Shown here: positions 1-38,598 of the stretch, one piece after another
How the letters are laid out: every line of letters begins with the position of its first letter
Numbering within the stretch: position 1 is the stretch's first letter
NCBI GenBank assembly: GCA_947629225.1
Contig: CANRCY010000001.1
Coordinates: 1 to 38,598 of the forward strand
Direction: 5' to 3'
Source: an uncultured Clostridia bacterium
Lineage (GTDB): Bacteria > Bacillota > Clostridia > Christensenellales > Borkfalkiaceae
DNA length: 38,598 bases
Translations under genes and position numbers: made by a program
The notes under the pieces: model-generated
Seen by the model: the letters and a program-made list of their open reading frames with translations, nothing else
What the model was told of the DNA's origin: nothing
The model's database searches: none

Positions 1-105
1 TGATGCCGCTCCACCCCATGGGCGGGGCAAATATCCAATGACACAATTTTAGCACCTCTCCGCATACCTTGTAGTAGAGCCATTCAAGGCTTACGGAGGT
101 CACAA

Positions 106-765
106 ATGTCATTTTTTTCCAATTTCTCATCGGACCATTGCCCCGGCACCATCACAGGCAATCCGTTGAACGGTCTTTGCGAAAAGGTGTGCATACAGGC
201 GGAAAAAATCTTTGACGCGGGGATCATCCAAACGAGGCTCGAAAACTATCCCATCACCCTCGAAAACCCCACGCCCGCGAATCCTACATATCCGCTTACA
301 TTCATATCGGCGCGCTCCCTCGCTTCCGAGGGAACGGTGACGAATCTCACCGTGGACCAGCAAACGGACGGCCAGTGCGCCCGCGTGCAGTGCACGATCA
401 CGGTGCCCATCGAGGTCGTCTACCTCGACGCGACCGGCGCAGAGGGCAAGGCGACAAGCGAGATCGTCCTCAACGAGGATGTGCTCATGTATGTGCCGCC
501 CGCATCCGTCATGCCGTTTACGGTGACGGCGATCGCTTCCTGCGTTTCCCCCGAGGGAACGTTCAACGCCTCTACAGGCTCCTTCAACATCAGCGCCTGC
601 CTCACGCTGATCCTAAAGGTCGCCATGCAGGTGGAACTTCTCGTCCCCAGCTACGGCTATTGCGCCATCCCGCCCGCACAGGAGTACTCGCAGGAAGTCT
701 GCTCGGGCTTCTTCGAGCTGCCGCTCTATCCGCAGGGCAGGTCGTGCTGCAAAAAGAACAACTGA
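106..765 (+). CDS. hypothetical protein, 219 aa, Cys-containing, family not recognised
   Basis: The ORF has GGAGG 7 nt upstream of its ATG (acggaggtcacaaATG). A stem-loop plus T-run follows at 791-827. Codon usage is host-like. I could not recognise a named motif. Confidence 0.6.
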   Translation: MSFFSNFSSDHCPGTITGNPLNGLCEKVCIQAEKIFDAGIIQTRLENYPITLENPTPANPTYPLTFISARSLASEGTVTNLTVDQQTDGQCARVQCTITVPIEVVYLDATGAEGKATSEIVLNEDVLMYVPPASVMPFTVTAIASCVSPEGTFNASTGSFNISACLTLILKVAMQVELLVPSYGYCAIPPAQEYSQEVCSGFFELPLYPQGRSCCKKNN

Positions 766-790
766 ACAAACGGAACCGGACCAAAATGCC

Positions 791-827
791 AAGAAGCCGA
801 CTTTGGGTCGGCTTCTTCCTTTTCTTT
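791..827 (+). terminator. intrinsic terminator downstream of the 106-765 ORF
   Basis: aagaagccgac / gtcggcttctt form an 11-bp stem with a 5-nt loop, followed by ccttttctttc. Confidence 0.75.
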
Positions 828-865
828 CGGAAATGCGCTGTTTGGAATGCGGTAGGCGAGATTTG

Positions 866-908
866 AAACGCGGCGGGGGTTGCCTTTTGGGCAACCCCCG
901 CCGCGTTT
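866..908. repeat. perfect 19-bp inverted repeat (GC-rich hairpin), possibly the mnmG terminator on the - strand
   Basis: aaacgcggcgggggttgcc-tttt-gggcaacccccgccgcgttt. On the - strand it is followed by tttcaaatctc. It lies between two convergent genes. Confidence 0.5.
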
Positions 909-924
909 GAAAACGGGGGACAGG

Positions 925-1012
925 TCCCACCCCCTTGATCCCCCTCCGATGGAGGGGGTAAAATTAGGGATCCCCGCCTGACGCCTGCGGCGTCGCCCCC
1001 TCAGGAAGGGGC
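925..1012. repeat. cluster of GC-rich mini-hairpin repeat modules
   Basis: ccccctccgatggaggggg, ctgacgcctgcggcgtc and gccccctcaggaaggggc are present. The same modules recur in a different order at 28225-28310 (ccgcctgacggcgg..., gcccccttcaaagggggcagctc, ccccgatggagggggg). Confidence 0.7.
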
Positions 1013-1015
1013 AGA

Positions 1016-3061
1016 TCACTTTTTCAAACTCAGATAGATCATGAGGACGGAGATGTCGGCGGGGGAGACCCCCGAGATGCGCTCCGCCTGTCCCAAATTC
1101 AAGGGGCGGACGCGGTTGAGCTTCTCGCGCGCTTCGAGGCGCAGCCCCCCGATCTGTTCATAATCGAGATCGGGCGGGAGGGGCTTTTCCTCCATTTTTT
1201 TCGCCTTCTCCATCTCCTTTTCGCTCGCCTTCAAGTAGCCCTCGTACTTGATCTCCGTTTCGGCGGAGAGAAGAATGTCGTAGGGGACGGAAGAGAGGGG
1301 GAAAGGAAGAGATTTCTCGGCTGCGCCTACGGCTCCGCTCGAAATGACAGAAGGGTGAGCGTTCGTTTCGGGAGAAATGACAGAAGAGTGAGCGTTCGCT
1401 TCGGGTGAAGGATTGGGGGATGACACCCTTTCTCCCGCTTCGTGAGGAACGGCGAGGGCGGGGAACGTATTGCAAATTTCGCGGATGGAAATGCCGCGGC
1501 GGATGAGGTCGCTGTATGTCACGCCCGCGGTGAGCGGCGGGAATCCGTGCCGCTGTACGAGCGCGTCCGCCGTTTTCGTGTCTGCACGCGTGTTCAAAAG
1601 CGCAAGCGTTTCCCCGCGCAGCTTTTTCCGCGCCAAAAACCGCCGATAACGCCTTGTATCCACCAGACCGCATGCGCGCCCGATCTCGGTCAGACGCATG
1701 TCGGCGTTGTCCTGCCGCAGCGTCAGGCGGAATTCCGCGCGCGAAGTCATCATGCGGTATGGCTCGTCCGTGCCCTTCGTCACCAGATCGTCGATGAGCA
1801 CCCCGATGTACGCCTGATCGCGGCGCAGAATGAGCGGCGGTTTGCCGCGGAGCTTCAAAGAGGCGTTGAGGCCCGCCATCAGCCCCTGCGCGGCCGCCTC
1901 CTCATAGCCGCTCGTGCCGTTGATCTGCCCCGCCGTATACAGCCCTTCTACCGCTTTGGATTCAAGGGTGGGAAGAACGTCAAGGGTGTCGATGCAGTCG
2001 TATTCGATCGCGTAAGCGTAGCGCACGATCTCGCAATGTTCCAGCCCCTCGACCGTGCGGTACATCTCCTTTTGCAGGTCGTGGGGGAGAGAGGTCGACA
2101 GCCCCTGCACATACACTTCCGTCGTGTCCGCGCCCTCGGGTTCGAGAAAGAGCTGGTGCCGCTCCTTGTCGCGGAAGCGCACCACCTTGGTTTCGATGGA
2201 GGGACAGTAGCGCGGCCCCGTGGAGGAGATCTGCCCGTTGTAGAGGGGGGCGCGGCTAAGATTGCTTAAAATGAGCGCATGTGTGTGTTCGTTGGTATAG
2301 GCAAGATAGCAGGGCGTTTGCGCCTTGGGTGCATGGCGGTGCAGGAAAGAGAAGGGGTATACGTCCTCGCCGTCCTGCTTCTCCAGCTTGCCGAAGTCGA
2401 CGGTCCTGCCGTCGATGCGGGCGGGCGTGCCCGTCTTGAAGCGGCGCACTTTATAGCCGAGCGAGAGGAGCGATTTTGTAAGACGGGTCGCATTTTGGAA
2501 GCCGTTGGGGCCGCTCGCGGTGACGAGTTCGCCCGTGATCGTGTCCGAATTGAGATACACGCCCGTCGCCACGACGACGGCGCGGCACCGAAAAACGCCG
2601 CCGTAAGTTGTCTTGACGGCGGAAACGCGCGGACGGCTCTCCCGCTCTCCGCAGGGCGCCGGCTCGGTCAAAATTTCGGCGGCCTCCGCCTGTACGATGC
2701 GCAGATTTTTGGTTTGTTCGAGCACCTGCTTCATGCGGCGGTGGTATTTGTTTTTGTCCACCTGTGCGCGGAGGGACTGCACCGCAGCGCCCTTGCCCGC
2801 GTTCAGCATCCGCACTTGCAGGGCGCATTCGTCCGCCGTGACGCCCATTTGTCCGCCGAGCGCGTCGATCTCGCGCACCAAATGCCCCTTCGCCGTTCCG
2901 CCGACGGAGGGGTTGCAGGGCATGAAGCCGATACTGTCTAAATTGAGGGTCATGAGCACCGTCGAAAGTCCCGTGCGGGCGAGCGCGAGAGCGGCTTCCG
3001 CCCCCGCATGCCCCGCGCCGATGACGACGGCGTCGCAGACCGATTCGAGGAATTCTTTCAT
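1016..3061 (-). CDS. mnmG: tRNA uridine 5-carboxymethylaminomethyl modification enzyme MnmG (GidA), 681 aa
   Basis: The N-terminus MKEFLESVCDAVVIGAGHAGAEAALA carries the FAD GxGxxG motif. The C-terminal EIKYEGY and GQAERISGVSPADISVL motifs are present. I moved the start from the ORF-track position 3262 to the ATG at 3061..3059, because the upstream 67 codons are read-through of the 44-bp repeat array. Confidence 0.93.
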   Translation of the reverse strand: MKEFLESVCDAVVIGAGHAGAEAALALARTGLSTVLMTLNLDSIGFMPCNPSVGGTAKGHLVREIDALGGQMGVTADECALQVRMLNAGKGAAVQSLRAQVDKNKYHRRMKQVLEQTKNLRIVQAEAAEILTEPAPCGERESRPRVSAVKTTYGGVFRCRAVVVATGVYLNSDTITGELVTASGPNGFQNATRLTKSLLSLGYKVRRFKTGTPARIDGRTVDFGKLEKQDGEDVYPFSFLHRHAPKAQTPCYLAYTNEHTHALILSNLSRAPLYNGQISSTGPRYCPSIETKVVRFRDKERHQLFLEPEGADTTEVYVQGLSTSLPHDLQKEMYRTVEGLEHCEIVRYAYAIEYDCIDTLDVLPTLESKAVEGLYTAGQINGTSGYEEAAAQGLMAGLNASLKLRGKPPLILRRDQAYIGVLIDDLVTKGTDEPYRMMTSRAEFRLTLRQDNADMRLTEIGRACGLVDTRRYRRFLARKKLRGETLALLNTRADTKTADALVQRHGFPPLTAGVTYSDLIRRGISIREICNTFPALAVPHEAGERVSSPNPSPEANAHSSVISPETNAHPSVISSGAVGAAEKSLPFPLSSVPYDILLSAETEIKYEGYLKASEKEMEKAKKMEEKPLPPDLDYEQIGGLRLEAREKLNRVRPLNLGQAERISGVSPADISVLMIYLSLKK
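1309..1406. repeat. copy of the interspersed hairpin element plus a 2 x 33-bp tandem duplication, inside the mnmG coding sequence
   Basis: gagatttctcgg-ctgcgcctacggctccg-ctcgaaatgaca (1309-1350) has the same arms as the 44-bp array unit. It is followed by gaaatgacagaagggtgagcgttcgtttcggga and gaaatgacagaagagtgagcgttcgcttcgggt (1341-1373 and 1374-1406). Confidence 0.8.
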
Positions 3062-3281
3062 AAATAAGGTAGAGATTTCTCGGCAAGCTCGAAATGACAT
3101 TTGGGAAATAAGGTAGAGATTTCTCGGCAAGCTCGAAATGACATTTGGGAAATAAGGTGGAGATTTCTCGGCAAGCTCGAAATGACATTTGGGGGATAAG
3201 GTGGAGATTTCTCGGCAAGCTCGAAATGACACTTGGGAAATAAGGTAGAGATTTCTCGGCAAGCTCGAAATGACACTTGGG
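3062..3281. repeat. tandem array of five head-to-tail copies of a 44-bp unit
   Basis: The unit aaataaggtagagatttctcggcaagctcgaaatgacatttggg starts at 3062, 3106, 3150, 3194 and 3238. It carries a few point variants (gtagag/gtggag, gacattt/gacactt). There are no spacers between units. The array abuts the mnmG start codon. Confidence 0.95.
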
Positions 3282-3316
3282 AAAGGAGGGGGCGAAAAAG
3301 GTCCCCCCTTCCCTAC

Positions 3317-3342
3317 CCTCCCCCCAACAAGTTGGGGGGAGG
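3317..3342 (-). terminator. GC-rich hairpin just downstream of the dnaA stop (candidate terminator)
   Basis: cctccccccaac-aa-gttggggggagg is a perfect 12-bp stem lying 11 nt past the dnaA stop. A T5 run on the - strand comes only after a further G-rich stretch, so the call is weak. Confidence 0.45.
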
Positions 3343-3352
3343 CAAGAAATCG

Positions 3353-4702
3353 TTACTGCTTTAAGACGGAGCTCTTGATGTCGGTCACGCCTTTGGAGAT
3401 CGCATCGTTCACCCGCATGAGATCGGCAATTTTATCCCGCGCATAGATGATCGTCGCGTGGTCTCTGCCGCCCATGATCTTGCCGATCGAGACGAGGGGG
3501 AGCGCAAGCATATTGCACAAGAGATAGATGCACACCTGCCGCGCCCGCACGAGCTCCTGCCGCTTGCTTTTGCCGATAAGGTCGCTCTTCGTCACCGAAT
3601 AGTAGGCGCAGGTCGCCTTGATGATCGCGTCGGGCGTGATCTCTTCCTGTTCCTCTGCGCTTCCGATGCTCTCTTGCAAAGCGGTCGCCGCGAGTTTTAA
3701 GGAGATCGGCTCCTCGTGCAGTTTGCTCGCGAAGATGACCGTGTTCAGCCGCCCTTCGAGGGTGCGCACGTTGTTGTCCGAATTTTTCACCAAAAAGGCG
3801 AGCACGTCGTCGGGGACGATGTACTTCTTTTCGAGCGCTTTGCGCTTTAAGATCGCGATCTTCGTCTCCAGATCGGGCGGCTGGATGTCCGCGATGAGCC
3901 CGCCTTCGAACCGCGTGCGGAGCCGCTCTTCGAGAGTCGTGAGCTCCTTCGCGGGGCAGTCGGACGAGATAACGATCTGTTTGTGCTGGGAGAAGAGCTC
4001 GTTAAAGGTATGGAAGAACGCCTCCTGCACGCCGTATTTCCCCGCCCAGAATTGGATATCGTCGATGATGAGCACGTCGACGTTGCGGTAGCGGTTGCGG
4101 AAACGGAGCTCGTTATCGGTGCCCGCGGACTTTTTGGCGTACATGCTGTCGACATATTCGTTGAGGAACTTCTCGCTCGTCGTATAGATGACTTTGAGCG
4201 AGGGTTTTTTCTTGGCGATCTCGTTGGCGATCGCCTGCATGAGGTGGGTCTTCCCGAGACCCGTGCCGCCGTAAATATACAGGGGGTTGAAGTTTTCCCC
4301 CGGGGCGTCGGCGACCGACTTTGCCGCCGCATACACGAATTTGTTCGAAGGTCCCACCACATAGGAGTCGAAGGTATAGCGCTTGTCGAGGGCGACCGTC
4401 GTCTCTTCGTAGGCGTCGGGCATTTCGTCGAGCGTGTAGACGTCGCTCCCGTCCACGACGATGACGACCCCGACGATCCCCACGTCCGCCGACTGCGCCG
4501 CTTCGTGCAACTGTTCGAGATGGTGTTGCGTCACCGTTTTGGCGACGACTTCCGTGCTCGCTTTGAGTACGATCTTCTTGTTGACGACGTCTACGGGGAC
4601 GAGGTCCTCGATAAACGAACTGAAAGAGATGGTGCTGATGAGCTTTTCCGCTCTCTCTTTGATCCTGCTCCACAGAAATTCGAGTTGGGTGTTTTCTGCC
4701 AT
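3353..4702 (-). CDS. dnaA: chromosomal replication initiator protein DnaA, 449 aa
   Basis: It has Walker A GGTGLGKTHL, Walker B LIIDDIQF and a C-terminal DNA-binding region ending ...GGRDHATIIYARDKI. GAGAGGG lies 4 nt upstream of the ATG. Confidence 0.96.
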   Translation of the reverse strand: MAENTQLEFLWSRIKERAEKLISTISFSSFIEDLVPVDVVNKKIVLKASTEVVAKTVTQHHLEQLHEAAQSADVGIVGVVIVVDGSDVYTLDEMPDAYEETTVALDKRYTFDSYVVGPSNKFVYAAAKSVADAPGENFNPLYIYGGTGLGKTHLMQAIANEIAKKKPSLKVIYTTSEKFLNEYVDSMYAKKSAGTDNELRFRNRYRNVDVLIIDDIQFWAGKYGVQEAFFHTFNELFSQHKQIVISSDCPAKELTTLEERLRTRFEGGLIADIQPPDLETKIAILKRKALEKKYIVPDDVLAFLVKNSDNNVRTLEGRLNTVIFASKLHEEPISLKLAATALQESIGSAEEQEEITPDAIIKATCAYYSVTKSDLIGKSKRQELVRARQVCIYLLCNMLALPLVSIGKIMGGRDHATIIYARDKIADLMRVNDAISKGVTDIKSSVLKQ

Positions 4703-4856
4703 TTTTCCCTCTCAAACGCTTTGTTTTTAACGATTTTTTTGCTATAATGGGGTTGCGGAAAGCATGCGGCGCGCCGCGGGGCATTTTTCCGAACGGGACT
4801 TTTCTAAATTATAATATAAAATCGCGCAAAAAGAAAGTGTTTTTCGGGCAAATCCG
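4703..4856. promoter_or_regulatory. AT-rich divergent dnaA/recF intergenic region with candidate -10 elements
   Basis: TGCTATAAT (an extended -10, + strand) lies at 4740-4748. attataat at 4808-4815 reads TATAAT on both strands. The region is clearly less GC-rich than its flanks. I saw no TTATCCACA-like box. Confidence 0.4.
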
Positions 4857-5942
4857 ATGAGAATCAAAAAATTGAGCCTGCACAATTTCAGAAACTACGA
4901 GGAGGAGACCTTCGAATTCGGGGAGGGGGTCAATGTCCTCGTGGGGAAAAACGCGCAAGGCAAGACAAACTGCGCCGAGGCGGTGTTCTACCTCTGCACG
5001 GGCGCATCCCTGCGCATCAGGCACGACAAACAGCTCATCCGCAAGGGGGAAAGCTGCGCCCGCCTCTCCGCCGAAACGGAGTGCCGCTACGGCAAGATCT
5101 TGCTCGAAGCGGAGATCTTCGAAAACAGGCGGGAGCTCCGCCTCAACGGGGCGAAGGTCGCGCGCGCCGTCGATTTCCTCGGCAATATGAAGAGCGTCTT
5201 CTTCTCGCCCGGGGAACTGAGGATCGTGCAGGACGGTCCCGACGAGCGGCGGCGGTTCCTCAATCTCTCCATTTCCCAGACTTCCAAGAGCTATGCCTCG
5301 GCGCTTTTGAGATACAACAAAATCCTCGACCAGAGGAACAATCTGCTCAAAGAAAAGGACCTCTCCGTCGTCTTCGAGACCTTGCCCGTATGGGACGAAC
5401 AGCTCGCGCGGTATGCCGCGGTGATCATCCGTCACAGAAGGGAATATCTTGCGCAGCTCTCTTCCCTTGCCGCGGACGCACACGCCTTTTTGACGGACGG
5501 GGCGGAAAAACTCGCGCTCGGCTTCGACGGGAACTATCCCGAAGAGGAAGAGGGGATCGCCCGCGCGCTGCAACGGGAGCTCGGCAACGCCTATGAGCGG
5601 GACGTGCGCCTCGGATATACCACGGTCGGACCCCACCGCGACGACATCCGCATTTCCATCGACGGAAGCGACGCGCGCGGCTATGCCTCGCAGGGACAGA
5701 CGAGGACGGCGGCGCTCTCGATGAAACTCGCCGAACTCGAGATCTTCAAACAGCTCTCGGGGGAGCCGCCCGTGCTCATTCTCGACGACGTGATGAGCGA
5801 GCTCGACCTGCCGCGGCGCAAAAAACTGCTTGCGCGCACGGAAGGGGTGCAGTGCATTCTCACCTGCACGCATGCAGAACGGGTGCTCTACGGGAAAGAG
5901 TGCAACAAAATCAAGATCAGCGGGGGGAAGATCGTCGTATGA
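4857..5942 (+). CDS. recF: DNA replication and repair protein RecF, 361 aa
   Basis: MRIKKLSLHNFRNY...VGKNAQGKTN carries the P-loop. The C-terminal region contains LILDDVMSELD. Confidence 0.93.
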   Translation: MRIKKLSLHNFRNYEEETFEFGEGVNVLVGKNAQGKTNCAEAVFYLCTGASLRIRHDKQLIRKGESCARLSAETECRYGKILLEAEIFENRRELRLNGAKVARAVDFLGNMKSVFFSPGELRIVQDGPDERRRFLNLSISQTSKSYASALLRYNKILDQRNNLLKEKDLSVVFETLPVWDEQLARYAAVIIRHRREYLAQLSSLAADAHAFLTDGAEKLALGFDGNYPEEEEGIARALQRELGNAYERDVRLGYTTVGPHRDDIRISIDGSDARGYASQGQTRTAALSMKLAELEIFKQLSGEPPVLILDDVMSELDLPRRKKLLARTEGVQCILTCTHAERVLYGKECNKIKISGGKIVV

Positions 5943-6841
5943 GAGCCGACCTGCACCTTCATACCCTCTGTTCGGACGGGGCGTTCTCTCCCGCCGAGAT
6001 CGCCCGCAGGTGCAAATCCGCGGGCGTGGAGCTCTTTTCCATCACCGACCACGACAATATGAGCGGGCTTGCGGAGGGGGCGGAAGCCGCGAAAGCGCTC
6101 GGGCTTCGCTTTGTGCGGGGGATCGAGATCTCCGCCTATCTCGGGGCGACCAAGGTGCACGTCCTCGGCTACGGCTGCGGGGAGGGAGAGGCGTACTTTA
6201 ACTTTTTGAAAGAGCGGAGAGAGGGAGCCCGTATCCGCGCGGAGGACGCGTTGAAAAAGGCGAACGCCGCCCTTTCCCTCTCCGTCACCATGGAGGACGT
6301 GGAGCTGTTCCATGTCAAAAAGGAAGCGCCCATTCATACCATGCACGTCGTGAGCGCCTTTGCAGACCGCCTCTCGGCGGACAAGGGGGAGCTGTATTCC
6401 GCCCTGTTTGCGCCGTTCGCGCCCGCCTATTCCGACCTCTGCCGCCCTCTGCCCGCGGACGCGGTGCGCCTCGTGCACGAAATGGGGGGAATTGCCGTGC
6501 TCGCACACCCCGCCCAAATCCTCGTTCTGCCCGCGGAGCTTTCCGCGCGCTTCCGCCTGCTCTCCCCAAAGGAACGGGAAGAGGCAAAGCAAACCTTCCG
6601 CGGAGCGCGGGACGCGCTCATCCGAGAGCTCGTCTCCGCGGGATTGGACGGCATAGAATGCTATCATTCGACGCATACTTTAAGCGAAACGGAGGAATTT
6701 CTCGCGTTTGCAAGGGCGCGCGGACTGCTTGTGACGGGCGGTTCGGATTTTCATTCGGACGGCAGCCCGAGAAAGATCGGTCTCCCCGCCTTCGATACGG
6801 CGGACGCGGGGGCGTTCCTTTCTCTAAAAGGAAGCGTATGA
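5939..6841 (+). CDS. PHP-domain metal-dependent phosphoesterase (TrpH/YciV-like), 300 aa
   Basis: MRADLHLHTLCSDG...ITDHDNMSG is the PHP His/Asp motif. The ATG at 5939 overlaps the recF stop (ATGA). The ORF-track start at 5852 lies inside recF. Confidence 0.85.
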   Translation: MRADLHLHTLCSDGAFSPAEIARRCKSAGVELFSITDHDNMSGLAEGAEAAKALGLRFVRGIEISAYLGATKVHVLGYGCGEGEAYFNFLKERREGARIRAEDALKKANAALSLSVTMEDVELFHVKKEAPIHTMHVVSAFADRLSADKGELYSALFAPFAPAYSDLCRPLPADAVRLVHEMGGIAVLAHPAQILVLPAELSARFRLLSPKEREEAKQTFRGARDALIRELVSAGLDGIECYHSTHTLSETEEFLAFARARGLLVTGGSDFHSDGSPRKIGLPAFDTADAGAFLSLKGSV

Positions 6842-8142
6842 AACAACAAACGGCGGCGCTCCTCCTTGCGGGGAGCTTTTTTTTCGGCTTCGGCAAAGTC
6901 AAACAGGGGGTCACGATCGGCGGGGTAGAGGTCGGCGGAATGTCCTATGCCGAGGCGGAAAACGCAATACGGATGCGGTTTTACCGCGATCTGCCCCCCG
7001 TGATCGTGCATGCGCCCTCGGGGGACCTCGTGCTCAAAGAGGAGCTCTGCGTGCAAGACAACGTCGCGCGGCTCGTGCGGCGGGCGAAGAAGGGGGAGAC
7101 GCTCGGCGTTTCGTACACGAGGGAGTGGGCGGACGCGGAGGAGACCCTCTTTGCGCTCTGCGAGAAAAACGCGCGGGAGGCAAAGGATGCGGAGCTTTCC
7201 TTCTCGGCGGAGGGATTTCGCTATACGGGTGAGGTTTTCGGCGTGACGTGCGACTATGAGGGGCTCCTTTCGGACGTGAGGGGAGCGCTCCGCGGCGGGG
7301 GAGAGGTCACCCTCCGCACGCGGGAATACGCGCCCGCCGTCACCGAAGAGATGTTGCGCGCGCGCACGCGGGAACTCTCCTCTTTCCGTACTTATTTCGA
7401 CGGTTCCAACCTTCCGCGCAGGCACAACATCGCCCTCGCGGCTTCCCGTATTGCGGGGACCGTCCTTCCGCCCAAGGGGGAATTTTCCTTCAACGCCGCC
7501 GTGGGAAAGCGCACCGAGGAGAACGGGTTCCTCGTCGCGGCGGTCATCTTCGAGGGGGAATTCGTCCCCGGAGTGGGCGGGGGCGTGTGCCAGACGAGCA
7601 CCACCCTCTTCGGCGCGGCGCTCCGCGCGGGCATGGAAATTTCCGAGAGCCGCGCACATTCCCTCTCCGTGGGCTATGTTCCGCCCTCGCAGGACGCGAT
7701 GGTCTCGGAGACGAGCGACCTGAAATTCGTCAACCCGTATGACTTTCCCGTGTATGTGCTCGCCGAAACAGACAAGGGGAGCGTCTGTTTCCGCTTTTTC
7801 GGTATGCCCGACGGGAAGAAGTACGAGGTGGAGAGCCGCGTGCTCGGGCACATCGCTCCCCCGCCGCCCGAGGAGGAAGAGGGGGACGAGGACGCCATTC
7901 TTCGCGCCGAAAAGGAGGGGCTCGAAAGCGAGAGCTATCTTATTGTCCGCGGGGCGGACGGGTCGCTCCTTTCCCGCAGACGGATCCGCAAGGACCGTTA
8001 CGCCCCCGTCAGGGGAAAAGTGCGCGTAAAGAGGGCGGAAGAGCCTCTTTTTCCGCCCTGCGGGGAAGAAGAAGGGGCGGAGAGCAGAGCCGAAGGGGAA
8101 GAGTTTTCGAAAAAAAACGAAAAAGAGGGGAAAATCGATTGA
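6838..8142 (+). CDS. VanW-like domain protein with an N-terminal membrane anchor, 434 aa
   Basis: The start is MKQQTAALLLAGSFFFGFG. The VanW core is RHNIALAASRIAGTVLPPKGEFSFN...GGGVCQTSTTLFGAALRAGMEI...QDAMV. The ATG overlaps the preceding stop (ATGA). The C-terminus is an acidic, low-complexity tail. Confidence 0.85.
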   Translation: MKQQTAALLLAGSFFFGFGKVKQGVTIGGVEVGGMSYAEAENAIRMRFYRDLPPVIVHAPSGDLVLKEELCVQDNVARLVRRAKKGETLGVSYTREWADAEETLFALCEKNAREAKDAELSFSAEGFRYTGEVFGVTCDYEGLLSDVRGALRGGGEVTLRTREYAPAVTEEMLRARTRELSSFRTYFDGSNLPRRHNIALAASRIAGTVLPPKGEFSFNAAVGKRTEENGFLVAAVIFEGEFVPGVGGGVCQTSTTLFGAALRAGMEISESRAHSLSVGYVPPSQDAMVSETSDLKFVNPYDFPVYVLAETDKGSVCFRFFGMPDGKKYEVESRVLGHIAPPPPEEEEGDEDAILRAEKEGLESESYLIVRGADGSLLSRRRIRKDRYAPVRGKVRVKRAEEPLFPPCGEEEGAESRAEGEEFSKKNEKEGKID

Positions 8143-8167
8143 TTTTTTCTTTTTTCTCCGCTATAAT
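8139..8167 (+). promoter_or_regulatory. sigma-70 type promoter upstream of rplS
   Basis: TTGATT, a 17-nt spacer, then TATAAT. This leaves a leader of about 95 nt before rplS. Confidence 0.6.
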
Positions 8168-8267
8168 ATCCAAGTGACTTTGGACGTTCCTCTGCCGCAG
8201 CACCCCATGAGGAAGCGCAAAACCAAAAACGGGAATGAACGTCTTTTCGAAAACGGAGGTAAAGTCA

Positions 8268-8612
8268 ATGAAAGGTCTGATCGAAGCGATCGAGAGAGAA
8301 GGGCTCAAAGAAAACGTGCCGCAGTTCAACGTGGGCGACACGGTGAGAGTCGGCTACCGCATCATCGAAGGCGGCAAAGAGAGAATCCAGAATTTCGAAG
8401 GCGTTGTGATCGCCAAAAAGCACGGCGGCATCCGCGAGACGTTCACCGTCCGCCGCCTCTCCTTCGGCGTAGGCGTGGAGCGTTGCTTCCCCCTGCATTC
8501 CCCGAAGATCGCCCACGTCACCGTTGTGCGCGCGGGCAAGGTGAGAAGGGCAAAGCTCTACTACCTGAGAGGACGCACGGGCAAAGCCGCGAAGATCAAA
8601 GAACTCAAATAA
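8268..8612 (+). CDS. rplS: 50S ribosomal protein L19, 114 aa
   Basis: [28 protein letters not shown]...[17 protein letters not shown]...FTVRR is typical of L19. GGAGG lies 8 nt upstream of the ATG at 8268, and I prefer this start over the ORF-track start at 8235. Confidence 0.95.
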
Positions 8613-8620
8613 GGCGAAAA

Positions 8621-8653
8621 GAGGCGCTCCGCCAAAGGGGCGTCTCTTTTTTT
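8621..8653 (+). terminator. intrinsic terminator of rplS
   Basis: gaggcgctcc pairs with ggggcgtctc (10 bp including two G-U pairs) around the loop gccaaa, followed by T7. Confidence 0.8.
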
Positions 8654-8699
8654 GCGGCGGAGGGACGTAAAGTTTTTTTGAAAAAGCGGTTGAAAATCG

Positions 8700-8728
8700 T
8701 TTACAATTCCCCGCATTTCGGTTAGAAT
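8700..8728 (+). promoter_or_regulatory. candidate promoter for the 8761 gene
   Basis: TTTACA, a 17-nt spacer, then TAGAAT, lying 33 nt upstream of the ATG. Confidence 0.5.
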
Positions 8729-8760
8729 AATATCCGACGATATAATAAGGAAACAATCGT

Positions 8761-10758
8761 ATGAAGAAAACAAACATCTGGAACAGAATGACGGGCTGGC
8801 TCCGCGCCTTCCTCATTCTTGCACTCGTCTTCCTTGCCATCGGGCTGGGGACGCTCGGTTCCGTCACCCCCGTCGGCGACGGATGCGCGCTTTCGTCGAA
8901 AAAAGAGACCGACGGCAAATCGCCCTGTATCGTGCTCAACATCGCCAACCCCGCGGGACGCACCGATCTGTACATCAAGGAAGTGTACTTCAATGTCGGC
9001 GCGATCTATACGGAGTTCGGGAGGACCGTCACCATCCGCGTTGCCCGCGGCGCGAGCAAACAGAGCTCCTATTTCACCACCCGCGATTTTACCTTCGATA
9101 ACTTTTACAGGGACGAGGAAGGCGTGAGGACGGAGTCGGGCGACGTCGCCAACTGGGTCCGCTTCGACGTTACCCGCGCAGATGACGGAACGAGCGCGGG
9201 AAGCGGTTGGAGAGTTTCGGGGAATCCCTTTATCAAGATCACCGTCGAAACGCCGAATACGACCGTTCTGATCAATGAGATCGTCTTCGTCGCGAACGAC
9301 GAGGACCTTGAAGCGGAGGGCAAACACAAGCCCGTCGCGCTCAGACCGACCGTCTTCGAGGACCCCGAGTACGGCACCCTGCTCCTCGGCGGCGACCCCG
9401 CCGCGATCGTGGACGCGCACCGCATTCCTTCGGCGGCGCAGACGTCCTTCTTCCGTCTCGGACCCGAAGAGGCGTATACGATGATGACCATTTCGGAGAT
9501 GCGCCAAGGCAAAAACTATGCGCGCGGCTCCGTCTATCATCTCGACAGCGTGTATAACTCCCTCGGGACCGACCTCATAGCGCTCGGCGCTCTGATCTTC
9601 GGCATGAGCCCCTTCGGGCTCCGCATCATGCCCTTCCTCGCCTCGTTCGGCATTCTCGTGTTCGGCTTCCTCTTCGTGCGCAAGCTCGCGGGGGGCAAGG
9701 ACAAGGCGGGATTCATCTTTGCCGTTTTGTATGCGCTCTGCGGCATGGGCATCAGCCTCGGGCATTTCGGCACGCCGCTCATGATCGGCTTGTTCTTCTT
9801 TACGGCGGCGCTCTTCTTCGCGCTGAAATTCTTCCGCGACGGAATGCCGAAGACCGACTTCTCTTCCGCGGCTCCCGCTCTTTTCGGCGGTCTGTTCGCG
9901 GCGGCTTCGATCTGCGTCAACGGCGCGTTCATCGTACCGTGCATCGGCATTGCAGGGCTCTTCCGTGTGAGACGGCAAACGCGCGCAGAGCTCGACGCGG
10001 CGATCGACGAAGTGGAAGCGGACGAGAGCAAGCCGAATTTCGTCCCCGTCAAGGGAACGGTCACCGAGCCGCGGAAAAAACTCTCGTCGGCGCTCTCCGC
10101 CCACCGCAACAAGAGCGTGCTCTCGGGCAGCCTCTTCTTTGCGGCGCTCGTCCTGGGGACGGTCATCATCTCCCTTCTCGCCGCCCTCCCGATGAGCAAC
10201 GTCTATATCAAACTCTATGACAATCCCGAAAGCCCCGCAATGAGCTTCTTCTCCCTCGTTTGGAGAGCGTTCTGCGGCGGGTTTATCGGAGAAAATTATC
10301 TCGTCTCCGCGCAGTCGGCGTGGAGCCCGTTCTATCTCCTCTTCAAGGGGACGGGGCAGTTCGCCGCCGTCACCGCGACGGGCTCGCTCGTCGCAATCGC
10401 CTCGCTCTTTGCGGGCGTCGTCGGGTTCGTGCTCGCCATTTTGCTCCTTGTGCGCAAGCTGAACGACGAATCCTTCCGCGGGGAGCTCGTCTCCGTGCTC
10501 ATCCCGCTCGTCGGGCTGGTTCTCGGGCTCGCGACGGCGATCTTCGCCAAGGGCGGGCTTGCCTTCCTTCTTCTTGCCTATCTCTGTCTGTTTGCGATCG
10601 CCGCGAAAGCCGCGACGGACGAAGACGAAAAATATGCAAAGACCATCAAAATCCTGACCATTATCTGCCTCGTCGGGCTGGCGGTATGCTTCGGGCTGTT
10701 CGCCGTGTTTACCTTCTCCATCCCGACGCACGGATTCCTGTCGGGACTTTGGGCATAA
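8761..10758 (+). CDS. polytopic membrane protein, PMT/ArnT-like (GT-C type) glycosyltransferase-like, with an extra N-terminal extracytoplasmic domain, 665 aa
   Basis: There is an N-terminal TM segment, a ~230-aa non-membrane region, and then many hydrophobic segments. The segment EEAYTMM...LGTDLIALGALIFGMSPFGLRIMPFLASFG resembles the first loop/TM region of PMT_2-type glycosyltransferases, but the usual acidic/HPPLGK-type motifs look degenerate. Confidence 0.6.
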   Translation: MKKTNIWNRMTGWLRAFLILALVFLAIGLGTLGSVTPVGDGCALSSKKETDGKSPCIVLNIANPAGRTDLYIKEVYFNVGAIYTEFGRTVTIRVARGASKQSSYFTTRDFTFDNFYRDEEGVRTESGDVANWVRFDVTRADDGTSAGSGWRVSGNPFIKITVETPNTTVLINEIVFVANDEDLEAEGKHKPVALRPTVFEDPEYGTLLLGGDPAAIVDAHRIPSAAQTSFFRLGPEEAYTMMTISEMRQGKNYARGSVYHLDSVYNSLGTDLIALGALIFGMSPFGLRIMPFLASFGILVFGFLFVRKLAGGKDKAGFIFAVLYALCGMGISLGHFGTPLMIGLFFFTAALFFALKFFRDGMPKTDFSSAAPALFGGLFAAASICVNGAFIVPCIGIAGLFRVRRQTRAELDAAIDEVEADESKPNFVPVKGTVTEPRKKLSSALSAHRNKSVLSGSLFFAALVLGTVIISLLAALPMSNVYIKLYDNPESPAMSFFSLVWRAFCGGFIGENYLVSAQSAWSPFYLLFKGTGQFAAVTATGSLVAIASLFAGVVGFVLAILLLVRKLNDESFRGELVSVLIPLVGLVLGLATAIFAKGGLAFLLLAYLCLFAIAAKAATDEDEKYAKTIKILTIICLVGLAVCFGLFAVFTFSIPTHGFLSGLWA

Positions 10759-10794
10759 ACGCGCCGAGCGCGGCATTTACAGGGGGGAAAAACA

Positions 10795-12315
10795 ATGATC
10801 GCGAAAATCCAATGCTACACCCTTTCGGGATTGGAGGGGATCCCCGTCGAAGTGGAGACGGACGTCAATAAGGGCGTTCCCTCTTACGACATGGTGGGGC
10901 TGCCCGATACGGCGGTGAAAGAGTCCAAGGAACGGGTGCGCTCCGCCCTCAAAAACAGCGGGCTTCTGTTCCCCATGAACAGGATCACCATCAACTTTGC
11001 GCCCGCAGACCTCAAAAAAGAGGGCGCGGTGTTCGACCTCGCTGTTGCCGTCTCGCTGCTCAAAGCGAGCGAACAGCTGATCGGAGCCGACGTTTCGGAC
11101 ATTGTCTTTCTCGGCGAGCTTGCGCTCAACGGCGATTTGCGTCCCGTCGGCGGGCTGCTCCCCATTCTCATCTCGGCAAAGTCGCACGGGTTCACGCGGT
11201 TCATCATTCCCGCCTCCAACGCCAAGGAAGCCCGCTTTTTGGGCGGCGCGGAAATTTATCCCGCGGAGAACTTGCTCGGCGTTGTGAAACATCTCGTCGG
11301 CGTGGAGCAGATCGAACCGCTCGAAACGGCGGAGTTTGCCGCCTGCAAACGGGAAAATACCTCTGCCGACCTCAAATACGTCAAGGGACAGCCCATGGCG
11401 CGGCGGGCGATCGAGATCGCCGTTGCGGGCGGGCACAACCTGCTGATGGTGGGTCCCCCCGGCACGGGCAAGACCATGCTCGCGCGGTGCCTTCCGACCA
11501 TCATGCCCGACCTCACCTTCGAAGAGGCGCTCGAAATTACCAAAATCCACTCCGTTGCGGGCATTTTGGGAGAGGAAGGGATCGTGACCGAACGTCCCTT
11601 CCGCACTCCGCACCACACGGCGACGACCGTTTCGATGTGCGGCGGCGGAAACCGCGTCGTCCACCCCGGAGAGATCTCCCTCGCCCACGGCGGCGTGCTC
11701 TTCCTCGACGAACTGCCCGAATATAAGCGTTCCACCCTCGAAGCGCTCCGCCAGCCCCTCGAAGACGGAAAGATCTCCGTCTCCCGCGCGGGCGGAACCT
11801 TTACATACCCGTCTCGGTTTATGCTCTGCGCGAGCATGAATCCCTGCCCGTGCGGCAACTACGGCTCGGCGAATCTCGTGTGCACCTGCACGCCCGCCGA
11901 GATCAGACGGTACCGCAGAAAGATCTCGGGACCCCTCCTCGACAGGATCGACATCCAGGTGGAAGTGGACAACATCTCCTACGACGAGCTCACATCGGGA
12001 GAGAAGAGGGAATCTTCGGAGACGGTGCGCGAACGGGTGAACATCGCAAGGCGCATCCAGCGCAACCGCTTCTCGGAATACAAACTCAACACCAATGCGG
12101 AGATGGGGGAGCGGGAACTCAACGAATTCTGCCGTCTCGGCAGGGAGAGCGAGGAAATTTTGCGCAGAGCGTTCGAACGCATGAAGCTGTCCGCACGTGC
12201 GCGCGCCCGTATCATCAAGGTCTCGCGGACCATCGCCGACCTCGACGGCAGTGAGGAAATCCTGCCCAAGCATGTGTTCGAAGCGGTCTCGTACCGCCTC
12301 GACGAAAAGATCTGA
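10795..12315 (+). CDS. comM: YifB/ComM family Mg-chelatase-like ATPase, 506 aa
   Basis: MIAKIQCYTLSGLEGIPVEVETD is followed by a Lon-protease-like N-domain. Walker A is GPPGTGKTM. GVLFLDELPE is present. Confidence 0.92.
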   Translation: MIAKIQCYTLSGLEGIPVEVETDVNKGVPSYDMVGLPDTAVKESKERVRSALKNSGLLFPMNRITINFAPADLKKEGAVFDLAVAVSLLKASEQLIGADVSDIVFLGELALNGDLRPVGGLLPILISAKSHGFTRFIIPASNAKEARFLGGAEIYPAENLLGVVKHLVGVEQIEPLETAEFAACKRENTSADLKYVKGQPMARRAIEIAVAGGHNLLMVGPPGTGKTMLARCLPTIMPDLTFEEALEITKIHSVAGILGEEGIVTERPFRTPHHTATTVSMCGGGNRVVHPGEISLAHGGVLFLDELPEYKRSTLEALRQPLEDGKISVSRAGGTFTYPSRFMLCASMNPCPCGNYGSANLVCTCTPAEIRRYRRKISGPLLDRIDIQVEVDNISYDELTSGEKRESSETVRERVNIARRIQRNRFSEYKLNTNAEMGERELNEFCRLGRESEEILRRAFERMKLSARARARIIKVSRTIADLDGSEEILPKHVFEAVSYRLDEKI

Positions 12316-12316
12316 A

Positions 12317-13381
12317 ATGACTGCTTACACGAGGGATGAATGCGCGCTCATCTGGCTGTGCGCCTGCGCAGGGCTCGAGCCGAAAGAGAGAGTCGTCCTT
12401 CTCAGGGCGGCGGGGTCGCCGTCCGCTCTTTTCGAAAAATACGAAAGGTTTTTGGGCGTTCTTCCGCAGAGGGAGCCCCCGTGCGGGTTCGACGAACGCA
12501 AGCGGCAACTCTCCGCCCTGCTCAAAGAGATGGCGCAGAAGAAGCGCTTTGCCGTGACTGCCGTGAGCGAAGACTATCCCGAGGCGCTCAAAGCGGCTTC
12601 TCCGCCCCTCGTCCTCTTCGGAGAGGGGAAGCGGGAACTCCTCAAAGAGAAACTTTTTTGCATTGTGGGCTCCCGTATCACTCCGCCGTGGGCGGAAAAA
12701 TTCGGGAGCGAGATCGCCGAAAAACTCTCGCGGCGGTTCACCGTCGTCACGGGGCTTGCGGAAGGGGGAGACCTCTCCGCCGTCCGCGGCGCGCTTCCCT
12801 CGGGCAAACTCATCTGCGTGCTGCCGTGCGGGCTCGACGAATGCTATCCCGCCGCCCATGCGGCGATCAAGGAGAGAGTGCGCGAAGCGGGGCTCCTGTT
12901 GAGCGAATATCCCTTCGAAGAGAAGACGAAGAAGTATTCCTTCCATGCGCGCAACCGCATTCTTGCGGGATTGTGCGAAGGGGTGCTCGTCCTCTCCGCG
13001 GCGGAGAAGAGCGGCGCGCTCATCACCGCAAACACCGCCCTCGAATACGGGAGAGACGTGTTTGCCGTTCCCTATAACCCCGGGATCAAGCAGGGAGAGG
13101 GGTGCAACGAACTCTTGAAGAAAGGCGCATATGTGTGCACTTGCGCGCAGGATGTGTTCGACTGTTACGGAATTCTTCCCCCCGAGGAGAAAGAGATCGT
13201 TCTCTCCCCCGAAGAGGAAAAGATCTATTCCCTTCTCCATGAGGAAGGGGAACTGCATGCGGCGATCATCGCCGAACGCGCCGATCTCCCCATTTACGAG
13301 GCGACGGCGATCCTCTCTTCGCTCGAACTCAAAGGGCTCGTCGTCAAATCGGGCGGGAACAGATACGGTTGCGTCGGATAG
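12317..13381 (+). CDS. dprA: DNA processing protein DprA (Smf), 354 aa
   Basis: IVGSRITPPWAEKF...VTGLAEGGD...SGALITANTALEYGRDVFAVP matches the Rossmann-like DprA core. The ATG lies 1 nt after the comM stop. The ORF-track start at 12197 lies inside comM. Confidence 0.9.
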   Translation: MTAYTRDECALIWLCACAGLEPKERVVLLRAAGSPSALFEKYERFLGVLPQREPPCGFDERKRQLSALLKEMAQKKRFAVTAVSEDYPEALKAASPPLVLFGEGKRELLKEKLFCIVGSRITPPWAEKFGSEIAEKLSRRFTVVTGLAEGGDLSAVRGALPSGKLICVLPCGLDECYPAAHAAIKERVREAGLLLSEYPFEEKTKKYSFHARNRILAGLCEGVLVLSAAEKSGALITANTALEYGRDVFAVPYNPGIKQGEGCNELLKKGAYVCTCAQDVFDCYGILPPEEKEIVLSPEEEKIYSLLHEEGELHAAIIAERADLPIYEATAILSSLELKGLVVKSGGNRYGCVG

Positions 13382-13415
13382 ACCGTTTGAACAAGAAAAA
13401 TCATCAGAGGTAAAT

Positions 13416-15653
13416 ATGGATCTTATCATCGTAGAATCGCCGAGCAAGGCGAAAACCATCTCGAAATATCTGAAAGGGAAGTACCGCGTGGACGCTTCGG
13501 GCGGACATATCCGCGACCTTCCCCAGAAAAAGCTCGGCGTTTCCGTCTCGCAGAACTTCGAGCCCCAATACGTCACTTCCCCCGGGAAGGAAGAGACGAT
13601 CAAGCGGCTCTCCGAAGAGGCGAAACGGGCGGGAAAAGTCTATCTCGCGACCGACCCCGACCGCGAGGGCGAGGCGATCTCGTGGCACCTTCAAACCGTG
13701 CTCGGTCTCGACGCGGAAAAGGAAAACCGCATCGAATTCAACGAGATCTCTCCCAAGGCGGTGGAGCGGGCGCTCGAACATCCGCGCAAGATCGACTATA
13801 ACCTCGTCGACGCACAGCAGGCGCGGCGGGTGCTCGACCGTCTCGTGGGCTATAAACTCTCGCCGCTGCTCAACAACAAGATCAGAAACGGGCTCTCCGC
13901 GGGCAGAGTGCAGTCGGTCGCGCTCCGTCTCGTCGTCGACAGGGAACGCGAAATCCAGAGCTTCAAACCCGAGGAATATTGGACGATCTCGGCAGAACTG
14001 CAAGACGGTGCAAAAAAATTCCCTTCCTTCCGCGCCCTTCTCGAAAAGAAGGGGGGAAAGAAGTGCAAGATCTCTTCCAAAGAGGAGGCGGACGCGGCGC
14101 TCTCCGCCCTGCGCAGCGGCAATTATACGGTGACATCCGTCAAGAAATCGATTGCCCGTTCGCACGCTCCCGCTCCCTTTACGACGAGCACCCTCCAACA
14201 GGACGCTTCCAACAAACTCGGCATGACTTCGCCCGAGACCATGCTCATGGCGCAACACCTCTATGAGGGCATGGACGTGGAAAACGAAGGACATATCGCA
14301 TTTGTCACCTATATCCGTACCGATTCCACCCGCATTTCCGCGGACGCACAGGCGGCGGCGCTCGACTATATCGCCGAAAAGTACGGCAAGGAGTACTGCC
14401 CCGCCAAGCCCAATTTCTACGCTTCCAAAAAGGGCGCGCAGGACGCGCACGAGGCGATCCGTCCCATCGATCTCAAGCTGACGCCCGAGATCGCGCGCAA
14501 GATGCTCGACCGCAAACACTACAACGTCTATAAGCTCATCTATGAGCGTTTTATCGCTTCCCAGATGGCGGAGGCGCAGTACGATTCGATGCAGATCGAG
14601 ATCGGGAACAGCGGGTACGGGCTCCGCGCGAGCGGAAAGGCATTGCGCTTTGCGGGCTTTACCGTCGTCTACCAGGAGTATAAAAAAGAGGACGAAGAGG
14701 AGCCGAGCCCTCTCCTGCCCCCCCTCGGCGAAGGGGACGCGCTCGTCTCGCTCGGCGATAAGGCGGAACAGAAATTCACCAAACCGCCCATCCGCTACAC
14801 CGACGCTTCCCTCGTGAAGGCGATGGAAGACAAGGGGATCGGACGTCCTTCGACCTACGCTTCCATCATTTCCGTGCTCAACAAACGCAAATACGTGACG
14901 AAGGACGGGAAGTATATGCTTCCCACCGAGATCGCCTACCGCATTACCGACATGCTCGTGAAATATTTCACCGACGTGATGGACGTCGGCTTTACGGCGG
15001 ATATGGAAGAAAAACTCGACGAGATCGAAGAGGGCGGCAAGGATTGGCACTCCATCATTGCGGCGTTCTATCCGCCTTTCGAGGAAAAACTCCGCTTTGC
15101 GAGCTCCGACGGCGACGAGCTAACCGACATTCTCTGCGAAAAATGCGGGCGTCCCATGGTGCGGAAAAACGGCAAGTACGGAAAATACCTTGCCTGTACG
15201 GGCTATCCCGCCTGCTCGAATATCATCAGCGAAGGAGAGGTGGAAGTCACCGGCACGCCCTGCCCCAAGTGCGGCGCGATGATGACGGTCAAGACGGGAC
15301 GGTACGGCAAATTCCTCGCCTGCCCCAATTATCCCTCCTGCAAATCGACCCTTCCCTTCGAGGAGGAGAAGAAGGAGACCGTGTACGAGGGCGTTTGCCC
15401 CGAATGCGGAAAGCCCACCAAAAAGCTGTACTCCCGTACGGGGAAACCCTATTACGGTTGCAGCGGCTACCCCGTATGCAAATTCATGAGCTGGGACACA
15501 CCGACAGGGCAGAAGTGCCCCGTCTGCGGCGGCGCGCTCGTGACGACGGTCAAAGGCGTTGTAAAATGCGCCAACCGTGAATGTTCGTACCGCCCCGAGA
15601 AGCCCGAAAAGGCGGCGAAAACGCCCAAGAGCGCAAAAAAGGCGAAGGCGTGA
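13416..15653 (+). CDS. topA: DNA topoisomerase I, 745 aa
   Basis: MDLIIVESPSKAKTISKYL is followed by the Toprim acidic cluster ATDPDREGEAISWH. Several C-terminal CxxC...CxxC zinc-ribbon repeats are present. The ORF-track start at 13131 lies inside dprA. Confidence 0.95.
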   Translation: MDLIIVESPSKAKTISKYLKGKYRVDASGGHIRDLPQKKLGVSVSQNFEPQYVTSPGKEETIKRLSEEAKRAGKVYLATDPDREGEAISWHLQTVLGLDAEKENRIEFNEISPKAVERALEHPRKIDYNLVDAQQARRVLDRLVGYKLSPLLNNKIRNGLSAGRVQSVALRLVVDREREIQSFKPEEYWTISAELQDGAKKFPSFRALLEKKGGKKCKISSKEEADAALSALRSGNYTVTSVKKSIARSHAPAPFTTSTLQQDASNKLGMTSPETMLMAQHLYEGMDVENEGHIAFVTYIRTDSTRISADAQAAALDYIAEKYGKEYCPAKPNFYASKKGAQDAHEAIRPIDLKLTPEIARKMLDRKHYNVYKLIYERFIASQMAEAQYDSMQIEIGNSGYGLRASGKALRFAGFTVVYQEYKKEDEEEPSPLLPPLGEGDALVSLGDKAEQKFTKPPIRYTDASLVKAMEDKGIGRPSTYASIISVLNKRKYVTKDGKYMLPTEIAYRITDMLVKYFTDVMDVGFTADMEEKLDEIEEGGKDWHSIIAAFYPPFEEKLRFASSDGDELTDILCEKCGRPMVRKNGKYGKYLACTGYPACSNIISEGEVEVTGTPCPKCGAMMTVKTGRYGKFLACPNYPSCKSTLPFEEEKKETVYEGVCPECGKPTKKLYSRTGKPYYGCSGYPVCKFMSWDTPTGQKCPVCGGALVTTVKGVVKCANRECSYRPEKPEKAAKTPKSAKKAKA

Positions 15654-16933
15654 TACGGGTCATCGGCGCGGGGCTCGCGGGGAGCGAAGCCGCCTACTTT
15701 TTGGGAAGCCGCGGCGTAGACGTGGAGCTCGCCGAGATGAAGCCGAAAAAGTTTACTCCCGCCCATGAGAGCGAGGGGTTCGGGGAGCTCGTCTGCTCCA
15801 ATTCCCTCAAGAGCAACGACGTTTACGGAAACGCCTGCGGGCTCCTGAAAGAGGAGATGAGGCGGCTGGGCTCGCTCACCATGCAAGCGGCGGAATTTTC
15901 CCGCGTGCCTGCGGGGGGCGCGCTCGCCGTCGACCGCGAGAAGTTTTCCGCATATGTGACGGAGCACATCAGAGCATGCAAGCATATCACCGTCGTCTGC
16001 GAGGAAATATGCGCCCTGCCGCAAGCGGGAATTGTCGCGACGGGACCGCTCACTTCCGATCCGCTCATGCGGGATATCGAAGAAAAATTCGGGACCCAGC
16101 ACTTCTTCGACGCGTCCGCGCCCATCGTCTCCCGCGAGAGCATCGACATGGCGCACGTCTTTTCTGCCGACCGCTACGGAAACGGCACGGGGGATTACCT
16201 CAACTGTCCGCTCAACAAGGAAGAATATGAGCTCTTCGTGCGGGAATTGCTCGGCGCGGAGCGCGCAAAACTGCATACGTTTGAGAAAAACGAGATCTTC
16301 GAGGGGTGTATGCCCGTCGAAGTGATGGCGGCGCGGGGAAAAGATACCCTGCGCTTCGGCACATTTAAGCCCGTGGGGCTCTTCGACGGCGAGGGGAAAC
16401 GCCCCTATGCCGTACTGCAACTCCGCAAGGAGAATGCCGCGGGGACGATGTACGGGCTCGTCGGCTGCCAGACCAACCTCAAATTCGGGGAGCAGAAGCG
16501 GGTCTTTTCGCTCATTCCCGCCCTTCGCAACGCAGAGTTCTTGCGCTACGGTGTCATGCATCGCAATTCCTACCTCAACGCGCCCGAGGTCCTGAACGCC
16601 GATTTTTCGGTCAAAACGCAACACAGGTTGTATTTTGCGGGGCAGATCACGGGCGTGGAAGGGTATGTGGAAAGCGCCGCCTCGGGGCTTCTTGCCGCCG
16701 TGCACGTTTGGAACGCGCTCAGCGGCAGAGCGGCATATGTGCCCGAGGACACTTCGGTGTGCGGCGCGCTCTCCCGCTATATCGCCGCGCCCAATCGGCA
16801 CTTCGAACCCATGAATGCGAACTATGGCATTCTCCGTCCCCTCGACGTGCGCGAAAAAGCCGAAAAACGCCGTCTGATGGCGGAACGCGCCCTCGCCGAG
16901 ATCGAAAATTTCAAGGCATATTCGCAAATTTGA
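15650..16933 (+). CDS. trmFO: methylenetetrahydrofolate--tRNA-(uracil-5-)-methyltransferase TrmFO, 427 aa
   Basis: V-IRVIGAGLAGSEAAYFL is the FAD motif. The position after topA matches the Firmicute synteny. I propose a GTG start overlapping the topA stop (GTGA). Confidence 0.88.
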   Translation: MIRVIGAGLAGSEAAYFLGSRGVDVELAEMKPKKFTPAHESEGFGELVCSNSLKSNDVYGNACGLLKEEMRRLGSLTMQAAEFSRVPAGGALAVDREKFSAYVTEHIRACKHITVVCEEICALPQAGIVATGPLTSDPLMRDIEEKFGTQHFFDASAPIVSRESIDMAHVFSADRYGNGTGDYLNCPLNKEEYELFVRELLGAERAKLHTFEKNEIFEGCMPVEVMAARGKDTLRFGTFKPVGLFDGEGKRPYAVLQLRKENAAGTMYGLVGCQTNLKFGEQKRVFSLIPALRNAEFLRYGVMHRNSYLNAPEVLNADFSVKTQHRLYFAGQITGVEGYVESAASGLLAAVHVWNALSGRAAYVPEDTSVCGALSRYIAAPNRHFEPMNANYGILRPLDVREKAEKRRLMAERALAEIENFKAYSQI

Positions 16934-17020
16934 CGCCCGCGCTTCGTTTCGGAGCGAAAAAAACGGGGTATATATAAAAAAATCCCTGCGCCCACGCGGC
17001 GCCGCGACAAGGAGAACCAT

Positions 17021-17554
17021 ATGGAATTCAGAGGAACAACCATCTGCGCCGTGAAAAAAGACGGCGTGACGGCGATCGCCGGCGACGGACAGGTCACCAT
17101 GGGCGAGAGCGTCGTCTTCAAAAACAGCGCCGTGAAAGTGCGCAGGATCTACGGGGGCAAGGTCATTCTCGGCTTTGCGGGGAGCGTTACCGACGCGTTT
17201 TCCCTCTCCGAGCGGTTCGAGGGCATGCTCAACAAGTTTGCGGGCAACCTGATGCGCTCCGCGGTCGAACTCGCCGATCTGTGGCGGTCGGATAAAGTGG
17301 GCAGAAAACTCGACGCGATGATGATCACCGCGGACAAGGATACGCTCCTGATCTTATCGGGCACGGGGGAAGTCATCGAACCCGACGAGGGGATCTGCGC
17401 CATCGGGAGCGGCGGGAATTACGCCCTTGCGGCTGCTCGCGCCCTCTCCCAGAACACCGACTTCTCCGCCGAAGAGATCGCACGCAAGTCCCTTAAGATC
17501 GCTTCGGAGATCTGCGTCTTCACCAACGACCATATCATCTGCGAGGTGGTATAA
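17021..17554 (+). CDS. hslV: ATP-dependent protease subunit HslV, 177 aa
   Basis: [15 protein letters not shown] contains the N-terminal Thr nucleophile context. [14 protein letters not shown] is present. Confidence 0.93.
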
Positions 17555-17642
17555 GTTCACGGAATTCGCAAAAGCATTTCCGTGAGGGTCAAAAAAGCGG
17601 CAACTCAGCCCGCATATTCCTTATCTATTGGAGGTCAAAGCG

Positions 17643-18952
<1,310 letters not shown>

Positions 18953-18953
<1 letters not shown>

Positions 18954-19345
18954 TTTCGCGAAAAATCTTGCTATGCAATCTTTTTCGCGAGGAAATGAGC
19001 GTTGGCGGTTTAACTTTCTTGTCCTCTCGGTCGTTTCATCGGGCAAGAAGTTGCAAGAGTGCAACAAATGTTGTCGCGCAGCGAAGAAGCGTGGTTCTTC
19101 TCGCGCAAGGGGATTATAAGATTTCGCGAAAAATCTTTTGCTTCGCAAAATCTTTTTCGCGAGGAAATGAGCTTTGGCGGTTTAACTTTCTTGGTCCTCT
19201 CGGTCGTGTTGACGGACAAGAAGGCAAAAGGTTTTGCCAAATTGGGTCGCCCACGGCGGAAGTGAATTCCGCCTAAGGCAAGAGGATTATAAGATTTCGC
19301 GAAAAATCTTGCTATGCAATCTTTTCCGCGAGGAAATGAGGGTGC
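18953..19345. repeat. tandem repeat of about 170 bp, 2.4 copies, each starting with a long hairpin
   Basis: gatttcgcgaaaaatcttgctatgcaatctttttcgcgaggaaatgag starts at 18953, 19120 and 19293. The first two copies continue with c(g/t)ttggcggtttaactttcttg(g)tcctctcggtcgt. The copy tails differ, but each contains two further hairpins. Confidence 0.85.
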
Positions 19346-19356
19346 TACATAGTCTC

Positions 19357-19457
19357 GGCGCCCCTTTTAGGGGAGCTGTCACCGAAGGTGACTGAGGGGT
19401 TTTCAGAAACCCTTTTGGCTCACTTTGTTCGCCACTTTCCCTTTCAGGGACAGCAAG
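19357..19457. repeat. interspersed hairpin-repeat modules upstream of hisS
   Basis: ggcgccccttttaggggagctgtcaccgaaggtgactgagggg is the reverse complement of the family seen at 21971-22014 and 28466-28514. ctcactttgttcgccactttccc...agggacagcaag parallels 28183-28222. Confidence 0.7.
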
Positions 19458-19516
19458 TATTTATCTTGGCGGGACAGCGATGGTAGCGACTGTACGGATT
19501 TAATAAGGAGAAAAGG

Positions 19517-20770
19517 ATGATCAACATTCCAAAAGGGACAAAAGACGTGCTTCCGAGCGACGTTTATAAGTGGCAGTACATCGAAGACGTCGCCCGTAAA
19601 ACTGCACACGGGTACGGTTTTGCGGAAATCCGCACCCCCGTTTTCGAACACACCGAGCTCTTTTTGCGCGGCGTGGGGGAGACGACGGACGTCGTCGGCA
19701 AAGAGATGTATACCTTCCTCGACAAGGGGGGACGCTCCATTACCCTCCGCCCCGAGGGCACGGCGGGGGTCGCGCGCGCGTTCGTCGAAAACGGCTTGCA
19801 GGGCGGCGCGATGCCCTTTAAGGCGTATTACCTCTTTTCCGCCTACCGCTACGAACGCCCGCAGGCGGGAAGGCTCCGCGAGTTCCACCAATTCGGCGCG
19901 GAACTGTACGGCGCTTCCTCTCCCTCGGCAGACGCGGAAGTCATCGCCCTTGCGGACGGTTTCCTCAAAAATTTGGGGCTCGGACATGTGCGGCTGAATC
20001 TCAATTCCATCGGCTGTCCCGCATGCCGCGCGAAATATCAGGAAGCGCTCCGCGACTATTTCCGCCCCCACCTTTCCGAAATGTGCCCCGATTGCAACGA
20101 ACGTTTCGCAAAAAACCCCATGCGCATGATCGACTGCAAAGAGGAGGGCTGTAAAAAATTCACGGCGGGCGCGCCGCGTATGCTCGACTTCTTGTGCGAC
20201 GACTGCAAAGCGCACTTCGAAGAGGTGAAATCCCTCTTGTCTGGGGCGGGGATCGAATTTTATATCGACCCTTCCATTGTGCGCGGGCTCGACTATTACA
20301 GCCGCACGGTGTTCGAATTCACTTCTTCCGCGGCGGGCGCGCAGGGCACGGTGCTCGGCGGGGGAAGATACGACGGGCTTCTGTCCCAACTCGGCGCAAA
20401 GCCCACACCCGCGGTCGGGTTCGGAGCGGGCATCGAACGGCTCCTGATGGTGCTCGAAGCGGAGGACGTGCAAATCCCGACCCCCGAGGGCGTTACCTGC
20501 TATCTGCTCGGCATGGACGGCAAGAGCCGCCAAAAGGCATTTCTCCTTGCGGAAGAGCTGAGAAAGGCGGGCGTCTCCTGCGAGACCGACCTCATGGAGC
20601 GTTCGGTGAAGGCGCAGTTCAAATATGCGGACAAGCTCGGCGCGAAGTTCGTCGCCGTCATCGGCGAGAGCGAACTTGCAGAGGGAGCCGCCGAAGTCAA
20701 AAACATGCAAAACTCTCTCTCCGAACGGGTGAAATTCGAAGAGCTTGCACAATATATCAACGAGAGGTGA
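19517..20770 (+). CDS. hisS: histidine--tRNA ligase, 417 aa
   Basis: MINIPKGTKDVLP...FAEIRTPVFEHTELF...LRPEGTAGVARA...GGGRYDGL are class II HisRS motifs. AAGGAG lies upstream of the ATG. Confidence 0.95.
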   Translation: MINIPKGTKDVLPSDVYKWQYIEDVARKTAHGYGFAEIRTPVFEHTELFLRGVGETTDVVGKEMYTFLDKGGRSITLRPEGTAGVARAFVENGLQGGAMPFKAYYLFSAYRYERPQAGRLREFHQFGAELYGASSPSADAEVIALADGFLKNLGLGHVRLNLNSIGCPACRAKYQEALRDYFRPHLSEMCPDCNERFAKNPMRMIDCKEEGCKKFTAGAPRMLDFLCDDCKAHFEEVKSLLSGAGIEFYIDPSIVRGLDYYSRTVFEFTSSAAGAQGTVLGGGRYDGLLSQLGAKPTPAVGFGAGIERLLMVLEAEDVQIPTPEGVTCYLLGMDGKSRQKAFLLAEELRKAGVSCETDLMERSVKAQFKYADKLGAKFVAVIGESELAEGAAEVKNMQNSLSERVKFEELAQYINER

Positions 20771-20774
20771 AGAG

Positions 20775-21086
20775 ATGGTCAAGGAAATGACGGGAAAGGA
20801 ACTCGATGAACTTGTGGCGACGGGAAAGAAGGTCGTGTGCGACTTTTTCGCGACCTGGTGCGGACCGTGCAGAATGCTCGCGCCCGTGATGGAGGAGCTC
20901 AGCGAAGAGTTCCCCGAGGCGGCGTTCGCCAAAGTGGACGTGGACAAGAACGGAGATTTAGCCGCTTCGCTCAACGTCTTCTCCATTCCCGACGTGTTCG
21001 TGTTCGACGGGGGAGAGGTCAAGGCGCATAACCTCGGCTACCTTCCCAAGGAACAGATGAAGGAATTTTTGAAAGCCAATCTTTGA
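20775..21086 (+). CDS. trxA: thioredoxin, 103 aa
   Basis: The WCGPC active site is present (DFFATWCGPCRMLAP). The ATG lies 5 nt after the hisS stop. The ORF-track start at 20745 lies inside hisS. Confidence 0.92.
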   Translation: MVKEMTGKELDELVATGKKVVCDFFATWCGPCRMLAPVMEELSEEFPEAAFAKVDVDKNGDLAASLNVFSIPDVFVFDGGEVKAHNLGYLPKEQMKEFLKANL

Positions 21087-21092
21087 AAATAT

Positions 21093-21124
21093 GCGCCGCC
21101 GCGGGTGACTGCCCGCGGCGGCGC
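21093..21124 (+). terminator. GC-rich hairpin after trxA (candidate terminator)
   Basis: gcgccgccgcggg-tgactg-cccgcggcggcgc is a 13-bp perfect stem. It is followed only by tt, so it has a weak U-tail. Confidence 0.55.
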
Positions 21125-21161
21125 TTCCGAAAGGGAATTTTTCGCAATCCCTTTGAAAGGG

Positions 21162-21190
21162 TTGATATTTCGCAAAATTCATGATATACT
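21162..21190 (+). promoter_or_regulatory. candidate promoter of the 21221 lipoprotein gene
   Basis: TTGATA, a 17-nt spacer ending in TGa, then TATACT. Confidence 0.55.
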
Positions 21191-21220
21191 GTATCGGAGC
21201 TCTGTTTTGGGAGAAAGGAC

Positions 21221-21910
21221 ATGAAGCATAAAATCATCGCGCTTGCCGCCGTCGCCGCGGCGATCTGCATGGCGGCGGGGTTTGCGGCTTGCAAACCGCA
21301 GGGGACGGAGCCCGAACACGAGCATTCTTACGGGGATTGGATCAGCGGTCCCGAGACCCATTGGAGAGAGTGCGAGACCTGCCACGAGAAATTCGCCGAG
21401 GCGAAGCATTCCTACCGCAATGTCGTAGGGCAGAATTATACGGTCTATCTGAACGGCAGTATGCCGAACCCCATATTGAGGCTCAGTGCGGAGGGGAGTT
21501 CCAATGAGATCCTCGTCAAGGAAGTTTGGGTGTGCGTCCAATCGGAAACGGCTTCGCTCCGCGTTTCGTACTCCGCTTCGGAGGGGGGAACGTTCGCAAG
21601 CAATGCGGAGATCCCCGCGGGAAGCAGCGGTTGGACGAAAGCGGGATTCCCCGCGGCGGGAATGCTGCTCTCGGCGGCTTCCTATTTCCGTCTGGATGCG
21701 GTCGGCAGCGATATTACCGTTCAGGAGATCGTCTTTTTGGGGTGCCGCACGGGCGCGGAAGAGGAGCTCTTCTTGCTCACGCCCGAGATCGTGGGCGCGA
21801 CGGGGCAGGAATACAACCGCCAGAAGGGGCTCATCGACGCGCAACAGTTCCCCAACGAAAAGAGGGAATGCTATCTGTGCCACTACCCCGAGCCCAAGAC
21901 GCAGGAGTGA
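21221..21910 (+). CDS. predicted lipoprotein, 229 aa, function unknown
   Basis: The signal peptide MKHKIIALAAVAAAICMAAGFAAC has a lipobox-like FAAC. It is followed by a His/Cys segment (EHEHSYGDW...HWRECETCHEKF...HSY). Codon usage is host-like. Confidence 0.8.
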   Translation: MKHKIIALAAVAAAICMAAGFAACKPQGTEPEHEHSYGDWISGPETHWRECETCHEKFAEAKHSYRNVVGQNYTVYLNGSMPNPILRLSAEGSSNEILVKEVWVCVQSETASLRVSYSASEGGTFASNAEIPAGSSGWTKAGFPAAGMLLSAASYFRLDAVGSDITVQEIVFLGCRTGAEEELFLLTPEIVGATGQEYNRQKGLIDAQQFPNEKRECYLCHYPEPKTQE

Positions 21911-21920
21911 GTTGATTGGG

Positions 21921-22046
21921 TGGAGATGTTTCGACTGCGGCTACGCCTTCGCTCAACATGACGTATTTAACCCCTCAGTCTCGCTTTGCTCGACAGCTCC
22001 CCTATAGGGGCGCCAAGGGGAAAGCCCGACAAGGGGCGCCAAGGGT
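21921..22046. repeat. interspersed hairpin-repeat modules
   Basis: gagatgtttcgactgcggctacgccttcgctcaacatgac lies at 21923-21962. cccctcagtctcgctttgctcgacagctcccctataggggcgcc lies at 21971-22014. These are followed by aaggggaaagcccgacaaggggcgccaaggg. Confidence 0.8.
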
Positions 22047-22077
22047 TTTAGAATTTTGAGAGAGAAGAAACAACCGA

Positions 22078-22195
22078 ATATCTTTGGGGCGGAGTGAAAG
22101 TCTCCACCGGCAGTAAAGTCTGCGAAGGGCGCACGGCGCCCCCGAGCGGGTGAAATTCCCGCACCGACGGTCATAGTCCGGATGAAAAAAGAAAT
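22078..22195 (+). promoter_or_regulatory. FMN riboswitch (RFN element) aptamer
   Basis: cuuuGGGGCGGAGUGAAAGUCUCCACCGGCAGUAAAGUCUGCGA...GGGUGAAAUUCCCGCACCGACGGUCAUAGUCCGGAUGAAAAAAG matches the conserved RFN core segments (GGGGC.GGGUGAAA.UCCC.ACCGGCGGUA ... CCGAC.GU.A.AGUC.GGAUG). It lies directly upstream of a RibU-type riboflavin transporter gene. Confidence 0.85.
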
Positions 22196-22201
22196 TTTTT
22201 T

Positions 22202-22235
22202 GGCGCGCGCCCCCGTTCCCACGGGGGCGCGCGCC
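22202..22235 (+). other. perfect 14-bp GC hairpin between the FMN aptamer and the ribU RBS (expression platform?)
   Basis: ggcgcgcgcccccg-ttccca-cgggggcgcgcgcc is preceded, not followed, by a T7 run. The AAGGAG RBS starts 6 nt downstream. Confidence 0.5.
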
Positions 22236-22252
22236 GCGATAAGGAGTACGTT

Positions 22253-23005
22253 ATGAAAACAAAGAGCAGATTTTTCAGCACGACGCGGATTGTGATGATC
22301 GCGCTTTTCGGCGCGCTTGCGGGACTTTTACATATCGCGAAGTTTCCGCTCCCGTTCGCCTTCCCGGGCTTTTTGGAATTCGATTTTTCAGACATTCCGC
22401 TCTTTATCGGCACTTTCGCGCTCGGACCCATCTCCGGGTGCTTGATCGTCGTCGTGAAACTGCTGGTGAAACTCGTCTGTATAGGGACTTCCAATATGTT
22501 CGTCGGGGAACTCGCAAATCTTTTGATCGGGTTCGGTTTCGTCATTCCGGCGGGGCTCCTCTACAAGCGTTTCCGCACATGGAAGGGCGCTTTGCTCGCC
22601 ATGGGCGTCGGGACGCTCTCCTCCGTCGCGGTCGCCATCCTCGCGAACCGCTTCCTCCTCATTCCCTTCTATGTAAATATCACCTTCCAAGGGAATTGGG
22701 AACTCTTGCTCGACCCGATGCAAAAATTGTTCCCGAGCATCACGCAGGCGACGTTCTATCGGTTTTATCTCTGGGTCTCCGTTCTTCCCTTCAACGTGAT
22801 GCGCTGTCTCATCGCGGGGGTGGTGACCTTTGTCGTTTACAAACACATCTCCCGTTTTATCAACCGCATCGGCGAACGGCTCGAACCGAAGGGAGGGGAC
22901 GAAAAGGGCGTCCGCACGCGAGACGTTGTCGTGACCGCCGTCTGTATCGCCGTCGTGTTGTTGCTCGTCCTCTTTGCGTTGCTCCGCTATTTTCTTTGGG
23001 AATAG
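22253..23005 (+). CDS. ribU: ECF-transporter S component for riboflavin (RibU-like), 250 aa
   Basis: The polytopic membrane protein contains LHIAKFPLPFAFPGFLEFDFSDIPLFIGTFALGPISG, which resembles the RibU/YpaA N-terminal region. It is FMN-riboswitch controlled. Confidence 0.85.
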   Translation: MKTKSRFFSTTRIVMIALFGALAGLLHIAKFPLPFAFPGFLEFDFSDIPLFIGTFALGPISGCLIVVVKLLVKLVCIGTSNMFVGELANLLIGFGFVIPAGLLYKRFRTWKGALLAMGVGTLSSVAVAILANRFLLIPFYVNITFQGNWELLLDPMQKLFPSITQATFYRFYLWVSVLPFNVMRCLIAGVVTFVVYKHISRFINRIGERLEPKGGDEKGVRTRDVVVTAVCIAVVLLLVLFALLRYFLWE

Positions 23006-23018
23006 TTTCCCAAAATTC

Positions 23019-23047
23019 TTGCAAAAATTGCCCGTATCGGATATAAT
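23019..23047 (+). promoter_or_regulatory. promoter of the tsaE operon
   Basis: TTGCAA, a 17-nt spacer, then TATAAT. The -10 element ends only 8 nt before the tsaE ATG. Confidence 0.6.
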
Positions 23048-23055
23048 ATACCCGT

Positions 23056-23457
23056 ATGGCAACGTTTGTTTCGCACTCCCCCGAAGAGACCCTTCTCTGG
23101 GCGGAAAAATACGCCGAGACTCTCCGCGCGGGAGATACCGTCCTTCTCGACGGCGATATGGGCGCGGGGAAAACGGTCCTCGCAAAGGGAATTGCAAGAG
23201 GGCTCGGGATTTCGGACGAGATCACAAGCCCCACCTATGCCTACGTCAATACCTATGGGGAGAAGCTCTTCCATTTCGACTGTTACCGCATTGCGAGCGA
23301 ACGGCAGGCGGTCGAGCTCGGCTTTTGCGATTACTTCTTATCGGGCGGGATCTGCCTCGTGGAGTGGAGTGAGAATATTGCGGGTCTTTTGCCCGAAAAC
23401 TGCAAACGGGTGCGCATTTCGGGAATGGGAGAGGGTCCTCGGGAGATCGAATTTTGA
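23056..23457 (+). CDS. tsaE: tRNA threonylcarbamoyladenosine biosynthesis ATPase TsaE, 133 aa
   Basis: LLDGDMGAGKTVLAKGIARGLG is the P-loop. ITSPTYAY and FHFDCYR motifs are present. Confidence 0.9.
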   Translation: MATFVSHSPEETLLWAEKYAETLRAGDTVLLDGDMGAGKTVLAKGIARGLGISDEITSPTYAYVNTYGEKLFHFDCYRIASERQAVELGFCDYFLSGGICLVEWSENIAGLLPENCKRVRISGMGEGPREIEF

Positions 23458-24062
23458 AATTTTTGGCATTCGATACGGGCGGAAAATATCTGTCCGTCAT
23501 CGCATTCAACGGAAAAGAGGCGGCGAAAATTTATCTCGGCGACCCCGCCATGAAGCACTCCGTTTTGCTCATGGACAAGATCGATGAGGCATTGGCTCGG
23601 GCGCACATGTCCGCCGCCGAATGCGACTTTTTCGCGACCGTCATCGGTCCCGGTTCCTTTACGGGCATCCGCATCGGGATTGCCACCGCAAAGGGGCTCT
23701 GCGCCGCGCTCTCCAAGCCCGCGCTCGCCGTCACTTCCTTCGACTGTATCGCATACAATGGGGAGAGCGAAAAAAGGCTCGCCCTCGTCGACGCGGGACG
23801 CGGGGAGCTTTACGCCTGCGGCTATGAGGGGGATAAGATCGTGTTCGGACCTGCGATCCTGCCGATTCCGCAGGCGGAAGCCCTCGTAAAAGAGGGATAT
23901 GTTCCACTTTCGGCGGAGCCCGTCCCCATGGAGAGCAGACGCGCCGACCCCTGCGAGGGGCTCCTCTGCGCCGTGCTCGCAAACAAAGAAAATACCCTGC
24001 CGCCCGACGGGCTGCACGCCTTTTATATGAGAAGATCTTCGGCGGAGGAGAACCGCAAATGA
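23454..24062 (+). CDS. tsaB: tRNA threonylcarbamoyladenosine biosynthesis protein TsaB, 202 aa
   Basis: MKFLAFDTGG...VIGPGSFTGIRIGIATAKGL is present. The TTG start overlaps the tsaE stop (TTGA). Confidence 0.88.
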   Translation: MKFLAFDTGGKYLSVIAFNGKEAAKIYLGDPAMKHSVLLMDKIDEALARAHMSAAECDFFATVIGPGSFTGIRIGIATAKGLCAALSKPALAVTSFDCIAYNGESEKRLALVDAGRGELYACGYEGDKIVFGPAILPIPQAEALVKEGYVPLSAEPVPMESRRADPCEGLLCAVLANKENTLPPDGLHAFYMRRSSAEENRK

Positions 24063-24493
24063 ACGGCAGATTTTGGACGTTTGAGGATTTGAACGAGATC
24101 GCCGCGCTCGAAAAGGAGTGTTTCCCGAGCGACGCATGGAACGTGCGTATGCTTGCCGAAGCCTTTCTCTCGGGGCGGTTTATCGGCGTTCTCCTCGAAG
24201 AGGACGGCGCGGTCACCGCATACGGCGGGGTGAACTACGTCGAGGAAGAGGGGGAACTCGAACTCATCGCGACCGCCGAAATGTACCGCCGCTGCGGACG
24301 GGGGAAGAAGGTGCTCGACGACCTCATCGCCGAGGCGAAAAAACGGGGGGTAAAGCGGCTCTTCCTCGAAGTGCGCGTCTCCAACACGCCCGCGCTTCTG
24401 TTCTATCTCGCAAACGGCTTTAACGGATTGTACGCGCGCTCGCGTTACTACGAAAACGGCGAGGACGCGCTCGTCATGACAAAGGAGCTCTGA
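24059..24493 (+). CDS. rimI: GNAT N-acetyltransferase, RimI-like, 144 aa
   Basis: The GNAT core is ...IATAEMYRRCGRGKKVLDDLIAEAKKRG...LEVRVSNTPALLFYLANGF. Its position after tsaE-tsaB fits RimI. The ATG overlaps the tsaB stop (ATGA). Confidence 0.8.
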   Translation: MNGRFWTFEDLNEIAALEKECFPSDAWNVRMLAEAFLSGRFIGVLLEEDGAVTAYGGVNYVEEEGELELIATAEMYRRCGRGKKVLDDLIAEAKKRGVKRLFLEVRVSNTPALLFYLANGFNGLYARSRYYENGEDALVMTKEL

Positions 24494-25198
24494 TTGGAAG
24501 TTTCCGTTCTCCGCAGGGGAAGGGGGCGCGACCTCGTTTTTCTGCACGGTTACCTCGCGACAAAGGAGAGTTTCTTTCCGCAGATCGAATATTTTTCCGA
24601 TTTTTACCGCGTGACGGCGTTCGACTTTCCCGGGTTCGGCAAAAGCGCGCCCATCCCCGCCGCATGGTCGGTGGGCGACTACGCCGACTGGACGGAGGAT
24701 TTTTTGAAAAAAGAGGGGATTTCCTTCCCGCTCGTTATCGCCCATTCCTTCGGCGGGCGGGTGGCAGTCAAGTGCCTTGCGCGCGGCAACCTGTTCGACC
24801 GCGCCGTGCTGTGCGGCTGCGCGGGGATCCGCCCGAGACGGACGATCGGCTACTATGCGCAAGTGTACGCCTATAAATTCGTGCGGAAGATCGCACCCAT
24901 GTATGCAAAAACGCACTTCGGGAGCGAGGAATACCGCACGCTCTCTCCCCTGATGCGGGAGAGCTATAAAAAGATCGTAAACGAGGATCTGCGCGGGGAC
25001 GCGGAGAAAATTTCCCGCCCCGTGCTCTTTATCAACGGCGAAAACGACACCGCGACGCCGCCCTCTTCGGCGAAAATTTATCAAAACTGCGTGAAGGGGA
25101 GCAAGCGACTCGTTCTGCGGGGGTGCGGGCATTTTTGCCACCTCGACGACCCGCTCGCCTTCGACCTGGCGGCAGAGGAGTTTTTCAATGACGTTTGA
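24494..25198 (+). CDS. alpha/beta-fold hydrolase, 234 aa
   Basis: LVFLHGYL...FDFPGFGKS...IAHSFGGRVA is the nucleophile-elbow context. A C-terminal GCGHFCHLD is present. The TTG start follows the rimI stop immediately, so the start is uncertain. Confidence 0.7.
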   Translation: MEVSVLRRGRGRDLVFLHGYLATKESFFPQIEYFSDFYRVTAFDFPGFGKSAPIPAAWSVGDYADWTEDFLKKEGISFPLVIAHSFGGRVAVKCLARGNLFDRAVLCGCAGIRPRRTIGYYAQVYAYKFVRKIAPMYAKTHFGSEEYRTLSPLMRESYKKIVNEDLRGDAEKISRPVLFINGENDTATPPSSAKIYQNCVKGSKRLVLRGCGHFCHLDDPLAFDLAAEEFFNDV

Positions 25199-26783
25199 AA
25201 TGCGGCAATATCTTTACGGACTCATCGCGGGCGCGGTCGCGGCTTACTTCTGCGCCCTCTTTTCCGTGCGTCTTGCGGGGCTTTTGCAACAGAGCGGCTA
25301 CCGCGGCGGACGCTTCCTCAAATGGTACTTCCGCCGTGGAAATATCCAGCGCAAACGCCTCTCCCTGCTTGCGCTCTCGCTCGCGCTTCTCACCGCGTTG
25401 TTTTCCGTCTGTTTCTGCTTTTTGCCCTTTGCGTGGGCGAACCTCATTTCGGCAATCCCCTTTGCGGGGATCGGCGTTTTGTACCTCGTCTCCGAGAAGA
25501 AATTTGCCCTGAAAGTCAAAACGGTACGCACTCCGCGCTTTGTGCGGCTTTTGGCGGCGCACAGCGTTTTGCTCTTCGCGCTCTGCTGCGGCGCGGGGTT
25601 CGGGCTCTCCGCGGCGTCGGTCGCGGTAGGGAAAACATGGTTCTATCTTCTGCGGTTCGTGCCGCTCTCCGTCCTTCCCGCATTGCTCCCGCTCCTGCTC
25701 GCGCTTGCGAACCTTCTCATGTGCGCATATGAACTTCCGCACAACCGCGCATTCGTCCGCAAAGCGCGGAAGGCGCTCTCGGAGAGCAACTGTATCAAGG
25801 TCGGCATTACGGGTAGTTTCGGCAAGACGAGCGTCAAGCACTATGCGCAGGCAATGCTTTCGTCCAAATTTTCGGTGATCGCGACCCCCGCCTCCTACAA
25901 TACCCCCGTCGGGATTGCAAAGACGGTGAACGAAGGGGGGCTCGAATGCGATATTTTCCTCGCCGAAATGGGCGCGCGGCGGCGGGGGGACATCAAGGAG
26001 CTCTGCGGGCTCGTTGCGCCCGCGTACGGCGTGATCACGGGGATTTGCCCCCAACATATCGAAACTTTCGGCTCTCTCGAAGAAATCCGCAGGGAGAAGG
26101 GCGAGCTTGCCGCCTGCGCGAAGACCCTTGTGCTCGGCGCGAGCGCGGACCTTCCCGCGGAGGGAGCGGATAAAGTCTTGCGCGAGGGGATCGACTTCGC
26201 CGCCGAGGACGTGGAGCTCTCTGCCGAAGGGGTGCGGTTCTGCCTGCGGCTTGGGGAAGAGCGCGTCAACATTTCCGCGCGGCTGTTCGGCAGACACGCC
26301 GCCGAGGACATCGCGCTCGCCGCGGCGCTCTGCTCGCTCTTCGGCATGACGGCGGAGGAGATCGCAAAAGAGGCGGAAAAATTACAGCCCGCGCCGCACA
26401 GGTTACAGCTGCTCAGAGCCAACGGGCTGAATATTCTCGACGACAGCTACAATTCCAACATCGAGGGGGCGAAAAACGCGGCGGAGGCGTTCGGGCTCTT
26501 CCCGGGGCGGCGGTACGTCGTGACGCCCGGGCTTGTGGAGCTCGGCGCGCTCGAAGAGGAGAAGAACAGGGAACTCGGCGCGCTTCTCACGGGGTTCGAG
26601 GTCATTTTGGTGGGCGAGACCCTCGTTCTGCCCGTGCGGAGAGGGTATCTCGACGCGGGCGGGGACGAAGCCCGTATCCGCACCGTTCCCACGCTCGAAA
26701 AGGCGCAGGAACTGCTCGCGGCGGAACTCGCCGCGGGGGACAGCGTGCTCTTCCTCAACGACCTGCCCGATATTTACCGCTAA
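25188..26783 (+). CDS. murF: Mur ligase family protein, MurF-like (UDP-MurNAc-peptide D-Ala-D-Ala ligase), with an N-terminal multi-TM region, 531 aa
   Basis: ITGSFGKTSVKHY is the P-loop. NTPVGIAKT, LAEMGARRRGDIKEL, CPQHIETFGSLEEIRREKGEL and ILDDSYNSN resemble MurF motifs. ddl is adjacent. The first ~185 aa contain about 5 hydrophobic segments. Confidence 0.8.
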   Translation: MTFEMRQYLYGLIAGAVAAYFCALFSVRLAGLLQQSGYRGGRFLKWYFRRGNIQRKRLSLLALSLALLTALFSVCFCFLPFAWANLISAIPFAGIGVLYLVSEKKFALKVKTVRTPRFVRLLAAHSVLLFALCCGAGFGLSAASVAVGKTWFYLLRFVPLSVLPALLPLLLALANLLMCAYELPHNRAFVRKARKALSESNCIKVGITGSFGKTSVKHYAQAMLSSKFSVIATPASYNTPVGIAKTVNEGGLECDIFLAEMGARRRGDIKELCGLVAPAYGVITGICPQHIETFGSLEEIRREKGELAACAKTLVLGASADLPAEGADKVLREGIDFAAEDVELSAEGVRFCLRLGEERVNISARLFGRHAAEDIALAAALCSLFGMTAEEIAKEAEKLQPAPHRLQLLRANGLNILDDSYNSNIEGAKNAAEAFGLFPGRRYVVTPGLVELGALEEEKNRELGALLTGFEVILVGETLVLPVRRGYLDAGGDEARIRTVPTLEKAQELLAAELAAGDSVLFLNDLPDIYR

Positions 26784-26804
26784 ATAAGGAATTTTGATTT
26801 TCAG

Positions 26805-26837
26805 ACACCGAAGAAGACCCCTTCGGTGTTTTTTTTG
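26805..26837 (+). terminator. intrinsic terminator after murF
   Basis: acaccgaag-aagaccc-cttcggtgt is a 9-bp stem followed by T8. Confidence 0.85.
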
Positions 26838-26850
26838 CGGAAAAAATTGC

Positions 26851-26888
26851 GCCGCCCGCCTTTTTCCGACGGAAAAAAGGCGGGCGGC
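26851..26888. repeat. long inverted repeat (17-bp stem) between murF and ddl
   Basis: gccgcccgcctttttcc-gac-ggaaaaaaggcgggcggc has one extra A in the right arm. No U-tail follows on either strand. Confidence 0.6.
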
Positions 26889-26923
26889 AGACCCAAGCAG
26901 ACCAAATTATAAGGAGAGAAAAT

Positions 26924-28033
26924 ATGAAGACGGTCGCTGTGTTTTTCGGCGGGAAGTCCAACGAGAGAGAAATTTCGGTGATCACGGGCATTTACTGCGC
27001 CAACCTTTTGAAGAGCGCATACCGCGTTCTGCCCGTGTACCTCGACCCGTCTGGCGGAATGTTGCTCGCAGAGAGCGGCGGCGTGGAGGATTTCCGCAGG
27101 CAGGCGGAGCAAAAGTTCCGCGGGGCGAAGCGGCTCGCCTTTGTCACGGGGGGCTTGGCTCCCGAGGGAAAGCCGAAAAAGCGCATTGCGGTCGACTGCG
27201 CGCTCAACTGCTGCCACGGCGGCATGGGGGAAGGGGGCGTTCTCTCCGCACTGCTGGAATGGTTTCGCATTCCGTCCGCGTCTCCCGCGCTCGCACCCTC
27301 GGCGGTCTTCCTCGACAAAGCCCTCTCGAAATTTCTGCTTGCGGGAATGGGCGTTCCCGTTCTGCCCTCGTTCGCCCTCCGCGAACGGGAGTTTGCGGCG
27401 GGGGAGTGGAAGGAGCGGGCGGCGCGGCTCGGCTACCCCGTGATCGTAAAGCCGTGCAGGTTGGGTTCGAGCATCGGCATTGCCGTCGCAAAAAACGAGG
27501 AAGCGCTCGATGAGGCGCTCCGCCTTGCCTTCCGCCTCGACGGAGCCGCGCTCGTCGAAACATATCTCGAGGGCAAGCGCGACCTCAACGTCGCCGCCTA
27601 CCGCGCGGAGGAGCGGGTCGTTCTCTCTCCCGTGGAAGAAGTGTTTTCCGCCGCGCCGATCCTCACCTTCGGCGAAAAGTACGAGGAGACGGGGGAGCGG
27701 CAACACGAACTGCCCGCCCGTCTTCCCGAGGGGACGGCGGAGAAGATCGCGCAGACGCTCGCGTGCGTATATGAGCAGTTGGACATGTGCGGCATTGTGC
27801 GCGCGGATTTTTTGCTTGCGCCGACGGGCGAGGTCTACTTCAACGAACTCAACACCGTGCCGGGAACGCTCGCCGCGTATCTGTTCGGAGAGAGCCTGAC
27901 CGAGGCGCGCGGACTGCTCGTGCGGCTCGTGGAAGAGGGAATGAGGGAGCGCCCCGAAAAGGAGACGGTCGAGAGCGGAATTCTTTCAAAACCCCTGTTT
28001 TTCGGCAAAAATCGCTCAAAAATGAATATTTAG
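26924..28033 (+). CDS. ddl: D-alanine--D-alanine ligase, 369 aa
   Basis: MKTVAVFFGGKSNEREISVITG is followed by an ATP-grasp region ...GYPVIVKPCRLGSSIGI... and a C-terminal FNELNTVPG. AAGGAG lies 8 nt upstream of the ATG. Confidence 0.93.
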   Translation: MKTVAVFFGGKSNEREISVITGIYCANLLKSAYRVLPVYLDPSGGMLLAESGGVEDFRRQAEQKFRGAKRLAFVTGGLAPEGKPKKRIAVDCALNCCHGGMGEGGVLSALLEWFRIPSASPALAPSAVFLDKALSKFLLAGMGVPVLPSFALREREFAAGEWKERAARLGYPVIVKPCRLGSSIGIAVAKNEEALDEALRLAFRLDGAALVETYLEGKRDLNVAAYRAEERVVLSPVEEVFSAAPILTFGEKYEETGERQHELPARLPEGTAEKIAQTLACVYEQLDMCGIVRADFLLAPTGEVYFNELNTVPGTLAAYLFGESLTEARGLLVRLVEEGMRERPEKETVESGILSKPLFFGKNRSKMNI

Positions 28034-28065
28034 ATAAATGTCTAAATAATATTTAGATATTTATC
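28033..28065. promoter_or_regulatory. AT-rich 16-bp inverted repeat (one mismatch, 1-nt centre) overlapping the ddl stop
   Basis: gataaatgtctaaata-a-tatttagatatttatc. Confidence 0.5.
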
Positions 28066-28119
28066 GAAATAAAGAAAAAGGCGGGGTTTTGTTTACATAT
28101 TTATATATACGCGTGCGCG

Positions 28120-28620
28120 CGCGTGGGGATCTCGCCTTTGCCCACGGTGGGGGTTAAAAATGCGGAGCCCCCTTTCCCCCTCGCTTTGCTCGGGTACTTT
28201 CCCCCGCTTCGCGAGGGACAGCAAGCACCCCCACCACCGCCTGACGGCGGAGCCGCCCCCTTCAAAGGGGGCAGCTCTGTGCCCACCCCGATGGAGGGGG
28301 GGGAGGGGTGTGGGGCGGATTCTAAATACGTCACCCTGAGCCTGTCGAAGGGTGTCCGCTTTATAATGAGGTCATGTTTCGACTTCGGCTACGCCTTCGC
28401 TCAACATGACGTAATTAGAATAATGTGGAGATGTCTCCACTGCGGTCGACATGACAGTTGAGGAACCCCTCAGTCACTCACTGCGTTCGTGACAGCTCCC
28501 CTATAAGGGGCGCCAAGGAGGCGGATTCTGATTACGTCACCCTGAGCTTGTCGAAGGGTGTCCACTTTATAATGAGGTCATGTTTCGACTGCGCTCAACA
28601 TGACGTGATTAGAACAGCGT
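28120..28620. repeat. dense cluster of interspersed hairpin-repeat modules, including a ~100-bp direct duplication
   Basis: The two direct copies ggcggattct.a.tacgtcaccctgagc.tgtcgaagggtgtcc.ctttataatgaggtcatgtttcgac...ctcaacatgacgt.attagaa lie at 28314-28420 and 28520-28614. Also present are gagatgtctccactgcggtcgacatgac (28428-28455) and cccctcagtcactcactgcgttcgtgacagctcccctataaggggcgcc (28466-28514). Confidence 0.85.
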
Positions 28621-28671
28621 GTTAGAACGTGCTTGGACGGAGCAAGATTCCCTCGGGGAGTGGCTGTTCGG
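28562..28671 (+). repeat. left copy of the imperfect direct repeat flanking the giant-gene locus
   Basis: The hairpin module is followed by aacgtgcttggacggagcaagattccctcggggagtggctgttcgg (28626-28671). By my count this matches 38553-38598 at 40 of 46 positions. Confidence 0.75.
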
Positions 28672-28807
28672 ACTTCGTTCTTTCCGTTACGGCTCGGAAT
28701 GACGCACAGGCACGGGGCGGAAGTGAAAAAATATGACAAAAAAGGGGAAAAATCACAAAAAAGGCTCAATTTCTCAAAAATAAAGGTGAAAAAATTTCTT
28801 AAAACTC

Positions 28808-28836
28808 TTGACATGAAACACCCGCTTTGTTATAAT
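28808..28836 (+). promoter_or_regulatory. consensus sigma-70 promoter P1 upstream of the giant gene
   Basis: TTGACA (28808-28813), exactly 17 nt, then TATAAT (28831-28836). It is preceded by a long A-rich UP-like stretch (aaaaataaaggtgaaaaaatttcttaaaactc). Confidence 0.75.
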
Positions 28837-29021
28837 ACCCATGTACACTTAGCGGATTATACCTGCTGAGGGTCTGCAATTTCATACGATAGATACGATC
28901 TCGGTCCGAATTTTTTGCAAAAAAGCGGAAACGCACACCCCGAAGCGGTGATGTTTTTCTGCCGACTTCGGGTATTTCTGTCATTTTTTTCAAAAAAGTT
29001 TCCTTTTTTGATTTTAATTAC

Positions 29022-29050
29022 TTGACCGAGGTTCGAAATCGTGATAAAAT
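29022..29050 (+). promoter_or_regulatory. second candidate promoter P2 inside the leader
   Basis: TTGACC, a 17-nt spacer ending in TGa, then TAAAAT. It lies 75 nt upstream of the ATG. Confidence 0.5.
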
Positions 29051-29124
29051 GTAGCCCGAGGTGTGGCATAAGCCCTTTTATGTGCACTTTTTAAGGTAAG
29101 AAAAATAAGGAAAGGAGAATCATT

Positions 29125-32100
29125 ATGGAAAGACAATCAACCAGTAAGCTTTACAGAGCCCTGATTGCCGTTGTGGCTTTCTTTGTGCTTTGCACGTCTG
29201 CCATATTGTTTGCTTCCTGCGGGACTAACCCTCTCGAATGTGAGCATACATACGGCCCCGGCGATGTAAAAGAAGTCAGAGTAGCCGACTGCGGCAACGA
29301 CGGCACTGTTACTTACGAATGCTCCAAGTGCGGCGCTCTCGTAACCGTTACGGTTACGCTTGCGACGGGCGAACACGAGATCGTGAACGGCCGTTGCAAG
29401 AAGTGCGGCGCTACGGGCACGGAAGGCAGTTTGACGCTTGCCGATCTGAAAGCAGACCTTACGTCGATCCTCACCGCATTGAATACCGTTGCGGGGAAGG
29501 CTGATGTAGATAAGGTTGCAAGCTCCGTCGTTGAGGCTCTCAAGAACCCCGATACGACGATCCCCAACCTCTGGAAGCTTTTGACCGATATCAGAGATAA
29601 CATCGCGGAGCTTGACTTCGGCGACATCGAAATTATCGACGACGGCGAGACCACCACGCTCGGCGCGGTCATCGCTTCTCTGTACAAGCAAGTCAACAAG
29701 CTCTATGTCGACCTCACCGACGAAGGCAAGAATACGGACGGTCTCTATGACCTGCTTGTCGGCGTTGGCGGAACGGGTACGCAGGAACACGTGCACAACT
29801 GGGTGCTCGAGCTCAAGGATCCCGACAGCTACAGCTGCACCGAGCCCAACATCTATGTCTGGGGCTGCTCCTTCTGCACTGCAACGAAGGGCGAGGAAGT
29901 CACCGTTATGGCGACCGGTCACGCAACCGAGTTCGAGACGGGCAAGACCGCAGCAGGTCACCATTACGACGCGACCTGCATTTCCCCTGCACGCGTAGAG
30001 GGCTATTGCCACAACTGCGGCGAGTGGACCGGCGAATGGACGACCCAGGGTCAGCCTACCTATCAGCACCACTATGTGCTTGAAACGGGCACTGATGCTG
30101 ACGGCGAGACGGGTGCCAAAGGTTCCTGCACTTCCGTTCATAAGAACGTGTACCACTGCGAGACCTGCGGCGGCGCTTACGTCGAAGAGACCACGGGCAG
30201 CTCGAACGGTCAGCACAACTACTACTATGTTGCGAATGAGGATGGCACCAACAAGCAGCCGATGGAGGATAAGGATAAGATCGCTGTTTGGAATAAAGCT
30301 CATCCCGATGACACGATCACCGATCTCAGCGAGCTCACCGTGAGTGAGGAGCAAGAACTCAACGAACTTCTCAAAGAAGGTCGTCTTGAGGATGGTCGTG
30401 TTTACGCGCTCAACGTTGTTTACTATTCCGCTCCCAACTGCGTCGATCCTGCGCTCATCGTTGTCGAGTGCATGGAGTGCGGCGTTCGCTATGCGTACAC
30501 CTTCGGTCAGCCCGACGGACATCACTTCATCCTTGTGCATGAAGAAGATGCTGCGACCTGCACGATGGATGGCGTGAAAGAGTACTTCTACTGCGATCAC
30601 TGCGGATATTTCTTCTTCCTTGACGGAATCAATAATGGCGACCTTGTCGAAATCTCCACCGGCACCTTTGCGGGGCACAAAGAGTTCCCGGCAACCGCCA
30701 ATCTTGGTTCCAAAGAATATACGAGAAACTACATGACCGACCTTGACGGCAAAGTCATCAACGACAAGACGAACAAGGCGCTCGAAAATCAAGCCGCTTA
30801 CGATGTTGCGACCGACGGCGCTCCCGCGCTCGGGCACGACTATGTGGTCGTTTACACCAACAACCGCAAGTGCGTCACCGCGCAGGACTACATCCTTGTC
30901 TGCCAGCGTAAGGGTTGCTTGGCGCATGACGGTACCACGGAGTTCAGCTCTCTTGTTAAAGTTGAGGGCGAAACGAAAGCTACCGACAGTACGGCTCTCT
31001 TCTATCAGGCTGTGAAGAATGGTCCTTACTTCCTGAAAGGACTTACGGGCGACAACACGAAGTCCGTGCTCGACGTTTTGCTTGCAACCGTCAATGAGAC
31101 GGCTGACGATACTGCCGATACGACTTCCGACCTCACGAAGGAATGGGAGGCGATCAAGGACGGCGAAAGAGCCGATGTGTTTATTTGGCTTGCAGAGCAC
31201 GGCTATCTTGTCCGCGACTCGTTAGACGATGAAGTCTTCGGAAGCATCTCCATAGATGACACGAAGAAGTGGTACGATGCGGAAACCGGCAAGCTCACGG
31301 ATGACGCTAAGACCGCAATCGATGAGTATCTTGCCAAGCTCGACGCGCTCCAGGAAGGCGAATATGACGGCGAATATGACCTTGCGAAACTTTACAACGG
31401 ATACAGCAAGGCGGAAACGGGCACCACGACGAAGACGAAGGTCGCAAGCAACGTTCTTGTCGGCTTCGAACTTCCCGTCACGGGTCACGCGTTCAACGAT
31501 TACTTTGTGACCGTTGTCGGCGGCTGCACGCTGTATGAACGTCACGTTCGCTTCTGCGCTGTCTGCGGACAGTACACGGCTACGCCGAGCGAGACGACCG
31601 GTGTATGGCCTTACGTTGTGAGCGGCGATACCGATGCGTCCCTCCTGAAGGGCGGGGATAACGACCTCGAAGCTTCTTGGAAAGCTGTTTTGGAAGCAGC
31701 AGAGAAAGCTGACCCCCTGGAGAGCCCGATGATGGTAATCAATTGGCTTGCGAAGTACGGTTATCTGAACGATTATCGTGACTGCGCCGTTACGACGCCG
31801 ATCGACGGGCAAGAAATGTACCGTATCGGAACCCGCGTAATGGATATTATTGGGGCGAAGGACGAAGAAGACGACGACTTCGACGCCCTCGAATATCTTA
31901 CCGGGTTCTATGGAAAGAATGTTCTCCCCGAATTCAAAGTTGATGTGAAGTTCGGGAAGAGAGACACTATGGAAGACGAAGAGCTTCCGGTCTATGTGGC
32001 AGACGACAAGCCCGTCGTTCTCGGACATACCTTCGACGCAGTGACCCTGCTCAGCGAAGAAGTGTGCGACGCTCCCGGCAGATACGTTTACGTCTGCTCC

Positions 32101-35100
32101 AAGTGCGGCGACCCGCTCAACACCAGCAAAGGCACGCTCAAATACATGAGCGGCAGCGCGACGGTGGATACGGGGCTCAAACTCGTTGAGGATCCTATCT
32201 TCAAGTCCGAAGAGTACATTTTGAAGGCTTCCGCTCAGGCATCGCGCCTCGCTCAGGCGACGGATAAGCTTGACAAGTCCGACCTTCAGAGACTCTATGA
32301 AGATGTTGAGAATGTCGGCGACAATATGTTCGATTGGCTCCTTGAACACGGCTATCTGAACAACGTCATCGATACCTACTACACCGTTGGTTACACCGAT
32401 GCGCAGAAGGCGCTTCACGGCGGCTGGCTCGCAGATAACATCAAGAAAGCCGGCGACGATACCAACGCTATCGAAGGCAGCATCCAGGAATGGTATAACA
32501 CCGCCCGCGCTAACTTCTATGACGAAAACGGCGCGCTCAAAGAAGCGGCTGTCACCGAGCATAAGGAATATTTGAAGGCTCTTGCGCTTAAGCTCCTCGA
32601 CGGAGAGAATCCCGATATCACGGATTACTACGAGAAGAGCTCGAACACGTACAGGACCAATCCCGAAGATCCCAAGACCGAGGTCAAGGATCTTCCCGCG
32701 AACAAGACCATCGACGACGCGGCGACCGAAGTTCCCATGTCCGGACATCTCTATGCCTATGAAGACGGCACCCGCATCAATCTGAGCGAGAACGGCGACG
32801 GTATCTGCACAGACTTCCGCAGCAAAGAAGTGCTCGAGAAGTACTATGCAAAGAACGTGATGATCTATTGGGTCGAGCCCGCGCTTGTAAACGGTGCGTT
32901 TAAGGCTAATCCCAACTACGACAAGAACAGCGACGACGTCAAGAAGTGGGCTCCTTATGCCACCGCAGACGGCAAGCCCGCAGGTTGGGTCGTATTGACG
33001 GATAAGGAAGGCAACCCTGTTGAATTCGATCCCGCGGACCTCGATCCCGACTTCGTCGCTCAGGTCGCTGAGTTCGGTATTGTCGGCGCGTGCATGAGAG
33101 AGAACTGCCCTTATCACACGAAGTACGACAAAGCCGCGCATACCTATGACAAAAAGGATGCGAAGGCGAACGGCTTCACCGCAGGATACCTTGCGGCAAC
33201 CGATCACGTCAAGGTCTATGAGAAGTATGCGGTAGATGGCAACACGAAACTTCCCATCGAATCGAGAGTTGACACGATCGGCGGTAAGAAAGTCTATTAC
33301 AACTACAAGAAAGTTGAAGAGTACATGGTCGTAGAATCTGCGAAGTACTTTGCAGAAGGCGTAGGCGGAACGGGTACGAACTACGAGAGATGGACTGCCA
33401 TCGCCAGCAAGGCAGGTTTGGATAAGACGGATGAAACCCGTACCGACGAGACCGAGAAGGCGAACTACAAGATCCTCTATGACGCCGCTACGGCTGCCAG
33501 AAACGACGATCTCCACAACCTCTACACCTTGCAGTGGATCTGGAACACTCTGTTTGTTCCCGCCGATTGGCTGACTCCCGAAGATAAAGATACTGCGGCG
33601 ACCCGCCAGGCAATGTATCCTACGCTTCCGATCAAGGATGAGACCGGCAAGGTTCTTACCACAATGAGAAAGCAGGTCCTGCGTCTTCAGACGTTGTTCC
33701 AGCAAGCAGGCGTGCGCTATCTTTGGAGAGAAATTGAAGGTCGTCCGGGCGAATACGTCTCCGCATGGCGTCCTCTCACCGATAGCTTTATGCCTTCCTG
33801 CTGGGTATCCTTGCGCTGCAAGTGGTACAGGTCGACGTCGGATCACAAGTGCACCTATATCGACCCGACCGTCAACCACGACTGGCCTTACTACGGCGAG
33901 TTTGACTACGATACCCATGCTGCAAACTGCAAGCATCCCGACCTCTGCAACACCTGCGGCAAGGAAATGGGTAGATTCGGCGATCACAAGTTGATCCAAG
34001 TCGATCCCGGCAAAGACAATGCGCTGAACAGCCAGAGCATGAAAGCCGCTTGGATCGAAGTGCTCAAGCACTACAAAGAAATCGATTGGCTCAAAGACAT
34101 CATTTGGGTCGACGAAGCGAACCTCTCCGTTAACAACTGGTCTACCTGCTGGAAAATTCTTGCAGATACCTGCTACGAAGGCGAGACGGTAGAAGGCGTT
34201 GCCAATGTCGGCAAGGAAGACGGTCACAAGATCTATGTCTGCTCGGGCGAACTCGAAGTCATCTACAACGAGATCGTGAATCCGATCGAACAAGCCGCGC
34301 AGACTTGGGAACAAGTCGTCGGCGAAGGTCTCGATGTTGAATGGGATGTTGCTTCCGCGGCAGACGCGAAGGACGGCAACTACTTCGTTGCAACCATTGA
34401 CAATGAAAAGCACAACTTCGTGACGCGCTACTACGCATTGAGAGACTTCAAGTTGAACGGCGTTGAGTACAAGAAGGATCAGCTCCTTGCGGCGAACGAA
34501 GACGAATGGAACGAGAAGTTTGCGTTCAGCGAATTTGTCTGCCAAGGCGGTTACTACACCTTGGACGTCTGCACCCACATCAAGCGCGATACCGCCCACA
34601 TCGCGGAAGGCGAAGGCGCTTGCAAGCCCGGTTGCGAACACGAGTGCGGCAAGGTCGAAGAAGGCAGCAGAAGAGATTATCCGGCCGCAGGTCATTTCCT
34701 TGCACCTGTTGAGAATTACTGGACGTATGCCGAAAGATACACTCCTGCATCGGCAGAGCACAATGCGAGCATGATCCAGGTCTGCGTCATCTGCGGCGTA
34801 CGCACCCAGAGCAGAGAGTACGGCGTTACCGACGACGGTCAAGATCACGAACAGTACAACATTGCAACGAAGACGATGATCGATCGTTGGAACGAGCATG
34901 TCGAAGCTTACAACAAGAAGGTTGACGAGAGCCTCGGCGATCTCGAAGAAGGCGAAGATCCTGTCTATCTCTACAAAGCTCAGTTGCCGCTGTCCAAGGA
35001 TTTGAAGGGAACTTCGAGCAGTGGGGAATTCGAAGCGGGCGGAAAGATCTTCGGCGATGGCTTGAACGTTTACCAAGAAAGCGCTAATCTTACATTGAAA

Positions 35101-38100
35101 GGTCAGGGCGTAGTTGGTGAAACGTTCGATAGCGAAGCGACCGTTCTTGTTGCCGAAGGCAAGGAGCTCTCCTTTACGGGCACCTCGTCTGATCTCAAGC
35201 TCCACGGTACGGTCAACTTCGTCGGTGAAGGCGAAGGCGCAACGGTAGACTTCTCCGCTCTCGGCGGTATGCTGAAGGATTCGAACAGCATCCACCTCGT
35301 TTTCGAGAACATGACTGTCATCATGAACGACGAGAGTACAAGCGGGGATACCCGTATCGCTGTCGACTATCGTGGTAGCACATACACGTTCAAGAATTCG
35401 ACGATCATAAGCAAGACGATTCCTTTCGGGTTCAATGCTACGAAAAACTTGTCCGGAAATAAGATCTTTATTGAGGACAGTGTGTTCATCAGCACCGATG
35501 GTGAAGGCTTCGCGATTTGGGATCCCGAATTGACCGTTGAAGCGTCGAACAGTGCCTTCTTCGGCAAGAATGCAGGTGCATTCATCCGTGCAGGCAAAGC
35601 TACCTTCGAAGATTGCGAATTCTACACCGAAGCAGGTCAGAAGGGCGATGCGTGGGGCGATGGTTCCGACACCAACGTTTCCGCCGGCATCATCATCGGT
35701 AACTGCGAAGATAAGAAAGCGACCGATTATGGCAATGCGGAAGTTGTTCTCCACGGCTGCAAGTTCGGCACCACCACCGCCGCCAACATGGAGAACTGGG
35801 GAACGGAAGCATTCACAGCTGAGGCTTGCACTGCAGCCGATCCCGCAATCGCGGCATTCTCGTCCTCTTTGAACGAGACGAAAGTCACTCTTGACAAGGC
35901 GTCTCTCCTCAATGCGGATAAGATCGCTCCGACCCCCGGATTCAAGATGGTGGAAGGCGAGAAAGTAAGCACTCTTAAGATGATCTATCCCGAAACTATC
36001 GCAGCGACCGACCTCGGCAAAACTGCCGGTGAACAGGCTCAGAACGCCGCCAAGCTCGTTGAGAGCTTGGTCGGCGCGGGCGGCGAGATCAAACTTCCCA
36101 AGGTAGACAAGACCGGGACTGTCGACACTGTGATCGATCTGACCGGCTCGGTCGACGTTGCCGAAGGCGTGGAGACGACTGTCGACCTCGGCGGGAACGT
36201 TGTTCAGCTTGCCGAAGGCAGCACTTCCAACCATGTTGTCGGTTCCCTCAAACTGACGAACGGCACGGTCACGGGCGGCATGGATGACGCCAGGTTCTCC
36301 GACTTCGAAGTGACCGGTAGCCTCGAACTTGATGGGATCACCGCAACCTTCGATAAGGGCGGCATCGCGGCATTCGGCGCGAACGCTCAAATCGTGATCA
36401 AGAACAGCCATATTATCGGCGGGACCCAGGTCATCGCAACGAACAATGCGAAGACGCAGGGTAAGTCGATTACGATCGAGAACTCCACAGTCATCGCAAC
36501 GGCGAAATACGGTTGTGCGCTCCTTGTCAATCAGGCAGGCGTAACGGTCACCGCGAAGAACACCACGTTCTTTGGTATCGATACCGCTGTTTGGGTACGC
36601 GCAGGTGTGGCGACCTTCGATGGTTGCACCTTCGTCTCCGGCGGTTGGAGAGTCGGTGACACTGCGTGGGGTGAGGGCGCCCAGATGAAGAATCTTGCCT
36701 ATGCGGCTCTTGCAGTCGGCGAAGGCGAGGGCATGGATTATGGCGACGCTACCGTTACGGTCACGGGCGATACGAAAGTTGTCCGCGGTTGGAACAACAG
36801 CCTCGATAAGACCTATGCTCCCGATTCGGACAACACCGTTGCTTGGACGGACGCGGGCGAGATCACCTATGTGAAGAACAACGGCGAAGCTCAAGCTAAC
36901 GCTCTTTCCAAGAGATTCACCGTTGCTACCAACACCCATAACGTCACGGTTACCTTCGGCAGCAAGGCGATCGCCGATCTGTTCATGGCTCCTACCGATA
37001 TCTTTGTCGGAAAGGCGGCAACCGCTGAAACGAAGTACACCGTTGCAGGGCTCGTTGAGGGCGAAACCGAATTCGGCGATTTGAGCAAGATCACCGTTCG
37101 GTATCGGGACGGCGGCACGGATACCGCACCCGAATACAAGCCCGTTGGCGCAGGCGCGTTGACCCTTGCTAAGAGCGAAGTCGCTTCCAAGGCTCCCGAC
37201 GCTCTCAAGAACGCGGCTGAAAACGGCGGTAAGATCGAACTTCCCGCTCCTGCAAAGGCTGCAGACGCTAAAACCGTAACGATCGATGCGGCTGTTCTTC
37301 AAACTCCCGAAGCTAAAGAAGGAGATGATCCTGTAAAGCTTGAGGTGAACCTTAACGGCAACAACCTTACGATCAACGGCGATGGAGAGCACAGCGATAT
37401 CCTTGCGAACAAAGGCACGGAAATCGTGATCGACGGCGGGAACGGCGTGCTCGATCTTAAGGGCACTAAGGGCGCGAACGGTGCGGATGGTATCGGCTCC
37501 AAGCTCACCATCAAAAATACTGTTGTGAAGACGGCATCGGCGATCCAGGGTCAGAACGGCGCGGTAATCGTTCTCGAGAACACGACCGTTCTCTCGAAGG
37601 CTAAGTACGGTGTCTCCACGAACAACACCTTAGCATCCCCTGACGTGACTTATACGATCACGAACAGCAAGATCGCAAGCTATGAGACCGGTAACATCGG
37701 ACTTCTCATCAATAATGACAAAGTAACGCTTAACGCGACGGATAGCGAATTCTACGGTCTTTGCACGGGCGCATGGGTGCGTTCCGGCGTGGCGAACTTC
37801 ACGAATTGCACGTTCATTTCCGGAAGCTCCTTCACGGGCGGCGCGACATGGGGTTCCGGCACAAAGTGCCCCGATGCTGCGAAAGCTGCGCTCCTCGTCG
37901 GTGACGGTGAAGGTGTGTATGGCAACGCGACTGTGACGTTGAATGCAGGTTGCAAGGCTATTTGCTCCTTCGAGTATGACGCCACGAGTAGCAATGTTGA
38001 CGCTGCTATCGACAGTTCCGAGAAGAGCTATGTGAAGTTCGACGCAACCAAGAATTGGTTTGAATTCACGCCTTACACCGGGACCGCTCAGCACAAGCAG

Positions 38101-38313
38101 TTTGTTGTTGCGGAAGGCGGCGACCAGAAGGCAAGCGTGAACTTTGCAGACGCGACCGTTGCGGCGGCTTTCGGAATCAACTCCGCTGCCGATTTGATCA
38201 AGGCAGACACTGATACGAAGACCCAGAACGTGTTCGTTATTGGTACCGGTGCTCTTGAAATCAGCGTTAAGATCGGAACGGCAGACCCGACCGTGTTCAA
38301 AGCTGAGGCATAA
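29125..38313 (+). CDS. giant predicted lipoprotein, 3,062 aa, with Cys/His modules and three beta-helix-like units; function unknown
   Basis: This is a single uninterrupted ORF with AGGAG 7 nt upstream of the ATG. The signal peptide MERQSTSKLYRALIAVVAFFVLCTSAILFASC has a lipobox-like FASC. The strong terminator at 38399-38445 follows it. The protein sequence is non-degenerate and motif-rich, unlike the antisense shadow ORFs. Confidence 0.9.
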   Translation: MERQSTSKLYRALIAVVAFFVLCTSAILFASCGTNPLECEHTYGPGDVKEVRVADCGNDGTVTYECSKCGALVTVTVTLATGEHEIVNGRCKKCGATGTEGSLTLADLKADLTSILTALNTVAGKADVDKVASSVVEALKNPDTTIPNLWKLLTDIRDNIAELDFGDIEIIDDGETTTLGAVIASLYKQVNKLYVDLTDEGKNTDGLYDLLVGVGGTGTQEHVHNWVLELKDPDSYSCTEPNIYVWGCSFCTATKGEEVTVMATGHATEFETGKTAAGHHYDATCISPARVEGYCHNCGEWTGEWTTQGQPTYQHHYVLETGTDADGETGAKGSCTSVHKNVYHCETCGGAYVEETTGSSNGQHNYYYVANEDGTNKQPMEDKDKIAVWNKAHPDDTITDLSELTVSEEQELNELLKEGRLEDGRVYALNVVYYSAPNCVDPALIVVECMECGVRYAYTFGQPDGHHFILVHEEDAATCTMDGVKEYFYCDHCGYFFFLDGINNGDLVEISTGTFAGHKEFPATANLGSKEYTRNYMTDLDGKVINDKTNKALENQAAYDVATDGAPALGHDYVVVYTNNRKCVTAQDYILVCQRKGCLAHDGTTEFSSLVKVEGETKATDSTALFYQAVKNGPYFLKGLTGDNTKSVLDVLLATVNETADDTADTTSDLTKEWEAIKDGERADVFIWLAEHGYLVRDSLDDEVFGSISIDDTKKWYDAETGKLTDDAKTAIDEYLAKLDALQEGEYDGEYDLAKLYNGYSKAETGTTTKTKVASNVLVGFELPVTGHAFNDYFVTVVGGCTLYERHVRFCAVCGQYTATPSETTGVWPYVVSGDTDASLLKGGDNDLEASWKAVLEAAEKADPLESPMMVINWLAKYGYLNDYRDCAVTTPIDGQEMYRIGTRVMDIIGAKDEEDDDFDALEYLTGFYGKNVLPEFKVDVKFGKRDTMEDEELPVYVADDKPVVLGHTFDAVTLLSEEVCDAPGRYVYVCSKCGDPLNTSKGTLKYMSGSATVDTGLKLVEDPIFKSEEYILKASAQASRLAQATDKLDKSDLQRLYEDVENVGDNMFDWLLEHGYLNNVIDTYYTVGYTDAQKALHGGWLADNIKKAGDDTNAIEGSIQEWYNTARANFYDENGALKEAAVTEHKEYLKALALKLLDGENPDITDYYEKSSNTYRTNPEDPKTEVKDLPANKTIDDAATEVPMSGHLYAYEDGTRINLSENGDGICTDFRSKEVLEKYYAKNVMIYWVEPALVNGAFKANPNYDKNSDDVKKWAPYATADGKPAGWVVLTDKEGNPVEFDPADLDPDFVAQVAEFGIVGACMRENCPYHTKYDKAAHTYDKKDAKANGFTAGYLAATDHVKVYEKYAVDGNTKLPIESRVDTIGGKKVYYNYKKVEEYMVVESAKYFAEGVGGTGTNYERWTAIASKAGLDKTDETRTDETEKANYKILYDAATAARNDDLHNLYTLQWIWNTLFVPADWLTPEDKDTAATRQAMYPTLPIKDETGKVLTTMRKQVLRLQTLFQQAGVRYLWREIEGRPGEYVSAWRPLTDSFMPSCWVSLRCKWYRSTSDHKCTYIDPTVNHDWPYYGEFDYDTHAANCKHPDLCNTCGKEMGRFGDHKLIQVDPGKDNALNSQSMKAAWIEVLKHYKEIDWLKDIIWVDEANLSVNNWSTCWKILADTCYEGETVEGVANVGKEDGHKIYVCSGELEVIYNEIVNPIEQAAQTWEQVVGEGLDVEWDVASAADAKDGNYFVATIDNEKHNFVTRYYALRDFKLNGVEYKKDQLLAANEDEWNEKFAFSEFVCQGGYYTLDVCTHIKRDTAHIAEGEGACKPGCEHECGKVEEGSRRDYPAAGHFLAPVENYWTYAERYTPASAEHNASMIQVCVICGVRTQSREYGVTDDGQDHEQYNIATKTMIDRWNEHVEAYNKKVDESLGDLEEGEDPVYLYKAQLPLSKDLKGTSSSGEFEAGGKIFGDGLNVYQESANLTLKGQGVVGETFDSEATVLVAEGKELSFTGTSSDLKLHGTVNFVGEGEGATVDFSALGGMLKDSNSIHLVFENMTVIMNDESTSGDTRIAVDYRGSTYTFKNSTIISKTIPFGFNATKNLSGNKIFIEDSVFISTDGEGFAIWDPELTVEASNSAFFGKNAGAFIRAGKATFEDCEFYTEAGQKGDAWGDGSDTNVSAGIIIGNCEDKKATDYGNAEVVLHGCKFGTTTAANMENWGTEAFTAEACTAADPAIAAFSSSLNETKVTLDKASLLNADKIAPTPGFKMVEGEKVSTLKMIYPETIAATDLGKTAGEQAQNAAKLVESLVGAGGEIKLPKVDKTGTVDTVIDLTGSVDVAEGVETTVDLGGNVVQLAEGSTSNHVVGSLKLTNGTVTGGMDDARFSDFEVTGSLELDGITATFDKGGIAAFGANAQIVIKNSHIIGGTQVIATNNAKTQGKSITIENSTVIATAKYGCALLVNQAGVTVTAKNTTFFGIDTAVWVRAGVATFDGCTFVSGGWRVGDTAWGEGAQMKNLAYAALAVGEGEGMDYGDATVTVTGDTKVVRGWNNSLDKTYAPDSDNTVAWTDAGEITYVKNNGEAQANALSKRFTVATNTHNVTVTFGSKAIADLFMAPTDIFVGKAATAETKYTVAGLVEGETEFGDLSKITVRYRDGGTDTAPEYKPVGAGALTLAKSEVASKAPDALKNAAENGGKIELPAPAKAADAKTVTIDAAVLQTPEAKEGDDPVKLEVNLNGNNLTINGDGEHSDILANKGTEIVIDGGNGVLDLKGTKGANGADGIGSKLTIKNTVVKTASAIQGQNGAVIVLENTTVLSKAKYGVSTNNTLASPDVTYTITNSKIASYETGNIGLLINNDKVTLNATDSEFYGLCTGAWVRSGVANFTNCTFISGSSFTGGATWGSGTKCPDAAKAALLVGDGEGVYGNATVTLNAGCKAICSFEYDATSSNVDAAIDSSEKSYVKFDATKNWFEFTPYTGTAQHKQFVVAEGGDQKASVNFADATVAAAFGINSAADLIKADTDTKTQNVFVIGTGALEISVKIGTADPTVFKAEA

Positions 38314-38328
38314 GTAACACAAACAAAA

Positions 38329-38355
38329 CTTCACGCGGCGGAACGCCGCGTGAAG
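38329..38355 (+). other. perfect 12-bp hairpin immediately after the giant-gene stop
   Basis: cttcacgcggcg-gaa-cgccgcgtgaag. No U-tail follows. Confidence 0.6.
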
Positions 38356-38398
38356 GGAACAAGCTAACTACAATCTGGTTGATTGATAGTCCAATAGC

Positions 38399-38445
38399 AA
38401 GGAACTTCCCGAGGGGCAACCCTCGGGAAGTTCCTTTTGTTTGGG
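38399..38445 (+). terminator. strong intrinsic terminator of the giant gene
   Basis: aaggaacttcccgaggg-gcaa-ccctcgggaagttcctt is a perfect 17-bp stem with a tetraloop, followed by ttgttt. Confidence 0.85.
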
Positions 38446-38453
38446 AGCGTTTT

Positions 38454-38598
38454 GTCATTTCGAGTGGAGCGAAGCGGAATCGAGAAATCTCCATAATAAG
38501 GTAGAGATGTCTCGACTGCGGTCGACATGACGCGCGTTCGGGTGCGTTTTTTAACGTACTTGGACGTAGCAAGATTCCCTCGGAGAGTTACTATTCGG
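38454..38598. repeat. hairpin-repeat modules and the right copy of the flanking direct repeat (truncated by the window end)
   Basis: gtcatttcgag-tggagcgaagcggaat-cgagaaatctc (38454-38491) is the inverted orientation of the array unit arms. ataaggtagagatgtctcgactgcggtcgacatgac ends at 38531. aacgtacttggacgtagcaagattccctcggagagttactattcgg occupies 38553-38598. Confidence 0.8.

Follow-up and report, generated by a model that had tools for sequence, protein, structure and literature searches.

The giant gene and its expression signals

The window, that is the whole stretch of 38,598 nucleotides that was analysed, stems from an uncultured Clostridia bacterium of the rabbit gut and carries a 9.2-kb gene at positions 29125–38313. 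This gene and all features of it described below lie on the forward strand. It starts with ATG and runs over 3,062 codons with no internal stop, and the predicted protein comprises 3,062 residues with a mass of 328 kDa. The gene is located approximately 25 kb from dnaA, and its orientation matches replication. Full-length, intact, and colinear orthologues adjoin ddl (downstream) in five other rabbit-gut Clostridia MAGs, and independent contigs of other samples also carry full-length colinear orthologues. Hence, the gene is real and intact: the frame is unbroken in six species, and the assembly chimera or interrupted ORF that an earlier note on this DNA had considered is ruled out. The same note had called the gene the only clearly non-housekeeping one in the window. 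This does not hold, as a fast-evolving 229-aa lipoprotein (21221–21910) and a VanW protein are encoded there as well.

Two promoters precede the gene. P1 (28808–28836; TTGACA-17-TATAAT with a TG extension, a 12/12 match to the consensus) is situated 289 nt 5′ of the ATG, and P2 (29022–29050; TTGACC-17-TAAAAT, likewise with a TG extension) 75 nt 5′ of it. Both are retained in 6/6 loci, at 282–293 and 72–78 nt from the ATG, respectively. Alignments and a consensus fold delineate between them a conserved 5′ leader, or else a separate RNA of ~155 nt starting from P1 (28843–29021). Its 5′ terminus forms the hairpin CACUUAGCG/CGCUGAGGG, which is followed by an invariant block (28921–28990) holding a further hairpin (28938–28972) and then a U-rich run. 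The leader is near-invariant among the loci, leaving no variation for covariation, and an Rfam search with it returned no family. The RBS AAGGAG (29112–29117), which the earlier note had correctly recognized together with the open frame, lies 7 nt 5′ of the ATG, and an invariant 42-nt block covers it and the first codons. Directly 3′ of the stop codon, a GC-rich hairpin with compensatory changes (38329–38355) has a counterpart in every orthologue, with a different sequence each time. It is followed by a hyperconserved element of ~80 nt (38363–38445) consisting of a small hairpin, a 17-bp terminator hairpin, and a U run. Identities of 88–100% to this element are seen in four of the other five loci, with no match in locus L006, where the contig stops 167 nt after the stop codon. 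One compensatory pair is found in its fold, and a search of Rfam with it gave no family.

The two conserved promoters, the leader, and the RBS, together with the position near dnaA in the direction of replication, suggest strong expression of the giant gene. Two promoters and a long stabilizing 5′ UTR are also described for highly expressed S-layer genes (PMC3666127), and an S-layer-like or envelope-coat protein, meaning an abundant, lipid-held protective layer rather than a binder of external ligands, is an unlikely reading of this locus. Its dual strong promoters, long structured leader, and strong terminators recall genes such as Lactobacillus slpA, which likewise encode acidic, fast-evolving surface proteins. 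The giant protein has a pI of 4.6 and a composition rich in Ala, Thr, Gly, Asp, and Val; its locus is single-copy, conserved, and near the origin; outermost layers typically diverge fast, as this protein does; and SLH domains occur in the closest remote relatives of its β-helix unit. However, the protein itself carries neither SLH nor another wall-binding domain, it is about five times larger than S-layer proteins, its 328 kDa far exceeding their typical subunit size, it is predicted to be lipid-anchored, and its self-assembly into a lattice would be conjectural. Moreover, its codon bias is not raised: an Nc of 42.9 falls inside the range of the neighbouring genes and does not indicate unusually high expression.

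Architecture of the giant protein

Residues 1–32 (29125–29220) form a predicted lipoprotein signal peptide that is composed of MERQSTSKLYR, a hydrophobic core, and the lipobox LFAS-C32. The PROSITE PS51257-type lipobox rule (K/R within the first seven residues, an uncharged hydrophobic run, and then L-F-A-S-C) is satisfied by these residues and likewise in 6/6 orthologues, which points to lipidation of Cys32. The DNA encoding the signal peptide is 92–97% identical to that of the four closer orthologues. No other hydrophobic segment exists in the protein. A Pfam search gave no SLH, choline-binding, or other wall-binding domain, and a C-terminal LPXTG is absent; the one internal LPVTG (residue 783) is part of a repeat motif, far from the C terminus. 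The lipobox, the absence of wall-binding repeats from both ends, and the N-terminal position of the only visible anchor are thus as the earlier note had described them.

The N-terminal part contains about 15–16 mini-modules of one His and three Cys (HCCC). These modules are real and constrained, as is the pattern of regular His/Cys modules and helical stretches already noticed in the N-terminal two thirds: 50 of the 63 Cys are invariant across six orthologues with a mean identity of 34%. Of these invariant Cys, 44 lie in the N-terminal part, as do 19 invariant His. The first zinc-knuckle-like modules (residues 39–95; 29239–29409), whose matches to zinc-ribbon Pfam families are sub-threshold only, are followed by a variable helical spacer (residues ~100–220; 29422–29784), which in the L011 orthologue has grown to ~700 aa and is coiled-coil-like. 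Within the mature protein, conservation is highest in a tandem array of five to six HCCC modules (residues 222–500; 29788–30624), to which the canonical HCCC repeats (~45 aa) of the metagenomic protein P0031 are homologous (hhalign 94%, E 1e-7). Subsequently, three super-modules (residues 571–1205; 30835–32739) each combine an HCCC module with a helical part bearing the motif DLxxxW...WLxxHGYL; they are homologous to each other (hhalign probability 98%, E 6e-14 and 8.5e-15). The region rich in Cys, Trp, and His that follows (residues 1206–1949; 32740–34971) comprises more HCCC-like knuckles and conserved motifs, among them NLYTLQxIWNTLF and SCWVSLRCKWY. No relative or fold was detectable for it, and the AlphaFold model bearing on this region and the stalk is unusable (pLDDT 38.7). 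Curated zinc-ribbon families gave no match to the HCCC modules above threshold. Judged by its recurrence in other protein sequences, the module is a widespread, uncurated repeat. It probably binds Zn, although this assumes that zinc can be bound outside the cell. The N-terminal part as a whole may form an extended stalk.

The C-terminal part consists of three units, residues 1950–2289 (34972–35991), 2290–2679 (35992–37161), and 2680–3062 (37162–38313, including the stop codon), with pairwise identities of 29–40%. Three diverged β-helix-like units had been proposed in the earlier note; the assignment stands, and only their start is shifted, from residue 1980 to near residue 1950. PF13229 (Beta_helix) is matched by 8 of the 18 units of the six orthologues, with a best E of 8.9e-10 and an E of 6e-5 for unit 2, and PF20585, the pectate lyase-like adhesive domain, is weakly matched in two units. 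In the AlphaFold model (pTM 0.82, pLDDT 73.9), unit 2 is a right-handed β-solenoid with an N-terminal capping helix and a C-terminal subdomain of lower confidence. On the basis of this model and the PF13229 matches, the C-terminal units are assigned as right-handed β-helices.

Foldseek with unit 2 returned pectin-lyase-fold proteins only, including the adhesin PfbA and phage tailspikes, and among the top matches also PL6 alginate lyases, GH28, chondroitinase B, mannuronan epimerase, and phage depolymerases. In a rival reading, the protein would be a cell-bound polysaccharide-degrading enzyme whose stalk keeps at least one lyase, hydrolase, or epimerase unit at the cell surface, where it would act on glycans from the diet or the host. 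This notion fits the fibre-degrading community of the rabbit hindgut. Moreover, 61 distant relatives of the unit share, with few or no exceptions, an Arg and a W-G-x-G motif, which could belong to an active site instead of a binding site. Nevertheless, we regard this explanation as quite improbable. The structural matches are all weak (E > 1e-3, TM 0.25–0.45, 8–17% identity), the orthologue-invariant residues of the units (G, A, F, N, C, and one Arg) are almost all structural and include no conserved acidic catalytic cluster, and the conserved Arg is missing from unit 3 in several orthologues. Among the 61 relatives, catalytic CAZyme families are never found alongside the unit, and neither the protein nor these relatives have a CAZy-type Pfam match.

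Divergence between genomes

The giant protein is only 40–48% identical between genomes whose housekeeping proteins are 88–91% identical, and invariant positions amount to 14% in the N-terminal and 7.5% in the C-terminal part. Unlike the mature protein, the two promoters, the ~290-nt leader, the signal-peptide codons, and the ~80-nt 3′ element are nearly invariant. The DNA identity drops sharply at the lipobox, from 92–97% in codons 1–34 to 54–64% in codons 35–68. This step, together with the conserved 3′ element, would be expected of a recombining allelic cassette, in which the mature region is swapped between lineages via the invariant 5′ block and the 3′ element, the divergence herein reflecting allele replacement instead of mutation in place. 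Such a cassette would fit any function proposed. The distances are partly incongruent, since L001 and L010 share 80.5% identity in housekeeping proteins and 50.8%, the highest value, in the giant protein, against 90.7% and 47.7% for L001 and L006; the GC3 of the giant gene is below that of its neighbours (0.66 versus 0.72–0.81), and REP-like direct repeats flank the locus on both sides. On the other hand, giant and housekeeping identities correlate overall (Spearman 0.81), no silent copies or paralogues of the gene were found, its two strain-level copies are 99.96% identical, and the invariant flanks could result solely from selection on the signals for expression and export. We regard exchange of this kind as rather unlikely.

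Relatives and proposed role

The earlier note had found no recognisable family. This is true of the whole protein, which matches no characterised family over its full length, and of the N-terminal 1,950 residues: the curated libraries Pfam, NCBIfam, PDB sequences, PHROGs, and PADLOC cover neither the whole protein nor its N-terminal two thirds. The β-helix unit, in contrast, has 1,111 remote relatives and falls into a large, uncurated family of domains found in surface proteins. Among 61 relatives, SLH domains (9), InlB-type repeats (10), and collagen repeats (5) accompany it, and choline-binding repeats and lipoboxes occur as well. All relatives of the giant protein are uncharacterised proteins. 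The SLH-anchored Firmicutes proteins P0008, P0011, and P0019 share the unit (E 1e-33 to 1e-48 against its profile) and are, with three SLH domains and InlB-type repeats, clearly located at the cell surface; however, they measure ~1,000 aa and have one or two units and no HCCC stalk. The metagenomic lipoprotein P0013 shows the same order of parts as the giant protein (lipobox, HCCC modules, several β-helix units), while P0031 and P0065 have a β-helix followed by 14–15 canonical HCCC repeats. These three resemble it at the domain level only, with no significant BLASTP match, and have no counterpart of the super-modules, of the 1206–1949 region, or of the leader and signal peptide that are conserved here.

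PfbA of Streptococcus pneumoniae (PDB 3zpp/4mr0), other β-helix adhesins, and PF20585 share the right-handed parallel β-helix at a Gram-positive surface, yet the giant protein is not a member of these families at the sequence level. PfbA matches at ~12% identity with a TM of ~0.38 and is a sortase-anchored protein of ~700 aa with a single β-helix. Fibrillar adhesins, which Monzon, Bateman and colleagues define by large size, anchor, repetitive stalk, adhesive region, and rapid evolution (PMC9210967), are alike in their very large size, surface anchor, long repetitive stalk, distal adhesive-type domain, Thr-rich acidic composition, and fast divergence. They differ in having a C-terminal LPXTG anchor, whereas the N-terminal lipobox would reverse the topology and place the head at the C terminus. 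Furthermore, the HCCC knuckles and WLxxHGYL super-modules match no known Pfam stalk domain, and the head consists of three tandem β-helices, for which binding is predicted only.

The best reading is a fibrillar-adhesin-like surface protein that is lipid-anchored and strongly expressed, and we hold this to be somewhat more probable than its negation. High and stable expression would be provided by two sigma-70 promoters, the structured leader, the strong RBS, and the 3′ hairpins. After export of the precursor, Cys32 would be lipidated and become the new N terminus, thereby fixing the protein on the outside of the cytoplasmic membrane; the host cell is assumed to be monoderm from its Clostridia label. 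The following ~1,900 residues, that is HCCC knuckles, helical spacers, three super-modules, and the Cys/Trp-rich region, would then form an extended stalk taking the C-terminal end through the cell wall and beyond. There, the three distal β-helix domains, as the most exposed and fastest-evolving part, may bind a polymer, for which a glycan of plant fibre, mucus, or another cell is the likeliest candidate. Among the functions that the earlier note had guessed (adhesin, coat, glycan binding or cleavage), adhesion or glycan binding is favoured over cleavage because no catalytic family and no conserved acidic cluster were found. Most likely, the protein represents a variant, as yet uncharacterised, of the giant adhesins familiar from bacteria and not a new kind of system.

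The giant gene and its genomic slot

The giant gene (29125-38313, + strand) is a single open frame of 3,062 codons that starts with ATG and carries the ribosome-binding sequence AAGGAG 7 nt upstream on the same strand, which confirms the uninterrupted frame described in the earlier note. A search of 5.8 billion proteins yields three full-length relatives with 33-36% identity, and two further orthologues, of 3,074 and 3,860 aa, emerge when species-representative genomes are scanned. Altogether, the gene is found in six genomes, each of them a rabbit ("Lapin") gut MAG labelled as uncultured Clostridia. In every genome, it occupies the same slot: hisS, thioredoxin, a small lipoprotein, an ECF-transporter S component, tsaE, tsaB, rimI, a hydrolase, murF, and ddl are followed by a spacer of ~1.1 kb and the giant gene. 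Among the orthologous loci, only L001 has a gene list reaching beyond the giant gene, and obg lies 3' of it there. One orthologue was recovered on four contigs from different samples. In addition, L012 (ENA contig NODE_4994, 2.3x coverage; protein P0152) represents a strain-level copy of the giant gene of the orthologous locus L010, with three mismatches in 7,091 nt (99.96% identity), a 111-nt indel in the spacer upstream of the gene, and one 16-nt deletion (L010 ~13650) that shifts the frame at residue 1218. An interpretation of L012 as a pseudogene or as phase variation was rejected; because the interruption is a single event in an otherwise nearly identical copy of low coverage, it most probably reflects an error or else an uncommon variant (a rare null allele). 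Since full-length orthologues share the slot and both the four-contig and the strain-level copies exist, the assembly chimera and the generally interrupted gene that the earlier note had raised are excluded.

As the window starts beside mnmG and dnaA, the origin region is ~25 kb away from the giant gene, which is co-oriented with replication. Its GC content of 54.2% and GC3 of 0.66 are below those of every other gene of the window (GC3 mostly 0.72-0.81, with tsaE the next lowest at 0.664); codon usage is uninformative as a proxy for its expression. About 5 kb downstream of the giant gene, L001 contains a second very large gene (24887-29099, >2,500 aa), which was rejected as a paralogue of the giant lipoprotein gene since its product is a secreted S8 subtilisin-like protease.

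The window has several other features. The small lipoprotein of 229 aa (21221-21910, lipobox AGFAAC) contains H...CxxC motifs that recall the His+3Cys (HCCC) mini-module of the giant protein, and it is fast-evolving, being 45-49% identical to its syntenic orthologues and flanked by thioredoxin and tsaE at ~88-93%. An FMN riboswitch (22076-22197, 101 bits) precedes the ECF-transporter S component (22253-23005), which appears, from its sequence, to have been replaced because it is just ~30% identical to the gene in the equivalent position of related genomes. The hslU-hisS spacer (18952-19343) contains several direct repeats of 45-117 nt. REP/MITE-like palindromes with the core GAGAT[GT]TCTC ... 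TCGA[AC]ATGAC occur in many intergenic regions (1312-1406, 3064-3300, 21926-21969, 28314-28671, and 38495-38598). A 44-nt unit is present in five to six tandem copies between mnmG and dnaA, and the copies at 28419-28671 and 38495-38598 flank the giant gene as direct repeats that are 9,927 nt apart.

Modular architecture of the giant lipoprotein

Residues 1-32 of the giant protein comprise Arg3 and Lys8, an uncharged hydrophobic run, and Leu-Phe-Ala-Ser-Cys32. A lipoprotein rule of the PROSITE PS51257 type, written as a regular expression (K/R within residues 1-7, an uncharged hydrophobic stretch, and [LIVMFWSTAG]2-[LIVMFYSTAGCQ]-[AGS]-C, its Cys falling within positions 15-35), matches the giant protein at LCTSAILFASC (Cys32) as well as all five orthologues. 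Beyond the signal peptide, the giant protein contains no hydrophobic segment, C terminus included. It has no C-terminal LPXTG, the sole LPVTG being internal at residue 783, and neither SLH nor other wall-binding domains are detected with Pfam. The protein is a predicted lipoprotein that would be anchored through Cys32.

The N-terminal part is built from HCCC modules of the pattern G-H-x-[FYW] ... C ... (Y)-x-C-x-x-C-G, of which ~16 copies are found in residues 39-1900. Across the six orthologues, with a mean identity of 34%, 50 of the 63 Cys are invariant; the N-terminal part holds 44 of them together with 19 invariant His, which fits roughly 15 metal sites of the His+3Cys type. Four conserved putative metal ligands with the knuckle spacing H...C...CxxC are seen in this part by both regular expression and alignment. 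A variable helical spacer (residues ~100-220) precedes a tandem HCCC array (residues 222-500), the best-conserved region of the mature protein. Residues 571-1205 form three super-modules. In each, an HCCC module precedes a helical part that bears the motif DLxxxW ... WLxxHGYL, and profile-profile comparison shows the super-modules to be repeats of common ancestry (probability 98%, E 6e-14 and 8.5e-15). A supposed resemblance of the WLxxHGYL motif to peptidoglycan-binding domains was rejected, as Pfam gives no support even at E <= 1. In the most distant orthologue (L011 10001-21583, 3,860 aa), ~700 coiled-coil-like residues are inserted after the first HCCC module, where the helical spacer is expanded, and a fourth super-module is present; the length of the putative stalk is hence evolutionarily adjustable. 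Residues 1206-1949 are rich in Cys, Trp, and His and carry conserved motifs; neither comparison with the super-modules nor any other search detects a relative of this region. An AlphaFold model of residues 960-1950 from a five-row alignment (pLDDT 38.7, pTM 0.24) was set aside. Searches of the N-terminal parts against Pfam, NCBIfam, and PDB sequences give nothing above noise, and profiles of four N-terminal segments find no match among PDB sequences. No curated zinc ribbon or zinc knuckle scores above threshold, the nearest being DUF7479 (16 bits), DVU_1557 (19 bits), and various zinc ribbons with E values of 0.01-1.

Residues 1950-3062 comprise three units of 340-390 aa that are 29-40% identical among themselves. 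Eight of the 18 orthologous units match the Pfam family PF13229 (Beta_helix) at E <= 1, the best at 8.9e-10. Unit 2 of the window protein reaches 23.2 bits (E 6e-5), slightly below the cut-off of 25.9 bits, and the whole protein is without a match. An AlphaFold model of unit 2 from a 13-row alignment (pLDDT 73.9, pTM 0.82) displays a capped β-solenoid, whose core (pLDDT 80-95) consists of regular short strands, and a less certain C-terminal subdomain. In Foldseek searches of this model against the PDB and the viral library BFVD, all top matches are pectin-lyase-fold proteins, including PL6 alginate lyases, GH28, chondroitinase B, the HK620/Sf6 tailspikes, and the pneumococcal adhesin PfbA; each match is weak (E > 1e-3, TM 0.25-0.45, 8-17% and typically about 10% identity). 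Together, the PF13229 matches, the model, and the company found by Foldseek establish the C-terminal units as predicted right-handed β-helices, i.e., a fold and not a specific functional family.

The several pectin-lyase-fold enzymes among these matches bring up a cell-bound polysaccharide-degrading enzyme, which we regard as improbable: no CAZy-type catalytic family is found by Pfam or NCBIfam in the giant protein, its units, or 61 remote relatives of the units, and the residues invariant in the six orthologues include no catalytic acidic/basic cluster on the helix face. The invariant residues of the β-helices are G, A, F, N, and C, isolated Asp, and one Arg per unit in units 1 and 2 only. 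Across very distant β-helix relatives (alignment A18, n = 61), two features show little or no variation: an Arg within a V/I-R-x-G rung, and a W-G-x-G-N motif. Their counterparts in the window protein are R2155 and R2492 and the W-G-x-G motifs near 2176, 2515, and 2909. The conservation of both features hints at a shared functional site of some kind across this uncurated β-helix family.

When 1.84 billion representatives were searched exhaustively by HMMER with a profile of the β-helix unit, 1,111 proteins scored E <= 1e-3, of which 569 reached E <= 1e-10. The unit hence belongs to a large family of domains, one scarcely represented in curated libraries. Word-indexed searches with the unit profile and with that of residues 960-1950 return one protein each, and the exhaustive search is needed for the unit family. 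Among 61 of the best matches, the unit is accompanied by SLH domains (9), DUF6562 (9), InlB-type repeats (10), collagen repeats (5), choline-binding repeats, and pilin-like N termini, and lipobox-like N termini are seen in 34 of 146 unit-profile matches. Judged from their domain content, these relatives are all surface-anchored proteins without catalytic signatures, and no source gives a name for any of them. An S-layer-like coat is unlikely for the giant protein, as the SLH or wall-binding domain present in these remote relatives is absent from it.

The HCCC module and the β-helix also occur together elsewhere. Of the uncharacterised metagenomic proteins related to the unit, P0013 shows the order lipobox, HCCC modules, and several β-helix units, and P0031 and P0065 have one β-helix followed by 14-15 canonical HCCC repeats of ~45 aa. 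Three modules of the HCCC array of the window protein can be aligned in register with the latter type of repeat (hhalign 94%, E 1e-7). The canonical repeat itself (14 modules of P0031) has no Pfam, NCBIfam, or PDB match. No relatives of the N-terminal region as a whole were found outside the rabbit-gut lineage, and JGI metagenomes contained none by exact 42-mer or HCCC-array profile. Likewise, Pfam, NCBIfam, and PDB sequence searches with the whole giant protein give nothing significant, and literature searches retrieve no description of it or of the HCCC repeat. From the architecture proposed in the earlier note, the lipobox-type signal peptide lacking an LPXTG, SLH, or choline-binding anchor, the His/Cys modules in the N-terminal two thirds, and the three C-terminal β-helix-like units are all borne out. 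Its statement that the protein belongs to no recognisable family holds for curated families of the giant protein and needs amending for the C-terminal units, which are recognisable as right-handed β-helices at the level of fold.

Divergence of the protein and conservation of its signals

When the window is compared with the other genomes, the housekeeping proteins encoded nearby share 68-90% identity, whereas the giant protein shares 31-45%. Even in genomes with 88-91% identical murF, ddl, hydrolase, and tsaB products, the giant proteins share just 40-48%. The density of invariant positions in the β-helical C-terminal part is half that of the N-terminal part. The giant protein evolves fast, and most strongly at its distal end.

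The DNA around the gene behaves differently from the mature coding region. Compared with four closer orthologues, the signal-peptide codons 1-34 are 92-97% identical, hisS 85%, and ddl 73%, and codons 35-68, directly past the lipobox, 54-64%. Two promoters, P1 (28808-28836, perfect consensus) and P2 (29022-29050), are found at fixed distances in all six loci. The interval between them contains a 5' hairpin and a 70-nt block (28921-28990) with a hairpin and a U-rich run, which is essentially identical in the six loci, including the one with a protein of only ~31% identity. A transcript from P1 that ends at this invariant hairpin and U-rich run before P2 (28843-28990) could be a separate RNA of ~150 nt and not a leader. 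Downstream of the stop codon, a hairpin of variable sequence, the gene's own terminator, is followed by a 3' element of ~80 nt (38363-38445), which four of the five other loci share at 88-100% identity (L001 19142-19222, L004 19635-19717, L010 19274-19350, and L011 21603-21707); L006, whose contig stops 167 nt beyond the stop codon, gives no match. The element folds into two hairpins, a small one and a 17-bp terminator followed by a U run, with one compensatory change. It may serve to stabilise the 3' UTR or may itself be a small RNA. Both RNA elements show very little variation, and neither matches Rfam, in which the window, leader, and 3' element yield only the unrelated FMN riboswitch above threshold.

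The sharp step in identity at the lipobox, the frozen flanks, and a partial incongruence of the trees (e.g., a pair with 80.5% housekeeping and 50.8% giant-protein identity) would fit a cassette-like exchange of the giant gene between lineages. This concerns the mode of evolution and not the function, and it is regarded as a rather doubtful explanation. Highly expressed S-layer genes are described with two promoters and a long structured leader (PMC3666127), an arrangement that the giant gene resembles; by this analogy, high expression of the giant gene is plausible.

Function and significance

We slightly favour the reading of the giant protein as an adhesin-like fibril that is lipid-anchored and binds a glycan or another polymer, because it combines a predicted N-terminal lipid anchor and no other anchor, a very long, modular middle of variable length that is probably stabilised by Cys/His, three distal β-helices, and fast evolution. 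This combination fits the published description of fibrillar adhesins (PMC9210967): the protein has the length (3,062 aa), the surface anchor (lipobox), and the repetitive region (~16 HCCC modules and three super-modules), to which we infer a rod shape. No known adhesive or stalk Pfam domain is found at the gathering threshold, PF20585 giving weak matches, and the protein is therefore a fibrillar adhesin by description but not by domain content. It also differs from fibrillar adhesins in its reversed topology and new stalk modules. A polymorphic toxin or contact-dependent inhibition protein was rejected, as the C terminus is a β-helix unit, no toxin family of Pfam matches, and obg, not an immunity gene, comes next in the orthologous locus that extends past the giant gene; a phage or defence origin was rejected as well, with nothing meaningful from PHROGs and PADLOC. 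Tests of the protein as a CAZy enzyme, SLH protein, LPXTG protein, curated zinc ribbon, or polymorphic toxin thus all have negative outcomes. The earlier note had assigned no function and had named an adhesin, a coat, or a glycan-binding or glycan-cleaving surface protein as guesses; this caution is supported, with the adhesin-like fibril now preferred to the coat and the enzyme.

A far-reaching and improbable proposal is that the giant protein is the first representative of a separate class of surface fibrils in Gram-positive bacteria, defined by an N-terminal lipid anchor, an extracellular stalk of ~15 zinc-stabilised HCCC knuckles, and a frozen expression module. The HCCC repeat would then be widespread in gut Firmicutes and never curated or solved; the frozen parts would be the promoters, the structured leader (perhaps a small RNA in its own right), the codons of the signal peptide, and the 3' RNA element, and the mature coding region would diversify or be swapped between lineages like an antigenic cassette. 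The giant protein is best described as a lineage-restricted protein that is built partly from widespread uncurated modules and whose overall kind is well known.

The locus alone opens no long-standing question and contains little to startle specialists in bacterial surface proteins; its value lies in the uncurated families and in the contrast of frozen signals with a diverging mature protein, and not in a new biological principle. Giant surface proteins determine the attachment of uncultured gut bacteria and are major targets for phages and for the host immune system. The six species provide an example in which one slot is conserved and expression and export signals are frozen, while the protein is <50% identical between close relatives. 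Two of its building blocks, the extracellular HCCC knuckle repeat and the β-helix unit with >1,000 relatives, are abundant in metagenomes and absent from curated libraries. Once defined as families, they would improve the annotation of many surface proteins of gut Firmicutes.
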